From positions 1 to 61,282 of the forward strand of contig JAZDPV010000016.1 of assembly GCA_043797265.1 (NCBI GenBank): a stretch of 61,282 nucleotides of DNA, written 5' to 3'. The stretch is from an archaeon. GTDB lineage: Archaea; Nanobdellota; Nanobdellia; Pacearchaeales; GW2011-AR1. Under the pieces are notes generated by a model. That model was not told where the DNA came from, did no database searches, and saw only the letters and a list, made by a program, of their open reading frames with translations. The translations under genes and the position numbers were made by a program. Positions 1 through 61,282 of the stretch are shown piece by piece. Position 1 is the stretch's first letter; the number at the start of each line of letters is the position of its first letter.

Positions 1-255
1 AGATTAAAAAAATTAAAATTAATTTTGAAGATGTTTTTTTAATGACACGTCCAGAACCCCTCAGAATCTTTAATGAACTAAACGCTCCAGACTTAAAACC
101 TTTGAAGCGGAGGTTTAGAAAATGAAATCTTTATTTGTTCAAGTTCAACTACTCGCCGACAAGCAACAGCAAACAGAACTTATTAACTTCTTAAAAAATT
201 ATTCTGGCTCTGTTGATTTTGAAAATATAATCGCTTTGGAGGTTGAAGATAGATA

Positions 256-957
256 ATGGCACGAACATTTTCACCAGCGGAAAAATTAGCACTCCTCCGA
301 GCAGGCGGACGAATAGATACCCCACCTCAAACTAAAAAAATTAATGAACCACAGCAAACACCAAAGAAAGAACAAAAGAAAAAAAAGATTGATTTTTATA
401 AATTGGCTCGAGATATTCGGAAGGATGCCGAGAAGCGACGAGAATATGCTCGAGACCTTCGGGATATTCGGCGACAAGAACGACAAGACCGATATTCCAA
501 GACGAGAAGCGGAAAGATTGGCTCTGGAGTAAGTAAGTTTTTTAATGTGGCACAGCGAGGGCTTACACAATCGCTTTATAGACAAGGAATGACAACCGAA
601 CAAATAAAAGAACTAAGCAAGAGATTTAAACAGCGACAACAAATTCAACTACCAATTCAAATACCAAGACCAGTAAGTTTTTTTGATAGTGTTTTTAATG
701 TGGGGGATATGGTCGCACCGATGGTCGAACGAGAAATTTTTAATATAGCGAGTGGTCGGGGTGAGGCAACCTTAGGAGATTCAACAGCTTTTAATTTGGG
801 GCGTGAGGTCTTTGGTCATGCAAATATAATAACAAATTTTAATTCGCCAGTTCAAGCGGTTGAACGTGAGGTTTGGTTAAACTCCAATCTCGCACACGTT
901 CAACCAACCCGAAGAGTATCAAACGAAGCTCTATTTTGGGCGAATCAAGTCCCTTAA
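256..957 (+). CDS. hypothetical protein with a highly basic K/R/Q-rich N-terminal half
   Basis: 233-aa ORF. It is TAATG-overlapped with an unlisted 44-aa ORF (122..256), which is itself ATGA-overlapped with 41..124. No domain recognised. Confidence 0.5.
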   Translation: MARTFSPAEKLALLRAGGRIDTPPQTKKINEPQQTPKKEQKKKKIDFYKLARDIRKDAEKRREYARDLRDIRRQERQDRYSKTRSGKIGSGVSKFFNVAQRGLTQSLYRQGMTTEQIKELSKRFKQRQQIQLPIQIPRPVSFFDSVFNVGDMVAPMVEREIFNIASGRGEATLGDSTAFNLGREVFGHANIITNFNSPVQAVEREVWLNSNLAHVQPTRRVSNEALFWANQVP

Positions 958-1046
958 ATTCTTAGTTGTTCTTTTTTTCTTTGGGGGATTATTGCCCCCA
1001 TTTCTTCTTTCCAAACATTCTTAAGGTTTGATTAAGTGATTGTTTT

Positions 1047-1406
1047 ATGCCAGATGTAAATACTCATTGCAAAATAAGTAAAGACAGAACCAATAAGGAA
1101 TTTAGAGAATTACACGAATGGATAGATGAGCCACAGAAATTTTTTGGTATAAATCATAGATTAGAAAGACATTCTTTAAATGACATATATAAAAAATATA
1201 TTGAGGAGAATTTTGGAGGCAAAAGGGCGGTTATTGAATGGTTGTTTCATATAGCAATAGATAATTTAGAGACAGCAAATAAGTTTGCTGTTGATGAATA
1301 TGTAGATAACTTCGGTGAGATTAAAATTGTTTTTAATGGGAAGGAAATTAAAGGTTGTGATTTTAAAAAAAATAAAAGCGGAGTAACTACTTTTTTTAAA
1401 AAATGA
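1047..1406 (+). CDS. hypothetical protein
   Basis: 119-aa ORF. Its stop overlaps the next start (ATGA). No motif recognised. Confidence 0.5.
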   Translation: MPDVNTHCKISKDRTNKEFRELHEWIDEPQKFFGINHRLERHSLNDIYKKYIEENFGGKRAVIEWLFHIAIDNLETANKFAVDEYVDNFGEIKIVFNGKEIKGCDFKKNKSGVTTFFKK

Positions 1407-1654
1407 AAACTGAAGATAAAATTAAATTACTTTACGATTATAGTAAAACTTATGCCTTTGCTTTTTTTACAGCAGAATTGGTTTTTGCCTTTGGAATTCT
1501 TTCAAATTTAGGAAAAATCAATAAGTTGTCTCTCTGGGTATTACTATTGATTATGTTTTTATTATTTATGGTATGTTTTTATTATATAATTATTTTTAAT
1601 AAAGCATATGGTAAATTACTTGGGAAAGATAAACTTTGTGATTTAATAAAATGA
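1403..1654 (+). CDS. small membrane protein (2 TM)
   Basis: 83 aa with two hydrophobic helices. ATGA-coupled on both sides. Confidence 0.5.
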   Translation: MKTEDKIKLLYDYSKTYAFAFFTAELVFAFGILSNLGKINKLSLWVLLLIMFLLFMVCFYYIIIFNKAYGKLLGKDKLCDLIK

Positions 1655-1836
1655 ACTGGAAAACTTTTCGGGTTTATTTATTTATTATTCTTGTTGCGTT
1701 AGTCGTCGTCGTCGGTGTTTCGTTTCTTTTAAAAATTTCAGGTTTTAGTTTATGGAATGGGGTTGGTATTCTTTATTGCGATAATCTTTGCGAGATGAGA
1801 ATGCCATTAAGTTTTTATGCAGGGGGGATGGGATGA
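1651..1836 (+). CDS. small membrane protein
   Basis: 61 aa with an N-terminal TM helix (LFIILVALVVVVGVSFLL). Its stop overlaps the ATG at 1833. Confidence 0.4.
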   Translation: MNWKTFRVYLFIILVALVVVVGVSFLLKISGFSLWNGVGILYCDNLCEMRMPLSFYAGGMG

Positions 1837-2057
1837 GGAAAAAAGAATCACCTTTTATTAAGTGGCTTAATATATTATCAAAGGAAGAGGTAGCTGGGGC
1901 AATGAGCACACCTGTTTTTAATAACAATTATAAAGAACCGCTAATTCAACTTTATTCTGCTTATCAAAACTACTTATTAGTTCAAAAAACAAAGTGGTTG
2001 GTTTGGGTCACATGGGCATTGGCTATTGGAACATTATTGGTATTGATATTTAAGTAA
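1833..2057 (+). CDS. small C-terminally anchored membrane protein
   Basis: Trimmed from ORF 1788..2057 to the ATG in the ATGA overlap (MRKKESPF...). C-terminal TM WLVWVTWALAIGTLLVLIF. Confidence 0.4.
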   Translation: MRKKESPFIKWLNILSKEEVAGAMSTPVFNNNYKEPLIQLYSAYQNYLLVQKTKWLVWVTWALAIGTLLVLIFK

Positions 2058-2141
2058 ATTCTTCTATCATTATTGGATGGCGTGTGAGTTGAGAGGAATT
2101 TGTAGATAGATTTTTAAGGTTTGATATGTTAGATATTTTAG

Positions 2142-2342
2142 ATGGTTAAACTTAATTGGTTTGAGGGGGGTTGTATAGACATTCTGGTTTTGATTGTTTT
2201 GGGGTATATCTTTAATAGTCTCGTTGAGGAATGGTATTGGCTTAATATAATAATTTTTATTATTCTTTGGTTGGGGGTCTCCAGTATTATTACAAAACTA
2301 ATTAGGGGCAAAGACACAAAAAAGTTGGGAAAGAAAAAATGA
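2142..2342 (+). CDS. small membrane protein (2 TM)
   Basis: 66 aa, hydrophobic, with a KKLGKKK tail. ATGA-coupled to the next ORF. Confidence 0.45.
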   Translation: MVKLNWFEGGCIDILVLIVLGYIFNSLVEEWYWLNIIIFIILWLGVSSIITKLIRGKDTKKLGKKK

Positions 2343-2545
2343 AAAACAAAACATTATTATGGATTTTGTATGGATTAGTAAATTTACTTGGTTTTTATGC
2401 GGGTTATCAGTTTGCTATTGTAGTATATGAAATTATAAAAGGGGCAAGGGGGTTTTTTGTTGTAGGACAATTAACAGGTGTAGCTCTTATGATATGGTTA
2501 TTTATTTATTTAAGGAATTTAATTAAAAGAGAATTGAAAAAATGA
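2339..2545 (+). CDS. small membrane protein (2 TM)
   Basis: 68 aa, hydrophobic. ATGA-coupled to an unlisted 22-aa ORF (2542..2610, MKSNGEHYF...). Confidence 0.45.
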   Translation: MKNKTLLWILYGLVNLLGFYAGYQFAIVVYEIIKGARGFFVVGQLTGVALMIWLFIYLRNLIKRELKK

Positions 2546-2606
2546 AAAGTAATGGAGAACATTACTTCTATAAGAAGGATGGGGGGAATTCTTATAGGAA
2601 GAAAAA

Positions 2607-3242
2607 ATGAAAAACAAATGGGGTTATAAAACGGAAGGCAATCCCATCCACAGAATAAGGGCATATAATCATATTTATTTGATGAATAGAAAAAAATATC
2701 CTCTACAATGGGGAGCTTATGAAGTTCATCATATAGACGGCGATAGAGATAATAACCGAATGGATAATCTTGCGGTATTAACTCCAGAAGAACATGATAA
2801 AGCACATGACAAAATGGAATATGAACTTAGGATATTTTCTAAATATGGAACCTTACCAGAAGATTTGTTAAAACTTAAGGATATCTTTTCAAAAGAATAT
2901 AATTTGAGTTGGGAAAAAATAGAAGAGGAATTTCATGAATTGAGCAAAGAGTTTTTTTTAGAATTTTGTAAGGAGGATGAGAAATATAAATCTAATGAAA
3001 TAGTATATGGTGAACAAGTAGCTCTTAATACCCTTCAATACCAACTTAAATTAGAAGAAGGTAGAATCCCAATTGAAATCTTAAAAAAAACTTGGAAAGA
3101 ATTATTAGAAAATTACAAGGAAGAAAAAGAGGAAGCCAAAGAAGAAGCCGAAAGAAAAGTAAAACGAAAAGAATTAATGGATAAAATAAAAAAAGGTGTT
3201 AAGAAAGGATTTAAAACTATTTTTAAGAAGAGGAAAAAATGA
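2607..3242 (+). CDS. HNH endonuclease-domain protein with a charged coiled-coil tail
   Basis: HNH signature 'EVHHIDGDRDNNRMDNLAVLTPEEHDKAH'. The C-terminal half is E/K-rich. Confidence 0.7.
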   Translation: MKNKWGYKTEGNPIHRIRAYNHIYLMNRKKYPLQWGAYEVHHIDGDRDNNRMDNLAVLTPEEHDKAHDKMEYELRIFSKYGTLPEDLLKLKDIFSKEYNLSWEKIEEEFHELSKEFFLEFCKEDEKYKSNEIVYGEQVALNTLQYQLKLEEGRIPIEILKKTWKELLENYKEEKEEAKEEAERKVKRKELMDKIKKGVKKGFKTIFKKRKK

Positions 3243-3448
3243 AAAAATTAAAATCTTTGTGGGAGAAAGGGTGGTTCTTTATACCTGTATCTTTTGTATT
3301 ATGGTGGATTGTGATGATGATAGTTTTTGCGTATATTCTTCCCGTATTATTTGATTTTCAGGCAAAAGTTGAGAATGTTGTAAAACTAATGCTCTTGTTT
3401 TGGGGAGGCAGTATTCTAAACAGATATTGGTGGAATAAGAAAAAATGA
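3239..3448 (+). CDS. small membrane protein (2 TM)
   Basis: 69 aa, hydrophobic. ATGA-coupled on both sides. Confidence 0.45.
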   Translation: MKKLKSLWEKGWFFIPVSFVLWWIVMMIVFAYILPVLFDFQAKVENVVKLMLLFWGGSILNRYWWNKKK

Positions 3449-3810
3449 AAAGTAATGGAGAAAACGCAATAGCCGAAGTCTTAACGAAATATAATGTTGA
3501 TTTTGTATATGAATATCCATTATTAATAAAAGAAACTAAAGAAAATGATGGTGAAAAATTAAGAATTTGGTATCCTGATTTTTGGCTTCCTAAATATTCT
3601 ATAATTATCGAATACTTTGGCATGATGGATAATGAATCTTATCTTAAGGGAAAAGAGGCAAAAATGAAAGCATACAAAAAATTAGATATTGATTGTATCC
3701 CAGTTTATCCAAAAACAATTCAGGGCGATTTAAAATCTTATCTTTTGATTAGTATTAAAAAATTGATAAATGAAAAGGTAAGACATTTTGAAGGTAGAAA
3801 CAAAAAATGA
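3445..3810 (+). CDS. PD-(D/E)XK (Vsr/DUF559-like) nuclease-fold protein
   Basis: Motif 'YPDFWLP...IIIEYFG', typical of restriction-endonuclease-like folds. The N-terminal MKSNGE is shared with the mini-ORF at 2542. Confidence 0.45.
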   Translation: MKSNGENAIAEVLTKYNVDFVYEYPLLIKETKENDGEKLRIWYPDFWLPKYSIIIEYFGMMDNESYLKGKEAKMKAYKKLDIDCIPVYPKTIQGDLKSYLLISIKKLINEKVRHFEGRNKK

Positions 3811-4022
3811 AAAGCAAAAAAATACCTGTTCATTTCGCCAAGCCCATTATTTATAATAATGAGGAGTGGTTATCGGATTTTGTAATTGGGTTAAAAGGAG
3901 TTGAACCACACGGACATTTAACAATGAGCGGTTCGATAGTTCAATATTTAAGAGATGGAACGGGCAAAGAAATTATTAAGGATGGGATTATAATAGCGGA
4001 TGTCGTGAGGGTTGACAAATAA
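3807..4022 (+). CDS. hypothetical protein
   Basis: 71-aa ORF, the last member of the ATGA-coupled chain. Confidence 0.4.
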   Translation: MKSKKIPVHFAKPIIYNNEEWLSDFVIGLKGVEPHGHLTMSGSIVQYLRDGTGKEIIKDGIIIADVVRVDK

Positions 4023-4103
4023 ACTTAAATACCTAAAAAATCTTTCATTCTCGGTCGAGATTTTATTAAATATCAACATTGTTGTAACGGTAAAAAATCG
4101 AAG

Positions 4104-4242
4104 CCCCTCATAGTTCAATGGTAGAACACGTGGCTGTAGAAGTGCGCTTGACGTTGTGCTGGGCACATAAGAATGATAGCGTTTTAGTCCGTATCGTGGC
4201 TGCAGAGCCCGCGATGTCCAAGTTCGATTCTTGGTGGGGGGA
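4104..4242 (+). tRNA. tRNA-Tyr (GUA) with a ~68-nt intron at the canonical 37/38 position
   Basis: Hand-folded cloverleaf:
- Acceptor stem CCCCTCA/TGGGGGG, giving C1-G72, with discriminator A73.
- D arm GTTC/GAAC.
- Anticodon stem CGTGG/CCGCG with loop CTGTAG|..|C.
- T arm CCAAG-TTCGATT-CTTGG.
The intron is ~4140..4207. Its 3' end (CTGCAG) pairs with the anticodon loop (CTGTAG) in a BHB-like way. Confidence 0.75.
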
Positions 4243-4304
4243 TGAAATTTTGTCGTTGCTGTTGAGTGATTTTAGGTGGTTACAAATATAGAAATATTTA
4301 TAAG

Positions 4305-5266
4305 TGTGGGCACCCTTAATATGTTATGTATATTGAGAAGAGGAAATCTGGGAGAAGTGTAAAATATTATTTGGTTCATTCTTATCGAAACAAGGAGAAG
4401 ATAGAGAAAATAAGAAGGTATCTTGGGGTTAATCTTTCTGAGAAAGAATTATTAAGAAAAAGAGAAAAAGTTGAGAAAATAATTTTAGAGTTATTAGCGG
4501 AGATGAATACGCGGGTGTTTTTCTTTGTGTTAACAAAAAAACAAATAGAAATTTTGAATAAGTTTAGTAATAAAATTGAAGTGGTTCATTTGAGTGAAAA
4601 AGAATGGGAAAATTTTACAGAAGATTTTGTTTATAATACAAATGCTATTGAAGGTTCGACTGTGTCCGAGGAAGAAGTTGCAGAAATTCTTTGTAAGAAA
4701 AGTGCTGAAAATACCGAGGAGGTGGAAGCAAAAGGTGTTGCGATGGCGGTTGAATATATAAGAAGGACAAAGGAGGGTTTGTCGTTAAATTTATTGTTGA
4801 AATTACACAATTTTTGTTTCAAAGGTTCAAAACATTTTACGGGAAAATTCAGGGATGTTAATGTGGTTGTAAGAAATTCAAAGGGGCAAATTCTTCATGT
4901 GGGAGTTCCAAAAAAAGAGTTGAATGATTATCTTAAGGATTTTATTGAATGGTATAAAGAAAATAAAAATAAATTCAAACCCTTGGTTTTGGCTGCGATA
5001 TTACATAATCAATTTGAGCATATTCATCCGTTTCAGGACGGGAATGGGAGGGTGGGGAGATTGTTATTGAATTATATTTTATTGAAGAATAATTATCCTC
5101 CGATAAATATAGTGCTTGAAGATAGGCAGGAATATTATAAATCGTTGTATGAATATTCGAAAAGAGATGATTTGAAGCCAACTCTTAAATTGTTAATCAA
5201 GCAATATAAAAAGACACTAAAAGAGGTGTCTACAAAAAAGAATAAGAAGTGAGTTTGTGGGCACCC
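4305..5266 (+). mobile_element. Fic gene cassette bounded by 11-bp direct repeats
   Basis: TGTGGGCACCC occurs at 4305..4315 (11 nt before the ATG) and at 5256..5266 (3 nt after the stop). Confidence 0.45.
4326..5252 (+). CDS. fic: Fic/DOC family protein (AMPylase-type)
   Basis: Canonical Fic motif 'HPFQDGNGRVGRLL' (HxFx[DE]GNGRxxR). 308 aa. Confidence 0.85.
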   Translation: MYIEKRKSGRSVKYYLVHSYRNKEKIEKIRRYLGVNLSEKELLRKREKVEKIILELLAEMNTRVFFFVLTKKQIEILNKFSNKIEVVHLSEKEWENFTEDFVYNTNAIEGSTVSEEEVAEILCKKSAENTEEVEAKGVAMAVEYIRRTKEGLSLNLLLKLHNFCFKGSKHFTGKFRDVNVVVRNSKGQILHVGVPKKELNDYLKDFIEWYKENKNKFKPLVLAAILHNQFEHIHPFQDGNGRVGRLLLNYILLKNNYPPINIVLEDRQEYYKSLYEYSKRDDLKPTLKLLIKQYKKTLKEVSTKKNKK

Positions 5267-5396
5267 CTAGTTTGATTAAATATGCTTGATTCTATTCGCA
5301 AACGAACACTTTTGGTTGGGTCTTGGTGGGGGGATTTGTGCGATGGTCGGTGGGGGCTGGGCGAAGGTTTTTAAAGTTTGGAATTATGGTTTTGTG

Positions 5397-5621
5397 ATGA
5401 AGAGGATGTTTGGTTCGTATGTTCCGAGGAAAGGTTTTGGTTGGGCGGTGTTTTTTACGTTTGTTACATTTGTTTTAGTTTTTTGCGGGGTGAGTGAGAG
5501 GGATGTTCCTATTCTTGTTTTGTCGTTGGTCTCAGGGTTTGTCGGGCTTTATTTCACGAAGAAGAGTTGGGTTCCTTATTGGCCGAAGAAGAAAGTGCGT
5601 TCTTCTAAAAGAAGGAAATAG
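5397..5621 (+). CDS. small membrane protein (2 TM)
   Basis: Trimmed to the ATG (MKRMFGSY...). Two TM helices and a basic tail. Confidence 0.4.
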   Translation: MKRMFGSYVPRKGFGWAVFFTFVTFVLVFCGVSERDVPILVLSLVSGFVGLYFTKKSWVPYWPKKKVRSSKRRK

Positions 5622-5658
5622 TTGTGAAGGTTTTTATAGTTTGGTTGTGTGGTTATAT

Positions 5659-5823
5659 ATGGCGGTTCTGAAAGATTACGATTGGTGCGACGAGCGAACT
5701 TTTGCCGAGATAAAAAAGAAGTTTAGTAATGACGGAGTGGCGTTGTCGCAGGAAGAAATAGACGAATTAATTAGAGATAAAGATTTGAAGCTGAAGCAGA
5801 TTGTTAAAAAGGAATTTGATTAG
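5659..5823 (+). CDS. small hypothetical protein (54 aa)
   Basis: In-frame ATG within ORF 5494..5823. The upstream part overlaps the previous gene. Confidence 0.35.
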   Translation: MAVLKDYDWCDERTFAEIKKKFSNDGVALSQEEIDELIRDKDLKLKQIVKKEFD

Positions 5824-7178
5824 TCTTTGCGGATTTGGTCACTCATGAAGAAAATTTTGTTTGATTCGACTTCGTGGATTTTGTCGGCTTGTTCGAATAC
5901 GACTGTTGCTTCTGGGAGTGCGAATTTACCGATGACGCCGACTTTTGAGTATACTATATAAGAGAACAGTCTTTCTTCGCCGGCGTTAAGGTCGCCGATG
6001 TTCCAGTGGATTCGTCGGCTTGCTGCGTCGATTTTGTCGGGTTTGTTCATTCCGAACTTGTTATAAATTTTTACAATTGCCGGGACTTTGTCGATGAGGG
6101 TTACATTTTCGACATTCTTTTTTGCTTTGAGCGACAGATTTATTTTAAGTGCGAATTCGTCGTGTTTTGTGCGGACGTGGTGGACGGATTTTTTGACTTC
6201 GACTTTTGTTTCGGTGAATCGCTTGAATCCGAAGAGGGCGAGTGTGACGACGACGATTATAAGGAATGGGAAGATGTAGTTTGTTCTGGCTTTGATTGTG
6301 AATGTTTCGGTTGGGTTTAGTTTTTGTTTTAGCCATGAATATTCGATGGCGAATCCTTTTCTTTCGACGGTGTCTGGTTCGATGTTGAAGGTTGTGAAGA
6401 GTCGAGAGAAAATATTTTTTGTTGCTTGGACTTGGACGTTTTCGAGGACGTTGCCGGCGTTGGTTTTGGTTATTGTTTGTGTCCGGATTAGGATTCCTGA
6501 TTTATCTTCGGTTGTTGTTATTCCTTTTTTTTCGCCGAGGTAGAGGTTGCCTTCGATTTTTTTCTTGCCGTCTTTTGTCTGGAAGGTTGATTCTATAATG
6601 TAGATGCCGGCTTTTGTTTTTTTAAGTTTGTCGTCGCTGACGTTTGCCGTGAATTCGAGTTTTTGATTTGGGCCGAGGTCAAATGTTGCTTCGGTGCTGA
6701 ATAGGATTGATGAGAATTTTGCTTCGAGATTTTTGAGTGTTGTTGATTCAAGATTTTTGACATAGAATTTTACTTCGCCTGATGCGGGGTCGATTGTGTC
6801 GGAGCCGACTTCAATTGTGTCTTCGAGTTTTAGAATTTTGGCCAGGAATTTTTCTTCGGTTTTTTCAAAGCCGCGGTGGTTGAGGATGTATGTGAAGGTG
6901 TAATAGCCGTCGACGTCGAGATTTTCGGTCGGGGAGATTGTGAATGTTTTTATGAATGGGTCGGTTGAAATTGTAAATATTTCTGATGGTGTGGTTGTGA
7001 TGTCGGCGAGGGTGTAGAGGTTGTATGTTCCGGGTGTTGCGTTTGTGATTGTGAGTGTCAGGTCGATTGATGAGTCGATTTCTGGGATGAGGACGTTTGA
7101 GTTGTATTGGGCTGAGATGTTCAATGCCGATGCGAAACTGAGCGAGATTAATATTGCTATTAAGAATAATAGTTTCAT
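5820..7178 (-). CDS. exported protein with Ig-like/DUF11-like regions and one internal TM helix
   Basis: Signal peptide MKLLFLIAILISLSFASA. TM helix IFPFLIIVVVTLALFGF. C-terminal 'IHWNIGDLNAGEERLFSYIV' resembles the DUF11 conserved repeat. Confidence 0.55.
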   Translation of the reverse strand: MKLLFLIAILISLSFASALNISAQYNSNVLIPEIDSSIDLTLTITNATPGTYNLYTLADITTTPSEIFTISTDPFIKTFTISPTENLDVDGYYTFTYILNHRGFEKTEEKFLAKILKLEDTIEVGSDTIDPASGEVKFYVKNLESTTLKNLEAKFSSILFSTEATFDLGPNQKLEFTANVSDDKLKKTKAGIYIIESTFQTKDGKKKIEGNLYLGEKKGITTTEDKSGILIRTQTITKTNAGNVLENVQVQATKNIFSRLFTTFNIEPDTVERKGFAIEYSWLKQKLNPTETFTIKARTNYIFPFLIIVVVTLALFGFKRFTETKVEVKKSVHHVRTKHDEFALKINLSLKAKKNVENVTLIDKVPAIVKIYNKFGMNKPDKIDAASRRIHWNIGDLNAGEERLFSYIVYSKVGVIGKFALPEATVVFEQADKIHEVESNKIFFMSDQIRKD

Positions 7179-7223
7179 AAAATAGGGGGTTTTGATTATT
7201 TTATAAGTATTATTGTGGTAGAG

Positions 7224-7721
7224 TTATTTTGTCGGGATTCTTAGGAATGCTTTTACTTCTTTTATCATATCTTTTAGTTCGTCTTCGAGGTTGCCTTCGT
7301 ATTCGTCGATTGTTTCGCGGATGATGTATTTTTCGTAGATTCCGCGCAGGAATTTCCAGATTGGCTTGTCTTCCCATCGCTTTTCGTAATCCTTGATGAT
7401 GTTTGCCTTGAATGCGATTTCGATTTCGCCTTTGTTTGTGCTGACTTTTTTGCCGTCGATTTCGACTTCGGCGTCTTTCATCCCGAGGATGTGCCAATTT
7501 AGTTTGATTTGGAATTGGAAGTAATCGGTGACTTTTTTGTTGGCGGTCCATTCGATTATTATTTCTTTGCCGTTGGTTGAGAGTTTTTCGTTGTATAAAT
7601 CTTCCTGAACGCTGTAGTTGGAGTCCTTGAGCCAAGAGAATGCGAGGTCGTAGACTTCTTTGTATTTCCAGTGTCCGGTTTGTTTGAGTTTTTCTTTGTA
7701 GACTTCTTTTTTTTGCGCCAT
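7224..7721 (-). CDS. hypothetical protein
   Basis: 165-aa ORF with normal amino-acid composition. The overlapping ORFs 7210..7635 and 7559..8299 are low-complexity artefacts. Confidence 0.55.
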   Translation of the reverse strand: MAQKKEVYKEKLKQTGHWKYKEVYDLAFSWLKDSNYSVQEDLYNEKLSTNGKEIIIEWTANKKVTDYFQFQIKLNWHILGMKDAEVEIDGKKVSTNKGEIEIAFKANIIKDYEKRWEDKPIWKFLRGIYEKYIIRETIDEYEGNLEDELKDMIKEVKAFLRIPTK

Positions 7722-7818
7722 ACGAAATGTTTAGATTGTTTTAATATATAAACATTTCGAGGACAGAGGACGGGGGGCGGAGAGTTTTCGATTGTTGTCA
7801 CAATCGATGTGTATGTGA

Positions 7819-8376
7819 TTATCTTTTGTTGTAGCAGTCGTCGCAGAGCCATTGGGCTTCGTCTTGGTAGAGAATTTCGTATTCGCCGCACTCTTCGCAG
7901 ATGCCTTGTTTTCGCGGGGCGACGATGCTGCTTCGGTTTAGTTTTTCTGTTTCTTCCTTGATTTTTATTGTTTCGGCTATTAGTTGAAAAAGTCCGGGGT
8001 CTATTTTTAGGATGTCTTTGGTTGTGAGGAAGCCGATTATTTTGCCGCGCTCTACGACGGGAAGCCGTCGGATTTTTTTCTTTTTGAATTTTTTTAGGGC
8101 GTCGGTGATGTCGGCGGAAGGTTTGATTGTGATGACTTTTCGTTTCATGAGGGCTTTTGCCGGGATGTTTTTTAAATCGTATTTTGATTTTTTTACGATT
8201 GCCCAGAGGATGTCTTTTTCGGTGAGGATTCCCTTGAGTTTGTCGCCGTCTTTGATTATCAGGCTTCCGACTCTTTTTTTGACCATTGTTTTGGCGCATT
8301 CTCTGAGGTTTGTGTCGGGCGCGACGTAGATGAAGTTTCGTGTCATGAGGTCGCCGACTTTGATTCCGGTGTCCAT
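7819..8376 (-). CDS. CBS-pair protein with a C-terminal zinc ribbon
   Basis: Two CBS-like halves (VGSLIIKDGDKLKGILTEKDIL; RRLPVVERGKIIGFLTTKDIL), followed by CEECGEY...CDDC. Confidence 0.75.
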   Translation of the reverse strand: MDTGIKVGDLMTRNFIYVAPDTNLRECAKTMVKKRVGSLIIKDGDKLKGILTEKDILWAIVKKSKYDLKNIPAKALMKRKVITIKPSADITDALKKFKKKKIRRLPVVERGKIIGFLTTKDILKIDPGLFQLIAETIKIKEETEKLNRSSIVAPRKQGICEECGEYEILYQDEAQWLCDDCYNKR

Positions 8377-8424
8377 AATTATATTAGGGATAGGAGGTAT
8401 TTATATGTTGGTTAGTATTTTAAG

Positions 8425-8910
8425 ATGACACTGGAGTATAATAATTTTTATAAATCGGGTTGGTGGGTTTTTAGCATGGATGAGAAAAGTGTTAGAATAA
8501 TCCAAGCGGGTGGATTGGAGTTAATTAGAATTTCTCCGTCTGAGAAAATTCATTCTGGAGATGTAATTAATATTGACGATGGCAGAAAGGAGTTGGTTTG
8601 GGGTCGTCCGAAATATCGTGAAGTAGATTACAATCAAGAGAGGTTGCCTTTTAGTTTTGATACTATTTCTCAAAGTGAAAGAGGTGGCAAATTCGCAGTG
8701 TTGTATAAAATCTATAATGAATTATTTTTTTCTGATGTGATAACTGGGCTTGATATTGGGCTTGGAGTTCCGGAGGGTCTTTATTTGAGATTTAAATCAG
8801 ATAATGATGTAAGTGGTTATAATTATGGATGGGTTATTGATAATTCTGAAGCTAGACAAAGGGAGTTTGAAGCTTTGAAAAATGCGGGATTATGGGAAAA
8901 TAAGAAATAG
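8425..8910 (+). CDS. hypothetical protein
   Basis: 161-aa ORF. A TATA-like TTTATAT lies about 20 nt upstream. No motif recognised. Confidence 0.5.
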   Translation: MTLEYNNFYKSGWWVFSMDEKSVRIIQAGGLELIRISPSEKIHSGDVINIDDGRKELVWGRPKYREVDYNQERLPFSFDTISQSERGGKFAVLYKIYNELFFSDVITGLDIGLGVPEGLYLRFKSDNDVSGYNYGWVIDNSEARQREFEALKNAGLWENKK

Positions 8911-8946
8911 TTGCAATTTCTTGATATTTAATTTATCACAATAATT

Positions 8947-8955
8947 CTTATAAAT
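8947..8955 (+). promoter_or_regulatory. TATA-box-like element upstream of the thermosome gene
   Basis: CTTATAAAT lies ~21 nt before the ATG at 8976, which suggests a leaderless or very short leader transcript. Confidence 0.4.
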
Positions 8956-8975
8956 GCGGTATTATCTTTTTATTT

Positions 8976-10565
8976 ATGGTTGAAAATGTTGGAGCGGAGG
9001 ACGCGCAGAGGATTTTGGGGCGGGACGCGCAGAGGAATAATATTTTGGCGGCGAGAGTTGTGGCAGAGACGGTTAAAACTACTTTGGGTCCGAAGGGAAT
9101 GGATAAGATGTTGGTGGACCGGGCTGGGAATATTATTGTGACGAACGACGGGGTGACGATTTTGAACGAGATGGATATTGAACATCCGGCGGCGAAGATG
9201 GTTGTCGAGATTGCGAAGACGCAGGACGATGAGGTTGGGGACGGGACTACGACGGCGGTGATGTTGGCTGGGAAATTTTTGGAGAATGCCGAGAAACTTT
9301 TGGACATGAAGATTCATCCGACGGTTATTACGCGGGGTTATCGATGGGCGGAGGAGAAGGCACAGGAGATTTTGAGGGATTTGGCTTTTGAGATTGCCTC
9401 GAAGGAAGATTTGGTGAAGGTTGCGCAGACGGCGATGACGGGGAAGGGCGTTGAGTATTTGAGAGAGAAGTTTGCGGAGATTGTTGTTGATGCTGTTGAT
9501 ATTATTTCAGAGGGGAAGAAAGTTGATTTGGGGAATGTCAGGATTGAGAAGAGGAAGGGTGGGGCGATTGAAAATTCGGAATTAATTCGGGGAATTGTTT
9601 TAGACAAGGAAAGGATTTCAATGGACATGCCGTCGAGGGTTGATGGGGCGAAGATTGTGTTGGTCGAGGACGCGCTGGAGGTCAAGGGGCCGGAGATGGA
9701 GGCGAAGATTTCTGTGTCGTCGCCGGAGCAGTTGCAGAGTTTTTTGAATCAGGAGGATTTTATTTTGAGGGAGAAGGTCGAGATGATTAAATCGTCGGGG
9801 GCGAATGTGGTTTTTGTGCAGAAGGGCGTTGATGAGTTGGTGCAGTATTATCTGGCGAAGGCGGGGATTTATGTCGCGAGGCGGGTTGCGAAGTCGGACA
9901 TGCAGAGTTTGGCGAAGGCGACGGGCGGGCGGATTGTTTCGAAGTTGGGCGAGTTGAGGGTCGAGGATTTGGGATTTGCTGAATATGTTGAGGAGAGGCG
10001 GAGTGGGGATGAGGGGATGACTTATATCATGGGGTGCAAGAATCCGAGGGCATTGACGATTTTGATTAGGGGCGGCAGCGAGCATATTGTTGACGAGGTT
10101 GAGCGGGCGGTGAAGGATGCGCTTGGTGATGTCGCGGCGGTCGTGAAAGATTCGAAAGTTGTCGCGGGCGGGGGCGCGGTTGAGATTGAGTTGGCGAAGA
10201 GGTTGAGGGAATTTGCGTCGGGGTTGAAGGGGCGTGAGAGGTTGGCGGTTGATGAGTTTGCTGGGGCTTTGGAGTTTGTGCCGACGACGCTGGCGGAGAA
10301 TGCGGGTATGGACCCGATTGATGTTTTGACGGAGTTGAGGGCGATGCATGACGCGGGGAATCGGGATTATGGTTTGAATTTGTTTAGCGGTGGCATTGAG
10401 GATAATATGGATAATGGGATTGTCGAGCCATTGAAAGTTAAGACGCAGGCGATTGCGTCAGCGACGGAGGTTGCGATTATGATTTTGAGGATTGATGATG
10501 TGATTGCGGCGCGGAAGAGTTCTGGCGGTTCGATGAAGATGGGCGGGATGGAAGGGTATGAGTAA
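8976..10565 (+). CDS. ths: thermosome subunit (group II chaperonin)
   Basis: '[33 protein letters not shown]', 'GDGTTTAV' and a C-terminal GGM-type tail. 529 aa. Confidence 0.95.
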
Positions 10566-10566
10566 A

Positions 10567-10601
10567 TAGGTGGTAGGAAGTAGGAGGTAGGCGGTGGGCG
10601 G
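10567..10601 (+). repeat. heptamer tandem array (TAGGNGG x5) starting 2 nt after the thermosome stop
   Basis: TAGGTGG TAGGAAG TAGGAGG TAGGCGG TGGGCGG. The TAGs at 10567, 10574 and 10581 fall in three different frames. Confidence 0.85.
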
Positions 10602-10710
10602 ATGCGAAATCCTGTTCGCAAAATGCATTTCGCGACAAATTTATTTGTTTATTGTTTTATTTGTCGCTCAAAGCGTTTTGCTCAAATCGAACTGTTCGAT
10701 TCTAAATATA

Positions 10711-10781
10711 TGCGAAATCCGAGAATCGAACTCGGGTCTCAACGTTGGCAACGTTACGTTCTACCACTAAACCAATTTCGC
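10711..10781 (-). tRNA. tRNA-Gly (GCC)
   Basis: Reverse complement folds as GCGAAAT-TG-GTTT..GAAC-G-TAACG-TTGCCAA-CGTTG-AGAC-CCGAG-TTCGATT-CTCGG-ATTTCGC-A. Confidence 0.9.
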
Positions 10782-10880
10782 TGTAATTTTATAGATTTGG
10801 GATTTAAAAGATTGTTGGAAAGGTTTATTAATTGCCTAAGAAACCAGGGTTTCTTGAGGCTTCAACTTCCTTTGAGATAG

Positions 10881-10890
10881 TTTTATATAA
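10881..10890 (+). promoter_or_regulatory. TATA-box-like element upstream of gap
   Basis: TTTTATATAA lies 26 nt before the ATG at 10916. GAGAGG sits just before the ATG. Confidence 0.45.
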
Positions 10891-10915
10891 TTGTTTTTGT
10901 TTATTTTTTGAGAGG

Positions 10916-11890
10916 ATGAGAGTTGCGATAAATGGTTTTGGGCGGATTGGACGTGCTGTTTTTAGGCGGGCGATTGAGAAAGGCGTGAATGTCGTCGCTG
11001 TAAATGATTTGGCGAATGCGAAAACGTTGGCTTATTTGTTGAAGTTCGATTCTGTTTATGGGAATTATGGGAAATCGGTTGAGGCGGGAGATGGCTTTAT
11101 TAAAGTTGATGGGAAAAAGATAATTATTTGTTGTGAGAAAGAGCCGGAGAATTTGCCGTGGAAGAAGTTGGGAGTTGATATTGTCGTCGAGTCGACGGGA
11201 TTTTTTACGGATGGGAAGAGTGCTTCGAAACATTTGGCTGCGGGAGCGAAGAAGGTTTTGATTTCAGCGTCGGGGAAGAATGTTGATTATAATGTTGTGC
11301 TTGGCGTTAATGAGAAAGGTTTGAAGCGGGAACATAAAATTATTTCGATGGCTTCGTGCACGACGAATTGTCTTGCGCCGATTGTTAAGATTTTGGATGA
11401 TGAGTTTGGGGTGAAGAGCGGATTTTTGACGACGGTGCACGCGTATACCGGGGACCAGAAAATTATTGATAGTCCGCACGGGGATTTTAGGCGAGGTCGT
11501 GCGGCTGGTGTGAATTTGGTTCCGACGACTTCGGGTGCGGCAAAGGCGACGGCTGATGTTATTCCGAAGTTGAAGGGGAAGATTGACGGGATGGCGATTC
11601 GTGCGCCGGTTGCGTGCGGGAGTATTTGTGATTTTGTTTGTGAGGTTGGGAAGTCGGTTAGCGTCGAGGAAGTTAACCGAGTTATGAAAAAAGCGGCGGG
11701 GAAGATGAAAGGGATTTTGGAATATAGCGAGGACGATTTGGTTTCGACGGATGTTATTGGGAATTCGGCGTCGTCAATTTTTGATTCGAAGTTGACGAAG
11801 GTGAATGGGAATTTGGTTAAGGTTTTGTCGTGGTATGATAACGAGTGGGGATATTCTTGTAGGGTAATTGATTTGTTGAGGAAATTGTAA
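10916..11890 (+). CDS. gap: glyceraldehyde-3-phosphate dehydrogenase, type I (bacterial/eukaryotic-like)
   Basis: 'MRVAINGFGRIGR' and the active site 'SCTTNCLAP'. Trimmed from ORF 10832 to the ATG following the TATA box. Confidence 0.9.
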   Translation: MRVAINGFGRIGRAVFRRAIEKGVNVVAVNDLANAKTLAYLLKFDSVYGNYGKSVEAGDGFIKVDGKKIIICCEKEPENLPWKKLGVDIVVESTGFFTDGKSASKHLAAGAKKVLISASGKNVDYNVVLGVNEKGLKREHKIISMASCTTNCLAPIVKILDDEFGVKSGFLTTVHAYTGDQKIIDSPHGDFRRGRAAGVNLVPTTSGAAKATADVIPKLKGKIDGMAIRAPVACGSICDFVCEVGKSVSVEEVNRVMKKAAGKMKGILEYSEDDLVSTDVIGNSASSIFDSKLTKVNGNLVKVLSWYDNEWGYSCRVIDLLRKL

Positions 11891-11891
11891 G

Positions 11892-12851
11892 ATGTATGAT
11901 TTGGTGATTGTTGGTGCGGGGCCGGCGGGGATGACTGCGGCGATTTATGCGGCGAGGCGGAAGATTAATTTTTTGGTTATTAGTATGGATGTCGGGGGGC
12001 AGATGAGTTGGAGTTCGGAGGTTGAGAATTATCCGGGGATTGATAGGACGCTGACGGGGATTGAGTTGACGAATCATTTTAGGAAAAATTTAGATAAATA
12101 TAAAATTAAGATAAAGTCAGAGGAAGTTTTGAGGATTAAGAAGGGGGGTGTTGGGTTTGTTGTTGAGACGAATCGGGGGAAGTATGAGGCGCGGGCGGTG
12201 ATTGTTGCGACGGGGAAGAAGCCGAGGAAGCTGGGGGTGCCGGGCGAGGAGAAATTTTTAGGGAAGGGTTTGAATTATTGTGCGACTTGTGATGCGCCGT
12301 TGTATAAGGGGAAAGTTGTTGCTGTTGTCGGTGGCGGGAATTCTGGGATGGAGGCGGTTTTGTTTTTGGCGAAGTATGCAAAGAAGGTTTATTTATTGGA
12401 GGCGATGGCGAAGTTGGGCGGTGAGAAATATTTACAGGATAGGGTTTTGGCGGATGAGGGGATTGAAGTGATAACTGGGGCTACGACGACGGAGATAGTT
12501 GGCAATAGTGTCGTCGAGGGGATACGACTTACTAAGTCGAGGGGCTTTGCTTCGCAAGGGGGTTCGGCTTCGCCGAGGGCGGGGGCTACTGAAAAAGTTT
12601 TGAAGGTTGATGGGGTTTTTGTTGAGATTGGGTTGGTGACGGATGTGGGGTTTGTTGATGTTAAGAAGAATAAGTGGGGGGAGATTATGTTGTTTCGTGG
12701 GACGCGGACGCATAATGAGAATTTGACGTCGGTGCCTGGGATTTTTGCGGCTGGGGACTGCACGGATATTCCGGCTAAGCAGATTATTGCGGCGGCGGGC
12801 GAGGGTTGTAAGGCGGCGTTGGCGGCGATGGATTGGGTGATGAGGAAGTGA
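11892..12851 (+). CDS. trxB: thioredoxin-disulfide reductase
   Basis: 'VIVGAGPAGMTAAIYAAR', redox 'CATCDA', 'GGGNSGMEA' and 'GIFAAGDC'. Carries an extra 'SRGFASQGGSASPRAGA' segment. Confidence 0.9.
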   Translation: MYDLVIVGAGPAGMTAAIYAARRKINFLVISMDVGGQMSWSSEVENYPGIDRTLTGIELTNHFRKNLDKYKIKIKSEEVLRIKKGGVGFVVETNRGKYEARAVIVATGKKPRKLGVPGEEKFLGKGLNYCATCDAPLYKGKVVAVVGGGNSGMEAVLFLAKYAKKVYLLEAMAKLGGEKYLQDRVLADEGIEVITGATTTEIVGNSVVEGIRLTKSRGFASQGGSASPRAGATEKVLKVDGVFVEIGLVTDVGFVDVKKNKWGEIMLFRGTRTHNENLTSVPGIFAAGDCTDIPAKQIIAAAGEGCKAALAAMDWVMRK

Positions 12852-12864
12852 GTTGTTTGTTAGC

Positions 12865-12891
12865 AGGATGAATAGGATGAATAGGATTTGT
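12865..12891 (+). repeat. 9-mer tandem repeat (YAGGATGAA x3) after the trxB stop
   Basis: CAGGATGAA TAGGATGAA TAGGATTTG. Confidence 0.7.
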
Positions 12892-12898
12892 TGGGAAA

Positions 12899-12907
12899 TT
12901 TTATATA
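12899..12907 (+). promoter_or_regulatory. TATA-box-like element upstream of pgk
   Basis: TTTTATATA lies ~31 nt before the ATG at 12938. Confidence 0.4.
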
Positions 12908-12937
12908 GGTTGGTTGCGTTGATTTGTTGAGGTAGTT

Positions 12938-14125
12938 ATGAAAATTTTGAATGATTTTGATTTTAAGGGGAAGGCGGTTTTGGTTCGGAGTGATTTGAAT
13001 TGTGATGTTCGAGTTTCGCAGGTCGCAGGTCGCAGGTCGCAGGTCGCAAAGGTTATTGAGAGTGAGCGGGTTCGGGCGTCGGCGGAGACGATTAAAGAAT
13101 TGAAGCGGAAGGGGGCGAGGGTTGTCGTCGTTGCGCATCAAGGTCGGAAGGGGAAGGGTGATTTTGTTTCTTTAAAACAGCATTGTCGGTTGTTGAATAA
13201 GTATGTGAAGGTGAGGTTTGTCGAGGATGTTTGCGGGGCATTGGCTTTGAGTGAGATTGGGAAGTTGAAGGGTGGCGAAGTGATTTTGTTGGAGAATGTG
13301 AGGTTTGTCGCGGATGAAGATAAGCCAGAGAAGGGGAAACGGAATGAGTTGTATAAGTTGGTTGGGGTTTGTGATTATTTTGTTAGTGATGCGTTTTCGG
13401 TTTGTCATCGGGCGCAGGCGTCGGTGGTTTTGTTTCCTCGGTATCTTAAGAGTTTTACTGGACGACTTCTTGAGCGAGAGGTTGATGCTTTGAAGAAGAT
13501 TAAGTTGAAGAATTGTTTGTATGTTTTGGGCGGGGCGAAGCCAGCAGACAACATGAAATTGTTGTCTGCAGAAGTCAGAAGTCAGAAGTCAGAAGTCAGA
13601 AATAAAATATTGGCGTGTGGTTTGTTTGGGCAAATGTGCTTGATTGCGTCGGGAAAAAATCTTGGGGCACAGAATAAATATTTGAAAAGTGTCGTCGACG
13701 GTTACGATGGGATTTTGAAAGAGTTGAAGGGGCGATTGAAAAATGTTGAGATGCCGATTGATTTTGCGGTGAAGGTTGGTGGGCGACGGGTTGAGTTGGC
13801 GGTTGAAGATTTTCCGAGCGAGTATGAGATTTTTGATATTGGAAAAAAGACGCGGGAGAAATATGTTGGTGAAATTAAAAAGGCGAAGGCTGTTTTTATG
13901 AAGGGACCGGCCGGGGATTCTGCCGACGATAAATTTGCGAAAGGGACGGTTGCGTTGTTGCGGGCGGTTTCGAAGGTTGATTTTAGTTTGATTGGCGGTG
14001 GGCATTTGAATGATACGATAAAAAAATATCGGCTTAAAGGATTTGGGCATGTCAGTTTGTCGGGCGGGGCGTTGCTGAGTTATATTGCTGGAGAAAAACT
14101 TCCTGGAATTTTAGCCTTGAAATAA
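12938..14125 (+). CDS. pgk: phosphoglycerate kinase
   Basis: 'VLVRSDLN', 'VVVVAHQGR', 'LLENVRF', 'FVSDAFSVCHR' and 'LGGAKPADN'. Two heptamer-array-encoded inserts. Confidence 0.9.
   Translation: MKILNDFDFKGKAVLVRSDLNCDVRVSQVAGRRSQVAKVIESERVRASAETIKELKRKGARVVVVAHQGRKGKGDFVSLKQHCRLLNKYVKVRFVEDVCGALALSEIGKLKGGEVILLENVRFVADEDKPEKGKRNELYKLVGVCDYFVSDAFSVCHRAQASVVLFPRYLKSFTGRLLEREVDALKKIKLKNCLYVLGGAKPADNMKLLSAEVRSQKSEVRNKILACGLFGQMCLIASGKNLGAQNKYLKSVVDGYDGILKELKGRLKNVEMPIDFAVKVGGRRVELAVEDFPSEYEIFDIGKKTREKYVGEIKKAKAVFMKGPAGDSADDKFAKGTVALLRAVSKVDFSLIGGGHLNDTIKKYRLKGFGHVSLSGGALLSYIAGEKLPGILALK
13017..13048 (+). repeat. in-frame heptamer array (CGCAGGT x4.5) inside pgk
   Basis: Encodes VSQVAGRRSQVAK. 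Confidence 0.85.
13569..13603 (+). repeat. in-frame heptamer array (CAGAAGT x5) inside pgk
   Basis: Encodes AEVRSQKSEVRN. It shares an identical 31-nt block with the array in fba. Confidence 0.9.
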
Positions 14126-14151
14126 AATTTTAGTTCGCTTCGCTTTTAGTT

Positions 14152-14261
14152 TGGGAAATTGGAGTAGGGAGGGAAAATTAGAGCGGGGAGGGAAAATTGG
14201 AGAGGGGAGGGAAAATTAGAGCGGGGAGGGGAAATTGGAGAGGGGAGGGGAAATTGGAGAG
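14152..14261 (+). repeat. 19-bp tandem repeat, ~5.8 copies (GGGAGGGAAAATTRGAGMG)
   Basis: Contiguous units at 14167, 14186, 14205, 14224 and 14243, plus a partial leading unit. Located between pgk and nagB. Confidence 0.9.
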
Positions 14262-14303
14262 CTTCGCTCTCGTATCTTGGCGGCTTCGCCGCCCCGCGCG
14301 GGG
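14257..14303 (+). other. two GC-TTC-GC hairpins plus a GC palindrome
   Basis: GAGAGC-TTC-GCTCTC (14257..14271), GGCGGC-TTC-GCCGCC (14279..14293) and CCCCGCGCGGGG (14292..14303). Confidence 0.8.
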
Positions 14304-14355
14304 CGCGTTGGTTTTTGGGCGATGGTTTTAAATAATTGGTTTTAGTTTGGTTGTT

Positions 14356-15054
14356 ATGAAGGTGATTAGGGTTAAGAATTATGAGGAAATGTCGCGGACA
14401 GCGTCGGAGATTTTGATTGGCGAGATTCGGAAGAAGAAAAATATTGTGGTTGGTTTTGCGACGGGGCGGACGCCATTGGGGTTGTATAAAAATTTGGTGA
14501 GGGCGTATAGAAAGAGAGAGGTTGATTTTTCGGGGGTGCGAAGTTTTAATCTTGATGAATATTATCCGGTTGCGAAAAATAGTCGAAGAAGTTTTTTTAG
14601 TTATATGTTTAGGAATTTGTTTGGGTTGGTTAATATCAAGGAAGGTAATATGAATTTTTTGGACGGCGAGGTGAGGGATTGGCGGGCGGAGTGCGCGCGT
14701 TATGAGGGGTTGATTAGAAAGAGTCCGATTGATGTGCAGATTTTGGGAGTTGGGGTGAACGGGCATATTGGGTTTAATGAGCCGGGTTCGAGTTTTAGTT
14801 CGAGGACGAGGTTGGTTGAGTTGAGCGATGAGACGCGACGACAGAATTCCGGGATTTTTTGGAGGGCGCCGAAGCAGGCGTTGACGATGGGAGTTGGGAC
14901 GATTTTGTCGGCGAAGAAAATAATTCTTTTGGCGTCGGGACGGGAGAAGATGAAAGCGGTTGAGAGGTTGGTTAAGGGGAAAATTAGTAAGGATTGCCCG
15001 GTTAGTTTTTTGAGGGGGCATAAAGATTTGGTTGTGGTGACGGATAGTTTTTAG
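14356..15054 (+). CDS. nagB: glucosamine-6-phosphate deaminase
   Basis: 'GFATGRTPLGLY', 'FNLDEY', 'GVGVNGHIGFNEPGSSF' and 'ALTMGVGTIL'. Start trimmed to the ATG. Confidence 0.85.
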   Translation: MKVIRVKNYEEMSRTASEILIGEIRKKKNIVVGFATGRTPLGLYKNLVRAYRKREVDFSGVRSFNLDEYYPVAKNSRRSFFSYMFRNLFGLVNIKEGNMNFLDGEVRDWRAECARYEGLIRKSPIDVQILGVGVNGHIGFNEPGSSFSSRTRLVELSDETRRQNSGIFWRAPKQALTMGVGTILSAKKIILLASGREKMKAVERLVKGKISKDCPVSFLRGHKDLVVVTDSF

Positions 15055-15148
15055 CTGTTGGTTTGGTTGCTGGATTTTTTGGCTGGAGATGATGAAGAAG
15101 TAGTTCCGAAAAGTATTTAAGGTTTAAATTTTTAGTATAATTATATAC

Positions 15149-15176
15149 GCTCGTCCCTGCTTTGCAGGGGATGAGC
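15149..15176 (+). terminator. 12-bp stem-loop followed by a T-run, downstream of nagB
   Basis: GCTCGTCCCTGC-TTT-GCAGGGGATGAGC (one bulge, one G:U pair), followed by ATTTTAATTTT. Confidence 0.45.
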
Positions 15177-15229
15177 ATTTTAATTTTGTGGGATAGGTTT
15201 AAAATCTCGTTAGTATTTGTTTTGGAAAG

Positions 15230-16357
15230 ATGGTTGGTGAAAATGATTTAGATGTTGCTTATAGAAAAGCGGTCGAGGTTTTGAAAATTTGTTCTACGAA
15301 GTATGGGTTGTTTGCGTCGGGGGGAAAGAAGGGGTATAAGGGGGTTTGGAGCCGGGATAGTTTTATTGCGATGCTCGGGGCGAGTTTGGTTGGCGGCGAG
15401 GATGGGGAGTTGATTAGAGAGACATTTAAGAGGAGTTTGGAAACGCTTGGTAAATATCAGAGCGAGCGGGGGCAGATTCCGAATGCGGTTTTGAAATTTG
15501 AGAGACGGAAGCCGCAGGTTGATTATCTTTCGATTGATTCGAGCTTGTGGTTTGTGATTGGGCATTATGTTTATCGACGGAGATATAGGGATAGTTCGTT
15601 GTTTGGGAAGTGGAAGAAGGAAATTGAGAAGGCGATTTTTTGGTTGACGTTTCAGGATATGGGCGAGGATTTGATGTTGGAGCAGTTGCCGACGACGGAT
15701 TGGCAGGACGCGTTTCCGCACAAGTATGGGAGGACGATAAATACGCAGGCGTTGTATTACAAAGTTTTGAGGTTGGTTGGGAGGAGGAGGATTGCGAGGA
15801 GGTTGAGGAAGTTAGTTAACAAGGAGGATGATGTGAATTTGTGGAACGGGAATTTTTATTGGGCGTATCGGTGGAAGAATCACAACAAGTATCGGGAGAT
15901 TGGGGAGTGGTTTGATTCGCTGGGAAATTTGCTGGCGATTGTTTTCGGGTTGGCGGATAGGAAGATGGCGAGGAAGATTGTTAGTTATATCGAGGAGAAC
16001 AGGATTGCGGAGCCGTATCCGGTTAAGGCGATTTTTCCGACGATAAAAAGGGGGAGCAAGTATTGGCAGGATTATTATATGGATTGTGCGGCGGGGAAGG
16101 CGGGGCATTATTTGAATGGTGGGATTTGGCCGTTTATCGGCGGGTTTTATGTTTTGGCGTTGGTGAAGTTGAGGAAGTTTGGAGAGGCGGAAGTTGAGTT
16201 GAGGAAGTTGGCGTCGTCGTGTCTGAGGGGAAATGTTTTTCCGGAGTGGATTGAGCCGAAGACGAAAAAGACGCACGGGGTTTATCAGGCGTGGAGTGCG
16301 GGGATGTATATTTTGGCGCATGAAAGTTTGAAGAGAAGACGGGTGCTGATATTTTGA
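15230..16357 (+). CDS. six-hairpin glycoside hydrolase (GDE_C / GH100 invertase-like)
   Basis: 'WSRDSFIAMLGA', 'LPTTDWQDAF' and 'YLNGGIWPFIGGFY', typical of (alpha/alpha)6 glucosidase/debranching-type enzymes. Confidence 0.6.
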   Translation: MVGENDLDVAYRKAVEVLKICSTKYGLFASGGKKGYKGVWSRDSFIAMLGASLVGGEDGELIRETFKRSLETLGKYQSERGQIPNAVLKFERRKPQVDYLSIDSSLWFVIGHYVYRRRYRDSSLFGKWKKEIEKAIFWLTFQDMGEDLMLEQLPTTDWQDAFPHKYGRTINTQALYYKVLRLVGRRRIARRLRKLVNKEDDVNLWNGNFYWAYRWKNHNKYREIGEWFDSLGNLLAIVFGLADRKMARKIVSYIEENRIAEPYPVKAIFPTIKRGSKYWQDYYMDCAAGKAGHYLNGGIWPFIGGFYVLALVKLRKFGEAEVELRKLASSCLRGNVFPEWIEPKTKKTHGVYQAWSAGMYILAHESLKRRRVLIF

Positions 16358-16362
16358 AGGGG

Positions 16363-16402
16363 AATAATTGCTTACAAATTTCACAGATGGACACGGATTT
16401 TT
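16363..16402 (+). repeat. solo copy of the CACGGAT-type 3'-flank element
   Basis: AATAATTGCTTACAAATTTCACAGATGGACACGGATTTTT has about 35/40 identity to the element after the GxxExxY gene at 19546..19585. Confidence 0.7.
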
Positions 16403-16472
16403 ATAAAGGTATGTTGAAAATAAAAACGAGCGAAGAAAGTTTTTTCTGATTTGAGAAAATATTTTTATTAAA

Positions 16473-17612
16473 TTATTTTAAGTCTAATTTTTCTTTCGTG
16501 ATGTCAATCATTTTTTTTGAGATGTCGCGGTAGTCGAGATTTTTTATGACGTGCTCTCTGCCTGCTTCTCCCATTTTTTTACATAGTTTGTCGTCGGTTA
16601 AAAGTTTTAGCGTGAATTTTCGGAGGTCTTCGATGTCGGCGCGGTAAGCGAAAGTTTTTGGGGAGTCGAACTTGACGATTTGTTTTGTGTGAAAGCCCAT
16701 CGAGGGGTAAGCCCATTCTTCGTTTAGTTTGATTTCTTCGGCGACTTTTGCGAGGAATCCGGTTTTGTTATGGATGATTGTTTCGGCCGGGCCGCCTGCG
16801 TTTATCGAGATGACTGGTTTGCCACACGCCATCGCTTCAACTTGTATCATTCCAAATCCTTCAATTCTCGACGGGGCGGCGTAGATGTCGCAGGTGTTCA
16901 GAACTTCTGCCATGAATTCTTGCGTGAAGTAGTCATCTATAAATATTACTTTATCTTGTATTCCTAATTCGTTAACTAACTCCTCTTCTTTCTCTCTCCA
17001 TTCTGATGCACATTCGCTTGGCCATGATTTGCAAACATATTTCCAATTTTTGAATTCTTTGTCAATTTCTGCCAATGCTCTGAACATTTCTTGGGCTCCT
17101 TTTGAGGTGACATCTCCTCCTATTGTTAAAATCATTTTTTCATTATCTTTTATTCCGAACATTTTTCTTAGGGCTGATTTTCTTTCTGGGTTGTCTGTTG
17201 GCTTGAATAGGTCGGTGTCTATTCCAATGTGCATTGGGATTATTTTGCTTACGTCGACGCTGTCTCTTTTGTAAATGTCTTTGACCCATTGGCTTGTCGT
17301 GAACATCAGGTCGAGCTTGTCGAATTCTTCTTGATAGTTGGCGACCCATCCATCGGAGTTGAACCAGGGGACGGGGCGGATTCCATATTTCAGGGGAGAT
17401 TGTATGATTTCCGGAACGTTGCCCCAAAATCCTATGCCGAATGAAACGTCGGGCTTGGTGTGTTTCAAATAAAATTGTTTTTGTAGGCTGTCTTTGAAGT
17501 GGCAGGGGATGACTTCGTGATTGTAGTTTAGGATTCCTCTACGAAGCAGGTCTCCTTGAAGACTTTGTCCGTCGGGTTCGGTGGGGTGTGCGTATAGTAT
17601 TAAACATTTCAT
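16473..17612 (-). CDS. glycosyltransferase family 4
   Basis: 'PSRIEGFGMIQVEAMACGKPVI' (EX7E motif). 379 aa. Confidence 0.8.
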   Translation of the reverse strand: MKCLILYAHPTEPDGQSLQGDLLRRGILNYNHEVIPCHFKDSLQKQFYLKHTKPDVSFGIGFWGNVPEIIQSPLKYGIRPVPWFNSDGWVANYQEEFDKLDLMFTTSQWVKDIYKRDSVDVSKIIPMHIGIDTDLFKPTDNPERKSALRKMFGIKDNEKMILTIGGDVTSKGAQEMFRALAEIDKEFKNWKYVCKSWPSECASEWREKEEELVNELGIQDKVIFIDDYFTQEFMAEVLNTCDIYAAPSRIEGFGMIQVEAMACGKPVISINAGGPAETIIHNKTGFLAKVAEEIKLNEEWAYPSMGFHTKQIVKFDSPKTFAYRADIEDLRKFTLKLLTDDKLCKKMGEAGREHVIKNLDYRDISKKMIDITKEKLDLK

Positions 17613-18193
17613 CTTTTTTGTTTGAAGGTTTCGAGATTTCTTGAAGATGTTTCTTCGAAACTTCCTTTATCGAATCCATAAACGTCATGGATTAAATATT
17701 TTTTTTCCGTTAGGTGAACATCGCTCAATTTTATAAACTTATCTGAGTTTTTGTTTGCGCGACAAGATGCGCCGTCTTTGATGTAAGAGAAGAAGAAAAG
17801 TTTGTTGCATGAGAGCTGTTTGTTTTTTATCATTTTGTCGACGCTGTTGTGGACTTCCTTGTGCCGGATGTGTCCGTATTCGCCGTTTTCGCCGTGAGTG
17901 AAGATGTAGTCGTAGTTCTTGCGCAACGAGAGTTGTTTGATTCTGTCTGCAATTTCGCTGAGCGGGAGCTCGTTTAATTTTTCGTCTTCGAGGTCCGAGA
18001 TGAAACTTTTTGCGTTCAGTATCTTGCAGACTTTCTTGAATTTTGGCGCGCGGTCCTTGTCGTCTCGTCGGCACAAACTGATTATTGTCGTGTTCCATTT
18101 GTTTTTGTTCATCAGGAGAGTTCCGCCCATCCAGATTGTTTCGTCGTCGGGATGCGCCACGATGATTAGAATTTTTTTCTTTTCCTCTTTCAT
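17609..18193 (-). CDS. PIG-L/LmbE family N-acetylglucosaminyl deacetylase
   Basis: 'ILIIVAHPDDETIWMGG' and 'HGENGEYGHIRH'. Overlaps the GT4 gene start. Confidence 0.8.
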   Translation of the reverse strand: MKEEKKKILIIVAHPDDETIWMGGTLLMNKNKWNTTIISLCRRDDKDRAPKFKKVCKILNAKSFISDLEDEKLNELPLSEIADRIKQLSLRKNYDYIFTHGENGEYGHIRHKEVHNSVDKMIKNKQLSCNKLFFFSYIKDGASCRANKNSDKFIKLSDVHLTEKKYLIHDVYGFDKGSFEETSSRNLETFKQKR

Positions 18194-18235
18194 TGCAATG
18201 AAAAGATTTTTAATTAGATAAACCTTTCTTTATTG

Positions 18236-19114
18236 ATGAGGTTTGATGTTGTGACTTTTGGCTCGGCGGTTGTGGACGCATTTGTGTCGACGGAGCAGAG
18301 GGGTAAGAAGTTTGAATACAAGCTTGGTTCTAAAATTTTGATTGATGACTTGAAGTTTGACGTCGGTGGCGGTGCGACGAATTCTGCGGTTGCGTTTGCG
18401 CGGCTTGGTTTGAAGACGGGTTGTATTTGTAAAGTTGGCGATGATAATAATGGCGAGGATGTTTTAGATTGTTTGAAAAAAGAGCGTGTGAAATTTTTGG
18501 GGAAAGTTGTCGGTGGTAAAACTGGTTATTCTGTGATTTTGGATAGTCGAGGCGGGGACAGAACGATATTGACTTTCAAGGGTCCGGGAAATGATGTGAG
18601 GTTTTTTGATATCGTGAAGTTTAGGACTAAGTGGTTGTATTTTTCGTCGGTGTTGGGCGAGAGTTTGCGGACGCAGATTAAATTGGCTGAGCGGATGAAA
18701 AGGTCCGGAGTGAAGTTGGCGTTTAATCCGAGTGAATATTTGATTCGGGCGGTTGATATTCGGAAGTTGTTGGTGATGAGTGATGTTGTTGTTTTGAATC
18801 GGGAAGAGTTTGATTTGGTCGGGAAGAAGTATGGGAAAAGTTTGCTGGAGATTTGTACGGGGGTTGTTGTTGTGACAGATAAGGATAAGATTATAACTTG
18901 TTATGTCGACGGGAAAAAGTATTTTTTGAAGCCGCATAAAATTAAAGTTGTCGAGAGGACCGGGGCGGGCGATGCGTTTGCGTCGGGGTTTGTTGCGGGG
19001 CAGATTGTCGGGATGTCGATTGAGAAATGTTTGGAGTTGGGGCTTGAGGAGAGTGAGGCCGTGATTGGGTTTTTTGGGGCGAAGAATAATCTTTTGAAGA
19101 GGAAGTTGAGATGA
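18236..19114 (+). CDS. PfkB-family sugar kinase
   Basis: 'DVGGGATNSAVAFARLG' and 'GAGDAFASGFVAG'. Start trimmed to the ATG. Confidence 0.8.
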   Translation: MRFDVVTFGSAVVDAFVSTEQRGKKFEYKLGSKILIDDLKFDVGGGATNSAVAFARLGLKTGCICKVGDDNNGEDVLDCLKKERVKFLGKVVGGKTGYSVILDSRGGDRTILTFKGPGNDVRFFDIVKFRTKWLYFSSVLGESLRTQIKLAERMKRSGVKLAFNPSEYLIRAVDIRKLLVMSDVVVLNREEFDLVGKKYGKSLLEICTGVVVVTDKDKIITCYVDGKKYFLKPHKIKVVERTGAGDAFASGFVAGQIVGMSIEKCLELGLEESEAVIGFFGAKNNLLKRKLR

Positions 19115-19124
19115 TTGAATTAAA

Positions 19125-19585
19125 ATTGCTCACGGATTGGCACGGATTAAAATTAAGATGAAACATGAATATATTACGGAGAAAATTATAAAAGTTTTTT
19201 ATGAAGTTTACAATGTTCTTGGGTATGGATTTTTGGAGAAGGTTTATGAAAATGCTTTGAAAATTGAGTTTGATAAAATTGGGTTGAGATATGTTAATCA
19301 GTATTCGATTAAAGTTTTTTATAAGGGAAAAATTGTAGGAGATTATGTTGCTGATTTTATTGTTGAGAATAAGGTTGTAGTTGAGGTGAAGGCGATTAAA
19401 AAATTTAGTAAGGTCGAAGAGTCACAGTTGTTGAATTATTTGACTGCTACAGATAAGGAAGTTGGGTTGTTGTTGAATTTTGGAGAAGAGGCGGAGTTTA
19501 AGAGGAAGGTTTATGATAATGAATTAAAGAAATATTTAGGTGAGGAATAATGGCTCACGGATTTCACGGATGGACACGGATTTTT
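19125..19585 (+). mobile_element. GxxExxY gene cassette bounded by CACGGAT-type repeats
   Basis: Left flank is ATTGCTCACGGATTGGCACGGATTAAAATT. Right flank is AATAATGGCTCACGGATTTCACGGATGGACACGGATTTTT. The interior is AT-rich. Confidence 0.5.
19158..19550 (+). CDS. GxxExxY family protein (PD-(D/E)XK-like)
   Basis: 'GYGFLEKVYENAL' (GxxExxY) and 'DFIVENKVVVEVKA'. Paralog of 22435..22836. Confidence 0.8.
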   Translation: MKHEYITEKIIKVFYEVYNVLGYGFLEKVYENALKIEFDKIGLRYVNQYSIKVFYKGKIVGDYVADFIVENKVVVEVKAIKKFSKVEESQLLNYLTATDKEVGLLLNFGEEAEFKRKVYDNELKKYLGEE

Positions 19586-19626
19586 GGTTTGGGGAAATTA
19601 ATAAATGTGTTTTGGGTTGGGTTGAG

Positions 19627-20112
19627 ATGAAAACAGAATTGAGATATAGTATAATTCATGAAGTTATTCTCAGCCATGGGAATGTCGATAGAGCGTTTGA
19701 TTTAAATGAATATAAAAAATTAGAAAAGAAGTCCGAGAAGTTCGTAAAATTATATAATCAGAATATAAAGAAAATTGTTGAATTATTAGAGAAAAAAGTT
19801 GGTTCAAGAAAGTGGCAATATGAATTTGTTCCAATTTATATTGTTGATATTAATTTGGAGAAATGTTATTTGTTTTCAGGAGAGAAAAAAATTAACTGGA
19901 AAGGATATGGTGATCCAATTACAATTCTTTTAAGGCAGGAGAAAGTGATGTTGTTTACTTTAATTCATGAGCTTGCTCATAATTTGATTGATTTAGAAAC
20001 ACAAGTGAAGATGGGTGAAGAAAAAGCAGAGAATTATATTCATTTAGATGTTTCTCAATATGTTTGGGATCAATTAAATATAGGGGACTGGAGAGAGTAT
20101 ATTAAAAAATGA
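19627..20112 (+). CDS. hypothetical protein with an HExxH motif (putative metallopeptidase)
   Basis: 'LIHELAHNL'. Trimmed to the ATG (MKTELRYS...). AT-rich. Confidence 0.4.
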   Translation: MKTELRYSIIHEVILSHGNVDRAFDLNEYKKLEKKSEKFVKLYNQNIKKIVELLEKKVGSRKWQYEFVPIYIVDINLEKCYLFSGEKKINWKGYGDPITILLRQEKVMLFTLIHELAHNLIDLETQVKMGEEKAENYIHLDVSQYVWDQLNIGDWREYIKK

Positions 20113-20900
20113 AAGTTAAATTGAATAAGATTTTGCGGAAGGGGCGGGGAATGTTTTTGGCTTATGACCAGGGGATGGAGCATGGGCCGACGGATTTTAA
20201 TGACAGGAATGTTGACCCGGTTTATATTATTGATATTGCTCGACGGGGGAAATTTACGGCGTTGATTTTTCAGAAGGGTATTGCGGAGAAGTATAATTCT
20301 GAAATTAGGAAATCGGGGGTGCCATTGATTGTGAAGTTGAATGGGAAGACGAGTTTAGTTCGGGGCGAGCCGGTGTCGAGGCAGTTGTGTTCCGTCGGTG
20401 AGGCGGTGAAGTTGGGTGCGGTTGCGGTTGGTTATACGATTTATATTGGGAGCGAGTTTGAGAGTGAGATGATGGCGGAGTTCGAGAGGATTCAGGTTGA
20501 GGCGCATGAGAGAGGACTGCCGGTTGTTGTTTGGATTTATCCGCGTGGAAAATTTCTAAGAAATTTTCCACGAGAAGTCAGAAGTCAGAAGTCAGAAGTC
20601 AGAGATAAAAATAGGGAGTTGATGGCATATGCGGCGCGGGTTGGTTTGGAGATTGGTGCGGATATTGTTAAGTTGCAGTCGAACGGGGACAAGGAAGATT
20701 TGGCGTGGGCGGTTGAGTCGGCGGGGAAGTGCAAGATTGTCGTCGCTGGTGGAAAGAAGAAAAGCGAGGGGGAGTTGTTGGCTGAGGTTCGAGATGCGAT
20801 GAGTGTTGGTTGTGTCGGGGTCGCGGTTGGACGAAATGTTTGGCAGGCGGAGAAGCCGGTTGATGTTGCTGGTAAATTGAGGAAGATAATTTGGGGATGA
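20109..20900 (+). CDS. fba: class I fructose-bisphosphate aldolase, archaeal (DhnA/FbaB) type
   Basis: 'YDQGMEHGP', 'LIVKLNG', 'GADIVKL' and 'GVAVGRNVWQ'. Carries a heptamer-encoded REVRSQKSEVRD insert. Confidence 0.8.
   Translation: MKVKLNKILRKGRGMFLAYDQGMEHGPTDFNDRNVDPVYIIDIARRGKFTALIFQKGIAEKYNSEIRKSGVPLIVKLNGKTSLVRGEPVSRQLCSVGEAVKLGAVAVGYTIYIGSEFESEMMAEFERIQVEAHERGLPVVVWIYPRGKFLRNFPREVRSQKSEVRDKNRELMAYAARVGLEIGADIVKLQSNGDKEDLAWAVESAGKCKIVVAGGKKKSEGELLAEVRDAMSVGCVGVAVGRNVWQAEKPVDVAGKLRKIIWG
20572..20606 (+). repeat. in-frame heptamer array (CAGAAGT x5) inside fba
   Basis: GAGAAGT CAGAAGT x3 CAGAGAT. The 31-nt block AGAAGTCAGAAGTCAGAAGTCAGAAGTCAGA is identical to the one in pgk. Confidence 0.9.
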
Positions 20901-21367
20901 AAGCAAATAAATTTTTGGAGATTTGTAAAAAATGCGGAGCACTTTGTTGTAGAGTTGGTGGTTCAACCTATACAGAAGAGGAAAAAAATAGGGTTTTAAA
21001 GGCAGGATACGAGGATTATTTTGTTGAGGTTGAGACAGGATTTTATGAAACAAAATGTAAAAATGGAAGATGCCCATATCTAAAGGAGAATAATTCGTGC
21101 GAGATTCAAGAGGTTAAACCTATTGTTTGTGTTTCTTATCCAATATTTCCTAATTTTAAAGGTAAAGAGGGATATACTTTGATTGAGTGTCCATTGGCTA
21201 AAATAATGTCAAAAAAAGAAATTAGTAAATGCAAAAGGGATGCCGATAAAGTTTCAAAAAAATTAATGGACGTTGTATTAAATTATGAGACAATAAAAAA
21301 TGAAAATGAAAGAGAATTGGCTATGAAGAATTTTAAAAAATTAGGTAAGCAGGTAGATTTAGAATGA
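20891..21367 (+). CDS. YkgJ/UPF0153-type CxxCxxCC zinc/iron-chelating domain protein
   Basis: 'CKKCGALCCRVGG' plus downstream Cys residues. Confidence 0.6.
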   Translation: MGMKANKFLEICKKCGALCCRVGGSTYTEEEKNRVLKAGYEDYFVEVETGFYETKCKNGRCPYLKENNSCEIQEVKPIVCVSYPIFPNFKGKEGYTLIECPLAKIMSKKEISKCKRDADKVSKKLMDVVLNYETIKNENERELAMKNFKKLGKQVDLE

Positions 21368-21386
21368 AGTTGGAAGAGATTTTGTT

Positions 21387-21722
21387 TTGGATGATGATGG
21401 GGGTTATGTTGTTGTTGATAGTGTTGATAGGAATATGGTTGATAACAGGCGTGAAGTGAGGAAGAGGATTTTAGATGTGGTGTATATTGTGGCTATGATA
21501 TTTGTAATTGTGTTTGGATTGTTTATTGCTTATCAGTTGATTAGAAGGTTGTTGGGTGGTTCGTGGGGAGTTGAAGATTTAGTGTTGGGGTTGTTGATGG
21601 CGCTTGTTGGTTTGTTTTTTATTATTGCTATTAGTCAGGTTAAGTTGGGAATGGAATTTAAATTTTTTCGAAGGCAGTTTGGTGGATTAGTAAATGATTT
21701 GAAAAGAAAAGGTGTAATATGA
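21387..21722 (+). CDS. membrane protein (2 TM)
   Basis: Two hydrophobic helices. Starts with TTG, so the start is uncertain (next in-frame ATG at 21435). Confidence 0.4.
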   Translation: MDDDGGYVVVDSVDRNMVDNRREVRKRILDVVYIVAMIFVIVFGLFIAYQLIRRLLGGSWGVEDLVLGLLMALVGLFFIIAISQVKLGMEFKFFRRQFGGLVNDLKRKGVI

Positions 21723-22345
21723 AGCCGATTGTTGTTGTGAATTTTAAGACGTATAAGCAGGGGGCTGGGGTTTTGAAGTTGGCGCGGGCAATTGAGAAAG
21801 TTGATGAGGAAATTATTGTCGGGGTGCAAGCGTGTGATGTTTTGGCGGTTTCGTCGAGGACGAATTTGAAAGTTTTTTGCCAGCATGTTGATTGGCAGAA
21901 GCCGGGGCGCGGGACCGGGTTTATTTTGCCCGAGGCGGTGAAAGCGGATGGGGCGGTTGGAGTTTTTTTGAATCATTCGGAGCATAAATTGAAATGGAGA
22001 ATTTTGAAGAGGACGGTTCGGAGATGTCGCGAGGTTGGGCTGGGTGTTTTGATTTTTGCGTCGGGGTTGAGAGAGGCCCGACGAGTCCGGAAGTTGAAGC
22101 CGGATTATTTGGTTGTTGAGCCGCCGGAGTTGGTTGGTGGAAAGGTTTCAGTTTCTTCCCGTCCTGAATTTATTTTGGATTTGTCGAGGAATCTGAAATG
22201 TGATTTTTTGGTTGGAGCCGGGATTTGTTCGAGGAGGGATGTTGTTCGGGCTTTGGAGTTGGGGGCGGTTGGCGTCGCTGTTTCTTCTGGTATCGTGAGG
22301 GCTCGCGAGCCGGGGCGAGTTTTGCGGAGGATGCTCACGAAATAA
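21719..22345 (+). CDS. tpiA: triosephosphate isomerase (short archaeal type)
   Basis: 'VVVNFKTY', 'GVFLNHSEH', 'PDYLVVEPPELVG' and 'LVGAGI'. 208 aa. Confidence 0.9.
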   Translation: MKPIVVVNFKTYKQGAGVLKLARAIEKVDEEIIVGVQACDVLAVSSRTNLKVFCQHVDWQKPGRGTGFILPEAVKADGAVGVFLNHSEHKLKWRILKRTVRRCREVGLGVLIFASGLREARRVRKLKPDYLVVEPPELVGGKVSVSSRPEFILDLSRNLKCDFLVGAGICSRRDVVRALELGAVGVAVSSGIVRAREPGRVLRRMLTK

Positions 22346-22875
22346 TTGCTCACGAATAACACGGATTGACACGAATTTTTTATTGGGGTAAATTATATGG
22401 AAGGTTTTTTATATAAGGAGTATTTGTTGGGCTGATGGAGTTTGAGGGGATTAGCGGGAAAGTTATTGAGATTTTTTATCGGGTTTATAATGGATTGGGT
22501 TATGGATTTTTGGAGAGTGTTTATGAGAGGGCGATGATGCACGAGTTTGTGAAGGAGGGGATTGAATTTGTTAATCAGTTTCCGATTAAGGTTTATTATG
22601 ACGGGGTTGTCGTCGGGAGTTTTGTTGCGGATTTTGTCGTTGAAGGGAATTTGGTGGTTGAGTTGAAAGCGGTGCGTGAGGTGTCTCAGGCAGATGAGAA
22701 TCAGTTGTTGAATTATTTGAGTTCGACAGACAAGGAAATAGGATTATTGTTGAACTTTGGTGAGAAACCGGAGATTAAACGAAAGGTTTATGATAATGTT
22801 CGGAAGAAAAATTATCGTGGTGGGCTCACGAAATAATTGCTCACGAATAAACACGGATTGACACGAATTTTTTTT
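22333..22875 (+). mobile_element. GxxExxY gene cassette flanked by ~50-bp direct repeats that include the tpiA stop region
   Basis: GCTCACGAAATAATTGCTCACGAATAACACGGATTGACACGAATTTTTT at 22333..22381 is repeated at 22824..22875 with one extra A. Both tpiA and the cassette ORF therefore end in LTK-stop. Confidence 0.7.
22435..22836 (+). CDS. GxxExxY family protein (PD-(D/E)XK-like)
   Basis: 'GYGFLESVYERAM' and 'DFVVEGNLVVELKA'. It has its own TATA (TTTTATATAA, about 20 nt upstream). Confidence 0.8.
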   Translation: MEFEGISGKVIEIFYRVYNGLGYGFLESVYERAMMHEFVKEGIEFVNQFPIKVYYDGVVVGSFVADFVVEGNLVVELKAVREVSQADENQLLNYLSSTDKEIGLLLNFGEKPEIKRKVYDNVRKKNYRGGLTK

Positions 22876-22993
22876 GGGTTGGGATAGATGAAGTATAAAG
22901 AGAATTAAAATCGAAAAATTTATAAATTTGGAATTACTACTTAGTTTAAGTTAATTAAATTTTACAAGGCCGATAAGGTATTGATTTTGTAAA

Positions 22994-23341
22994 ATGGGTG
23001 AGTCGGGGGAAACAGAAGAGAATAAAACAGAAGAGAAAGTGAGTGTGTCTTTAAAAGGGGATACTATCTTGCTTCTTGATGAAGTAGCGAGAAAGAAAGT
23101 TGCTTTGGCTATGAAAAATGGTTCTTTTGATATAATTAATTTAATAAGAAGCAAGAGGGGCAGGGGAATTTCTTATGATCGTGAAGTAAATTATTTAGCA
23201 AGAATTTATCTTGCAGTAATGGATGAAACCGCTTTAAGTAGAGACATGATAGATAAGAATCCACAATTAAAAAAAGTTCTTGATAGATTAAATGAAATTA
23301 ATAATTTTTTTATTAAGTCTGAGCACAGGGATGAAGAATAA
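22994..23341 (+). CDS. hypothetical protein, possibly with an N-terminal ribbon-helix-helix
   Basis: 'VSVSLKGDTILLLDEVARKK' resembles the RHH beta-strand plus helix. Confidence 0.4.
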   Translation: MGESGETEENKTEEKVSVSLKGDTILLLDEVARKKVALAMKNGSFDIINLIRSKRGRGISYDREVNYLARIYLAVMDETALSRDMIDKNPQLKKVLDRLNEINNFFIKSEHRDEE

Positions 23342-23349
23342 TTCTATAT

Positions 23350-23385
23350 ACTAACATTACTAACATTACTAACATTACTAATATT
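23350..23385 (+). repeat. 9-mer tandem repeat (ACTAACATT x4)
   Basis: ACTAACATT x3 followed by ACTAATATT, directly after the stop at 23341. Confidence 0.85.
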
Positions 23386-23445
23386 TTGAGGTTTATTTAT
23401 TAAGTTCGTCATCTTGATTGCTTTACAATATTGCTTTACGATAAG

Positions 23446-23661
23446 ATGAAGAAAAAAAGAGAAGATGCTAATTATAATCAAGAAAAAATTATAAAAGAAT
23501 TAAAAGAAAATCCGGAGGGATTTACTGTTTCTGAATTGTCCAAAAAAATTAGTGTTTCAAGGCAAACGGTATCCAATCATTTTGCATTTTTGGAAGGCGC
23601 AAAAAAAGTTAAAACGAGGCAGACAGGTATGGCTAAAATTTATTTTTGGGGTGGAAAATGA
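23446..23661 (+). CDS. winged-helix DNA-binding protein
   Basis: 'FTVSELSKKISVSRQTVSNHFAFLEGAKKV'. Stop is ATGA-overlapped with the next gene. Confidence 0.6.
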   Translation: MKKKREDANYNQEKIIKELKENPEGFTVSELSKKISVSRQTVSNHFAFLEGAKKVKTRQTGMAKIYFWGGK

Positions 23662-25067
23662 GCAAGAACTTTTTTATTTTAATGGGCGTGTTTATTTTGG
23701 CATTAACTATAAATATTGTTTCAGCGTCGGATGTTTTGGTTTGGCAGGGGCAGTATTATACTGGGACGACTTTTAATGTGGGGACTTATGAATTTAATTT
23801 TAGTGTTTATGATGCTTTGACGGGAGGGAGTGTTTGTTATTCTAATACGACGAGTTTGACGACGGGAAATTTTGGAGAGTGGAGAACTGAGCAGAGCGGT
23901 GTGAGTTCTGCTTGTAGTAATGTTTCGAAGGATTATTATTTGAATATAAATATCGATGGGGTGGACCAAACTCCGAGGAGAAGGGTGGCGGTTTGGAATT
24001 TTTTAAGGAAGGATGTTGATGAAGTTTCAACAGGAAATTTAGTGTTGCATGGTGTATTGCAGGGTTTAAGCCCGCTGAAGTTACAGGATGAAATTAATTT
24101 TCTTAAATCTGATGGAATTGTTACATCAGCATTATATAATGCTCCAAGAGAACTTTCATCCACACTTCCATCTGTTTTTGCAGATTCATTAATCCATGAT
24201 ATTATACAAGAAACAAATGATTATGGGATGCAGGAATGCTTTTGGGATGAAAATACAGAGACAATGCAAATGTGTATTAGTGGGTCGTATTTACCATACA
24301 GAGCAACTACTGTTTCAAGAAGTTTTCAGGTAGTGGGGAACACAACAAACAAGCCAGTAAATGAAAATTTTACTTTATGTGAAGGAAATAATTATGTTGA
24401 TTGCGACAGCGATGCGACGGGGGCGGATTTGTTGGTTGAGGATGATATTGAGGCGATTGGAAGTATATTCTCGCAGGAAAATATAACTGCGAATTATTTT
24501 ATCGGGGATGGGAGTTTGTTGACGGGAATTTCAGGAGGGGGAAATCCATTTAACCAAGTTTGTAATACAACTTCAAATGTTACTTTCAATACAATTACTG
24601 GAACAGGGTTAATTACCGGCGTAGGATTAATAGCCAAAAGTACTAGTGGAACAAAGAATTTTACTATAAACTATACTGGAACTGAATGGGATTTATCTCA
24701 ATCGGGAACATCAGGGGAAATTCATTTTATGACTAATGCCCATAATCCCCAAATATCTGCGGGAAGATCTGATTCGGGAGGTTCTTTCTTTATAGATATG
24801 CATAATGGAAGACCAATAAAACTTAGTACTATTAGCAAAGGAGAGGTTCAAGTGGGTGCTAATCTTACCGTTGGAGAAAATATTAACGTAACAGGAAGTA
24901 TAACTACTGGAGGAAAAATTCAAGGAGATTATTATGCTAATGATAGTTCGGAGGGAATAACTAATCTGGGAGGTTATAGTATTTGTCTTTCAGTTAATGG
25001 TGGAGGTGGATGTGATACTTGGTGCACATTACAAATTAAGAATGGTTTAATTACGGGATGTAGTTGA
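23658..25067 (+). CDS. secreted protein, fibre/adhesin-like
   Basis: Signal peptide FFILMGVFILALTINIVSA. Many N-x-S/T sites. 'YFIGDGSLLTGISGG' is reminiscent of tail-fibre repeats (weak). Confidence 0.5.
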   Translation: MSKNFFILMGVFILALTINIVSASDVLVWQGQYYTGTTFNVGTYEFNFSVYDALTGGSVCYSNTTSLTTGNFGEWRTEQSGVSSACSNVSKDYYLNINIDGVDQTPRRRVAVWNFLRKDVDEVSTGNLVLHGVLQGLSPLKLQDEINFLKSDGIVTSALYNAPRELSSTLPSVFADSLIHDIIQETNDYGMQECFWDENTETMQMCISGSYLPYRATTVSRSFQVVGNTTNKPVNENFTLCEGNNYVDCDSDATGADLLVEDDIEAIGSIFSQENITANYFIGDGSLLTGISGGGNPFNQVCNTTSNVTFNTITGTGLITGVGLIAKSTSGTKNFTINYTGTEWDLSQSGTSGEIHFMTNAHNPQISAGRSDSGGSFFIDMHNGRPIKLSTISKGEVQVGANLTVGENINVTGSITTGGKIQGDYYANDSSEGITNLGGYSICLSVNGGGGCDTWCTLQIKNGLITGCS

Positions 25068-25069
25068 AA

Positions 25070-25528
25070 ATGAAATTTATAATCCTTATAATTCTTTTAT
25101 TTTTATTTATTCCTTTAGTTTTCGCAGAAACAACCTTCTTTGATAATCCCGACGATGCTTTTGTTATGGGAAATTCTCCAGCAACAGGAGGAGTTATAAT
25201 AACTGAGGAACAACAGGCAGGTGGTGGTGGTTGTTTATATAAATGGAATTGCACGGATTGGAGCGAATGTTTTTCATCGGGAGAGCAAACAAGAGATTGT
25301 GTTAATGTTGGGAGTTGTCCTGATACATATAAAGTTCCGGAGACAAGACAAAATTGTACTTATGTGGTTTCGGGGATTGGAGAAGATTTGGAGAAAGAAG
25401 GCGAGGAGGAAGGGATAGTAAATGAGAATAGGATATTTATTTATGTTGTTGTAGTTTTGATAATTCTTTTTGTTGTGTTTTATTTGGAGAAGGATTATTT
25501 TAAAAAGTTAATTAAGAAGAGTTTTTGA
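25070..25528 (+). CDS. secreted Cys-containing protein with a C-terminal TM anchor
   Basis: Signal peptide, 'CLYKWNCTDWSECFSSGEQTRDCVNVGSCPD', and TM helix IFIYVVVVLIILFVVF. Confidence 0.5.
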   Translation: MKFIILIILLFLFIPLVFAETTFFDNPDDAFVMGNSPATGGVIITEEQQAGGGGCLYKWNCTDWSECFSSGEQTRDCVNVGSCPDTYKVPETRQNCTYVVSGIGEDLEKEGEEEGIVNENRIFIYVVVVLIILFVVFYLEKDYFKKLIKKSF

Positions 25529-25557
25529 AGATTGAATGTTTTTGGGAGTTAATTATT

Positions 25558-26307
25558 TTATAATGAGCAGATCCAGCCGCCGTCGACGACTATTTCGCTT
25601 CCGGTCATGTATGAAGAGGCGTCGGATGCAAGGAAAACTGCGGGGCCTGCGATGTCGACGGGCTTGCCTACTCTTTTAATTAAGAATTTGGATATCATTC
25701 CTTCGAGTGCTTTTTTGTCTTTTGTGAATGCGGTCGTCATTGGGGTGTCTATTAATCCTGGGTGAATTGAGTTGACTCTTATTCCCGAGGGGCCGACTTC
25801 TGCTGCGAGGGCTTTTGTAAATAATCTGATTCCACCTTTGCTTGCGCAGTATGCGGCTCCACCGGCGGAACCTTTTATTCCGGCTACGGAAGAAATGTTG
25901 ATTATCGAGGCACCTTTTTTCATATATTTTAATGCTGCCTGAGAACACAGGAATGGGCCTTTTAGATTTATATTCATTGTCTTGTCCCAATTTTCTTCTG
26001 GCAAATCTGAAGTATTTCCCGGGATGTAGATTCCTGCGTTGTTTACCAAGATGTCTATTTTTTTGAAAGTTTTTATTGTTTTGTTAATTAATTTTTCTAC
26101 TTCTGTTTTTTTGGAGATGTCTGTTTTTACATAGATTGCTTTTTGTTTTAGTTTTTTGATTTCGTTGATTGTTTCGTTTCCCGGGATGATGTCAGAGACG
26201 ACGATGTCCGCTCCGTTTCTTGCCAGCTCGACGGCGATGGATTGTCCGATGCCTCTTGCGGCGCCGGTTACAATTGCGACTTTATTTTTTAGACTGAACA
26301 TGTTCAC
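25558..26307 (-). CDS. SDR-family oxidoreductase (FabG/glucose dehydrogenase-like)
   Basis: 'VTGAARGIGQ', 'NNAG' and 'YCASKGG'. Confidence 0.85.
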   Translation of the reverse strand: MNMFSLKNKVAIVTGAARGIGQSIAVELARNGADIVVSDIIPGNETINEIKKLKQKAIYVKTDISKKTEVEKLINKTIKTFKKIDILVNNAGIYIPGNTSDLPEENWDKTMNINLKGPFLCSQAALKYMKKGASIINISSVAGIKGSAGGAAYCASKGGIRLFTKALAAEVGPSGIRVNSIHPGLIDTPMTTAFTKDKKALEGMISKFLIKRVGKPVDIAGPAVFLASDASSYMTGSEIVVDGGWICSL

Positions 26308-26386
26308 CTCTTTTGTGTTTGGGGGTTTGGTTATTTAAAAGTTTTGGTTTGAGAGAGTTTTTAAAGATTGGATTCTAATTATTTTT

Positions 26387-26491
26387 ATGAAAGTGGTGAG
26401 GCGGCCGTGGGGAGCGAGAATTTTTGATTCTCGAGGTTTCAGGTTTCAGGTTTCAGGTTTCAGGTGTTTGTTTACTTGGAGGTTTCGATGA
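26387..26491 (+). other. relic N-terminus / upstream ORF of the cupin gene
   Basis: The ATG lies 20 nt after a TATA-like GTTTTTAAAG. It encodes MKVVRRPWG..., compared with MKKIVRPWG for the real gene. The TGA stop overlaps the real ATG (ATGA). Confidence 0.5.
26433..26467 (+). repeat. heptamer array (CAGGTTT x5)
   Basis: GAGGTTT CAGGTTT x3 CAGGTGT, preceded by the hairpin CGAGAAT-TTTTG-ATTCTCG (26415..26433). Confidence 0.9.
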
Positions 26492-26850
26492 AAAAAATTG
26501 TGCGTCCGTGGGGAAATTTTTTGGAGTTTGTTAAGAATAGGGAGTGCACGGTGAAGATTTTGAGGGTAAGGGCTTTTGGAGAACTGAGTTTGCAGAAGCA
26601 TAATCGTCGTCGGGAAATGTGGTATTTTTTGAGTGACGGATGGGCGAGTTTCGCTAGAGGTCAGAAGTCAGAAGTCAGAACTCAGAAATTTAAGAAGGGG
26701 GACGTTCTCGAGATACCTAAAGGAAGTTTACATCGGTTGTTTTCAAAAGGCGGGCGAGTTGAGGTTTTGGAAATTTCGTTTGGGACTTTTGATGAGAGGG
26801 ACGAGGTGAGGTTGGAGGATAAGTATGGGAGAGTAGGGGGTAGATTGTAG
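26488..26850 (+). CDS. cupin-domain protein (mannose-6-phosphate isomerase type II C-terminal-like)
   Basis: 'VRPWGNF', 'LSLQKHNRRREMWY' and 'IPKGSLHRL'. Contains an in-frame heptamer insert. Confidence 0.65.
   Translation: MKKIVRPWGNFLEFVKNRECTVKILRVRAFGELSLQKHNRRREMWYFLSDGWASFARGQKSEVRTQKFKKGDVLEIPKGSLHRLFSKGGRVEVLEISFGTFDERDEVRLEDKYGRVGGRL
26655..26689 (+). repeat. in-frame heptamer array (CAGAAGT-type x5) inside the cupin gene
   Basis: TAGAGGT CAGAAGT CAGAAGT CAGAACT CAGAAAT. Encodes GQKSEVRTQK. Confidence 0.9.
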
Positions 26851-26868
26851 ATGGTAGATAGTAGGATT
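26834..26868 (+). repeat. TAG-heptamer array spanning the cupin stop and the ROK start
   Basis: TAGGGGG TAGATTG TAGATGG TAGATAG TAGGATT. The third TAG is the cupin stop codon. Confidence 0.85.
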
Positions 26869-27672
26869 GTGGCGATTGATTTGGGTGGGACGAATTTGCG
26901 GATTGGTATTGTCAGGAACAGGAAGATTTTGAAATATTGGAAGGAGAAAACGCCGAAGACAGCGTCGGAGATTAAGAAAAGAATTTTTGAGTTGATTGAA
27001 AGTTTTATGTCGGATGATGTTAGGGGGATTGCTGTCGCGTCGCCGGGGCCGTTGAAAGATGGGACGATTCGGAATCCGCCGAACTTGCCGTTGAGGAATT
27101 ATAATTTGAAGAAGGCGTTGGAGGATAGGTTTGGGGTTCCGGCGGTTGTGAAGAATGACGCGGATTGTGTTGCGTTTGCGGAGTTGGAGCTCGGGCACAA
27201 GAAGAAGAATTTTATTTTGTTGACGCTGGGGACGGGGATTGGCGGCGGTGTGATTATCGACGGGAAACTTTATCGTGGTTGTGGTTATGCCGGGGAGCTT
27301 GGTTATATTATTCTTGATGATGGTAAGTATTTTGAGAATTTGGCGGCGTCGAAGAGGTTGCAGGTTGTGACGAGGAAAATTTTTGGCGAGGTGAAGTTGT
27401 TTCATGAGCTGATGAAGATGAGGGATGTGCGGGCGAAAAGAATTTTGGGTGAGTTCATGGAGTATTATGGGCAGGGGATAGCGTCGCTGATTCATTGTTT
27501 TGACCCGGAGATTGTTGTTTTGGCTGGCGGAGTTTCCGAATGCGGGGAAGGGTTTTTGAGAATGGTTCGGAAGAGTGTTTTGAAATATAACAAGTTGCCG
27601 AAGAGGACGCCGATTGTGTGGACTAAGTTGAAGCATCCGGGAGTGCTTGGTGCTTCGCTTTATTTTGAATGA
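26851..27672 (+). CDS. ROK-family sugar kinase (glucokinase-like)
   Basis: 'VAIDLGGTNLRIG', 'ENDADCVAFAE'-like segment and 'GYAGELGY'. Confidence 0.8.
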   Translation: MVDSRIVAIDLGGTNLRIGIVRNRKILKYWKEKTPKTASEIKKRIFELIESFMSDDVRGIAVASPGPLKDGTIRNPPNLPLRNYNLKKALEDRFGVPAVVKNDADCVAFAELELGHKKKNFILLTLGTGIGGGVIIDGKLYRGCGYAGELGYIILDDGKYFENLAASKRLQVVTRKIFGEVKLFHELMKMRDVRAKRILGEFMEYYGQGIASLIHCFDPEIVVLAGGVSECGEGFLRMVRKSVLKYNKLPKRTPIVWTKLKHPGVLGASLYFE

Positions 27673-27688
27673 GCGCCAAGTAGGGGGT

Positions 27689-27784
27689 AATCGCTTCGCG
27701 ATTGGGGATATTTTTGCTTTGCAAAAATGGGGGTACAAAAAATCGAAGATTTTTTGTGGTGATATGAAAATCTTTGATTTTCAT
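27689..27784 (+). other. four consecutive perfect hairpins with 3-nt loops
   Basis: AATCGC-TTC-GCGATT; TTTTTGC-TTT-GCAAAAA; CAAAAAATC-GAA-GATTTTTTG; ATGAAAATC-TTT-GATTTTCAT. Confidence 0.85.
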
Positions 27785-27797
27785 GGGCGTTGGAGGA

Positions 27798-28166
27798 ATG
27801 ATGTGGAATTATAAAAATTTGGAAGTTTGGAAGAGGGCACATGAGTTGATGAAGAATGTGTATAAAGTTATTGATGCGTTTCCTGAGAAGGAGAGGTATA
27901 ATGCGGTTTTCCAGATTAGGAAAGCGGTTTTTAGTGTTCCGAGCAATATTGTTGAGGGTTCGGGAAAGGATACTAATAAAGATTTTGCTCATTATTTGGA
28001 TAATGCGATTGGGAGTTTGAAGGAAGTTGAGTATCAGATTTTTGCGTCATGGGAGTTGGGTTATGTTGGCGAAGAGAAATATAAAGAGTTAAAAAAGGAG
28101 ATGACTATATTTGGGATGAAATTGAGGGCTTATCGGAGGTTTATTGGAGGAGGTGAGAAAAAATGA
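27798..28166 (+). CDS. four-helix-bundle protein (TIGR02436 family, formerly '23S rRNA intervening sequence protein')
   Basis: 'YKNLEVWKRAHELMKNVYKV', 'RKAVFSVPSNIVEGSG' and 'AIGSLKEVEYQI'. GGAGGA lies before the ATG. Stop is ATGA-overlapped with the next gene. Confidence 0.8.
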   Translation: MMWNYKNLEVWKRAHELMKNVYKVIDAFPEKERYNAVFQIRKAVFSVPSNIVEGSGKDTNKDFAHYLDNAIGSLKEVEYQIFASWELGYVGEEKYKELKKEMTIFGMKLRAYRRFIGGGEKK

Positions 28167-29008
28167 AAAAAACTAAGAGGGTTCGCGCTCCGGTGAGGGT
28201 TGATTTTGGCGGAGGGACGACGGACATCGAGCCGTTTTATTCGAAGTATGGCGGGGCGGTTTTGAATTGCGCGATTAGTAAATATGTTGTCGGCGAGATT
28301 TTTTCGAGTGATAAAAAAACTGGATTGAGTTATGGCGGTGACATCCCGACTTCTTCTGGGCTTGGAACTTCTGGCGCGATGACTTTGGTTTGGCTGGCGT
28401 TAATTACCGACGAGAAAGATAGGAGAAAATTGTGTGAATGGGTTTGGAATGTTTCGCAGGCGAGAGAACTTTTTGCCGACGGAAAACAGGACCAGTATGC
28501 GGCGGCGTTTGGCGGGATTAATTTTTTTGAGTTTGACAAGAAGGGGCGGGTGAAGATTGAGAGGTTGAATTTGAAGAAGTCGGTGATTAAGGAGTTGGAA
28601 GATAATCTTGTTTTGGTTTATAGTGGGAAGCCGCATTATTCTGGTGATGGTAACGGCGCGGCGATTGAAAATTTGAAGAGGGGTAAGAATGTCGGGAATT
28701 TATTAGCGATAAAGAAAATTGCTTATGAAATGAGGGCGGCTTTGTTGCGGGGGGATTTGGATGAATTTGTGAATTTGATGAATCGCGAGACGGAGCAGAG
28801 AGGGATGTTGGATGAGATTACAATTCCGTCGAGGATTCGGAAGTTGATTAATGATGGGATGATGAATGGAGCGCGGGCGGCGAAAGTTTGCGGGTCTGGC
28901 GGCGGCGGGAGTGTTTTGTTTTTTGGGGATAAGAAAAAGTTGGAGAGAAAGTTTGGCTCGAGAGTTATTGATTTTAAATTTGATTTTGGCGGGATGAGAT
29001 GGGATTAG
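28163..29008 (+). CDS. GHMP-family sugar kinase (HddA/fucokinase-like)
   Basis: 'RAPVRVDFGGGTTD' and 'PTSSGLGTSGA'. Confidence 0.7.
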   Translation: MKKTKRVRAPVRVDFGGGTTDIEPFYSKYGGAVLNCAISKYVVGEIFSSDKKTGLSYGGDIPTSSGLGTSGAMTLVWLALITDEKDRRKLCEWVWNVSQARELFADGKQDQYAAAFGGINFFEFDKKGRVKIERLNLKKSVIKELEDNLVLVYSGKPHYSGDGNGAAIENLKRGKNVGNLLAIKKIAYEMRAALLRGDLDEFVNLMNRETEQRGMLDEITIPSRIRKLINDGMMNGARAAKVCGSGGGGSVLFFGDKKKLERKFGSRVIDFKFDFGGMRWD

Positions 29009-30021
29009 AGATAAAGAGGGAGCTTTTTATGGAATCTTCTGGGAATGATTGGGAGGCGCGGGCGATTTTAAATCCGAGTGTTTTGAGAGAGAAGGGTGTT
29101 GAGCATATGTTTTATCGGGCTGTTGCGAAGAATAAAATTTCGAGCGTGGGTTATGCGCGGATTATTAAGGGCGAGGTTGAAAGGTTTGATGAGCCGGTGC
29201 TTTTTCCGACGAGGGATTATGAAAAGAAGGGGATTGAAGATTCGAGGGTGACGAAGGTTGGGAGTAATTATTATTTATTGTATACGGCTTTTGATGGGAA
29301 AGATGCGCGAGTTGCTTATGCTGTTTCGAAGGATTTGAAGAGGTGGAAGAAGAAGGGGATTATTAGTCCGGGTATTCTTGTGAGCGATGCGAGAAAGCTG
29401 GTGAAGATAAAAAAGTATCGGGATAATTGGAAGTTGTATCAGAATTCTCACGGGAACAGTGTGTTGTTGTGGGACAAGGACGCGGTTTTGTTTCCCGAAA
29501 AGATTGACGGACATTTCGTGATGCTTCATCGATTTTTGCCGGATATTCAGATTGTGAAGTTCAAGAGTTTTTCGAAGTTGAAGGACGATGATTTTTGGAG
29601 GGATTATATTTCTAATTTGAGCGAGGCGGAGGACAAGGTTTCGTTGTATCGAAGGTATAATTGGGAGGGCGAGCATATCGGGGCGGGGGCGGTTCCGATA
29701 AAGACGAAGAGGGGCTGGCTTTTGATTTATCACGGGGTTGAGTTGCGCAAGAATATTTTGACTGGTTTGCCGGATAGAATTTATCATACGGGGGCTGCGT
29801 TGCTGGATTTGAAAAAGCCGGAGACCGAGATTACGAGATTAGAGGAGCCGTTGTTTTCGCCGAAATATAAATGGGAGAAGAGCGGGGACATGAATAATGT
29901 TGTTTTTCCCGAGGGGGCGGTTGTCGAGGGTGATAAGTTGAAAATTTATTATGGGTGTTCGGATTCGAGGATTGGATTAGCGACGATGAGTTTCAAGAAG
30001 TTGATGAAAGAGTTTAAATGA
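28999..30021 (+). CDS. GH130-family glycoside phosphorylase/hydrolase (DUF377-type)
   Basis: 'WEARAILNPSV', 'MFYRAV', 'SVGYA', 'GIEDSRVT' and 'LYTAFDG'. Confidence 0.7.
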   Translation: MGLEIKRELFMESSGNDWEARAILNPSVLREKGVEHMFYRAVAKNKISSVGYARIIKGEVERFDEPVLFPTRDYEKKGIEDSRVTKVGSNYYLLYTAFDGKDARVAYAVSKDLKRWKKKGIISPGILVSDARKLVKIKKYRDNWKLYQNSHGNSVLLWDKDAVLFPEKIDGHFVMLHRFLPDIQIVKFKSFSKLKDDDFWRDYISNLSEAEDKVSLYRRYNWEGEHIGAGAVPIKTKRGWLLIYHGVELRKNILTGLPDRIYHTGAALLDLKKPETEITRLEEPLFSPKYKWEKSGDMNNVVFPEGAVVEGDKLKIYYGCSDSRIGLATMSFKKLMKEFK

Positions 30022-32266
30022 TTTTTGAAAATTTTCTGGATTCTTCGATGAATAATCTTGCGGTCAAATAGGAGAGTGTGGATTCGGCGCCTTGGTTCAG
30101 GTTTAGGGCGTGTTCGCCGACGCCGTCGAAGCAGCCGCCTGTTGTTTCGTCGTAGACAATTTGGTTGAGGTGATTTTTTCCGAAGAACCAGTTGAAGGAG
30201 AAAATTGCTTTGTCATAATATTTTTTATTATTTGTTATCGAGTGGGCTGTCAGGAATGTGTGGACGAGTGACGATGCGTCGACTGGTTGTTGGTCGAAAA
30301 ATGCTCTTTTGCCGTTTTTTTTGCACCAGCCGTTTTGTCCGATTAGGCATAATTTGTCGTCGATAAAAATTAGTTCTGATAAAAATTTTAGGGATTTTTC
30401 GGCGATTTCGAGATATTCTTGATTTTTTGTCGTTTCATATGCGAGGTAGAGTGCTTCCGGCAGTTTTGAGTTTGAGTATGACAGGACTTCTTCGAACCAG
30501 TGCCAATCTTCCGCGCATACTTTTTTGTAGCATTTGGTCAGGTAGTCTGCGAGTTTTTTTATCTGGGCTATTGTTTCATCTTTTGGGATTTTTTTGTTGT
30601 AGTGGTATAGACCGATTATCGAGAAGGCGACGGCTCTCGGGGATTTTATTTTTTCCAAAGAGTTCAGGGATTTTTTCAGGAGGGTTTCTGCTTTTTGGAT
30701 TTGGTTTGGATTTTCTGATTTATTGATGGTGTATCCCAGCGCCCAGATTGCTCTTCCGAAGGCGTCTTCGCTTTTGTCGTTTATTATTTTGTCGTTGTTT
30801 ATTATGTTGTTGAACCAGCCGTTTTCTTGTTGACAGTATTCTATGAATTTGAGATATGTGTTTGAGAGGGTCGAGGAGATTTCCGAGTTGAAGATTTTGT
30901 TGTGGAGGGTTGTTGCTATCAGCGCGCGCGAGTTGTCGTCGAGGGTGTATCCGGAGTTGATGTCGGGGGCCGTGTTGTTTGCGAATTGTATTATGCCGAA
31001 GTCGTTTGTCATGTTCTTGACGTGGTCTAGTTTTATTTCCGGGAATTCGTTTATTATTTCGTCTTTTAGCTTCAGGGCCTTGTTGAATGCTTTGAGATAA
31101 TTGATTGCGACGTTTGGCCATGTCATTGATCTTGAAAATGCGTAGGCGCTTCTTTCGGTTGTTTTTCTTAGTTCTGGGTTTGAGAGTATGTAATCTATTT
31201 TTTGGGCGAATGATTCCGAATTTTTTTCTTTGACTATGAAACCCCTGCTTTCGGAGAGGAGTTCTTTTGCGTATATAATTGGAGTTGATACGACTGTTCT
31301 GCCGCAGCCCATCGCGTAAGAGAGGGTTCCGCTTACTATCTGATTTTTGTCCAAGTTTGTGAAGATGTAGATATCCGTCGCTAAAAGACATTCTATTATT
31401 TCTTGTATTGTTAAATATTTGTTGTAGAATTTTACGTTGTTTTTTAGGCCGAGGTCTTTGATTTCCTGCATGAGTTCTTTTCGATATTTTTCGCCTTCTT
31501 CTTTTCTTATGACGGGATGAGTTTCTCCTATTATTAGATATAGGATGTTTGGGTATTTTTTGACGAGAGCGGGAAGGGCGCGAATCATATATTCTATTCC
31601 TTTTCCTTTGCTTAGCAGCCCGAATGTCGAGAGGACGATTTTGTTTTCGAGATTTAGTTTTTTCTTGGATTCTTCCTGTGAGACGAAGGGGACGCTCGGG
31701 ATTCCGTGCGGGATGAAGAATAATTTATTTTCTTCGATTTCGTAATCGTTTTTTAAAATTTCTATGGCTTTTTTTGCCATGACTATTACGACTGAACTTT
31801 TTTTGCACAGAGATTTCACAATTCTTTTTCTTGCTTTGTCTGGGTTTGGGAGGACTGAGTGGAAAGTTACGACGACGGGTTTTTCTATCAGTTCTAGAAA
31901 CGGGATGAGATGGTTGCCGTATTCGCCGCCGAAAATTCCGAATTCGTGCTGGATGCAAATTAGTTTTATTTCTTTTGACTGATTGATTTCTTTCGCCTTG
32001 TCGATGTAGTCGTCTATGTCGTCTTTGTTTATTTCCATTATGACATTTTTTTTGTAGTTGTAGAAATGGGCGTCGTCGTTCAGGGCGATGATTTGTGATT
32101 TTAATTTTGGGTTGAATTTTTTGTTCATTGCCGACGACAAATCTTGCGTGAAGGTTGCTATTCCACATTCCTTTGGTGGGAAGGTGCTTAGAAAACAGAT
32201 TTTTGAATTTTCGGAGATTTGGTCTTCGTTTACTTCTTCGTTGTCTACCGCCTCTTCCATCAGCAT
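30014..32266 (-). CDS. fusion of GT4 glycosyltransferase (N-terminal) and an (alpha/alpha)-toroid domain (C-terminal)
   Basis: N-terminal ~400 aa is GT4-like ('CGIATFTQDL', 'GETHP'). C-terminal ~330 aa is a six-hairpin-like repeat region ('NGWFNN', 'GQNGW'). Confidence 0.65.
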   Translation of the reverse strand: MLMEEAVDNEEVNEDQISENSKICFLSTFPPKECGIATFTQDLSSAMNKKFNPKLKSQIIALNDDAHFYNYKKNVIMEINKDDIDDYIDKAKEINQSKEIKLICIQHEFGIFGGEYGNHLIPFLELIEKPVVVTFHSVLPNPDKARKRIVKSLCKKSSVVIVMAKKAIEILKNDYEIEENKLFFIPHGIPSVPFVSQEESKKKLNLENKIVLSTFGLLSKGKGIEYMIRALPALVKKYPNILYLIIGETHPVIRKEEGEKYRKELMQEIKDLGLKNNVKFYNKYLTIQEIIECLLATDIYIFTNLDKNQIVSGTLSYAMGCGRTVVSTPIIYAKELLSESRGFIVKEKNSESFAQKIDYILSNPELRKTTERSAYAFSRSMTWPNVAINYLKAFNKALKLKDEIINEFPEIKLDHVKNMTNDFGIIQFANNTAPDINSGYTLDDNSRALIATTLHNKIFNSEISSTLSNTYLKFIEYCQQENGWFNNIINNDKIINDKSEDAFGRAIWALGYTINKSENPNQIQKAETLLKKSLNSLEKIKSPRAVAFSIIGLYHYNKKIPKDETIAQIKKLADYLTKCYKKVCAEDWHWFEEVLSYSNSKLPEALYLAYETTKNQEYLEIAEKSLKFLSELIFIDDKLCLIGQNGWCKKNGKRAFFDQQPVDASSLVHTFLTAHSITNNKKYYDKAIFSFNWFFGKNHLNQIVYDETTGGCFDGVGEHALNLNQGAESTLSYLTARLFIEESRKFSKII

Positions 32267-32405
32267 TTAGATTTCTGATGTTTATAAGTTTTATTAGGAT
32301 TTTGTTTTTTATGGTGCATAGTTTTTTAAACTGATAAAAACTTTTATAATGAATATTATTGAAGATTTATTTTTCTCTAATATGATTTAATGAAAGGAGA
32401 AAAAT

Positions 32406-32612
32406 ATGGAAAGAAAATTCGACAATAAGAGAAACAGCTTTGGAAGAGGCAATTTCAAAGGAAGAAGTAATTTTGGAAGAAGTAATTTTGGTGGCCCGAG
32501 AGAAATGCATAAGGCGATTTGCGCGAAGTGCAAGAAAGAATGTGAAGTGCCGTTCAAGCCGACCGAAGGAAGAGATGTTTTTTGCAAGGATTGTTTTGTA
32601 AAGAGAGAATAA
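32406..32612 (+). CDS. CxxC-x17-CxxC zinc-ribbon protein with an RG/FG-rich N-terminus
   Basis: 'CAKCKKECEVPFKPTEGRDVFCKDC'. AAGGAG ribosome-binding site. Confidence 0.7.
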   Translation: MERKFDNKRNSFGRGNFKGRSNFGRSNFGGPREMHKAICAKCKKECEVPFKPTEGRDVFCKDCFVKRE

Positions 32613-32649
32613 CTTCTAACGAAGTTTTAATTTTTATTTTTTGGATGGA

Positions 32650-32721
32650 CGCCCCAACCGGGAGTTGAACCCGGGTCTTGGCCGCGACAGGGCCACGTAC
32701 TAACCGCTATACTATTGAGGC
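32650..32721 (-). tRNA. tRNA-Asp (GUC)
   Basis: Reverse complement folds as GCCTCAA-TA-GTAT..GTAC-G-TGGCC-CTGTCGC-GGCCA-AGAC-CCGGG-TTCAACT-CCCGG-TTGGGGC-G. Confidence 0.9.
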
Positions 32722-32752
32722 TGGATATTAATTGAGGAATTGGTTTAAAAGA

Positions 32753-32968
32753 TTATTGTTTCTTTTTCTTGGTTGTTTTGTGGTTTGGTTTTGTGGTTTG
32801 GTTTTTGAGTTTCGTGATTTCTTCGAGGAGCATTGCGTGGTTCAAAGAGAGGTGCTGGATTTTGTCGTTGAGGTCTGAGAATGCGTCGTTGAGCATCAGT
32901 ATATCTTTTTTAACACTTGCGAAACTTGCTGAAACATTTTTTTCGATTTGGTTTGTTGTTTTTTTCAT
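32753..32968 (-). CDS. small coiled-coil protein
   Basis: 71 aa. The C-terminus (TTKPNHKTTKKKKQ) is encoded by a 13-mer repeat (GGTTTGGTTTTGT on the + strand). Confidence 0.45.
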   Translation of the reverse strand: MKKTTNQIEKNVSASFASVKKDILMLNDAFSDLNDKIQHLSLNHAMLLEEITKLKNQTTKPNHKTTKKKKQ

Positions 32969-33064
32969 AATTTTTTATGATTTTGATATTTATAAACTTT
33001 TGTAACTTTATAATTAAGACAGGTTGGTAGTTAGATTTATATGATGTTTTTGTGTTTTGATTTT

Positions 33065-34240
33065 ATGAAGTGCGAGTTGCTTGCGCCGGTTGGGGATTTT
33101 CGTAGTTTGAGGGCGGCTGTTGATGCGGGGGCGGATGCGGTTTATTTTGGGATTAAGGGTTTTAATATGAGGGATGCGGCGAGGAATTTTGAGTTGAAGG
33201 ATTTGAAAAAGATTCGGAAGATTTGCGGGGGCGTCAAGATGTATTTGACTTTGAATGTTGTGGTTTACGACGGAGAATTGGCGAGAGTTGAGAAGATTGT
33301 TAAGGGTGTTAAAAATTATATTGATGCGATTATCTGCTGGGATTTTGGCGTGATTGAACTTTGCCGGAAGCATAAAGTTCCTTTTCATGTTTCTACTCAG
33401 GCGTCGGTTTCGAATTTGTCGGCGGCGAGGTTTTATAAAAATCTGGGGGCGAAGAGAGTTGTTTTGGCGAGGGAGTTGAGTTTGAAACAGATTAAGAAGA
33501 TTGCGAAGATTATTGATGTGGAGTGTTTTTGTCACGGGGCGATGTGTGTCGCGGTTTCGGGGCGGTGTTTCATGTCGCAGTTTAGTTATGGGTTGTCGGC
33601 GAATCGCGGGCAGTGCGCGCAGCTTTGTCGTCGGAGTTGGGACTTGATTGATGATGACGGGAAGAGATTAAAGTTGGAAAATTCGCGAGTGATGTCGGCG
33701 AAGGATTTGTGCGCGTTGCCATTTATTGAGGAGATGAAGAGGGCGGGGGTTAAAGCGTTCAAGATTGAGGGGCGGAATAGAAGTCCTGAATATGTTAGTG
33801 TTGTCGTCGGTGAATATCGGAAAGCGTTGGATGCCAGATGCAAGATGTCAGATGTTAGAATTCAGGAAGCGGTCGAGAGGTTGAAAAGAGTTTATAATCG
33901 CGGGTTTAGTTCGGGGTTTTATTTTGGCGTGCCGACGGCGGACGATTTTTCATGGAGTGAGAACGGGGAGCAGAGCGAGAGGAAAGAGTTTGTCGGGAAG
34001 GTGTATAAATTTTGGCCGAAGGTTGGCGCGTGTTCGGTTAAGATGAGTGCGGGGCGATTGAAAGTTGGGGATGAAGTTTATTTGATTGGCGACGATGTCG
34101 GGGCCGAGCGGGTTGTTGTCAAGAGTATTGAGCTCGACGGGAAAGGGATTGGCGTCGCGAAGAAGGGGCAGGATGTTGGCGTTGATTTTGGAGTTAAGGT
34201 TGGGAGAGGTTGTGAGGTTTATTTGATTTTGAGAAAATGA
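33065..34240 (+). CDS. peptidase U32 family protein
   Basis: 'ELLAPVGDFRSLRAAVDAGADAVYFG', 'ARELS' and 'FCHGAMCVAVSGRC'. Confidence 0.8.
   Translation: MKCELLAPVGDFRSLRAAVDAGADAVYFGIKGFNMRDAARNFELKDLKKIRKICGGVKMYLTLNVVVYDGELARVEKIVKGVKNYIDAIICWDFGVIELCRKHKVPFHVSTQASVSNLSAARFYKNLGAKRVVLARELSLKQIKKIAKIIDVECFCHGAMCVAVSGRCFMSQFSYGLSANRGQCAQLCRRSWDLIDDDGKRLKLENSRVMSAKDLCALPFIEEMKRAGVKAFKIEGRNRSPEYVSVVVGEYRKALDARCKMSDVRIQEAVERLKRVYNRGFSSGFYFGVPTADDFSWSENGEQSERKEFVGKVYKFWPKVGACSVKMSAGRLKVGDEVYLIGDDVGAERVVVKSIELDGKGIGVAKKGQDVGVDFGVKVGRGCEVYLILRK
33837..33878 (+). repeat. degenerate in-frame heptamer array (NCAGATG-type x6) inside the U32 gene
   Basis: TTGGATG CCAGATG CAAGATG TCAGATG TTAGAAT TCAGGAA. 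Encodes LDARCKMSDVRIQE. Confidence 0.65.
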
Positions 34241-34739
34241 TTTTGTTGAAAATTTGGATTGCGATGATTAGAATTATTAAGCCGAGGATGAGGCCGGCGA
34301 GGATGTCTGTGAGCCAATGGACTCTGAGGTAAATTCTTGAGAGAACGACGGCGAAGATGATTAGTACTGTTGCGATTTTTGTTTTGGCTGAATTGTTTTT
34401 TGTGAATATGTATATGATTAGCCCCAAAAATACGACGGACGTTGTGACGTGGCCGCTCGGGAATGAGAAGCCGGTTGCTGTGATTATTGGATTTGGCGGG
34501 CGGGCGACTTGAAGAATGTTTTTTAGTATTTCGATTATTGCGGCTGTGATTAGAATTGTTGATGCGAGGAGTATGCTTTGTTTTTTTTGGGATTTGGCTG
34601 CGAGGTAGATTGATGTTGCGATGGCGATTATGGTGAGTGTTATTGGGTCGAAGATTAGGGATATGATTTTTGCGAAGATGGTTATTGTGGGATTTTGGAT
34701 TTGTTGGATTAGGTTTAGTGTTGTTGTGTCGAGTGTCAT
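34194..34739 (-). CDS. PAP2-family phosphatase (undecaprenyl-diphosphatase-like)
   Basis: 'KNILQVARPP', 'FPSGH' and 'SRIYLRVHWLTD'. Multi-TM. Confidence 0.8.
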   Translation of the reverse strand: MTLDTTTLNLIQQIQNPTITIFAKIISLIFDPITLTIIAIATSIYLAAKSQKKQSILLASTILITAAIIEILKNILQVARPPNPIITATGFSFPSGHVTTSVVFLGLIIYIFTKNNSAKTKIATVLIIFAVVLSRIYLRVHWLTDILAGLILGLIILIIAIQIFNKIIFSKSNKPHNLSQP

Positions 34740-34789
34740 GTTTGTATTTGGATGGAATATTTTATAAAGTTTGGGTTGGTTTGATTTTC

Positions 34790-35200
34790 ATGAGAGTTGT
34801 TTTGATTTCTTGTGTGAGTAAAAAATTAGACGAAAAAGCGAAGGTTAAAGATTTGTATATTAGTTCTCTCTTTAGATATAATTTGAGATATGCTTGTTTG
34901 TTGAAACCTGATAAGATTTTTGTTCTTTCTGCGAAGTATGGGCTCGTTGGTTTAGATGAGGAGATTGAACCATATGATAAAACTTTAAATGGGATGAACA
35001 GCGTCGAGAAAAAGAAATGGGCGGATGATGTTTTTGTTCAATTAAGTAATGAGATTGATGTTGATAGGGATGAGGTGATTTTTTTGGCGGGAGAGAATTA
35101 TAGAAAATATTTAATTGAGAGAGTGAAAAATTTTAGAATTCCCCTGAAAGGATTGGGTATTGGGAGGCAGTTAAAATTTTTAAAGGAGAATGTGACATGA
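34790..35200 (+). CDS. conserved hypothetical protein (DUF6884-like)
   Basis: 'VVLISCVSKK...DLYISSLF...FVLSAKYGL...IEPYDKTL'. Stop is ATGA-overlapped with the next gene. Confidence 0.4.
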   Translation: MRVVLISCVSKKLDEKAKVKDLYISSLFRYNLRYACLLKPDKIFVLSAKYGLVGLDEEIEPYDKTLNGMNSVEKKKWADDVFVQLSNEIDVDRDEVIFLAGENYRKYLIERVKNFRIPLKGLGIGRQLKFLKENVT

Positions 35201-35853
35201 GTGAAATATGCAAAGAGTTGCATTTGATTTTTAATGAGATGAAAAGGTTTCGTTTCCCTTTTAATGAGAATAAGATTCCTTTGAATGGGATTTATGTTTT
35301 GTTTGAAAATGGAGAGGAGACGCATGGGGGAAATAGAATTGTCAGGGTCGGGACGCATACGGGAGTTAATCAATTGAGGTCGAGGATTAGACAACATTTT
35401 GTTAACGAGAATAAAGACCGAAGTATTTTCAGGAAGAATATTGGTCGGGCGTTGCTCAGTAAAAATAAGGATTTGTTTTTGGAAGATTGGGAGAAGGATT
35501 TGACGACGAGAAAGGCGAAAGAAAAATTTTCTGAGACAATTGATTTTGAGAAACGGAAGGCGGTCGAGAAACTTGTGACGGATTGTCTTAGAAAAAATTT
35601 CAGTTTTGTTGTTTTCGGGGTTGGTGATAAAGATAAGCGACTTGAATTTGAGTCGAAAATTATTTCTACGATTTCGTTGTGTGATGAATGTCGTGCTTCT
35701 AAAAATTGGCTTGGAAATTTTTCTCCGAAAACGAAGATAAGAGAGAGTGGGTTGTGGTTGGTTAATGAATTGTATAAAGATGGGTTTGATGAGGATGGTT
35801 TTAGGGAGTTTGTGAAGGAGTTGAAGTTGAGCGTATCTGATGGGAGTTTGTAA
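35197..35853 (+). CDS. GIY-YIG-like nuclease-domain protein
   Basis: 'NGIYVLFENGE...RIVRVGTH...LRSRIRQH'. The second motif is divergent (RVG in place of YIG). Confidence 0.45.
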   Translation: MSEICKELHLIFNEMKRFRFPFNENKIPLNGIYVLFENGEETHGGNRIVRVGTHTGVNQLRSRIRQHFVNENKDRSIFRKNIGRALLSKNKDLFLEDWEKDLTTRKAKEKFSETIDFEKRKAVEKLVTDCLRKNFSFVVFGVGDKDKRLEFESKIISTISLCDECRASKNWLGNFSPKTKIRESGLWLVNELYKDGFDEDGFREFVKELKLSVSDGSL

Positions 35854-35889
35854 TTTGGTTGATGTAACTTTATTGCAACTATAAAGAAC

Positions 35890-35932
35890 ATGGATGAGGC
35901 ATGGATTACACGGATAACGTGGATTTAAAAAA
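35890..35932 (+). repeat. degenerate CACGGAT-type 3'-flank element
   Basis: CATGGATGAGGCATGGATTACACGGATAACGTGGATTTAAAAAA. Confidence 0.5.
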
Positions 35933-35944
35933 GGAAATTAGAAT

Positions 35945-35956
35945 ATTTTATAAAAT
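35945..35956 (+). promoter_or_regulatory. TATA-box-like element upstream of the hydrogenase operon
   Basis: ATTTTATAAAAT lies ~20 nt before the ATG at 35976. Confidence 0.45.
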
Positions 35957-35975
35957 AAGGATTGTTTAGGTTTGA

Positions 35976-36449
35976 ATGGTGAAGAAACTGAAGGTTGGGT
36001 TTTTTTCGTTTACGTGTTGTGAGGGGTGCGTGGTTTCGTTTTTGGAAATTTTGAATGAGAAGTTTTTTGAATGGCGGGACAAGGTTGATATTTTGTATTT
36101 GCGGGCGCTGAAAAAGGACGGGGAGATTGCGCCGATGGATGTTGCGTTTGTCGAGGGTGCGGTGTCGACGGAGAGCGAGGTCCGGAAGTTGAAGTTGATT
36201 CGAAAGAACGCGGGGAAGTTGGTCGCGATTGGGAGTGGGGCGATTAATGGATGGCCGTCGAATTTTAGGAATAATTTTAAGGGCGAGAAAAAAAAGAGGG
36301 TGGATGTTTTAGTGAAGAAGATGGGGCAGATTAAGAAAGTTTTGCCGTTGAAGGATGTCGTGAAAGTTGATGATGAGGTGCCGGGTTGCCCGATTGACGA
36401 AAAGATTTTTATCGAGAAGATGGAGAGGTTGATGGGGGGTAGGGGGTAG
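35976..36449 (+). CDS. [NiFe]-hydrogenase small subunit, short group-3 (delta-like) form
   Basis: 'FFSFTCCEGC' and 'VPGCPID'. Only 157 aa, with only proximal-cluster-type Cys residues visible. Confidence 0.75.
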   Translation: MVKKLKVGFFSFTCCEGCVVSFLEILNEKFFEWRDKVDILYLRALKKDGEIAPMDVAFVEGAVSTESEVRKLKLIRKNAGKLVAIGSGAINGWPSNFRNNFKGEKKKRVDVLVKKMGQIKKVLPLKDVVKVDDEVPGCPIDEKIFIEKMERLMGGRG

Positions 36450-36488
36450 GGGGTAGGGGGTAGATGGTAGGGGGTAGGAGGTAGGGAG
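36440..36488 (+). repeat. TAG-heptamer array x7 (TAGGGGG-type) containing the small-subunit stop codon
   Basis: TAGs at 36440, 36447 (the stop codon), 36454, 36461, 36468, 36475 and 36482. Confidence 0.9.
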
Positions 36489-36498
36489 AGGAAAAAAT

Positions 36499-37266
36499 TG
36501 GAGGAGAAAATGCATAAGTTTGATTTGGATTTGAAGAATAGTAAAATATTTAAATCTATGAATATTAATTGTATTAGCGCTTTTCGGAGCGTGAGTATAT
36601 CCCCCGGTGATCTTTTGGGGTTGCCGGATGATTTTATTTTTTTTGGAGTGTGTTTTTAATGGAAGATGTTGTGGTTTTTGTTGATGATGGTTTTTTTGGA
36701 TTGGTAAAAAAACATTTTCAAAAAGAAACTAAGAAGAGGGGTTGTTTTCTTCAGACTTTTAGAAATATTTGTAAAAATGAAAATTTAAATTTGAAACATT
36801 TATTTTTTTATACTGCGCCTCCTTATCAAAATAAAATTTCTGATAATAAAGAAGATTTTTTAAAAAAGAAATATGATCTTTTGGTAAAGATGTTGAAAAA
36901 TAAGAAGTGGATTACGGTTCGAGAGGGAAGATGCCAGCGATTGAAAATAGGTGATGAATTTAAATATTTTCAAAAGGGTGTTGATTCTTGGATAGTTGCT
37001 GATATGTGTTTAATGAAAGAAGATTTCCCGGAAGTTAAGAAAATAATTTTGATTTCTTCTGATTCAGATTTTGCTCCGATAATTAAATATCTTAAGGAAA
37101 GAAATAAGTTTGAGGTGATATTGTATACTTATTTTGATAAGAAGAGAAATAGTTGTTTTTCTCTAAGTAATTATCTTTTGCAAGCTTGTTCTAAGTGGGT
37201 TAGAATGACCAGCTCTTTTTTTAATGGAGGAGAAAATGCATAAGTTTGATTTGGATTTGAAGAATA
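36499..37266 (+). mobile_element. NYN-gene cassette with perfect 42-bp flanking direct repeats
   Basis: TGGAGGAGAAAATGCATAAGTTTGATTTGGATTTGAAGAATA occurs at 36499..36540 and 37225..37266. The repeat holds the RBS and first 10 codons of the hydrogenase large subunit. Confidence 0.8.
36659..37243 (+). CDS. NYN-domain (LabA/DUF88-like) predicted RNase
   Basis: 'VVVFVDDGFF', 'KGVDSWIVADM' and 'ILISSDSDFAPII'. The ATG is TAATG-overlapped with a 49-aa leader ORF (36510..36659) that begins at the stranded hydrogenase start. Confidence 0.75.
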   Translation: MEDVVVFVDDGFFGLVKKHFQKETKKRGCFLQTFRNICKNENLNLKHLFFYTAPPYQNKISDNKEDFLKKKYDLLVKMLKNKKWITVREGRCQRLKIGDEFKYFQKGVDSWIVADMCLMKEDFPEVKKIILISSDSDFAPIIKYLKERNKFEVILYTYFDKKRNSCFSLSNYLLQACSKWVRMTSSFFNGGENA

Positions 37267-38525
37267 TTTCGAAGATTGAGGGACACACGCACATGAGTGT
37301 GAAGGCTCGGGATGGGAAAGTTGTCGAGTGCAAGTTGAGGATTGACGAGAACAAGAGATTTTTTACCGACGCTGTTGCTGGGTTGAGTTACGACAAGGTT
37401 CCGGCGACGATGTCGCGGATTTGCGGGACGTGCAGTTCGGCGCACGTTTTGTGTTCGATTGAGGCGATTGAGAAAGGGTTTGGGGTTGAGGTTTCGGAAC
37501 AGACGAAGAGGTTGAGGAATTTACTGATTAATGCGAGTCATCTTCGGGACCACGCGATGCATTTGTATTTTTTTGTTTTGCCTGATGTGTTCGGGGTTGA
37601 TTCGGTTTTGGATTTTGGGAACAAGTTGCATGGGTGGATTCATTATGGGCTGGATGTGAAGGCGGCGGGAAATTATTTGGCGACGGTGATTGGGGGGCGA
37701 GCGGTTCATCCGCCGTTTGCTGTCGTCGGTGGATTTACGAGTTTTCCGAAGCGGGGGGAAATTAATGAGGCGATTGAAAAGCTGGGAGATGTTAGGAAGA
37801 AAATTATTATGTTGATTGATTTGCTTTACAAGAAGCGGGATGGTTGGGTTTTTAATCGGAAGACGAATTATGTCGGGTTGGTTAATGATAATTATAATTT
37901 TTTGGAGGGGAAGATTCGGACGGCGATGGGGAGCGAGATTGAGGAGCGGGATTTTGGCGAGCATCTTGAGAGGGTTGTGCTTCCGTATTCGCACGCGACG
38001 GGATTTGAGTTTGAGAGTGAGGAGTATTTGGTCGGGGCGTTGGCGAGGATGAATATTAACAAGGATAAACTGAATGAACGGACGAAGAAAGATGCCGAGA
38101 AATATTTGGGCGTTTTCCCGTCGGTGAATGTGTTTGATAATAATTTGGCGCAGGCGATTGAGATGCTGAACATTGTTGATAATTCTTTGAGGATGCTGGC
38201 GGTTCCGATTGATGAAGAGAAGATTGTGAAGGTTGTGCCGAGAGCAGCGACGGGAGTTGGGGTGATTGAGGCGCCTCGGGGAACTTTGTATTATCGGCTG
38301 GATTTTGACGAGAAGGGAATTGTGACTTTCGCGGACTTGTGCATTCCGACGCAGCAGAATATTATTCATATGGAGAATTCGATTGGGGCTTATGTTGAGT
38401 TATTGTTGAAGAAGAATTTAGATAAAGAGAAGATTGGTTTTGAAGTTGAGAAAATGATTCGGGCTTATGACCCGTGCATGAGTTGTGCGGCGCATTTTTT
38501 GGAAGTTGAGTGGGACGCCTCTTAA
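37236..38525 (+). CDS. [NiFe]-hydrogenase large subunit (group 3-like)
   Basis: N-terminal 'RICGTCSSAH' and C-terminal 'DPCMSCAAH'. Start trimmed to MHKFDLDLKN. Confidence 0.9.
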   Translation: MHKFDLDLKNISKIEGHTHMSVKARDGKVVECKLRIDENKRFFTDAVAGLSYDKVPATMSRICGTCSSAHVLCSIEAIEKGFGVEVSEQTKRLRNLLINASHLRDHAMHLYFFVLPDVFGVDSVLDFGNKLHGWIHYGLDVKAAGNYLATVIGGRAVHPPFAVVGGFTSFPKRGEINEAIEKLGDVRKKIIMLIDLLYKKRDGWVFNRKTNYVGLVNDNYNFLEGKIRTAMGSEIEERDFGEHLERVVLPYSHATGFEFESEEYLVGALARMNINKDKLNERTKKDAEKYLGVFPSVNVFDNNLAQAIEMLNIVDNSLRMLAVPIDEEKIVKVVPRAATGVGVIEAPRGTLYYRLDFDEKGIVTFADLCIPTQQNIIHMENSIGAYVELLLKKNLDKEKIGFEVEKMIRAYDPCMSCAAHFLEVEWDAS

Positions 38526-38560
38526 AATAATAGAGAATTGATGACTTGTTATATAAGTAA

Positions 38561-38599
38561 AATGGCACACGGACTAACGCGGAATTAACACGGATTTTG
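38561..38599 (+). repeat. CACGGAT-type 3'-flank element
   Basis: AATGGCACACGGACTAACGCGGAATTAACACGGATTTTG. Overlaps the 3' end of the convergent protease gene. Confidence 0.55.
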
Positions 38600-38965
38600 T
38601 CTTAGGGTTGTTGAGATTTGTTTTAATGCTTCGGATTTGGAGATGTTCATTGGTATTCCAATAATTATTACTGAATCTATTTTTCCGACTTTCTTTAATA
38701 GTTTTAAGTTGAGGGCGAGGTCGAAGTCGTGCATTGAGTAGAGTTTGTTGGTTTTGAGTTTGTCGATGTCGTCGATGATTGTGATTTTTTTTATTCCTTT
38801 GATTGTGTCTAAGATGATTAAGTTTTTTCCTTGTTTGTCGAGGTCTTCGGTTGGGTCGATTTCTTTGAATTGGATGTTTGGGAATTTTAGTTTTAGGATT
38901 GGGAGAATTTTTAGGGGGAGGGAATCTTGTTTAAGCAGCGGGTTGCCGAAGACGAGAATTTTCAT
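38585..38965 (-). CDS. hydrogenase maturation endopeptidase (HycI/FrhD-like)
   Basis: 'ILVFGNPLLKQD', 'LIILDT' and 'SMHDFDL'. Confidence 0.65.
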   Translation of the reverse strand: MKILVFGNPLLKQDSLPLKILPILKLKFPNIQFKEIDPTEDLDKQGKNLIILDTIKGIKKITIIDDIDKLKTNKLYSMHDFDLALNLKLLKKVGKIDSVIIIGIPMNISKSEALKQISTTLRQNPC

Positions 38966-39290
38966 GTTGGTGTATGTATTTAGAAAGTTCTTGTTTTGTC
39001 ATTGTATCGACGGGGAGTCCGGCGTGGAGAATTACATATTCTTCTAATTGGATTGGAAGATGAATTCCTTTTTGTTTTAATATTTCAAGAAAACTTGGGG
39101 AGATTGCTCTTGATATTTTTGGGTCGGTGATATGATATGCTACTGCTTTATGAATTTCTTGCGTTGAGTTCTGGTTGTGTTCGCCGAGCATGTATTTTCT
39201 TATTTCGTCGTCGGTTGAATTGGGATTTATTTTTGTTGTTCTGTGATTCCCCCTGCAACAAGATGTGTAGTTTTTGTAAAGTTGGCTCAT
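38931..39290 (-). CDS. hypothetical protein
   Basis: 119-aa ORF overlapping the protease start by 35 nt. No motif recognised. Confidence 0.3.
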   Translation of the reverse strand: MSQLYKNYTSCCRGNHRTTKINPNSTDDEIRKYMLGEHNQNSTQEIHKAVAYHITDPKISRAISPSFLEILKQKGIHLPIQLEEYVILHAGLPVDTMTKQELSKYIHQHENSRLRQPAA

Positions 39291-40019
39291 TTAATTGTAT
39301 CGTTGGAATATTAATAAACCTTTCTCATCTCTTATGTAAATTGTGTCGCCGTCGTCATTCCAAATATGGGAAGTTGTTTTTGTGAGTTGCGATTTCGGAT
39401 TTAGGATTTCGTTGTAGATATGGTTGGCGTCGTCTTTGAATGTGATATTTAGGATTTTGTCGCAGGTGTTTTGGAGGATTAGAATTTCTGGTTCGTCGGT
39501 TTGGAATTTTATGATTTCGATGCAGTTGGCGTCGGGTGATTTTTGCCAGAGAGCTTTTTGGTTTAGGCGCGCGAATTCTTCGGCCTGTTTTAGTTTTTCG
39601 TAGTAGTTGTCTTTTTCGTAATAGTATAGCGTCGCCAAACCTTGTTTCAGGATTTGCTCGTTGATGTTTACTCTCACAGATTTAAGTTTTTTATAGGTTG
39701 GGGCAGGCTCTTTGTCGTCGAGGAAAATGTATGCGAGGGTTCGGCCGTATTTGTCGGTGCCATAGATTTTGGTTTTGACTGATTTGTTTTGGATTTGTTG
39801 AGATAGGAAGTTAGTTGCTTCGGTGTAGAATGGCTGGGATTTTTCGGGAGTGTTGATGCCGAGGAGACGGATTTGGATGTTGGTTGATGTTTCGATTGTG
39901 TCGCCGTCGATAACTCTTGTGATTTGGAATGTTTGAGTTTGGGTCGGGTCGGTGATGTGGTAGTAGAAAATTGCGGAGGTGAAAAATAAAATTAGGATTA
40001 TTAATGATTTTTTGTTCAT
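39291..40019 (-). CDS. secreted staphylococcal-nuclease (SNase) homolog with a C-terminal lamin-tail-like domain
   Basis: N-terminal TM/signal. 'VIDGDTIE...IRLLGINTPE...DKYGRTLAYIF'. The C-terminal beta-rich region 'IEIIKFQTDEPEILILQN...NDDGDTIYIRD' is LTD-like. Confidence 0.7.
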   Translation of the reverse strand: MNKKSLIILILFFTSAIFYYHITDPTQTQTFQITRVIDGDTIETSTNIQIRLLGINTPEKSQPFYTEATNFLSQQIQNKSVKTKIYGTDKYGRTLAYIFLDDKEPAPTYKKLKSVRVNINEQILKQGLATLYYYEKDNYYEKLKQAEEFARLNQKALWQKSPDANCIEIIKFQTDEPEILILQNTCDKILNITFKDDANHIYNEILNPKSQLTKTTSHIWNDDGDTIYIRDEKGLLIFQRYN

Positions 40020-40068
40020 ATTGATTTAAGTTGGAAAGGTTTAAAAGTGTAATTTTTGTTTGTGTCGT

Positions 40069-40377
40069 ATGACAAAGGTCCGGATAAAATTGCAGAGCGT
40101 CGAGATTGACAAGTTGAATGAGGTCATCGAGCGGATTAGCACGATTGCGAGCGGGGCGGGGATTCCGATTTCAGGACCGATACCGTTGCCGACGAAAAGG
40201 TTGAGGATTACGACGCGGAAGTCGCCGTGCGGGAATGGGACCGCGACGTTTGACAGGTATGAGATGAGGATTCATAAAAGGATTATTGATTTGCCGGCGA
40301 ACGACAAGATTTTGCATAATATCATGAGGATTAATATTCCGAGGACGGTCAAGATAAAGATTGAGATGGTTGATTGA
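40069..40377 (+). CDS. rps10: 30S ribosomal protein uS10
   Basis: 'RIKLQS...ISGPIPLPTKRLRITTRKSPCGNGTATFDRYEMRIHKRIIDL'. Confidence 0.9.
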   Translation: MTKVRIKLQSVEIDKLNEVIERISTIASGAGIPISGPIPLPTKRLRITTRKSPCGNGTATFDRYEMRIHKRIIDLPANDKILHNIMRINIPRTVKIKIEMVD

Positions 40378-40394
40378 AAATCGGAGATTTTCAG

Positions 40395-40436
40395 TAGTTG
40401 GTAGTAATTAGTTTTTAGTTAGTAGTGTTAGGTAAT
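40395..40436 (+). repeat. TAG-heptamer array x5-6 (TAGTNNN) downstream of rps10
   Basis: TAGTTGG TAGTAAT TAGTTTT TAGTTAG TAGTGTT AGGTAAT. Confidence 0.8.
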
Positions 40437-40519
40437 TTTTTAAAGTTGGGTTGATGATTGATAATAAGCCCGTGTCGCATAAAGTAACATCGAAGATGTT
40501 TCATGGATGCAACTCGGAT

Positions 40520-40628
40520 GCCCGTGTCGCATAGTGGTATTGCATACCCCTTCGGGGCACGAGAACCTGCTCATAAATTCGCAGGCAAGACTGGAAATCT
40601 TGGTCCTTCGGGACGCCCAGGTTCAATT
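40520..40628 (+). pseudogene. truncated tRNA-Ser(GGA) copy with a 41-nt insertion after the D arm
   Basis: Matches the intact gene from position 1 to the T loop. It lacks the T-stem 3' strand and acceptor 3' strand. The insert is TACCCCTTCGGGGCACGAGAACCTGCTCATAAATTCGCAGG. A further 14-nt 5' fragment lies at 40468..40481. Confidence 0.6.
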
Positions 40629-40681
40629 TGTAATTTGCATTTACAACAATTTTAAAAAGTGATTTATTTTAGGTTGGATGA

Positions 40682-40762
40682 GCCCGTATCGCATAGTGGT
40701 ATTGCACAAGACTGGAAATCTTGGTCCTTCGGGACACCCAGGTTCAATTCCTGGTGCGGGCG
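40682..40762 (+). tRNA. tRNA-Ser (GGA), class II with a long variable arm
   Basis: Folds as GCCCGTA-TC-GCAT..TTGC-A-CAAGA-CTGGAAA-TCTTG-[GTCCTTCGGGACAC]-CCAGG-TTCAATT-CCTGG-TGCGGGC-G. Confidence 0.85.
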
Positions 40763-40774
40763 TATGGAGGTAAG

Positions 40775-40939
40775 ATGGATAGGGAAAATATAGAGTTGGC
40801 CAAGGAGCATATTGAGTTGGCTGGGGAATTAATTGAGAAAGAGGCGGTTGATGTCGAGGGGGAGAAGCGTGAGATTTTGAGGAAGAGTGTTTTTGACTTG
40901 GAGAAGGCCGGGGCTGAGCTTGAAGAGGGTGCGGATTAA
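40775..40939 (+). CDS. small acidic helical protein (54 aa)
   Basis: Trimmed from ORF 40721, whose 5' part overlaps the tRNA-Ser gene. Confidence 0.4.
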   Translation: MDRENIELAKEHIELAGELIEKEAVDVEGEKREILRKSVFDLEKAGAELEEGAD

Positions 40940-41048
40940 TTTAAGTTTGAATTTAGGACGCGGATGTCGGGGCTGTAGAGATTAACTTTGTCGCCTTCGT
41001 CAAGATAGAATTCTATGAATTTTTGTGGTTGTTTTTTTTCAGGATTTT
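40936..41048 (-). pseudogene. displaced, frameshifted 3'-end remnant of the XPD-like helicase gene
   Basis: 41 nt (40955..40995) are identical to 41706..41746. 40996..41048 is about 90% identical to 41796..41848. Relative to the intact gene it has a 51-nt gap and a 1-nt deletion. Confidence 0.75.
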
Positions 41049-41848
41049 GATGCTGAGAAATTTGTTAGGTCTTTGATAAATTCTGTATTTATTATTTGTG
41101 TGGATGAGGCTACTTTTTTTAGATGGTATGAAATTGATTTTTTGTTTCCAATTGCTACGTATATTATTTTTTTGTTGAGCCTGTTGATTATTGATGAGAT
41201 AACGCTTGAGAAGTCGCCGTCGTTTGATATCAGGAAAGCTTTGTCGTAATTATTGTTTATGGCGTCGAAGATTAAATCTTGTGCTATGTTTATATCTGTT
41301 GCTTTTTCTATGTAGAATGTTTTGTTGTCTTTTTTGTGTTTTTCTAATCTGCCGAATATTATTTTTAGTTTTTCTATTTTTCTTATTTTTTCGAAGAAGC
41401 GTTGTTGTTCTGCATACATTTTTGGGTTTGATTCTCCCACTGGAGAGATGTAATAATTAATTTTGACTAACTTGTATTTTTTTGCGAGTTTTTTGCAGAA
41501 TTTTTCTATGTCGATTTTTTGGTTAAAAGTTTTCTTAATGGAAAAATAAAAATTATTTCCGTCGATATATATTATCACTTTTTTCTTATCAGAATTCATA
41601 TTATAAAAAACATGGGGTTAGTTTCCTATCCCCATGGTGTTAATTAATGTTGATAATTATTTAGAGTTATTAAATCTTTCTGTTGTTGCTATTTGATTTG
41701 CGTTGAGGACGCGGATGTCGGGGCTGTAGAGATTAACTTTGTCGCCCTTGAATCGGATGCCTCTTGCGATTTTTTGATAGAGGTCTCGTCGGGCTTTGTC
41801 GAGATAGAATTCCATGAATTTTTGTGGTTGTTCTTTTTTTAGGATTTT
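40955..41848 (-). mobile_element. NYN-gene cassette flanked by duplicated helicase 3'-end sequence
   Basis: The intact helicase C-terminus (41657..41848) and the remnant (40936..41048) bracket a hairpin plus the NYN gene. Confidence 0.7.
41039..41599 (-). CDS. NYN-domain (LabA/DUF88-like) predicted RNase
   Basis: 'VIIYIDGNNFY', 'KATDINIAQDL' and 'FLISNDGDFSSVI'. Its last codons run into the duplicated helicase sequence. Confidence 0.75.
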   Translation of the reverse strand: MNSDKKKVIIYIDGNNFYFSIKKTFNQKIDIEKFCKKLAKKYKLVKINYYISPVGESNPKMYAEQQRFFEKIRKIEKLKIIFGRLEKHKKDNKTFYIEKATDINIAQDLIFDAINNNYDKAFLISNDGDFSSVISSIINRLNKKIIYVAIGNKKSISYHLKKVASSTQIINTEFIKDLTNFSASKS

Positions 41849-43630
41849 CCAGAAGAGGCCCTGGATGTTTGGGTAGGGAAATTTTGTGATGACGATTGAG
41901 TTGCATTTGTCGCCGGGGAAGTCGACGCCTCGCGCGCATTTTGTCGTGAATAAAATATCTGTTTCGCCCGATGTGAATTTGTCGACGGCGGTGTTGCCTT
42001 TTGATTGGAGCTCGCTGAGTTTTTCCTGGGTGATTAGGTTTTCGAGTTTTAGGGTTTCGTTTTCTGAATTTGTCGGGAGGTCGCTGAATGCGGAGATGTG
42101 GACGAGGGTTGGCGGTTCTGCTTTTGCCATGCACATGTCGAGGATTTTCAGGTATTGGTTTCGCGTGATTGTTCCGTCTTTGAAATTTTGGAAGGCGCAA
42201 TTTTTTTCGAGGCCGGTTCGTTGTTTGTTGATTGTGCCGGGATTTTGTGTTTCAGCCTCGATGGTTTTGAAATCTTTTAGCCCGAAGATGTCTTTGAGAA
42301 CTTGCTCGGAGTGGAGCGTGCCGGACATCATGACAAGGACGTTGTTTTGCTCGATTAGTTCTTTTAGTTTTTGGGCGAGATTGATTGAGACGATGGTGAC
42401 GAAAGTAGTTGGTAGGTGGTAGGGGGTAGAAGGTGGTTGATTGAATAATTTGTTTTGAACAGAATCTTTGTTGGTTTTTTCTATCGAGATGTAGGTTTCG
42501 TCGAGGAGGTTCTTGAAAGATTGGGCGATTTCGACGAGCGTGTTGTAGTAGTTTAGTTCTTCGTCTTCGGCGAGGTTCGGGTTTTCGATTGCGGTCTTGA
42601 TTATTTTTATAATTGGAGATTGTTTTATTTTTTGGATTTCGATTTCTTCGGAGTAAATGGCGTCGTTGATTTCGCGGATTAATTTTTTTATAATTGTCTT
42701 GTCTGTTTGTTTTTGCGGGGCGAGGTTTGAGAGCGCGGTGTGGAGCCGGTTGAGATTTATTTTGCGCTCGTTGGCGAAGGAGTCGAGGAATTCGTCGCAT
42801 TCGTCGACGATGTCGAGGTCGGTTTTTGGTTTTCGTCCGATCATTGTTTCGATTTGATATTTTGCCGAGTTGAAGATTAGGACGTCGGCGTTGGCGTAGG
42901 CTTCGCATTGGTCGTAGTAGGCGCAACCTTTTTTTCGCTGGAAGAGTGCGAATTCTTTTCCGCAAGTTGCTTCGTATTTTATTTTTTTGAAGTCGGTGAG
43001 GCCTTTTGGTTTTATGTCGGCGGGGATGAGCGGGGACCAGTAGGGGCAGGCGGGGGCGATGTTCATTCTTCTGATGTCCGACGCTGTTTTGAAATCTTCC
43101 GGACTGACCAGTGGATTTTTGTTGATGTATCCCAAAAGTTTTGCCGTGTTTTTTTCGCGGATTTCGATTGTGCAAGGGAGGTCTGGCGAATCTGCAGTTG
43201 GTAGTTGGCAGTTGGTAGTTGGTAATTCTTTTTCTGCGAATGGACATCGGAAATTATTTCGGCCTTTTATGACGGCGATGTCGAGGGGTTTTTTGTTTTG
43301 CTTGAGGATGAATTTGTTTTTAGTGTAATCTTTTTCGTATTGTTCCTGGAGGGATTTGATTGGGACGATGATTGATGTTTTTTTGAAATGGCGCGCGAGG
43401 TTGAGGGCGATTGCTGATTTGCCGGTGCCACAGACGCCCTTGATGAAAATTAATTTGTTGCCGGCGTTGATTGCGTCGAGGATTTCCTTAACGACGTCGG
43501 CCTGGGTTTTGTTATTTGAGAAAAGCAGGGGCTTGAGTTCTTCTCCTTCTGTGTCGAAGGGACCGAAGAACTTGCTGTTAGATTGTCGCTTGTCGCTTGT
43601 CGCATCTGTTCGTTTATATAATGACCACAT
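41657..43630 (-). CDS. XPD/Rad3-like (DinG family) superfamily 2 DNA helicase
   Basis: Walker A 'GVCGTGKS', 'VDECDEF', FeS-type Cys residues ('NFRCPF','LPCT','ACPYW') and C-terminal 'ARGVDFPGD'. Confidence 0.8.
   Translation of the reverse strand: MWSLYKRTDATSDKRQSNSKFFGPFDTEGEELKPLLFSNNKTQADVVKEILDAINAGNKLIFIKGVCGTGKSAIALNLARHFKKTSIIVPIKSLQEQYEKDYTKNKFILKQNKKPLDIAVIKGRNNFRCPFAEKELPTTNCQLPTADSPDLPCTIEIREKNTAKLLGYINKNPLVSPEDFKTASDIRRMNIAPACPYWSPLIPADIKPKGLTDFKKIKYEATCGKEFALFQRKKGCAYYDQCEAYANADVLIFNSAKYQIETMIGRKPKTDLDIVDECDEFLDSFANERKINLNRLHTALSNLAPQKQTDKTIIKKLIREINDAIYSEEIEIQKIKQSPIIKIIKTAIENPNLAEDEELNYYNTLVEIAQSFKNLLDETYISIEKTNKDSVQNKLFNQPPSTPYHLPTTFVTIVSINLAQKLKELIEQNNVLVMMSGTLHSEQVLKDIFGLKDFKTIEAETQNPGTINKQRTGLEKNCAFQNFKDGTITRNQYLKILDMCMAKAEPPTLVHISAFSDLPTNSENETLKLENLITQEKLSELQSKGNTAVDKFTSGETDILFTTKCARGVDFPGDKCNSIVITKFPYPNIQGLFWKILKKEQPQKFMEFYLDKARRDLYQKIARGIRFKGDKVNLYSPDIRVLNANQIATTERFNNSK
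42406..42436 (+). repeat. heptamer array (TAGNNGG x4), antisense to and in frame within the helicase gene
   Basis: TAGTTGG TAGGTGG TAGGGGG TAGAAGG on the + strand. Encodes PPSTPYHLPTT on the - strand. Confidence 0.85.
43195..43225 (+). repeat. heptamer array (YAGTTGG x4), antisense to and in frame within the helicase gene
   Basis: CAGTTGG TAGTTGG CAGTTGG TAGTTGG. Encodes LPTTNCQLPTA on the - strand. Confidence 0.9.
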
Positions 43631-43913
43631 GTTTTCACCTCGCTTTGAAATCGGGTGGTCGGTTTTTAAGGATTGTCATAGTAGATGGTAGTGAGTTGGT
43701 GATGGGAGTGGAAGATTTGTTGTCGTGGATTTTGTTTGTTGTAGTAGTTACATGCTTTTTTGTCGTCGGTGATTTTTTTTTGCTGGTTGGATTTTTTTCG
43801 GGAGATATATAGTCGATAATATACGTTGAAGTCCATAAGTGTTTAAATAGAAAATTAATATAATTTTTTTATGGGAGAGGTAAAAGGGTTGATTTTGTCG
43901 AGGGGAAAATGGC

Positions 43914-43948
43914 GAGGTATTAGGTGTCGGGTGTCAGGTGATAGAAAT
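43914..43948 (+). repeat. degenerate heptamer array (NAGGTGT-type x5)
   Basis: GAGGTAT TAGGTGT CGGGTGT CAGGTGA TAGAAAT, in the leader region of the 44032 gene. Confidence 0.65.
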
Positions 43949-43990
43949 TTCAAACTTAATTTTCTGAGAGTAGCGTCGGAGACGCTTCAC

Positions 43991-44015
43991 TCAAATTTTC
44001 TGCTCGAAAATTTGA
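43991..44015 (+). promoter_or_regulatory. perfect 10-bp hairpin immediately 5' of the RBS of the 44032 gene
   Basis: TCAAATTTTC-TGCTC-GAAAATTTGA, then AAGGAGG (44016..44022), then the ATG at 44032. Confidence 0.6.
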
Positions 44016-44031
44016 AAGGAGGTTTTAAAAT

Positions 44032-45108
44032 ATGAAAAAAACTTTTAGTTTATTGACTATGGCTCTTTTGGTGCTTTCTATTACCCCGGTTGTTTTTGCG
44101 GCGAGTGTTGGAAGTGGAATTGGCGTCGATATTATAACTGAAGATTTTGCTCCATTGGTTTGGATGTGTGACAACAGGATTGTTGTTGATGATGCGACTG
44201 AACCTGGAAGAGTAAGTTTGGATGGTGAGTCTCTAGTAGAGAGGATGAATAACTATGCTTTTGAAGGAGAACAAATTCAATGGAATGTTCTTGTAATGGA
44301 CAAAAACGGTGTTGAAAAGATAGAAGACGTTTTTGCAACTATCGGAGATGCTCAGGGCGAAGGGAATGATATCGAAGTTAATTGTCAAAGAGTTGGTTAT
44401 AAAGATAACACTAAACTTCCAGGAGAATGTAATGCAAAAATTTTGGAAGAAGGATTGTCGTATTTCGATGCTGACGTGATGGAAATGTATCAATGTACTT
44501 TTACTGTTGAAACTCCTTTGAGCATGTATGGAGAATATTGGATAACTGTTGAGGCTCTTGATTTGGATGGTTTGTCAGGGACAATGGATGAGAATGAATA
44601 TTGGTTCTTGAATCCTGAAATTGCTTTGAGTATCGACGGAGATTTGGTATTCGAAGATGTAAGGCCGGGAACTTATAGTTATTCCGATACATTGTTGGTG
44701 GGTAATGATGCTGATGATGGAAGTGGAGTTAGGCTTGATATGTTTATATCAGGAACTGATTTTTATGATTCATCAAGTAGTGGTGCGATGTGCCCAACTA
44801 CAAACCAGCTTTCGTTAAGTGCATTTAGTTACTATGTTACACATGGTGCTTATTCGTCGAGCAACGATGGAAGAAATGATGCAGAGGGTTATGTTCCAAT
44901 AAAATATGGTATTGGGTTTAACGATCCAAATCCATTCTATAATGTGAATGAGATTTTGCAATCTGGACCAATGAATGGACCATATTACCAGGCAAACATT
45001 TTGAGTCCTGGTGCAGAGATGGCATTGACTTTCAGATTGGATTTGCCGGAGCCATGTAATGGTGACTTTGATACAGGAAGTATTTATTTCTGGGGAGAAG
45101 CTATCTAA
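44032..45108 (+). CDS. secreted protein (candidate abundant surface or fibre subunit)
   Basis: Signal peptide LLTMALLVLSITPVVFA. Strong RBS, structured leader and terminator hairpin. No confident domain. Confidence 0.6.
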   Translation: MKKTFSLLTMALLVLSITPVVFAASVGSGIGVDIITEDFAPLVWMCDNRIVVDDATEPGRVSLDGESLVERMNNYAFEGEQIQWNVLVMDKNGVEKIEDVFATIGDAQGEGNDIEVNCQRVGYKDNTKLPGECNAKILEEGLSYFDADVMEMYQCTFTVETPLSMYGEYWITVEALDLDGLSGTMDENEYWFLNPEIALSIDGDLVFEDVRPGTYSYSDTLLVGNDADDGSGVRLDMFISGTDFYDSSSSGAMCPTTNQLSLSAFSYYVTHGAYSSSNDGRNDAEGYVPIKYGIGFNDPNPFYNVNEILQSGPMNGPYYQANILSPGAEMALTFRLDLPEPCNGDFDTGSIYFWGEAI

Positions 45109-45126
45109 ATTAATTTATTTTTATTT

Positions 45127-45154
45127 GCTTGTTTATTTTTTGACAAGCTTTTTT
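45127..45154 (+). terminator. stem-loop plus T6
   Basis: GCTTGT-(10 nt)-ACAAGC followed by TTTTTT. A second hairpin, TTTACC-TTAG-GGTAAA, follows. Confidence 0.5.
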
Positions 45155-45200
45155 ACCTTAGGGTAAATAGTTATTAGATAGAACTAATACTGATGAGGAA

Positions 45201-46370
45201 ATGGAAAGGAAAAAAATATTGATGGTGGGAATGGTTTTGATTTTAGCGGTGAGCTTTGTTTCGTTTGCGAGCGCGGAGTTTTGGGCGTGTTTTGAGAAGG
45301 GGGATGTTGTTAAATATTGTAGCGGGTATAAACCGGATTGGACTTGTGGTTTGTCGTCGGGGTGCGAGAAGTGTATATCTATTTATAGGGAGAGTGAAAA
45401 TTGTTATGTTCATGGTATTTGGTCGGAGTGTAATAAGGTAAGTAAAAATTGTTCGAATTTAGGGACGAATCAAACGGTTGATGGTGAGCCGCCGGAGTTT
45501 GATTTGAATTCGCCGGTCGAGGGTGGGTTGTATAGTTCGCGTTCGGTTTTGGTTGATTTTGATTTGAATGAGATTGCGGATGTTTATTATTATGATAATA
45601 TTAACGGGCGGGGGAAGTGGGTTCGTGTTTGTCAGGAGTGTTCGGCTGGGGCGCATAGTTATAGCAAGACGAGGTCGTTTAGCGAGGGGCTGAATGATTT
45701 GACTTTCAAAGCGGTTGATGTCGTCGGTAATTCGGTTGAGGTCGGGAGGACTTTTATTGTCGATTCGAAGAAGCCGAAGATTTCGGGGGTTGAGCCGAGG
45801 AGCGGGGCGACGAATGGTTTGTTGAGTTTGGATTTTATCGAGGAGAATCCGGAGGAAATTGTTTTGGAGTTTGGAGTTGCCGGGGATATGGAGATTATGA
45901 ATTTTGATTCGAATTGGATTGCGGGGAATTGTGGCGTGAATGTTAAGGATGCGAGGAAAAGGCATTGTGAGTTTGACGTGCGGGCGGAGATGGCGCGGTT
46001 TGACGGGGAGATTAGTTATAGTTTTAGCGTCGAGGATGTCGTGGGGAATGTTTACGAGAAGGGCGTGAAGAAAATTGTTGCGGACACGTCGGCGCCGGTT
46101 TTGAATAATCCTTTGGATTTTTGGCGGGTTGATGGCAAATATGTTTATTTTAATTTGAATATTAGCGAGGAGAATTTGGACGAGGTGACTTATTCTTATA
46201 TTGATAGTCGGGGGCGGGAGAAGGTCGGGAAGATTTGCTCGCGGTTGAAGAACGGGATTTGCGAGGCGAAGAAAAGTTTTAGGAGCGGAGAGGAGATTGT
46301 CGGAATTCAGATTGTCGACGAGGCGGGGAACGGGGTCGGGTATGGGATTAATTTTTTGATGCAGTATTAG
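45201..46370 (+). CDS. secreted protein with a Cys-rich N-terminal region and Ig-like repeats; C-terminal module paralogous to 49474..51711
   Basis: Signal peptide. The C-terminal 'YFNLNISEENLDEVTYSYIDSRG...IQIVDEAGN' is matched by 'YFNLNISEDNLGEVSYLYVDSKN...VSIVDEAGN'. Confidence 0.6.
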   Translation: MERKKILMVGMVLILAVSFVSFASAEFWACFEKGDVVKYCSGYKPDWTCGLSSGCEKCISIYRESENCYVHGIWSECNKVSKNCSNLGTNQTVDGEPPEFDLNSPVEGGLYSSRSVLVDFDLNEIADVYYYDNINGRGKWVRVCQECSAGAHSYSKTRSFSEGLNDLTFKAVDVVGNSVEVGRTFIVDSKKPKISGVEPRSGATNGLLSLDFIEENPEEIVLEFGVAGDMEIMNFDSNWIAGNCGVNVKDARKRHCEFDVRAEMARFDGEISYSFSVEDVVGNVYEKGVKKIVADTSAPVLNNPLDFWRVDGKYVYFNLNISEENLDEVTYSYIDSRGREKVGKICSRLKNGICEAKKSFRSGEEIVGIQIVDEAGNGVGYGINFLMQY

Positions 46371-46440
46371 CGACGAAGATGCTGATTACTTTATTGAGCG
46401 GGATAGGAAGGATTTTAAATGATTGTGTTTTAATTTCTTT

Positions 46441-46626
46441 ATGGAAAAGATTAGAGAGAAATTTTTAAGAGCTTATTCTAATTTGTTAGAAAAAATTAGG
46501 GGGGAAATAATTGTTGTTGTTGAGGATAAACCGTTTACCTGGAATAGCGCTTATTTTGAAATTAGAAATAATACAGAGATGGGAAATAAAATTTTAAATA
46601 CATTAAAGGAATTAGAAATAATATGA
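46441..46626 (+). CDS. small hypothetical protein (61 aa)
   Basis: First gene of an AT-rich, stop/start-overlapped three-gene unit. Confidence 0.4.
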   Translation: MEKIREKFLRAYSNLLEKIRGEIIVVVEDKPFTWNSAYFEIRNNTEMGNKILNTLKELEII

Positions 46627-46865
46627 CTGAAGATTCTAATAATTTTGAAGAGAAATGGAAGCAGTTAGTTGTTGAAAGAGTTAATGCTGGGATGTCAGCT
46701 AATTTAAAACTTTCAATAGGAATGGGGAAAAGTTTTAACAAGGAGGAAGTTTTGGAGCACGTTAGAAAAGGTGATGAGATTGGACAGCAAGTAATTAATA
46801 TGCATAAAAATTTTATGCAGGCTCAGGTATCTGGACAATTTACTAATGCTCTTAATAGTGTTTAA
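46623..46865 (+). CDS. small hypothetical protein (80 aa)
   Basis: ATGA-coupled upstream and TAATG-coupled downstream. Confidence 0.45.
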   Translation: MTEDSNNFEEKWKQLVVERVNAGMSANLKLSIGMGKSFNKEEVLEHVRKGDEIGQQVINMHKNFMQAQVSGQFTNALNSV

Positions 46866-47512
46866 TGAAATCTGCTATTTTGATGACATTGCCCCAGTGG
46901 GATGATGTGACAGAATATTTGCATGCATTTTCTCAGAGTATTATAAATACTGCGAAAGATGCTGGTGTTCCAATTAATGTTCTCGAAAGAGAAAGTGCGA
47001 CGAGAAATAATTTTGAATTTGAACTTAGAGATAATCATCGGTTAATTGTTTTTAACGGGCATGGTTCTGACGATATAATTGCGGGGCATAAGAATGAAGT
47101 GATTATAAAAAATGGGGAGAATGAGAATTTATTGAAAGAGAAAATAACTTACGCCCGTTCTTGTTTCTCTGCGAAAGGGATTGGTGTTTCTTCAATGAAA
47201 AATAGCGACGCAGGGTGTTTTATTGGATATACTTTACCTTTCATGTTTTATAATGATATTACTTGGTCCAGCAATCCTTTAAAGGATTCTATCGCGAGAA
47301 TCTTTTTTACGACGACAAATGTGATTCCGAACGATATAATAAGAGGCAAATCTTGTATTGAGGCTAATGAAAATTCTAAAAGAGATATGTTGAAAGCGAT
47401 AAAGAAAGCTTTGTTAAGGAAAGATAATATGGACTCACAATCAATAGTGGAAGCTCTTTGGAATAATTATTCTTTTCAGGTGGTTGTTGGAAATAAAAAT
47501 GTTAAGTTTTAG
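46865..47512 (+). CDS. hypothetical protein with a possible clan-CD (caspase/gingipain-like) His-Cys dyad
   Basis: 'LIVFNGHGS' and, 34 residues later, 'ITYARSCFS'. Each follows a hydrophobic strand, as in clan CD peptidases. Motif-level evidence only. Confidence 0.3.
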   Translation: MKSAILMTLPQWDDVTEYLHAFSQSIINTAKDAGVPINVLERESATRNNFEFELRDNHRLIVFNGHGSDDIIAGHKNEVIIKNGENENLLKEKITYARSCFSAKGIGVSSMKNSDAGCFIGYTLPFMFYNDITWSSNPLKDSIARIFFTTTNVIPNDIIRGKSCIEANENSKRDMLKAIKKALLRKDNMDSQSIVEALWNNYSFQVVVGNKNVKF

Positions 47513-47544
47513 CTGTTAGTTATTAGTCGTTAGTTTTTAGGGAA
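47510..47544 (+). repeat. TAG-heptamer array x5 starting with the stop codon of the 215-aa gene
   Basis: TAGCTGT TAGTTAT TAGTCGT TAGTTTT TAGGGAA. Confidence 0.85.
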
Positions 47545-47555
47545 GTTGGGGAAGT

Positions 47556-47596
47556 AACACAGACGAGGCATAGAGAACACGAATTACACGAATTTT
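47556..47596 (+). repeat. degenerate CACGAAT-type 3'-flank element
   Basis: AACACAGACGAGGCATAGAGAACACGAATTACACGAATTTTA. Confidence 0.5.
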
Positions 47597-47712
47597 ATAT
47601 TTGTTGCTGGATTATTTCATCGGGGTTGAGTAGTAAGACAAGTTTAAATAAAACAGAGGAGTTATTGGTTTATGATTTTTAGAGATGATATGAAAGGGGG
47701 TTTGAAAAAGAG

Positions 47713-48165
47713 ATGAAAAAAATTTTAGTTTTTTTGATTTCGTTTTTGGTTGTTGCTGGGGTTGTGGGGGCTTTGAGTACGACGACGAGTTTGGATTATA
47801 CTAACGATGCTTATGCGTCTTTGTCGATGGAACATTCTGTTTCTGGTAATTCGGCAAGATTGAGTGCTTGGAATCAGGGCGTGGGGCGAGAAGGAAGAGT
47901 TCATATTGGACTTCCATCTGGTTTTAAGTTGAGTGACTTGGAAAGTATTGATTGGAAACAATATATTGAAAATGGATATATGGCTCATGTTGATGTTCTT
48001 TTGGATATTAATAATGATGGAGTTTATGATTCAGGAACTGATGATGCATTAGTTTTTGAATATGCTAAAGTTGATCCTAATCATTGTGAAGAATCGGAAT
48101 ACAAAGATGCGGGAGAAGGAACTCAGATAACAACTTTTGGAGCTAATTGGTGCAGAAGTGAATAA
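47713..48165 (+). CDS. secreted protein, N-terminal part of a possibly frameshifted gene
   Basis: Signal peptide VFLISFLVVAGVVGA. The ORF ends 29 nt inside the next ORF. Confidence 0.5.
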   Translation: MKKILVFLISFLVVAGVVGALSTTTSLDYTNDAYASLSMEHSVSGNSARLSAWNQGVGREGRVHIGLPSGFKLSDLESIDWKQYIENGYMAHVDVLLDINNDGVYDSGTDDALVFEYAKVDPNHCEESEYKDAGEGTQITTFGANWCRSE

Positions 48166-48793
48166 TAATTCTTATGCGTGGTTGACTTCCGGTGAACCGG
48201 GACCTGCTTGCTTACATAATCCTAGTGCCGGTAGTAAAGGTTTTTATTACTTTTCTTTGAAAAACTGGAAAGATGGTCCAATAACAGCGAATGCGCATAA
48301 TAAAATAATAAATAGAGAGACAAGGGTTTTGGCTTTAGAGATTGAGGTAGATTCTTGGGTTTCAACACCAACTGCTTTTATCGACGATGTTATGATAAAT
48401 GGGGAACTTGTTCAAAATTTTGATGGCGACCAAGATATTGAAGTAGATGTTAATGGGTTTGTTACTGCGGTGATTAGTCCGTCATTGTTGAATTTTGGAA
48501 ATTTGTTGCCGGGGACATTTGGTAATCCGGGTCCGATGGTTACTATTGACCCAACTGGAAGCAATGTTGGTGTTCGGGTTAGTGTTAGTGATGTTACGGG
48601 ATTTCCGTTTGTAACAGGATTGAAATTTGATGGAGTTCTTGCTGGGGGGCAAATGTTTGATATGAATTGTGTTGGGAGTCCTATTTGTACATATACTCCG
48701 AAAGAAATAGATACAACATTAGATATTCCTGCGGGTGCTGCGTCGACGACTTATACTGGAACGGTAACTTATACTATTGCTCAAAATCCATAA
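48137..48793 (+). CDS. C-terminal part of a possibly frameshifted surface protein
   Basis: No ATG (TTG start only) and no signal peptide. Lies in the +1 frame relative to 47713..48165. 'LLNFGNLLPGTFGNPGPMVTI' resembles the beta-sandwich segment of the 44032 protein. Confidence 0.45.
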   Translation: MELIGAEVNNNSYAWLTSGEPGPACLHNPSAGSKGFYYFSLKNWKDGPITANAHNKIINRETRVLALEIEVDSWVSTPTAFIDDVMINGELVQNFDGDQDIEVDVNGFVTAVISPSLLNFGNLLPGTFGNPGPMVTIDPTGSNVGVRVSVSDVTGFPFVTGLKFDGVLAGGQMFDMNCVGSPICTYTPKEIDTTLDIPAGAASTTYTGTVTYTIAQNP

Positions 48794-48794
48794 A

Positions 48795-49481
48795 ATGAAA
48801 TCATTATTTTTTATTTTATTTTTTATTTTTGTTGGGTTAGCTTGTGCTGGGAGTGTTTCTCCTGGGATTGTTAATTATGATGTGAGTCAGGGTGGCGAGG
48901 TTTGTCATAGTATTCATGTTGATTTGGGTTCCGTCGATGTTTTTGATTTGTGGGCGAAGAATACTTCTGTTGATTGGAACATTGTTTTATTTAATGTTAA
49001 TTCGTCGGAGTATGGGCTTATTGTTGATTATCCAAAAGTTTTGAATAGTGAGGGGGATATTGAGATTTGTATTTCTGGCGAAGAGTTGGGAGAGTATCGT
49101 GGAGCGATTGTTTTCAGACAGGGAAAACAAGGTAGTTCGATTATTCAGTATGCTGTTTGGCTTAATGTTTCGATTAGTGAAAAGGTTGAGGAGAAAGTCG
49201 CGCCGATTGTTGAGAGTCCGTTGGGTTCGTCGTCGTCGGGTTCGGGTTCTGGTGGCGGTGCGTTACTTGAGGTTTTTGATAATAGTTCTCAGGTGGTGGA
49301 AAATAATTCGGTTGGTGGGATGATTGTTGAGGTTGTCGATGAGGTTGAGGATTTTGAGAGTGCTGGTGTGACTGGCGCGGTTGTTGGAGGTCGTGGAAAT
49401 TGGAAAGTTGCCGTCGGTGTTTTGGTTTTGGTTGGAGTTGGTTTGGTTTTAGTTTATAGTAGGAGAAAAAAATATGCGTAA
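48795..49481 (+). CDS. signal-peptide, Ig-like, C-terminally TM-anchored protein
   Basis: Signal peptide FFILFFIFVGLACA. Ser/Gly linker. TM helix VAVGVLVLVGVGLVLVY. Stop overlaps the start of the next giant gene. Confidence 0.55.
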   Translation: MKSLFFILFFIFVGLACAGSVSPGIVNYDVSQGGEVCHSIHVDLGSVDVFDLWAKNTSVDWNIVLFNVNSSEYGLIVDYPKVLNSEGDIEICISGEELGEYRGAIVFRQGKQGSSIIQYAVWLNVSISEKVEEKVAPIVESPLGSSSSGSGSGGGALLEVFDNSSQVVENNSVGGMIVEVVDEVEDFESAGVTGAVVGGRGNWKVAVGVLVLVGVGLVLVYSRRKKYA

Positions 49482-51711
49482 ATTATTATTGATGATGATT
49501 GGGATTTTGTTAGTTGGAAGTTTGGTTAGTGGTGGGGTTTATATTAATGAGGTGGAGATGAATCCGGCGACGGGAAAAGAGTGGGTGGAGGTTGTAAATA
49601 TGGGTGATACCGATGTAGATATTAGTGGCTGGAAACTTTATGATGGATTGGCAAGTGAACATTTGATGAAGATAATCGGTTCTGTTATTCTTGGAGATGG
49701 AGAATTTTATGTTGTTGATGTTTCGGGTTTGAATGATGATGGGGATTTTGTAATTTTAAAAAATAGTGATGGAGAAATTATTGATACAACTACTACCAAA
49801 AAAGATAATTATGGTGACAATAGAACTTGGCAGAGAGTTCCCGACGGGACGGGGAATTTTACATTTAAAGAGATGACGAAGGGTGTGACAAATGAGGAAG
49901 TTGTTTTGCTACCTGTTTTGTCGGGAGATAATGTGACGCAGAATTTGAGTGTTTATGTTGTGAATGAGAGTTTGGTTGAGGATGAGAGTTATCCGGCGTG
50001 CGCGTTTGAGGGGCAGAACTTGACGATTTCGGCGAAAGTTTTTTGGGGAGAGTGTTCGGATGGCGAGGTGTGGGCTGAGGTTAAGCTTGGGAATTTGGGT
50101 TGGCAGAATTTTAGCGCGACTCTTGACGGGGATTCGATTTATTATATTGTTTTGAATTCGAGTTTGGTGAATGAGTCGGACGAAATTTATTTTCAGTTTT
50201 TTGCGAAGGATTGTTTTAATTTTAGTTATAATGGGAGTGTGTGGAATTTTGCGGTGAGGAATTTGACTTATCTTGGGGTTAATCCGTGGCCGGTGAATGG
50301 GTTGAACGGTTGGTTTGTGACGTCGCCGATTTTTAATTTAGTTGAGGATGGTTTGGGCGGGAATGTTTATTATCAGTGGGACAGCGACGATGTTTATCTT
50401 TATGGTGTTCCGTTTGGGCTTGAGAATATTCCGAATGGCGAGCCGGTGACGGCGGGGACATTGGGTTTGAACTGGTGGACTGATTTTGGAGTTTGTGGAA
50501 ATGAGACGAAGAATAGTCAAACATTTTATATTGATTTGACGGACCCTTATGTTAATGGTTTGTGGCCGGCGCCGGATGATGTGATTTATGAGAATCGGCC
50601 GACGATATATTCTTATATTGATGAAGTATACCAGAGTAATTCGGGAGTTAATTTGAGCAGTGTCGTGATGAAGGTTGATGGAGTTATTGTTAATGCGAGT
50701 GTTATTGGAGTTGGTGAGATTGATGCGGAAGTTTCGTATTTGCCGACGGAGAATTTGAGCGAGGGGAGGCACAATGTTTCTGTTTATGCTGTTGATAATG
50801 CCGGGCGAGTTGGTCATGAGTTTTGGGAGTTTGATGTCGGGAATGCTAGTTTGTTTTTTATGAATGTTTATTCGCCGGTTGATGGGAATTATAATTCTAG
50901 GCGGGTTGAGTTTAATTTGACGACGAGCGAGGAGGTTGCGAAGATTGAGTATATTAATTATAATGATAGTCGGCCGAGGTGGAGGATGTTGTGCCGAGAT
51001 TGTGAGGAGTATGGTTTTTTGAAAAAGAAGACGAAGAGTTTGGGTGAGGGTGAAAATATTTTGGGGCTTAGAGCGACGAGTTATGAGGGGTTGGTTGTCG
51101 AGGAGAGTGTGAGTGTTTTTATTGACAGCAAGGCGCCGAAAATTTCGAAGACATTGCCGAAGAGAAATAGGTATACCAATGGCTCTGGATTTTATGTGAA
51201 GTATACCGAGGAGAATCCCGTGAGGTTGAGTGTTTTTTATAATGCGAGTTTAAATTTGAGTTTTGAAAATTGCAGTGAGATTGGGAGTTATAAGGAATGT
51301 TGGTTTGATTTGAATTTAAGCGAGCATAATGGGGATGAGATTGAATATAGGTTTGAGATTGAGGATGTCGTCGGGAATGTTGTTTCGTCGAGGCCGACCA
51401 AGGTTAATGTTGATACAACTGCGCCGGTTGTGGAAAATAATGATTCGTTTTGGCAACAAGGGATTGGGAGATATGCGAGGTATATTTATTTTAATTTGAA
51501 TATTAGCGAGGATAATTTGGGCGAGGTTAGTTATTTGTATGTTGATTCGAAGAATGTGACGAGAGAGAGGAGTTTGTGTAATCGATTGAGGGATGGGATT
51601 TGTGAAAAGAGAGTTTCGTTTAGGAAGGGGGATTTTTTGATGAGTGTTAGTATTGTGGATGAAGCGGGAAATAGTATTGCTTATCCTATTAATTATTTGA
51701 TTGATTATTAG
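49474..51711 (+). CDS. large secreted protein with an N-terminal lamin-tail domain (LTD)
   Basis: 'VYINEVEMNPATGKEWVEVVNMGDTDVDISGWKLYD...GDFVILKNSDGEIID'. The C-terminal module is paralogous to 45201..46370. Confidence 0.7.
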   Translation: MRKLLLMMIGILLVGSLVSGGVYINEVEMNPATGKEWVEVVNMGDTDVDISGWKLYDGLASEHLMKIIGSVILGDGEFYVVDVSGLNDDGDFVILKNSDGEIIDTTTTKKDNYGDNRTWQRVPDGTGNFTFKEMTKGVTNEEVVLLPVLSGDNVTQNLSVYVVNESLVEDESYPACAFEGQNLTISAKVFWGECSDGEVWAEVKLGNLGWQNFSATLDGDSIYYIVLNSSLVNESDEIYFQFFAKDCFNFSYNGSVWNFAVRNLTYLGVNPWPVNGLNGWFVTSPIFNLVEDGLGGNVYYQWDSDDVYLYGVPFGLENIPNGEPVTAGTLGLNWWTDFGVCGNETKNSQTFYIDLTDPYVNGLWPAPDDVIYENRPTIYSYIDEVYQSNSGVNLSSVVMKVDGVIVNASVIGVGEIDAEVSYLPTENLSEGRHNVSVYAVDNAGRVGHEFWEFDVGNASLFFMNVYSPVDGNYNSRRVEFNLTTSEEVAKIEYINYNDSRPRWRMLCRDCEEYGFLKKKTKSLGEGENILGLRATSYEGLVVEESVSVFIDSKAPKISKTLPKRNRYTNGSGFYVKYTEENPVRLSVFYNASLNLSFENCSEIGSYKECWFDLNLSEHNGDEIEYRFEIEDVVGNVVSSRPTKVNVDTTAPVVENNDSFWQQGIGRYARYIYFNLNISEDNLGEVSYLYVDSKNVTRERSLCNRLRDGICEKRVSFRKGDFLMSVSIVDEAGNSIAYPINYLIDY

Positions 51712-51755
51712 GGGGTATGGCAATATTTTATAAAGTTTGAGTGGCGGGAGGTTGC

Positions 51756-52229
51756 ATGGGTGCGAAAGAATTCGATTTTTATGTTTTTATTGATTATTCT
51801 GAAAATTATTTGGGATACTTAATAATTGAAAAAGAAAAGATTAGAAATTTTCTTCCGAAAATTTCCAGGTTTGCACATTATAGAGAATTAAAGCATAAGA
51901 AAGCATATCTTGATTCTGTAAGGAAAATTGTTGACAAAAATAAAATTTGTTCTTATTTTTATAAGTTAAAGATTCGGAAGACAGAGGCGACTCCTGAAAT
52001 TTATTCTGATATTTTGGATTTTTTGAAAAAGCATGATAATTGTTTGATTTTTGTTTGTGTTGATAATAAGCAGTTTAGGAATTTTAGTAGAATTGTGCAT
52101 ATCATCGACGGTAAAAATATTAAAGTAGTTAAGGAGAGTGAATTGAAAAAGAATACGTCGGAGTATAAAATAAATTTGGTTTTGGATAGTTTATTGAATC
52201 TTGCTAGGTTGGGGAATGATAAATTTTGA
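51756..52229 (+). CDS. hypothetical protein (AT-rich insert between surface-protein genes)
   Basis: 157-aa ORF with its own TATA (ATTTTATAAAG). Hydrophobic strands ending in D ('FYVFIDYS', 'IFVCVDNK') hint at a PIN/RNase-H-like fold (weak). Confidence 0.4.
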   Translation: MGAKEFDFYVFIDYSENYLGYLIIEKEKIRNFLPKISRFAHYRELKHKKAYLDSVRKIVDKNKICSYFYKLKIRKTEATPEIYSDILDFLKKHDNCLIFVCVDNKQFRNFSRIVHIIDGKNIKVVKESELKKNTSEYKINLVLDSLLNLARLGNDKF

Positions 52230-52235
52230 AAAATA

Positions 52236-52327
52236 GCATAGGGTAAGGAGGTCCGTCAATCCTATTAACCGTATCATCGCAAGCGAGCACGGGGTTCGTC
52301 AGGTCCTATTCCCCTATGGGAATAGGA
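52236..52327 (+). other. candidate structured RNA or terminator region
   Basis: Perfect 9-bp hairpin CCTATTCCC-CTAT-GGGAATAGG (52305..52326). TCCTATT occurs twice. Inner hairpin TCGC-AA-GCGA. CATAGGG and CCCTATG are complementary. Confidence 0.3.
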
Positions 52328-52451
52328 GTTTGTATTGGAATATAAATGTTTCGGTTGAGTGTTTTCATTGTGGTTTGGAATCTTGGTATTGTATTTTCAT
52401 CAAATGAAAGTGGTAAGAAGCTTTTATAAAAAGGATTGATTTTCGTTGTTT

Positions 52452-53495
52452 ATGAAAAGGGGTTTGATGTTTGGGTTTTTGTTTTGCGTGGTTTTGTTGG
52501 CCGGGGTTGTTTCAGCGTCGGGAAATGTTGCTTACGTTTATAGGAATTTTCGGATGGTTGATGATGCTTTTGTTTCGGCTTTTGGGGAGATGGGTTTGAG
52601 TGTTGATTTAGTTGATGATAAAAGTATCGGGGATTTTAATTTTTCTGGATACGAAATGATTTTTGTCGGCGATGAGAGGTTTAGGAATTTGAAGTATTTG
52701 CCGGAGATGTCGATTGTTGTCGCGAATGGTTATTATGGCGAGGATTTGGGTTTTATCGACGGGGGAAGGATTTCGAAGTTGAGTTCTAATATGCCGTTGA
52801 GCGTTGAGTTGAATCCAATGGTTCAGGTTTATGACAGGGCGTCGTTTAAATTGGGAAGTCGCGGGATTTCTTATTATTATATTCCGAGCAAATATCAGAG
52901 GCCGGATGCGGAGAGTGTTGCGCGGACGCCGATTGGATACAAGCGAGCGGCGGGAGATGTGATTTCGTATCTTCCGAAGAAATGTTTTTTTGGGATTGTG
53001 GATGCGAAATATTGGACTGATGATGCGAAGGGTTTGTTCGAGGATTGTGTTAATCACGTTTTGGGCGGGTATGTTCCTGAGCCCGTTAATGATTCTGAGC
53101 CAGTTGAGGGGGTTCATGATGTTGAGATTGTTGAGGATTATGCAAATAGCGTCGGTGGAATTAGGATTAAGGATGAGGAGAGTGATGAGTATTTATTGGA
53201 TTCGATTTCTCAGTTGAGTTGTAATAAGAAATATAAGATTGATTTTAAGACGGAGAATGTTGGGAATTTTACTGAGAATGTTGTTATTAGCGGCGTGTTT
53301 GGTGATTTTAATTGGACGTCGACGAAGGATGAGCTTGAGGCGGGGAAGAGCACCACGACGGGCTCGAAGACGATTAATGTGACTTTTGATTCTGGTTTTT
53401 ACGATGTGGAAATTTTGTCCTGGATTGAGAATGATGCGACGCCTTGGAATAATTTGAGAACTCGTCAGGTTGAAGTTGTCTGCGGTATTCATTGA
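52452..53495 (+). CDS. secreted protein sharing a ~200-aa N-terminal module with 53544 and 57415
   Basis: Signal peptide. 'NVAYVYRN...GLSVDLVDD...FSGYEMIFVGDERFRN...VVANGYYGEDLGF'. Confidence 0.6.
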   Translation: MKRGLMFGFLFCVVLLAGVVSASGNVAYVYRNFRMVDDAFVSAFGEMGLSVDLVDDKSIGDFNFSGYEMIFVGDERFRNLKYLPEMSIVVANGYYGEDLGFIDGGRISKLSSNMPLSVELNPMVQVYDRASFKLGSRGISYYYIPSKYQRPDAESVARTPIGYKRAAGDVISYLPKKCFFGIVDAKYWTDDAKGLFEDCVNHVLGGYVPEPVNDSEPVEGVHDVEIVEDYANSVGGIRIKDEESDEYLLDSISQLSCNKKYKIDFKTENVGNFTENVVISGVFGDFNWTSTKDELEAGKSTTTGSKTINVTFDSGFYDVEILSWIENDATPWNNLRTRQVEVVCGIH

Positions 53496-53543
53496 TTGAA
53501 AGTAGTAAGGCAGATTTATATATAAAATGTTCTTTTGTTTTTT

Positions 53544-56500
53544 ATGGTGACGAGGAGAGTTTGTTTTTTTGTTGTTCTGGTTTTTTTGTTGGTTGGCATT
53601 GTTTCTGCTTCTTCTGATGTTGCTTATATTTACAAGAGTTCTGCCAGCGTCGATGAAAATGTCCTTGATGTTTTTTCTAAACTTGGTTTGAGTGTGGATA
53701 AAATTAATGAAAAGAATTTGTATGGTCTTGATTTTTCCGACTACAAGATGATTTTTGTCGGTGATGAGAGATTTAGAAATGAGGGGCGGATTCCTATTTA
53801 CGATAAGCCGACGGTCATTGCGAATTATTATCACGGGGAGGAGTTCGGGCTGACTGATTATGACGGGGTTTCGAAGCTGGCTGGGACGGAGCCATTGAAG
53901 GTGAAGAAGGGCGGAAAGATTTTGCAGGTTTACACCCAGTCGGAATATAAACTCGGCGGTATTTCAATTCCTTATTATTATCTCGACGATGAGAACAAGG
54001 TGCCCGAGGCGGAGAGTGTTGCGAGGACTTATACCGGCGGGGAAAATGGTTATGATTTTGGAGATGTAATTTCTTATATCGGGTCCGGGACTAAGTTGGT
54101 TAATGGGAAAACGACTCGGGGGAATATTTGTTTTTTTGGGATAATTGAAAGTGATTTTTGGACGGCGGCAGCGAGGGATATGTTTAAGGATTGTGTCGGC
54201 TATGTTGCTACGGCTTGTGGTTCTGATTTGGATTGCCCGAATGATGATGTTGGTGGATTGTATTGTCTTGCCGACGATGTTTATCAGGATGTTCGGGAGT
54301 TTAGGTGCGAGAATGCCGGGACGGTTAAGAGTGAGTGTGTTGATGATTTGAATTCTGAGCTGGTCGAAAATTGCGGTGAGAGTTATTGTGAAAATTTTGG
54401 CGAGTTGTATTGCGCGTCCGGAGATGTATATCATTCGAGAACCTGTTATGACAAGGGTTGTTCTGCGGGTTCCTGTTTTTTGAATTCTTACAAGGATGAG
54501 AAAATTTTTGATGATTGTTTGGGTGGAGAGGTTTGCATGAATGGGAAGTGCGAGAGCATTGCTTGCTATGTCGACGCTGATTGTGACGATTCTGATGGAT
54601 ATACTATTGATATTTGCGAGAACGCCGGGACGCCGGATAGTTATTGCAGGCACGAGGAACTTCAATGTTTGAGCGACGCTGATTGTGATGATGATTTTTA
54701 TTCTGCTAATTATTGCGATGGTAATTCGGTGTTTCGTGATTTGCATGATTTTTCTTGCGGGGCGGGTTTATGTAATGAGAATGTGATTCCTAAGTTGGTC
54801 GAGGAGTGTTCGGATGTTTGCGTCGAGGGCGAGTGCAAGGAGATTGTTTGTTCTTTGAATTCGGATTGCGGGATTAATTTGTTTTCCGGAGAAAAGTTTT
54901 GCCAGAATGATAATTCTTATGAATATTTTAATTCTTATATTTGTAGAAATCCGGGGAAGCTGAATTCTTATTGTGAAAATTATTCTTTGCCTATCTTGAT
55001 TGAGTATTGTGATTTTGATTGCGTCGGCGGTGAGTGTTATAGTTGTTTTAATGATTTGTCCTGCGGGACAGACGGATATGTTGGGAGCAAATATTGTGTG
55101 GGTGATGACAGTTATCAAAATTATCAGACTTTTTTGTGTGAGAACGCCGGGACGCCAGATAGCGATTGTTCTTCTGATATTTCGCCGAGATTGATTGAGA
55201 AGTGTGATGGGGCTTGCGTTGGGGGCGAGTGCGTTCCTATTGAGTGTTACGTCGACGCTGATTGTGATGATTTGGATTTGTATAGTGTTGATGTTTGCGA
55301 GAATGCCGGGACGCCGGATAGTTATTGTTCGCACACGCCGATAAATTGCATCAATAATAATGACTGCGGGACGACTGGATTTTTTGGGGACGAGTTTTGT
55401 TCTAATAATGATTTGTTTAAAAAATATCGGAGCGCGGTTTGCGTGAATGCCAACACGTCCGAGTCATATTGCGATGTTTCTTTGATGGAGAAAAATATTG
55501 TTGATTGCGGGGAGGATGAAGTTGGAGAAATGAAAAGTTATTGTTCTAATGACGATGTTTGGATGAGCCAGAATTCTTTTTCGCGCGGGTGTTCTAATGC
55601 GAGTTGTTTTGAAAATGTTTTTAGCGACGAGAAGATGAAGGAAGATTGCGGGGAAGATTCTTACGGGGCGTTTGGGGATTTGTATTGTGTGGGCGACGAT
55701 GTGTATAAAAATAGGACGCGTTATGACAGGGGCTGTGCGGGTGCGGAATGTTTTGTAAATGATTCTGTCGAGGAGAAGTTTGTCGCGCATTGTGAAGTTG
55801 GCTGCGTCGGCGGAGAGTGTATTGAACCTTCTTGCGGTGATGGGAATTTGGATTCTGGTGAAGAATGTGATGACGGGAATGTTGTCGGGGGAGATGGGTG
55901 TGATGAGAATTGTTTGGCTGAGGAGTGTGTTGTCGACGGGGATTGTGATGATGGTTTGTTTTGTAATGGCGAGGAGAGTTGTGTTGGCGGTGAGTGTGTG
56001 AGCGGTGATGCCGTGGTTTGTGATGTTTTTGATTTGGATGAGATTGCGAGTTGTGATTGGGATGAGAACGTTTTGACGTGGGATTATTTTGAAGGTTTTG
56101 ATTCTGTTTGTAGTGAGAGTTTGGACTCGTGCACTAGTGGGAGCGTTGATGTTGTGAGCGAGTGTGATTTTGACTGCGGGGCGGAATGTGTTGTCGACGG
56201 GGATTGTGGTTGTGATGAGGATTATTGTGATGGGACGACTTTGTATGATTATGTGGATTATGGTTTGTGTGACGATTGTTTGTGCGGGAATTGCGGGGTT
56301 GAAGTTTTTTTGAATTCTTCCGAGTGTGGTTATGTTGCGCCTTATTGCGGGGATGGGAATTTGGATTCTGGTGAAGAATGTGATGACGGGAATAATTATA
56401 ATGACGATGGGTGTGATGAGAATTGCGAGATAGAATGCGAGTGTTATAATGATAGCGACTGCGGCGAGGATTATTGCGATGATTGGGAATATTATTGCAA

Positions 56501-56732
56501 GTTGAATAGCGTCATGAAGAAAAGAACTTGTTATGATAATTTTTGCGACGCTGGGGAATGTTCACAGAAGAGTCGTGTTGAGAAGAAATTATTTGAGAAG
56601 TGTTTGTTTGGCTGTGAAAATGGGAAGTGTCTTGGATGTGATTTTAATTTTAGTTGTGACTTAAATTTTAGTTGTGGTGGCGGGTGTGATTGGAATAAGG
56701 ATTTTTTTGAATTTAATTGCAGTTTTTGCTGA
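53544..56732 (+). CDS. giant secreted Cys-rich repeat protein with the shared N-terminal module and Myxococcus-type cysteine-rich repeats
   Basis: 'DVAYIYKS...YKMIFVGDERFRN'. Repeated 'CYVDADCDD..D.Y..D.CENAGTPDSYC' modules. Two copies of 'CGDGNLDSGEECDDGN...DGCDENC'. Confidence 0.7.
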   Translation: MVTRRVCFFVVLVFLLVGIVSASSDVAYIYKSSASVDENVLDVFSKLGLSVDKINEKNLYGLDFSDYKMIFVGDERFRNEGRIPIYDKPTVIANYYHGEEFGLTDYDGVSKLAGTEPLKVKKGGKILQVYTQSEYKLGGISIPYYYLDDENKVPEAESVARTYTGGENGYDFGDVISYIGSGTKLVNGKTTRGNICFFGIIESDFWTAAARDMFKDCVGYVATACGSDLDCPNDDVGGLYCLADDVYQDVREFRCENAGTVKSECVDDLNSELVENCGESYCENFGELYCASGDVYHSRTCYDKGCSAGSCFLNSYKDEKIFDDCLGGEVCMNGKCESIACYVDADCDDSDGYTIDICENAGTPDSYCRHEELQCLSDADCDDDFYSANYCDGNSVFRDLHDFSCGAGLCNENVIPKLVEECSDVCVEGECKEIVCSLNSDCGINLFSGEKFCQNDNSYEYFNSYICRNPGKLNSYCENYSLPILIEYCDFDCVGGECYSCFNDLSCGTDGYVGSKYCVGDDSYQNYQTFLCENAGTPDSDCSSDISPRLIEKCDGACVGGECVPIECYVDADCDDLDLYSVDVCENAGTPDSYCSHTPINCINNNDCGTTGFFGDEFCSNNDLFKKYRSAVCVNANTSESYCDVSLMEKNIVDCGEDEVGEMKSYCSNDDVWMSQNSFSRGCSNASCFENVFSDEKMKEDCGEDSYGAFGDLYCVGDDVYKNRTRYDRGCAGAECFVNDSVEEKFVAHCEVGCVGGECIEPSCGDGNLDSGEECDDGNVVGGDGCDENCLAEECVVDGDCDDGLFCNGEESCVGGECVSGDAVVCDVFDLDEIASCDWDENVLTWDYFEGFDSVCSESLDSCTSGSVDVVSECDFDCGAECVVDGDCGCDEDYCDGTTLYDYVDYGLCDDCLCGNCGVEVFLNSSECGYVAPYCGDGNLDSGEECDDGNNYNDDGCDENCEIECECYNDSDCGEDYCDDWEYYCKLNSVMKKRTCYDNFCDAGECSQKSRVEKKLFEKCLFGCENGKCLGCDFNFSCDLNFSCGGGCDWNKDFFEFNCSFC

Positions 56733-56806
56733 TGTTTGTGAATTACTATTTCTGAGTATAATAATCTTTAAATAGAGAATGTGTTGTAACTTTTTAGTTA
56801 GTCAAT

Positions 56807-57418
56807 ATGGAAAATAAAAAGGTAGCTGGTGTGCTTTGTGTCGTCTTGTTAATTTTGATTGGTTCTGTTTCTGCGATAACTGGCAGTATCGGGAATGCGA
56901 GAATGATTTTGAGGGCGGAGACCGGCGATGTGATTGATAAATATATTCTTGTGAAGAATGTCAATAATGTTTCGGTTAATATTAGTTTGTCAGCGTCGGG
57001 GGATTTGGCGGAGTATATTGATATTCTGGATAATTCTTTTGTGCTTGAGCCGGATAGCGAGATGAGGGCGCGGTTTGTTGTGAATGTCAAGAAGGTGGGG
57101 ACGACTGAGGGAACGATAGATGTGAAGTTCGCGCCGGTTGACGGGAAGAACGGGGTCGGGCTGATGTCGACGGTGATTGTGATTGCGGAGAAAGGCAGTT
57201 TTTGGGATTGGGGGAGTGGCGATGAAGATGAGGGAAATGTCGATGTTAATAATTCTGTTACTGGCGGAGCCGTTGGCGTGTCGGATGGCGCGAACTTTGC
57301 GGTGGTTTTTCTTATGATTGCAATTTTTATTTTGTTGGTTTTGATAATTATTTTTTTTATTTTGTTGGGGAAAGAAAAAACTCGGAGCGTTGTAAGTAAG
57401 CGGAGGAAGGGGAAATGA
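56807..57418 (+). CDS. signal-peptide, Ig-like, C-terminally TM-anchored protein
   Basis: Same architecture as 48795..49481. ATGA-coupled to the next giant gene. Confidence 0.55.
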   Translation: MENKKVAGVLCVVLLILIGSVSAITGSIGNARMILRAETGDVIDKYILVKNVNNVSVNISLSASGDLAEYIDILDNSFVLEPDSEMRARFVVNVKKVGTTEGTIDVKFAPVDGKNGVGLMSTVIVIAEKGSFWDWGSGDEDEGNVDVNNSVTGGAVGVSDGANFAVVFLMIAIFILLVLIIIFFILLGKEKTRSVVSKRRKGK

Positions 57419-60400
57419 AGAGGTGTTTTTTTCTTTTGCTGGTTGTTTTGTTTTTTTCGAGTGTTTTGGCGACGGATGTTGCTTATGTTGTCAGGGATGT
57501 TGATAATGTTGAGGTGAATGTTATTTCTGGGATTGAGGCGTTGGGTTTTAGTTATGAGTTGATTGATGATTCGAAAATTTCGTCGACGGATTTTGACAAG
57601 TATGGGATGATTCTTGTTTGGGATGAGTTGTTGTCGGATGCTGAGCTTTTGCCCGTTGGTGAAAAAAATTCGCTGGTGGCCAACAGTTATTATCTGGAAG
57701 ATTGGGGGATTGCGGATTATGCCGGGAGCCAGGTTTCGACGGGTTATCTTTCCGGGAAAATTCTTGTTGATAATATGGTCACGGATGGGTTTCAGCTTTT
57801 GAGTTCAGTTAGTGTTTATAGCAAAACTAATGTTGTGCTTTATCATCTTCCTTATTCTGTCAAGAGGGCGCCGGGACTTGTGAATGTTGTTTCGACTGAT
57901 AATTCAAATAAATATCCTGTCGTCGGGATAATTAATGGTGGCGGGAAATTATATCTTGGCGGGACCTCGTCGGAGAGAATTGCTTTTTTTGGAATAACTG
58001 AGTCGGATTATTGGAGTTCTAATTCTATGAAACTTTTTAAGAATACTTTGCATTGGGTTTTGACTGGTGAGGACGGCGATGGCGACGGATTTTTTTATGA
58101 TGAAGATTGCGACGATTCTAATGCCGGATTGTGGCAGATTCTTTCCGGTTATTCTGATAATGACGGCGATGGTTTTGGCGCTGGAAGTTTGATGGAAGTT
58201 TGTTCTGGTAATTTTTTGCCGAAAGGATATTCTGATGTCGACGGAGATTGCAATGATTCTGATGCTTTGTATAATTTAGATTCAGATGATGTTTTTAAAA
58301 ATTGTGTGAATGATGCGCCGATTGTTTATCCGCTTGGGAAACTTGTTGTTAATGAGACCGATGTTGTCGTGATTGATTTGAATGTCAGCGACCCTGAGTT
58401 TGATTTTCTTGAATATGAGATTGATGACGGCAGGTTTGTTGAGAATGGCGGGATGTTTAGATGGCAGACAGAAAATGGTGACGAGGGGGTTTATGTTTTT
58501 TGGGTGGTTGTCAGCGACGGCGAGTTTGAAGTTGAGGTTCGGGTTGAAGTTGAGGTTTTGAATCAGTTGTCGGTGTGGGATGAAATTTCTGATGTTGGGT
58601 GGGATGAAGATAGTAATAATTTTTTGGATTTGAAATTGTATGTTTCTAATGGCGATGGGGATGATTTGATTTTTTTTGTTAATTCTACTTCGGAGGACAA
58701 GAATATTAAAATTGAAGATATTGACGACGGGGTTGTTAAATTTTCCGTTGATAAAAATTGGAATGGGGAGGACTGGGTTGTGTTTTCGGTTTACGACGGG
58801 AGTTCTGTTGTTAATTCGGGGAACGTGACGCTGAGAGTTTTGCCGGTGAATGATGCGCCGAAATTTATTGATAATCCCGGGAAGATTGGGGATAAAACGT
58901 GGAGCGAGGGTGGGGGACTTGATGATGAAGTGAATTTGAGTTATTATTTTTCGGATGTTGATTTTGATGTTCTTGTTTTTGATGTTGTTGGCAATCATTT
59001 TATAACGGTTGAGATAAATCAGAGCACCGGGATGGTTTCGTTTTATTCTGATGCTGACTGGTTTGGTTCTGAAAATATTGTCTTTTCAGCGACGGATGGC
59101 TTTGATATTGTTTATTCCAATGCCATTGTTTTGACTGTGATTGATGTTAATGAGGTTCCGGAGTTTGGGAATTTTTCTTGTGAGGGCGAGATTGATGAGG
59201 ATGTTGGGCATGAGTGCGAGTTGAGTGCTGATGATTTTGAGGGGGATGATTTTTGGTTTAGTGTTGTCGACGGGAAGAATGCGGATTGCAAAATTAATGG
59301 CGATATTTTGCTTTATGTGTCGAAGAAAGATTATGTTGGCGCGGGTTCTTGCTTGATTAGGGTGTCTGATGCTTATGGGTATTCTGAGAGGTTGATTGAG
59401 TTTGAAATTTTGCCGGTGAATGATGCGCCGAGGATTGTTAAGTATGCGCCGGTTGGTTCTTTGAAATTGATGGAGGAGGTTGATGAGATATTTAGTGTTG
59501 TTGTTTCTGATGTTGACGACGAGGATTTGGAAATTTACTGGGCTCTTGATTCTGAAAATGTTTCGACCGGCAAGAGTTATTTGTTTAATCGACAGAAGGG
59601 TGTTTATTCTCTTGAGGCCGTTGTTTCCGACGGTGAGTTTTCTGATAGTCATGTTTGGAATGTTTTTGTGGGGGATATTTCTGATTTTAGCTGCGAGGAG
59701 GTTGGGGGTTTTGTTTTTGGCGAGGATGAAATTTGCCTGGGGGATGTTTTGGGAGTTTCGGATGTGAACTGCTGTTCGATTGCTCCTACCGAGAGGCCAC
59801 CGGAATTTTCTGATGCCAAGACATGTTCTTCTGCGAAGTTGAATTTGTCTTCTGGCTTAAAGATTGATATTGTGTATCCCGACGAGGGCGACGAGTTTGA
59901 GCCCGGTGAGGGGATTGAAATCGAGATTGATGTTGATAATAATTTTGATGAGAATTTGAATTTGGATGTTGGGGTTTATCTTTATGATATTAGCGACGAG
60001 GATTCTATTAAGAACGCGGATGATAGCGTCAGGGTGAAGAAGGCGGACGGGGAGACTTTGGGTTTTGTGCTTGATGTTCCAGAAAATATTGATGTGGATG
60101 ATGATTATGTTATTTTTGTGAGAGTTGTCGACAGGGGCGAGGTTTATTGCAATGAGGATTTTGTCAAGATAGATTTGGAGAGGGTGGATGATGATGTTGT
60201 GATTGATAGTTTTAGAATTGTCGGCGACGATTTGATTTGCGGGAGTTATGTTTCTGTCGAGGGGAAGATTAAAAATCTTGGGATGTCTGATTGGGATGAT
60301 GTCGTTTTTGTCGTGAAAAATTCTGAACTTGGTATTTTTGAAGAGAGCGAGGAATTTGAGTTGGAGGAATTTGGGGGAGATGATGTGGTGAAGAAAAATT

Positions 60401-60672
60401 TTGGTTTTAGAATTCCTGACGACGCTGTTGCCGGTGATTATAAACTTGAGGGAAGTGTTTCTTACGGGGGTGGCAAGTTTTCTACTTCTGTTGACTTGGT
60501 CTTAGAAGAGTGCAGGAAGTTAAGCGTTAGCAGTTCCGTTGTTGAGCCGGTTGGTTTGAATGGCATTATTTCTGAGGCTGTTCGTGAGGAGAATGGGAAT
60601 TCGGGTTTTGTTATTTTGGGCGGTGCTTTGATTTTGTTGCTTATTATTTTAATTGTGATTTTGTTTTTGTGA
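57415..60672 (+). CDS. giant surface adhesin-like protein with the shared N-terminal module, MopE-like metal-binding motifs, cadherin-like repeats and a C-terminal TM anchor
   Basis: 'DVAYVVRD...YGMILVWDE'. 'GDGDGFFYDEDCDD' and 'DNDGDGFG'. Repeat boundaries 'VNDAPIV', 'LPVNDAPKF', 'IDVNEVPEF' and 'LPVNDAPRI'. TM helix FVILGGALILLLIILIVILFL. Confidence 0.7.
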   Translation: MKRCFFLLLVVLFFSSVLATDVAYVVRDVDNVEVNVISGIEALGFSYELIDDSKISSTDFDKYGMILVWDELLSDAELLPVGEKNSLVANSYYLEDWGIADYAGSQVSTGYLSGKILVDNMVTDGFQLLSSVSVYSKTNVVLYHLPYSVKRAPGLVNVVSTDNSNKYPVVGIINGGGKLYLGGTSSERIAFFGITESDYWSSNSMKLFKNTLHWVLTGEDGDGDGFFYDEDCDDSNAGLWQILSGYSDNDGDGFGAGSLMEVCSGNFLPKGYSDVDGDCNDSDALYNLDSDDVFKNCVNDAPIVYPLGKLVVNETDVVVIDLNVSDPEFDFLEYEIDDGRFVENGGMFRWQTENGDEGVYVFWVVVSDGEFEVEVRVEVEVLNQLSVWDEISDVGWDEDSNNFLDLKLYVSNGDGDDLIFFVNSTSEDKNIKIEDIDDGVVKFSVDKNWNGEDWVVFSVYDGSSVVNSGNVTLRVLPVNDAPKFIDNPGKIGDKTWSEGGGLDDEVNLSYYFSDVDFDVLVFDVVGNHFITVEINQSTGMVSFYSDADWFGSENIVFSATDGFDIVYSNAIVLTVIDVNEVPEFGNFSCEGEIDEDVGHECELSADDFEGDDFWFSVVDGKNADCKINGDILLYVSKKDYVGAGSCLIRVSDAYGYSERLIEFEILPVNDAPRIVKYAPVGSLKLMEEVDEIFSVVVSDVDDEDLEIYWALDSENVSTGKSYLFNRQKGVYSLEAVVSDGEFSDSHVWNVFVGDISDFSCEEVGGFVFGEDEICLGDVLGVSDVNCCSIAPTERPPEFSDAKTCSSAKLNLSSGLKIDIVYPDEGDEFEPGEGIEIEIDVDNNFDENLNLDVGVYLYDISDEDSIKNADDSVRVKKADGETLGFVLDVPENIDVDDDYVIFVRVVDRGEVYCNEDFVKIDLERVDDDVVIDSFRIVGDDLICGSYVSVEGKIKNLGMSDWDDVVFVVKNSELGIFEESEEFELEEFGGDDVVKKNFGFRIPDDAVAGDYKLEGSVSYGGGKFSTSVDLVLEECRKLSVSSSVVEPVGLNGIISEAVREENGNSGFVILGGALILLLIILIVILFL

Positions 60673-60685
60673 TATTCTTGTTCAA

Positions 60686-60937
60686 TCAGGTGAGAAGTCG
60701 GGTTATAATTAAGAGTTCGATTAGGGAGACAAAGAGGAGGATGTAGGATGCGGCGGAATAGCGTGTTTTGATTTCGGAGAGGTTTATTGATATTAGGGGA
60801 TTTTGTGAGACGTTGGTTGCGTTTTCACCTTGAATTATTTTATGGGTGTCGATTACTATGACTTGCGATAAGAACACTGCTCCCAGTATGAATGTTACGA
60901 TGGCTTGAAAAATTAGCACGAGTCTTCCCCACTTCAT
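60686..60937 (-). CDS. small membrane protein (paralog family)
   Basis: 'MKWGRLVLIFQAIVTFILGAVFLSQV' plus a C-terminal TM helix. Confidence 0.5.
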   Translation of the reverse strand: MKWGRLVLIFQAIVTFILGAVFLSQVIVIDTHKIIQGENATNVSQNPLISINLSEIKTRYSAASYILLFVSLIELLIITRLLT

Positions 60938-60959
60938 AGATGTTTTAAAGAGAAGAAGT

Positions 60960-61172
60960 TTATAAGGTTTTGGAAGAGATTTCTTTCTTGAGTTGGGCGA
61001 TGAATTTGTCGAGGGTTGTTGTTGTGATTTCTTTTGAGTCGCGTTTTCGGATTGCGATTTCGGATTGGGCTATTTCTTTAACGTTGATTGTCAGGACTTG
61101 CGAGAAGAACACAATTCCTAATACCAGTGTTATGAAAGCTTGGGCCAGCAGTATTAGTTTTCCCCACCTCAT
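60960..61172 (-). CDS. small membrane protein (paralog family)
   Basis: 'MRWGKLILLAQAFITLVLGIVFFSQV'. Tandem duplicate unit. Confidence 0.5.
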   Translation of the reverse strand: MRWGKLILLAQAFITLVLGIVFFSQVLTINVKEIAQSEIAIRKRDSKEITTTTLDKFIAQLKKEISSKTL

Positions 61173-61194
61173 AGATGTTTTAATTAATGGAAGT

Positions 61195-61282
61195 TTATAA
61201 GGTTTTGGAAGAGATTTCTTTTTTGAGTTGGGCGATGAATTCGTCGAGAGTTGTTGTCGTAATTTCTTTTGAGTCGCGTTTC
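61195..61282 (-). CDS. 3' end of a third tandem paralog (truncated by the window edge)
   Basis: 61170..61282 is nearly identical to 60936..61050. Confidence 0.45.
   Translation of the reverse strand, partial: KRDSKEITTTTLDEFIAQLKKEISSKTL

Follow-up and report, generated by a model that had tools for sequence, protein, structure and literature searches.

An NYN nuclease cassette bracketed by a duplicated helicase 3' end in a DPANN archaeon

The window analysed here is the whole 61,282-nt stretch of archaeal DNA. On its minus strand, an intact Rad3/XPD-like helicase gene precedes an insert in which a TATA-like box and a stem-loop lead up to an NYN nuclease ORF; a degenerate copy of the helicase end lies beyond. 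The insert has as neighbours the helicase gene, a convergent small ORF (sORF), tRNA-Ser, S10 and SNase. The features are listed below with the basis of each assignment in parentheses; X1 and X2 denote the two copies of the helicase 3' segment.

41657..43630, minus strand: intact Rad3/XPD-like helicase gene (Pfam Helicase_C_2 and ResIII; C-terminal comparison)
41691..41848, minus strand: X1, the working copy of the helicase 3' segment, 158 nt (encodes motif VI; conserved in all relatives)
41049..41690, minus strand: insert, 642 nt (promoter-like box, leader hairpin, body of the NYN ORF and 10-nt unique filler)
41666..41680, minus strand: putative BRE/TATA-like box gaaagatttaataac (box at the same distance in related cassettes)
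41611..41636, minus strand: leader stem-loop CATGGGG-A-TAG-GAAA-CTA-A-CCCCATG (covariation among related loci)
41039..41599, minus strand: NYN/LabA-like nuclease ORF, 186 aa (PF01936)
41049..41058, minus strand: filler TCTCAGCATC, 10 nt, joining the NYN body to X2 on the right side of the insert (unique in the window)
40936..41048, minus strand: X2, a decaying remnant of the original helicase 3' end (alignment to X1)
40775..40939, plus strand: convergent sORF of 54 aa, native to the locus and outside the cassette (adjoins the helicase stop in the related loci L115, L119 and L018)
36499..37266, plus strand: sister cassette of the same architecture (repeat comparison, Pfam)

The NYN ORF is the only ORF with a Pfam domain inside the insert. 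ORF and Pfam searches found no integrase, transposase or other mobility gene in the insert or beside it, and no terminal inverted repeats were found at the insert.

We found that the insert is bracketed by collinear direct repeats of the helicase gene. Local alignment and blastn against the whole window identified two blocks. Block 1 pairs 41697-41746 with 40946-40995 (50 nt, 94%, E 4e-16) and contains an identical run of 41 nt (41706-41746 = 40955-40995). Block 2 pairs 41794-41848 with 40995-41048 (55 nt, 91%, E 5e-15). The repeat had no blastn match anywhere else in the entire 61-kb window, and the repeated sequence is coding, not low-complexity. The original prediction, made from the letters alone, had given the minus-strand order as helicase, hairpin, NYN gene and remnant, with the 41-nt identity and a further ~53 nt at about 90%. 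Each element was found in its predicted place, and the pairwise alignment that had been proposed as a check was significant.

The downstream copy is decaying. The repeat spans 158 nt in the helicase gene (41848-41691) and 110 nt in the remnant (41048-40939), with 8 substitutions in 109 aligned nucleotides. X2 had been described as lacking 51 nt (17 codons). The gap is real, but the best alignment gives 48 nt (16 codons, ARRDLYQKIARGIRFK, plus an AAA>GAA change); it removes motif VI. The predicted 1-nt deletion is present in an A-run, and there is an additional 1-nt length difference near the 3' end. Beyond the 1-nt deletion the remnant is in frame and terminates with RVLNSNLN and TAA (40938-40936); this TAA and the stop codon of the convergent sORF overlap. 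The working helicase gene has lost its original stop codon and is read on into the insert, for 14 codons by one count and for 11 sense codons plus the new stop (41690-41657) by another. Its true start probably lies inside the annotated ORF, since its relatives are 623-644 aa long. These results support the prediction that an NYN cassette was inserted here between two copies of the helicase 3' end, of which the downstream one is decaying.

We compared the helicase C-termini of relatives, as had also been proposed. The helicase has more than 2000 homologues, and those from Pacearchaeota are 63-85% identical. Motif VI (KARRDLYQKIARGIRFK or close variants) was present in all 18 relatives read (63-85% identical), and all 18 ended with RV(L/I/H)Nxx(L/F/I)x and a stop codon, as does the remnant. 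Because these 16-17 residues and this C-terminus are found in 18/18 relatives, the ancestral form had the 17 residues and the remnant acquired its gap later. The ancestral end (SNLN and stop) is kept by the remnant and not by the working gene. Syntenic relatives without NYN at the site were also found (L016/L017, L115, L119, L116 and L117). In two of these empty sites, L115 and L119, the helicase stop overlaps the sORF stop, and X2 plus the sORF is collinear with this junction. The X sequence is single-copy in relatives. We conclude that X2 is the displaced original helicase 3' end, because relatives share its terminus and have the motif VI that it has lost, and because L115 and L119 are collinear with it. 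We considered the sORF as a possible part of the cassette and rejected this, as it is near no other NYN locus and is found only at this one, including in relatives without NYN.

A tandem arrangement without an NYN gene in orthologous helicases would have spoken against the original prediction. As a rule it was not seen; there was one possible exception. L118, where no NYN gene is involved, carries a displaced helicase 3' fragment that is 98% identical to the L116 allele, from another lineage, and matches L118's own helicase only over the first 26 nt. This is better read as a related recombination scar than as a tandem arrangement that contradicts the prediction. The L118 contig is short, was assembled automatically and might be a chimera. 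The tRNA-Ser beside the locus is also present twice: a complete copy that, together with its flank, is similar only to L117, and a truncated copy on the resident flank.

The NYN gene is patchy at the helicase site although the helicases are nearly equidistant. The window and L018 have it; L017, L115, L116, L117 and L119 do not. L018 contains an orthologous NYN gene at the identical left junction, with no remnant. Its insert is 86% identical to that of the window, and third-codon-position identity between the window and L018 is approximately 70%. The L018 NYN gene ends in AATTAA directly before the sORF flank, with no filler, and shows early decay (GTG start and a frameshift). The difference between the window and L018 is exactly the filler plus X2, between two AAATT motifs. 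X1 and X2 share several substitutions that are absent from L017 and L018, and X2 has substitutions specific to the window lineage. Because L018 has the same left junction without a remnant and X2 has these window-lineage substitutions, the duplication appears to be younger than the first arrival of NYN at the locus or to have been homogenised by gene conversion. However, L018 could be a deletion derivative, by AAATT microhomology, of a window-like state rather than a donor-like state.

The NYN ORF (41599..41039) matched PF01936 with 75 bits (cut-off 24.2) over residues 7-166. The closest solved structure to a profile of 27 homologues was LabA-like 2QIP (E 2.5e-9), and six acidic residues (D13, D102, D108, D112, D127 and D129) were invariant in 27/27 homologues. 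As predicted, the ORF runs into the duplicated sequence: its stop codon (41041-41039) is within X2, and the last three codons, including the stop, are in the remnant. The C-terminus is ~6 residues longer than the family norm. The nuclease is most likely a Mg-dependent RNase of the toxin or defence-effector kind, and it is unlikely that the NYN enzyme moved the cassette. To our knowledge, NYN/PIN-like domains are RNases or structure-specific nucleases, not sequence-specific DNA endonucleases, and the known families of homing endonucleases do not include NYN. A literature search found no description of an NYN-domain homing endonuclease, the two terms co-occurring only in passing, and a search for NYN together with Pacearchaeota found nothing. 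The NYN alignment had no viral relative in a scan of IMG/VR, which leaves a virus vector unsupported.

Measured from the left edge of the insert, the putative promoter box is ~10 nt in; the hairpin follows ~29 nt downstream of it. A AAAACTAT(A/T)TAAA-like box was present at the same distance in those related cassettes for which enough upstream sequence was read, and we take it as a candidate archaeal promoter of the cassette. The predicted 7-bp hairpin is present and is longer than described: the stem CATGGGG (41636-41630) / CCCCATG (41617-41611) is followed by an A.A mismatch, 3 further bp and a GAAA tetraloop. TTAATTAA (41647-41640) stands before it, and a T-run (41610-41605) and then the ATG come after it. 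The hairpin occurs in nearly all of ~96 related loci. At least 20 different sequence versions keep the canonical register, changes on both sides of the stem are seen at a minimum of 4 positions, and most loops are GNRA. No Rfam family fits the hairpin; tRNA-Ser was the sole Rfam match. If the promoter reading is right, the hairpin RNA would be 5'-terminal, and it probably buffers expression of the nuclease. In type III (ToxIN-like) toxin-antitoxin systems, a promoter is followed by a short structured RNA, a T-run and an RNase-type toxin gene. The NYN cassette has this same order, but the toxin fold is different and there are no tandem antitoxin repeats. We rejected a ToxIN-like antitoxin array, as only the single covarying hairpin, and no tandem repeat, was found upstream of the NYN ORF.

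We found that cassettes of this kind are numerous and mobile. The NYN protein has 632 homologues, the closest 60-86% identical. They belong to a large Pacearchaeota/Woesearchaeota family whose genes carry their own promoter-like box and a covarying, usually GNRA-looped hairpin. No flanking gene was common to the 16 loci compared. In cassette pairs that are 86-90% identical, homology ends 78-171 nt upstream of the ATG and 17-130 nt beyond the stop. The cassette behind the helicase is a member of this large family, which moves between and within such genomes. This movable one-gene family is widespread and, apparently, so far undescribed.

Bracketing repeats recur in the family. In 9/56 non-redundant NYN loci, direct repeats of local sequence (23-173 nt) tightly bracket the NYN gene; approximately 0.4 such loci were expected (Poisson P 2e-10, a rough value). 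The repeats are unrelated from locus to locus and include tRNA 5' halves and membrane-protein coding sequence; several related cassettes adjoin tRNA genes. One locus, L015, has a perfect 55-nt repeat around its cassette. The edges of the inserts vary: on one side they lie 80 to 240 nt upstream of the ATG, and on the other anywhere between 19 nt within the repeat and 86 nt beyond the stop. Similar bracketing repeats were found around RelE, MazF and DUF4258 toxin-antitoxin cassettes. Two other candidates were rejected. The PDDEXK_3 cassette at 22435-22836 of the window was considered as a third target duplication, but its flanking repeats share a motif with the repeats that flank a paralogue at 19137-19550; they belong to the element or are terminator-like. 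L085 and L088 (99.5% identical) were considered as one cassette in two contexts, but they share the left flank, in which the sole difference is an inserted hairpin of 94 nt, and diverge on the right side alone.

The window contains a second NYN cassette, at the hydrogenase genes. A perfect 42-nt repeat (36499-36540 = 37225-37266), made up of the RBS and first 10 codons of the hydrogenase large subunit, stands on both sides of a 684-nt insert. This insert holds a TATA-like box, a UUCG hairpin and an NYN ORF (36659..37243). L017 has no NYN gene between its hydrogenase subunit genes. The original prediction had referred, correctly, to this hydrogenase case and had called the two insertions the same element type. 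This holds for family and architecture: in both, a TATA-like box marks the insert edge, the leader has a tetraloop hairpin, and the ORF belongs to PF01936 and runs at its end into the repeat. It does not hold more closely, as the proteins are ~25% identical and the conserved leaders are different. The helicase insertion had also been proposed to be the older of the two. Decay of the repeat (93% with indels, against 100%) supports this; codon usage does not. C/A-ending codons had been taken as a sign of age, but both NYN genes fit the local strand skew equally well, and we rejected composition as an age marker. Both NYN genes are AT-richer than resident genes. In look-ups of the NYN1 family, each identical protein was found in a single context, with no repeats, a result that speaks neither for nor against mobility.

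We infer that homology-facilitated illegitimate recombination, anchored in the helicase gene, gave rise to both the cassette and the duplication at this locus, with a probability of roughly 0.6. This type of recombination was reportedly described by de Vries and Wackernagel in 2002. The donor would have been a related genome with the cassette directly after its helicase stop, as in L018. A donor fragment would have entered by homologous recombination inside the helicase gene on one side, and by illegitimate joining on the other, via the 10-nt filler, 158 nt upstream of the recipient stop codon. The event would have been tolerated because the helicase was left intact. Later, the working copy would have lost its stop codon, so that it now reads into the insert, and the redundant X2 would have decayed by deletion of motif VI and a frameshift. 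The direct repeat would then not be part of the element: X1 would be the helicase end in use, and X2 the resident end pushed downstream. We know of no natural transformation or other DNA uptake route in these archaea.

We favour such one-sided recombination because the left junction is continuous helicase sequence and the unique 10-nt filler sits at the right junction only. In addition, X1 has an Ala allele, as in the NYN-bearing L018, and X2 has a Ser allele, as in the NYN-less L017 and L115. This difference, at one codon only, fits different allelic origins of the two copies. The L118 fragment and the tRNA-Ser pair carry alleles of other lineages and likewise fit. The substitutions shared by X1 and X2 imply that the donor must have been a close relative, or that gene conversion acted; a plain target duplication explains them equally well. 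A mosaic structure of the helicase gene was suggested by a Fisher test (p 0.007), but the split was chosen post hoc and a change-point permutation on clade-informative sites gave p 0.33, so we do not rely on it. The perfect repeats of the hydrogenase locus (42 nt) and L015 (55 nt) are silent on donor or recipient origin. One-sided recombination accounts for spread to the same anchor gene and not for the first arrival at new anchors.

Our results might also indicate a true insertion with long target duplication, which we regard as the main competitor but as clearly less probable. Here the cassette would have entered either a break with staggered nicks, one on each strand and separated by 158 nt, or an intermediate of replication or repair, and fill-in would have duplicated recipient sequence, so that X1 and X2 would both be of recipient origin and L018 would have lost X2 by a 5-nt microhomology deletion. 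The window-specific substitutions common to X1 and X2 are as expected, the fresh cases (42 and 55 nt) have perfect repeats, and the AAATT microhomology fits the deletion in L018. Repeats of 23-173 nt that span start or stop codons are also found with restriction-modification (RM) units (PMC2853133). However, a duplication as old as the insertion shared with L018 should have left X1 and X2 differing by far more than 7%. The filler on one side only and the alleles of different lineages in the L118 remnant and the tRNA-Ser pair argue against this as well, and there is no evident joining enzyme. A duplication unrelated to the cassette's arrival, in which the NYN gene was already resident and a later break downstream of it was repaired by a templated copy of ~110-158 nt from 800 nt upstream, plus filler, would explain why the window differs from L018 by just these two pieces and why the closest match of X2 is the window's own X1. 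We think this improbable, as it leaves unexplained the precise bracketing at 9/56 independent NYN loci and at the hydrogenase and toxin-antitoxin cassettes, as well as the exact collinearity of X2 with the native junction of helicase end and sORF in the empty sites.

Other explanations assign a role to the nuclease or to an integration system. The NYN protein might be a homing-type endonuclease that cuts NYN-less alleles near the helicase 3' end, with repair templated by an NYN-bearing allele bringing in the cassette, at times imperfectly, and leaving the duplicated end. The identical left junction in two lineages, the patchy distribution, the strictly conserved acidic active-site residues and the decay of the L018 gene, which fits a homing cycle, are consistent with this, as is the order of gene, new 3' end, nuclease ORF and old 3' end, which is reported for Allomyces atp6. 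But NYN/PIN-like domains act as RNases or structure-specific nucleases, cassettes whose RelE, MazF or DUF4258 products cut no DNA have similar bracketing repeats, NYN cassettes adjoin many unrelated anchors and the L118 scar occurs without NYN; we consider homing doubtful. Also doubtful is a broader version, in which the cassette is a self-propagating element whose nuclease, which the conserved GNRA hairpin RNA might guide or which might act on that RNA, breaks conserved gene ends and so brings about its own duplicative insertion. If true, this would be a mobile gene of the homing type whose nuclease fold had not been linked to DNA mobility before, and it would explain the 'embedding' of NYN (HEC-09-like) genes in operons across prokaryotes. 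Direct repeats flanking an insert are the classic signature of a site-specific integrative element or transposon (att sites or target-site duplication), and several related cassettes are at tRNA genes. This is very improbable, given that no integrase or transposase was found in or near the insert, no terminal inverted repeats were found, and insert edges and repeat lengths vary by locus, the repeats being whatever sequence is local. An assembly artefact is excluded because the copies differ by substitutions and indels and because the cassette was independently assembled in L018, L049 and L050.

This kind of insertion scar is already known from bacteria. RM units show 'insertion with long target duplication' (Nobusato et al. 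2000, Gene 259:99; Furuta et al. 2010, NAR, PMC2853133), with repeats of 46-423 bp that are single-copy at the empty site (PMC2853133). No archaeal case passed the screen of Furuta et al. 2010 (PMC2853133). RM units and the NYN cassette are both small nuclease-encoding units with no mobility gene and with long direct repeats of variable length. In both, the repeats often span the start or stop codon of a neighbour and keep that neighbour intact, with occasional gene fusion at a junction. They differ in cargo (R and M genes, against a single NYN/PIN-like gene with its own promoter-like box and leader hairpin) and in host, here a DPANN archaeon. The model for RM units also does not require repeat copies of different alleles, of which there are hints here. 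By the definition of Furuta et al. 2010, the locus has an empty site (L115, L119, L017, L116 and L117), repeats >30 bp and no mobility gene; it behaves like a member of this class, but with a single NYN gene in place of R and M genes it falls outside the class as first defined.

Orphaned 3' gene ends arise by recombination of the proposed type in the displacement of Rhs/CDI/T6SS effectors (Kirchberger et al. 2017, PMC5361080). There too a conserved gene is a one-sided anchor, the other end is illegitimate, a new 3' end arrives with cargo, and the resident 3' end is displaced downstream and decays. What those systems exchange belongs to the anchor gene itself, namely its toxic C-terminal domains and immunity genes; at NYN loci a free-standing cassette is the cargo, and an unrelated housekeeping gene (helicase, tRNA or hydrogenase) is the anchor. 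A comparable layout is found in fungal mitochondria, where free-standing GIY-YIG and LAGLIDADG ORFs lie behind genes whose 3' end is duplicated. Paquin et al. are said to have described, in 1994, a homing-endonuclease ORF at the 3' end of Allomyces atp6 with a C-terminal duplication. Like the NYN locus, it has a gene, a replacement 3' end, a nuclease ORF and a remnant of the old 3' end, and it is patchy among relatives. However, the nucleases are GIY-YIG/LAGLIDADG and not NYN, the NYN ORF and the host gene are not joined in frame, and a similar scar is found here around cassettes that encode no DNase.

DPANN archaea have tiny genomes with few recognised mobile elements. This locus and ~100 related ones show one route by which accessory genes enter such genomes: promoter-bearing one-gene nuclease cassettes, and apparently toxin-antitoxin pairs, are inserted at the ends of conserved genes and tRNAs, and a long duplication keeps the host gene intact while the spare copy decays. 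A footprint described only for bacterial RM units is thereby extended to archaea and to new cargo, and it provides a concrete sequence signature of recent gene gain in metagenome-assembled genomes. The comparison also brings to attention a large, highly conserved NYN family with a covarying leader hairpin.

The same route might explain how small defence-type genes come to be 'embedded' in operons. HEC-09 is an NYN-domain protein 'embedded' in bacterial Hma defence loci that showed no phage defence in assays (Payne et al. 2024, bioRxiv 10.1101/2024.01.29.577857). The tested protein has an extra N-terminal HTH-like region and comes from bacterial defence loci, whereas the neighbours of the NYN protein behind the helicase (NYN2) are housekeeping genes. 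Both are encoded by a single gene between or next to host genes and in the same orientation, and the PADLOC HEC-09 model matches NYN2 with E 3.3e-27 across positions 2-180 of its 203, almost the whole model.

The gene for a NYN-domain nuclease (NYN2) lies behind a Rad3/XPD-like helicase gene and is bracketed by a duplicated, decaying 3' end of that helicase. Reading the sequence from 42100 to 40700, together with a domain search, gave the predicted order on the minus strand.

43630..41657, minus strand: helicase ORF of 657 codons, with Helicase_C_2 and ResIII domains
41636-41611, minus strand: CATGGGG...CCCCATG in an AT-rich stretch between helicase end and NYN2, then a T-run (sequence reading)
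41599..41039, minus strand: NYN2 ORF of 186 codons (PF01936, 75 bits; cut-off 24.2)
41048-40939, minus strand: stretch beyond NYN2 that repeats the helicase 3' end (alignment)

Two collinear blocks emerged when the region was aligned locally and searched with blastn against the full window: 41794-41848 with 40995-41048 (91%, E 5e-15), and 41697-41746 with 40946-40995 (94%, E 4e-16). The original prediction of a 41-nt identical run (in the second block) and of another block about 90% identical was thus borne out. Blastn found no third copy elsewhere in the 61 kb. The copy in the working gene, X1 (41848-41691), is 158 nt long and the remnant, X2 (41048-40939), 110 nt. Relative to X1, X2 has a 48-nt gap and 8 substitutions, has lost 1 nt from an A-run and differs in length by 1 nt at one more place. 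The 1-nt deletion had been predicted, as had a gap, but the gap was put at 51 nt (17 codons), one codon more than in the best alignment. Overall, the reading of an insert bracketed by a duplicated, decaying helicase end was essentially right. Cassette, duplication and decay are established whichever of the two origin models considered below applies.

Among Pacearchaeota-type archaea, the helicase gene belongs to the core set. It has more than 2000 homologues, the best 120 of which are 63-85% identical. Comparison of C termini settled which version is ancestral. The segment K-A-R/K-R-D/E-L-x-Q-K-I/V-A/S-R-G-I/V-R-F/Y-K, which is SF2 helicase motif VI, was present in 18/18 sequences read, and all 18 end in ...RV(L/I/H)N-x-x-(L/F/I)-x-stop. 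Because all of these relatives have the segment, it is ancestral and its absence from X2 is secondary decay. X2 ends in ...RVLNSNLN-TAA, the ancestral ending. The working helicase has lost its stop and runs into the insert as a 14-codon extension (…NANQIATTERFNNSK). In some relatives (locus L117, 3001-6207; proteins P0128 and P0174), the same gene contains an intein with a LAGLIDADG homing endonuclease (1068-1077 aa), so the helicase gene is a repeated target of selfish elements. GGTAG/GTTGG repeats within the helicase ORF (42407-42434; 43196-43223) are translated into low-complexity inserts (…PTTNCQLPT…), which vary from relative to relative.

We located relatives' loci by exact-protein look-ups and found both empty and filled sites. 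In L016 and L017 (helicase 85% identical), the helicase is followed by 44 nt, tRNA-Ser, S10, SNase and, further on, the hydrogenase large and small subunits, with no NYN gene at either the helicase or the hydrogenase site. L116 and L117 have none at the helicase site. In L115 and L119, also without NYN, the helicase stop overlaps that of a convergent 53-codon ORF, and X2 plus the small convergent ORF of the window (40775..40939) follow this junction collinearly, base for base. X2 is therefore the original helicase end, still at its native position. The filled site, L018 (identical to L049 and L050), has an orthologous NYN gene (DNA 86% identical) with a frameshift and a GTG start. Its alignment with the window is continuous from the helicase through the insert, and the left junction is identical (…AAATTAA, then TCAACAACAGAAAG). 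L018 lacks the remnant; its insert is flanked by AAATTAATCA only. The five helicases are nearly equidistant (DNA identity 80-87%), and therefore the distribution of NYN at this site is patchy rather than clade-wise.

X2 is closest to the window's own X1, and several substitutions common to both are absent from L017 and L018. Third-codon-position identity between window and L018 is only ~70%, so a neutral copy that predated their split should differ from X1 by far more than the 7% observed. Three explanations are left: NYN first reached the helicase locus before the duplication arose, X2 has been held close to X1 by gene conversion, or the cassette was later re-acquired from a close relative.

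The final structure fits two models, and the scar is of kinds already known from bacteria. We lean, with a probability of about 0.45-0.5, towards one-sided homologous recombination. A donor fragment carrying a helicase end and the cassette would cross over within the recipient helicase, and its other end would be joined illegitimately upstream of the recipient stop, thereby displacing the recipient's own helicase end. Such homology-facilitated illegitimate recombination was put forward for orphaned 3' regions of Rhs/CDI/T6SS loci (PMC5361080). Alternatively, a staggered break was filled in on both sides, giving an insertion with long target duplication. This has a precedent in bacterial restriction-modification units (repeats of 46-423 bp, often over start or stop codons; PMC2853133), and we regard it as rather unlikely here. 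Other readings share the remaining weight.

Several observations favor one-sided recombination. A unique 10-nt filler is present at the right junction alone. X1 has an Ala codon, like NYN-bearing L018, where X2 has a Ser codon, like NYN-less L017 and L115. In L118 (2406-2546), an 86-nt spacer separates the helicase stop from 55 nt of a second copy of the helicase 3' region, with no NYN; this copy is 98% identical to the L116 allele and matches L118's own helicase gene over the first 26 nt only. However, L118 is a short Logan contig that ends at the second copy and could be a chimera. The tRNA-Ser(GGA) of the window is likewise duplicated.

40682-40762: complete tRNA-Ser(GGA)
40520-40544 (nt 1-25) and 40586-40628 (nt 26-68): truncated tRNA-Ser(GGA), upstream of the complete copy

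The complete copy and a 33-nt flank are similar only to L117. The truncated copy (nt 1-68) lacks the 3' acceptor strand, is split by a 41-nt insert with a CCCC-TTCG-GGGG hairpin, and lies on the resident flank, which is common to L017, L115 and L119. Against one-sided recombination stand the lineage-specific substitutions common to X1 and X2 and a change-point test for a mosaic helicase that was not significant (p 0.33); perfect repeats at other loci are uninformative. Separately, the tRNA-Ser of L018 (4285-4407) has an apparent ~123-nt insertion near the anticodon loop, the canonical position of tRNA introns; it was not called by ARAGORN (bacterial mode) or at the Rfam gathering threshold.

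The bracketing of NYN genes by repeats recurs. Among 56 non-redundant NYN loci with at least 300 nt on each side (260 kb), 9 have NYN tightly bracketed by direct repeats spaced 560-1000 nt. Only five similar pairs occur elsewhere in these loci, and on that basis ~0.4 brackets would be expected by chance (rough Poisson P 2e-10). The repeats are 23-173 nt long, 79-100% identical, and made of local sequence.

Examples of sequence duplicated around NYN cassettes
L035: 5' half of tRNA-Ser(GCU) plus upstream region (Rfam-confirmed)
L025: 5' part of another tRNA
L027: 173 nt of a membrane-protein coding sequence
L015: stop region of a small ORF (55 nt, 100%)

Insert edges vary: the left one lies 80-240 nt upstream of the ATG, and the right one anywhere between 19 nt inside the repeat and 86 nt past the stop. 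We found no fixed ends, inverted repeats or recombinase for NYN cassettes and therefore excluded transposition and att-type integration. Seven further loci have wider brackets (1.2-2 kb) around NYN and another small gene. The five other pairs enclose putative toxin-antitoxin-like pairs recognized by sequence motifs only (RelE-type, MazF-type, DUF4258/DUF2283 and AbrB/RelE).

Putative toxin-antitoxin-like pairs bracketed by direct repeats of 30-63 nt
L064: 4195-5206
L076: 4879-5509
L066: 878-3094
L057: 517-1434
L051: 1498-3089

L051 also has a PIN/VapC-like gene (by sequence motifs) beside NYN. L066 has three copies of one 55-80-nt sequence between successive cassettes, in an array-like arrangement, and L071 (99.75% identical to L066) diverges within the last repeat.

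The NYN2 locus is one member of a large single-gene cassette family in DPANN archaea, of which we found no description. At E <1e-5 there are 632 homologues; the best 120, from Pacearchaeota, Woesearchaeota and Nanoarchaeota assemblies, share 64-86% identity with NYN2. D13, D102, D108, D112, D127 and D129 are invariant, and the closest solved structure is 2QIP (LabA-like, uncharacterised). In the 15 genome and 80 metagenome loci fetched, flanking genes are unrelated between loci. Between cassette pairs (86-90% DNA-identical), homology extends no further than 78-171 nt upstream of the ATG and 17-130 nt beyond the stop. Where upstream sequence suffices, a TATA-like box, AAAACTAT(A/T)TAAA, is followed after ~25 nt by TAATTAA, a stem-loop, a T-rich linker and the ATG, all traveling with the ORF. 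The stem-loop keeps its register in at least 20 distinct versions (CATGGGG/CCCCATG, CATGAGATC/GATCTCATG, CATAGGATC/GATCCTATG, CAAAGGATC/GATCCTTTG, CGTAGGG/CCCTACG, CAGGGGG/CCCCCTG and others). Changes on both sides affect at least four positions of the stem, and the loops are mostly GNRA (GAAA, GCAA, GTAA, GGAA, GCGA). Such a pattern is indicative of a functional RNA hairpin located at the transcript 5' end or very close to it. The hairpin matched no Rfam family. We infer the RNA role, and a promoter role for the TATA-like box, from sequence.

At three loci, a 23S rRNA 3' end stands a short way upstream of the NYN cassette (L008 1-416, L058 1-215, L060 494-740); L060 has only the last ~250 nt of the rRNA model, and at the contig end, 1.4 kb downstream, 46 nt from this region are found again. 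In L088 (about 16-110), a 94-nt insertion with two perfect hairpins (CAGAGAATTC…GAATTCTCTG, TAGACAATTCTGTT…AACAGAATTGTCTA) parts the cassette from a flank that is contiguous with it in 99.5%-identical L085. This insertion may be a miniature mobile element.

A sister cassette is found at the hydrogenase genes.

36659..37243: NYN1, between hydrogenase small and large subunit genes, bracketed by a perfect 42-nt repeat

The repeat comprises a GGAGG ribosome-binding site and the ten codons that open the large-subunit gene. As at NYN2, the downstream repeat supplies the last codons of the ORF. The layout is also the same, with a TATA-like box right at the insert edge and a UUCG-looped hairpin. The proteins are only ~25% identical, and NYN1 is a member of another large family, which has a conserved leader of its own, GTGAGTATGAACCCCGGTGATC...GGTTGCCGGATG. 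In L017, which has no NYN between its hydrogenase genes, 47 nt of the large-subunit start are duplicated on either side of a 61-nt filler (6647-6801, reverse); the called gene includes this stretch as 36 extra N-terminal codons. Possible origins are a cassette since lost, of which this would be the scar, and a separate event at the same hot spot. About seven G-rich GGTAGGG heptamers, related to the repeats in the helicase ORF, lie behind the small-subunit gene (36438-36486). Just upstream of the hydrogenase genes and NYN1, two adjacent ORFs (34670-35853), AT-richer than resident genes, match two phage-defence candidates of PADLOC, PDC-M57A (E 7e-57) and PDC-M57B (E 3e-95).

The nuclease probably does not move its own cassette. 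Enzymes of the NYN/PIN-like type are RNases or structure-specific nucleases; RNase-toxin cassettes have the same scar around them, and L118 has it without any cassette; and the literature searched describes no homing endonuclease with a NYN domain, the two terms co-occurring only in passing. We therefore give insertion driven by the nuclease a low probability. NYN2 matches the PADLOC model HEC-09 (E 3e-27), a NYN protein noticed as "embedded" within Hma defence loci that gave no defence in the assays run (bioRxiv 10.1101/2024.01.29.577857). Our best guess is a toxin- or defence-type RNase whose own transcript would open with a hairpin of protective or regulatory role.

The window has two PDDEXK_3 (GxxExxY) nuclease genes (22435-22836 and 19137-19550; DNA identity 69%), both of which end in a ~50-nt motif, AATAATTGCTCACGAAT.ACACGGATTGACACGAATTTTT, which recurs at the stop of the upstream host gene (TIM, 22333-22387; glycoside hydrolase, 16349-16402). 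All four copies are related; we therefore rejected a plain target duplication, and the repeat belongs with the element or serves as a terminator. The window also has extreme strand asymmetry (plus strand, C 6974 vs G 17773). Almost all 2-kb bins have a GC skew of ~+0.45 regardless of gene orientation, far above usual prokaryotic values, and at third codon positions the skew is +0.5 to +0.9. We found no link between GC skew and Pacearchaeota in the literature searched. The syntenic relatives (L016-L018, L115-L117) have a skew of 0.33-0.45, compared with a median of 0.14 for all fetched loci.

Follow-up and report, generated by a model that had tools for sequence, protein, structure and literature searches.

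The window analysed here, a stretch of 61,282 nt, is chromosomal DNA of a Pacearchaeota-like DPANN archaeon, and its + strand is extremely poor in C and A. A phage or plasmid origin was considered and rejected, since a phage collection contained no match and the gene content is archaeal chromosomal. TRF places 19 arrays of period 7 in the window. Perfect runs with three or more copies were found at seven loci for period 7, at one for period 9 and at none for periods 5, 6, 8 and 10–15 in the window, while by our own estimate the base composition would produce ~0.001 perfect period-7 runs; the arrays are real and lie far above chance. Outside the minus-strand genes the features are:

10567..10601, + strand: (TAGGNGG)x5, beginning 1 nt past the thermosome stop codon.
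13016..13048, + strand: perfect (TCGCAGG)x4.7, in frame at PGK site 1, encoding SQVAGRRSQVA.
13544..13569, + strand: perfect 10-bp hairpin GCAGACAACA-TGAAAT-TGTTGTCTGC in the PGK codons (A)DNMKLLS(A), ending at an array.
13569..13601, + strand: perfect (CAGAAGT)x4.7, in frame at PGK site 4, a 10-aa insertion.
20544..20572, + strand: perfect 13-bp hairpin CGTGGAAAATTTC-TAA-GAAATTTTCCACG, inside a class I aldolase gene.
20573..20603, + strand: perfect (AGAAGTC)x4.4, in frame in the aldolase gene.
26415..26433, + strand: perfect 7-bp hairpin CGAGAAT-TTTTG-ATTCTCG, ending at an array.
26434..26465, + strand: perfect (AGGTTTC)x4.6, upstream of the probable ATG of the cupin gene at 26488.
26656..26687, + strand: (CAGAAGT-type)x4.6, within the reading frame of the cupin/mannose-6-P-isomerase-like gene, adding 6 aa compared with the related locus L124.
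26832..26870, + strand: array with TAG, made up of GTAGATT and its variants, that covers the cupin stop codon and the beginning of a ROK kinase gene.
33830..33854, + strand: (CAGATGC-type)x3.6, in frame in a U32-family gene.
36435..36486, + strand: (TAGGGGG)x7.4, providing the stop codon of a hydrogenase small-subunit gene (35976-36449).
40375..40437, + strand: 8-bp hairpin TGAAAATC-GGA-GATTTTCA followed by a degenerate TAG-rich array, downstream of the ORF 40060-40377.
43922..43940, + strand: AGGTGTC x2.7, short and intergenic.
47500..47540, + strand: degenerate TAG-rich (TGTTAGT)x5.9, spanning the stop codon of the ORF 46865-47512.

The arrays are not predominantly intergenic. Of 56 arrays in the related loci of high skew, 48 fall within stop-to-stop ORFs that are 80 codons or longer (a few of the 48 calls being spurious antisense ORFs over gene-end arrays), and in-frame insertion was confirmed in PGK, the aldolase, the cupin gene, the U32-family gene and a helicase described below. 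Net insertions of 6, 10, 10 and 13 aa amount to 18, 30, 30 and 39 nt, lengths divisible by 3 but not by 7; because the 7-nt unit is not divisible by 3, the reading frame is kept by the total insertion length. The 13-aa case is the aldolase, where hairpin arm and array together form the insertion relative to L124 and the right arm of the hairpin, an inverted copy of the conserved PRGK codons, belongs to it. At PGK site 1 the arrays of six diverged genomes are all 33 nt long, in identical register and with an older first unit, and their units read TCGCAGG, TCGCGGG, TCGGAAG or TCGGAAA. This constancy of length and register with differing units shows concerted evolution at fixed length, and for a tract prone to slippage it is odd that the length stays at 33 nt across such deep divergence. 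Nor do the arrays resemble phase-variable contingency repeats, as they sit in housekeeping genes and PGK site 1 stays at 33 nt.

Protein-level selection might be thought to drive the arrays, with flexible heptad peptides (QKSEVRS, QVAGRRS, QQPTTNN) making useful insertions in loops, comparable to the amino-acid tandem repeats of Borgs. The peptides are hydrophilic, in frame and of low complexity, they occur at positions where indels are present in homologues too, and array length is conserved. However, the period is not a multiple of 3, similar arrays are also intergenic, and at a single site the peptide varies freely between genomes while the DNA register is kept. Since this explanation accounts neither for the hairpins nor for their polarity, we regard it as extremely improbable.

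Identical units recur at unlinked loci, namely CAGAAGT three times in the window, CAGGTCG three times in L121 and TAGAAAT three times in L157. The idea that CAGAAGT is a special, lineage-specific unit was rejected: (CAGAAGT)n is present in more than 120 species genomes and is widespread in bacteria beside many other units. In public sequencing runs, none of which contains this strain, CAGAAGT arrays are abundant in sediment communities. A local seed origin of the units was likewise not retained: GAAGTC in L124 at the aldolase site makes it plausible there, and it is unsupported for the cupin gene and PGK site 4.

Base composition in the window is tied to the DNA strand. Third codon positions of + strand genes are G.38, T.42, A.11 and C.09, and those of minus-strand genes, read on the + strand, are G.405, T.40, A.10 and C.09; thus third positions are ~80% G+T on the + strand independent of gene direction, and GC skew remains positive beneath minus-strand genes. 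To our knowledge this is among the strongest strand biases in cellular DNA. Within the library searched, no literature on skew in DPANN archaea or on archaeal heptamer repeats came to light. The composition fits a + strand that is long single-stranded in replication and loses C and A by deamination, and it is a hint that DPANN archaea replicate unusually or lack deamination repair. No skew switch flanked by arrays on both sides was seen in the related loci, large contigs included, no origin or terminus lies within the related loci examined, and polarity is known relative to GC skew only. A skew of 0.3–0.65 is common to the relatives, among which L124, L137–L139 and L151 are array-free; because several equally skewed relatives have no arrays, the arrays are no simple by-product of skew. 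Their G/T-rich orientation largely mirrors the extreme strand bias of the whole sequence, and they are more one-sided than the bulk, with G below C in one of 56 arrays versus 17% of background heptamers.

In the minus-strand genes the features are:

39391..39409, + strand: weak array GATTTCG GATTTAG GATTT, within a minus-strand SNase-like gene.
41657..43630, - strand: XPD/DinG-like (Rad3-family) helicase gene in which each of three insertion hot spots has an antisense heptamer array.
42405..42429, + strand: GTAGTTG GTAGGTG GTAGGGG GTAG, 3.6 copies, antisense at helicase site 3, encoding PPSTPYHLPTT.
43194..43224, + strand: (G[CT]AGTTG)x4.4, antisense at helicase site 2, encoding LPTTNCQLPTA.
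43583..43603, + strand: perfect (TTGTCGC)x3 at site 1, the helicase N-terminus, with no YAG and omitted from the sequence-only reading.

The identity of the helicase is given by Pfam Helicase_C_2 and ResIII and by NCBIfam YoaA/DinG/rad3, and alignment with 10 relatives shows all three arrays to be insertions of 5–10 aa. The site 2 array reads GCAGTTG GTAGTTG GCAGTTG GTAGTTG GTA and is perfect as a 14-mer. On the G-rich strand, the relatives carry GTCGCTG, TTCGCTG, GTCGTTG, GTTGTTG, GGGATTT or GGAGTCT at the three sites.

The sequence-only reading had listed 14 arrays as all reading YAG on the + strand, two of them antisense in the helicase gene, and had concluded that their orientation follows the DNA strand and not transcription. 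All 14 do contain YAG on the + strand, the two helicase arrays encode LPTTNCQLPTA and PPSTPYHLPTT as described, and no array in the window is reversed (CTR, C-rich). The generalization to all arrays does not hold, as four of the 19 (at 32777, 43583, 45863 and 48804) lack YAG. With the letters of each unit permuted as the null model, YAG occurs in 15 of 21 unit families from + strand genes, gene ends and intergenic DNA, where 5.2 are expected (P<1e-5), and CTR in none, where 2.7 are expected; in minus-strand genes YAG is not enriched (3 of 19 versus 1.7 expected). Because YAG fails in the minus-strand genes of the relatives, the two antisense helicase arrays are weak evidence. At the corresponding site L128 and L129 have TTGTTGG, a single base away from the TAGTTGG of the window helicase. 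Similarly, TCGCAGG at PGK site 1 is a one-base variant of the TCGCGGG, TCGGAAG and TCGGAAA of five relatives, so that YAG at this site is lineage-specific. A coding-sense CAR motif in both gene orientations seemed significant against sequence background and was discarded when it vanished on conditioning for unit composition.

A process tied to the DNA strand is nevertheless supported, not by the orientation of YAG on which the earlier argument relied but by the polarity of adjoining hairpins. On the G-rich strand, a perfect hairpin of at least 6 bp lies at exactly 0 nt from the 5′ edge of 7 of 56 arrays, where 0.3 are expected, and at the 3′ edge of none of the 56. Relaxed criteria give nine hairpins at the 5′ edge and three imperfect ones at the 3′ edge, the latter against 2.1 expected, and in a second locus set two of nine arrays have a 5′-edge hairpin and none a 3′-edge one. 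The DNA polarity is unchanged in a minus-strand gene, the helicase of L128 and L129, whose site 2 orthologues (GGTTGTT/GTTGTTG) carry the hairpin at their 5′ foot; this is the one independent hairpin-anchored case in minus-strand genes. About 85% of arrays have no adjoining perfect hairpin, and the bacterial (CAGAAGT)n loci showed no hairpin adjacency (5 of 754 array sides versus ~3 expected). There are 15 perfect hairpins with stems of 8 bp or more, compared with 4.7 in shuffles. The sequence GAAAWTTTC, considered as a repeated palindromic element, was dropped with 6 matches versus 3.8 expected, which is no enrichment.

Ordinary replication slippage offers a competing account: the arrays would be microsatellites that arose with no step specific to one strand, their one-sidedness would follow from G/T skew plus coding constraints, and the hairpin association would be incidental. 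Because third-position composition is independent of gene orientation, and indeed alike for both on the + strand, any local duplication looks G/T-rich, and the lack of YAG enrichment in minus-strand genes agrees with this. Moreover, the most frequent short tandem repeats of many prokaryotes are heptamer arrays (Mori et al., 2019, PMC6344855), with (CAGAAGT)n alone in more than 120 species genomes. Yet perfect-stem scans give 7–9 hairpins at the 5′ edge against 0 at the 3′ edge, where the three relaxed ones match the 2.1 expected, the arrays are more skewed than background heptamers, and relatives of equal skew are array-free. Stepwise gains of 7 nt would also frameshift essential genes, the net insertions are not multiples of 7, and identical units recur at unlinked loci; we therefore find slippage by itself rather doubtful.

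The codons in the hairpin arms are atypical. The arms use the rare, C-rich codons CTT, CGG, GCC, CTG, GAC and AAC, which are missing from array-free orthologues, and the GAC and AAC of the PGK site 4 hairpin are among them. At site 3 of L123, GCT TTG AAG has become GCA CTT CGG, yielding a perfect 9-bp stem, and comparable stem perfection is seen at sites 4 and 5 of L121, site 4 of the window and site 1 of L191. This is the pattern of quasipalindrome mutagenesis, in that templated changes create perfect inverted repeats and the array-free orthologues are without these hairpins. The proposal that the right arm is always the derived one was abandoned, the right arm being derived in 3–4 cases and the left in 2–3; with the derived arm so mixed, no direction of synthesis stands out clearly.

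Between the window and L189, the PGK site 4 hairpin shows a compensatory pair change (AAC/TTG to AAT/TTA), which could just as well reflect selection to keep the hairpin, and hence a function. Hairpin and array would then be cis elements under selection, either priming or initiation signals on a displaced single strand (cf. plasmid single-strand origins and the mitochondrial OriL) or elements acting at the RNA level. One step of the compensatory change runs against the mutational bias, different genomes have different perfect hairpins at the same site, array length is constant at 33 nt in six genomes, the polarity is strand-fixed, and the skew may by analogy be likened to that of the mitochondrial H strand, which is keto-rich. 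On the other hand, no conserved motif is common to the hairpins or the units, most arrays are without hairpins, and close relatives have no arrays at the same sites (L124, and L125 at site 2). Quasipalindrome conversion can mimic compensatory change without function, and a location in essential ORFs looks tolerated rather than designed; a functional cis element thus seems unlikely.

Hairpin dependence and strand polarity could also be attributed to a dedicated strand-specific enzyme or mobile system, such as an IS200/IS605- or REP/RAYT-like HUH enzyme acting at single-stranded DNA hairpins, or a telomerase-like reverse transcriptase or primase reiterating a short template. Units recurring at unlinked loci in one genome, an AG start at the hairpin foot in the majority of anchored arrays and insertions in bursts of ~30 nt would suit such an enzyme. 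Against it, a scan of ~40 window proteins revealed no Y1/HUH transposase (TnpA/RAYT) and no other transposase, HUH enzyme or reverse transcriptase. The hairpins derive from local conserved codons and are all different, and so are not element ends; one genome contains many different units, and orthologous arrays are inherited vertically and in register. We consider an enzyme of this kind very unlikely.

Our preferred explanation, to which we give about an even chance, is that the arrays are scars of hairpin-anchored template switching or slippage on a single-stranded strand, linked to replication and filtered by selection. Hairpins would form on the G-rich + strand and anchor the switch or slippage. 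One event would create or perfect a short inverted repeat; on the G-rich strand, immediately 3′ of this repeat, it would add ~18–39 nt of a reiterated 7-nt unit, probably in a single burst. Arrays already in the genome may be reused as templates, which would amount to ectopic copying between arrays, and repeated slippage or conversion within an array would later keep it homogeneous. Which strand acts as template and which is nascent can be assigned only tentatively, and the proposed link to replication takes its polarity relative to replication direction from skew alone. Selection would then let only net insertions in multiples of 3 persist inside genes and would bar units with a stop in any frame from + strand ORFs, which would leave TAG units at gene ends, in intergenic DNA or antisense in minus-strand genes and place CAG units inside + strand ORFs. 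In + strand genes, T-poor units encoding hydrophilic peptides would survive, and in minus-strand genes T-rich units, read as CAA- and ACC-rich codons. Hairpin anchoring accounts neither for the 7-nt period nor for the YAG excess that persists in + strand genes and intergenic DNA after conditioning on composition.

A bolder possibility is that the chromosome replicates asymmetrically, in a strand-displacement-like manner as vertebrate mitochondrial DNA does. The hairpin-heptamer modules on the displaced G/T-rich strand would be fixed sites where the complementary strand starts or fragments are joined, and the arrays would be signals or recurrent scars; we think this decidedly unlikely, and if true it would tie prokaryotic heptamer repeats to a concrete replication step. 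Should the link of hairpins and replication hold for the template-switch or slippage scars that we favor, then the origin of heptamer repeats would become testable and a mutational process would be writing new peptide loops into core enzymes.

Several known systems share parts of this picture. Quasipalindrome template switching (the Ripley model, with hot spots in E. coli thyA and rpsL) perfects imperfect inverted repeats in a manner that depends on the replication strand. The likeness lies in several simultaneous templated changes that perfect stems, which fits the rare-codon hairpin arms; classical events, however, add no tandem repeats beside the hairpin, whereas in this clade the perfected arm leads into a heptamer tract. 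REP/RAYT and IS200/IS605 elements similarly involve a single-stranded DNA hairpin and an orientation tied to the replication strand, but they have a conserved hairpin family or element ends, whereas our hairpins are local coding sequence. Rickettsia palindromic elements, mobile copies of one sequence family of 100–150 bp, also place palindromic DNA in frame in conserved genes, tolerated in surface loops; here, in contrast, each hairpin is unique, and what repeats is a tandem tract of 7-nt units.

Borgs come close in other respects. Their tandem repeats are reportedly perfect, rapidly homogenized and found in both genic and intergenic archaeal DNA, the in-frame ones are said to form low-complexity peptide insertions, and Borg replichores reportedly are one-sided in composition. 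The window has in common with them the homogenized perfect tandem repeats, the in-frame low-complexity peptides and the one-sided composition. Genic Borg repeats are said to have unit lengths divisible by 3, in contrast to the 7-nt unit of the window, where the frame is kept through total length, and we know of no report of a hairpin anchor in Borgs.

The window arrays are a new variant among the known and still unexplained heptamer repeats of prokaryotes. Tandem heptamers reportedly outnumber other short repeats in many prokaryotic genomes, with their cause not known and "no clear clue" as to function or origin (Mori et al., 2019, NAR, PMC6344855). Like the cyanobacterial STRR and the Xanthomonas heptamers, the window arrays consist of 7-nt head-to-tail units at many dispersed loci with a limited unit repertoire, and the exact (CAGAAGT)n unit is found both in many bacterial genomes and in the window. 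They differ in being archaeal, in lying mostly within ORFs with the frame kept, and in standing at the 3′ foot of perfect hairpins with fixed polarity under an extreme keto skew. It is these features that give the clade a mechanistic handle on heptamer repeats: a start on one strand at the foot of a perfect hairpin, in-frame bursts in essential genes and concerted evolution at fixed length.

The window is a piece of the chromosome of a DPANN archaeon, whose 61 kb hold genes for a thermosome, type I GAPDH, thioredoxin reductase, PGK, class I aldolase, TIM, a group 3 NiFe hydrogenase and an XPD/DinG-like helicase, as well as tRNAs; its best named PGK relatives are from 'Candidatus Pacearchaeota archaeon', and a search of a phage collection with the window returned no match. 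One 139-nt tRNA (4104-4242), found by Rfam and missed by ARAGORN, is presumably an intron-containing archaeal tRNA. Seven small genes scattered between those for glycolysis and the hydrogenase (two PDDEXK_3 nucleases, a 23S-rRNA-IVP/Avd-like protein, two NYN, an HNH and a Fic; 19137-19550, 22435-22836, 27774-28166, 36650-37243, 41039-41599, 2607-3242 and 4326-5252) are possibly of a selfish or defence type, and NYN, HEPN/NTase and PDDEXK_3 genes occupy varying positions in the same syntenic block of relatives.

GC content is ~0.40, and GC skew ranges from +0.2 to +0.56 in all 2-kb bins of the window, bins under minus-strand genes included. Third codon positions hold G.38, T.42, A.11 and C.09 in + genes and, read on the + strand, G.405, T.40, A.10 and C.09 in minus genes; + strand G+T at these positions is ~80% in both (also in the comparison loci L121, L123, L124 and L187-L191), and leucine is encoded by TTG in + genes and by CTC/CTA in minus genes. 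Since the third-position values are alike in the two sets, the bias goes with the DNA strand rather than with transcription. C-to-T and A-to-G change on the + strand would push composition in this direction. Syntenic relatives have skews of 0.3-0.65, so the bias is common to them; across the window and the comparison loci named above, skew goes from 0.44 up to 0.65 in relatives, and no report of such strand-tied composition was found in the searchable literature.

TRF detects 19 period-7 arrays in the window, where perfect runs of at least three copies occur with period 7 at seven loci, with period 9 at one and with periods 5, 6, 8 and 10-15 at none. The only strong period-9 array, (TACTAACAT)x4.1 at 23349-23385, lies just after an ORF (22994-23341), and an intergenic tandem repeat at 14156-14261, flanked by PGK and a glucosamine-6-P-isomerase-like gene, has a 19-nt unit (AAATTGGAGAGGGGAGGGA) in 5.6 copies with a 38-nt super-period. 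The sequence-only reading had listed 14 arrays as YAG+NNNN on the + strand and took this to hold regardless of gene orientation. All 14 do carry YAG on that strand, and two of them (42405-42429 and 43194-43224) are indeed antisense in the helicase gene (41657-43630, minus strand), encoding the peptides it had given. The pattern is not a rule, as four further period-7 arrays lack YAG, among them a perfect (TTGTCGC)x3 at 43583-43603 in the helicase gene. With 62 related helicase loci fetched for comparison, the units found on the G-rich strand at the three insertion hot spots of this gene in relatives were GTCGCTG, TTCGCTG, GTCGTTG, GTTGTTG, GGGATTT and GGAGTCT. Against a null that permutes letters inside each unit, YAG is enriched in + genes, gene ends and intergenic sequence (15 of 21 unit families; 5.2 expected), where its reverse-complement orientation, CTR, is absent (0; 2.7 expected); in minus-strand genes YAG is not enriched (3/19; 1.7 expected). 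The YAG of the two antisense helicase arrays is probably an accident, since the window's TAGTTGG is TTGTTGG at the same site in two relatives (L128 and L129). The unit at PGK site 1 of the window, TCGCAGG, is a single-base variant of TCGCGGG, TCGGAAG and TCGGAAA in five relatives. Intergenic TTAGGGG/TTAGGTG arrays in L128 (3466-3513, G-rich-strand coordinates) look like the telomere repeats of eukaryotes and could fold into G-quadruplexes.

Most of the fixed orientation is explained by skew, because any heptamer duplicated on this strand comes out G/T-rich. The arrays also exceed bulk sequence in one-sidedness: G exceeds C in 50 of 56 arrays, several of them orthologous and hence not independent events, and falls below C in one, whereas in background heptamers the shares are 64% and 17%. 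Skew alone is insufficient to make arrays, as equally skewed relatives (L124, L137-L139 and L151) have none.

Compared with orthologues that lack arrays, genic arrays are insertions that keep the reading frame, with the following net lengths:
PGK site 1 (array 13016-13048) and site 4 (array 13569-13601): 10 aa each
Aldolase: 13 aa
Cupin: 6 aa
Helicase site 2: 10 aa

In nucleotides, these net lengths are divisible by 3 and not by 7. A single addition of 7 nt would shift the frame of an essential gene, so genic tracts can only originate and change through bursts or conversion. TAG units occur only at or after + gene stop codons, in intergenic sequence or antisense in the helicase, and CAG units lie within + ORFs, as selection against in-frame stops predicts; that selection at the protein level drives the arrays themselves seems highly improbable. 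At PGK site 1 the array measures exactly 33 nt, in shared register, in six genomes (PGK proteins 63-73% identical to the window's), and its unit varies by genome after an older first unit (TCGCGAG), a pattern of concerted evolution at fixed length. One genome can carry the same unit at several unlinked loci (CAGAAGT, CAGGTCG and TAGAAAT, each three times, in the window, L121 and L157 respectively), and units can change sites between genomes. The PGK of L121 (10001-11335; P0013, 444 aa) contains five separate heptamer arrays and a 22-aa non-repeat insertion, and retains all residues invariant among 16 aligned PGK sequences.

Some arrays are anchored at one edge. Among 56 non-redundant arrays from high-skew loci, some of them orthologous, seven have a perfect hairpin (6 bp or longer) whose end on the G-rich strand coincides with the array's first base (0.3 expected), and none has one starting at the 3' edge (0/56). 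With one mismatch allowed, nine hairpins lie at the 5' edge and three at the 3' edge (2.1 expected for the latter), and in five PGK loci fetched later two of nine arrays have a 5'-edge hairpin and none a 3' one. AG at the hairpin foot starts most anchored arrays, and the end phase is variable. The window has four such pairs:
Hairpin 13544-13569, array 13569-13601
Hairpin 20544-20572, array 20573-20603
Hairpin 26415-26433, array 26434-26465
Hairpin 40375-40393, array 40393-40437

In the minus-strand helicase gene of L128/L129 the hairpin is on the 5' side of the array when the G-rich strand is read, hence on the 3' side in the gene's own sense; this is the only independent minus-gene case with a hairpin. 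The earlier proposal of an origin linked to the DNA strand rather than to transcription thus gains partial support from hairpin polarity and other evidence, and its YAG argument is not supported. Plain slippage, with arrays merely mirroring the skew, is rather unlikely given the one-sided hairpin polarity and insertion lengths that are not multiples of 7.

The hairpins sit in coding sequence, where rare C-containing codons make the stems perfect: site 3 of L123 reads GCC GAA GTG AAA GCA CTT CGG C where array-free genomes have ..GAA GTT ... GCT TTG AAG, and PGK site 4 of the window has GAC AAC in place of GAT AAT. In the aldolase, the right arm belongs to the inserted DNA and is an inverted copy of conserved PRGK codons. 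The window contains 15 perfect hairpins of 8 bp or more, a threefold excess over shuffles (4.7). Perfect 8-10 bp hairpins, some clustered, also lie in intergenic sequence just upstream of + strand genes (27680-27790, 43991-44015, 46801-46819 and 52304-52327), and 'GTAGGGGGTA' is repeated at 26834, 27680, 36440 and 42418; both may be regulatory or terminator elements. The site-4 hairpin is preserved between the window and L189 through a compensatory pair change, which, like the fixed array length, would suit hairpin-array modules selected as cis elements, e.g. single-strand priming signals; this we consider unlikely, as they share no conserved motif and array-free relatives exist. A dedicated enzyme or mobile system is less probable still, since no candidate gene was seen among about 40 scanned window proteins and the hairpins are local sequence.

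The reading we favour, at about even confidence, is a replication-linked one. Hairpins on the strand left single-stranded would provoke template switching or slippage, and a single event would perfect or create the inverted repeat and lay down the adjoining reiterated 7-nt tract, perhaps copied from arrays already present; homogenisation and strong selective filtering would follow. Polarity, templated hairpin arms, burst-like in-frame lengths and concerted evolution are observed; that replication is responsible, and which role the strand plays, we infer from the skew. The mechanism accounts for neither the 7-nt period nor the residual YAG excess.

REP/RAYT and IS200/IS605 systems resemble the window arrays in hairpin and strand bias, but the window hairpins are not the conserved ones that membership would entail. 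Quasipalindrome template switching fits the perfected hairpins, but not the adjoining tract. Borg tandem repeats are likewise perfect, fast-evolving and peptide-creating, but their units are divisible by 3, whereas those of the window are 7 nt. Heptamer tandem repeats are known in bacteria and unexplained there: Mori et al. (2019, PMC6344855) describe them as the most abundant of intergenic tandem repeats and see 'no clear clue' to their function. An exact CAGAAGT array is present in >120 species genomes. The 8-kb loci from bacterial (CAGAAGT)n genomes (L001-L120) hold 377 period-7 arrays of many different units, unlike arrays being often strung together and an array often paired with a downstream inverted copy to give long array-array hairpins (e.g. 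L080, L093 and L113); hairpin adjacency of the kind sought was absent from the bacterial (CAGAAGT)n loci. The period of 7 and the multi-locus habit are common to both, whereas the window arrays are mostly genic, in frame and hairpin-anchored with strand polarity, in an archaeon of extreme keto skew.
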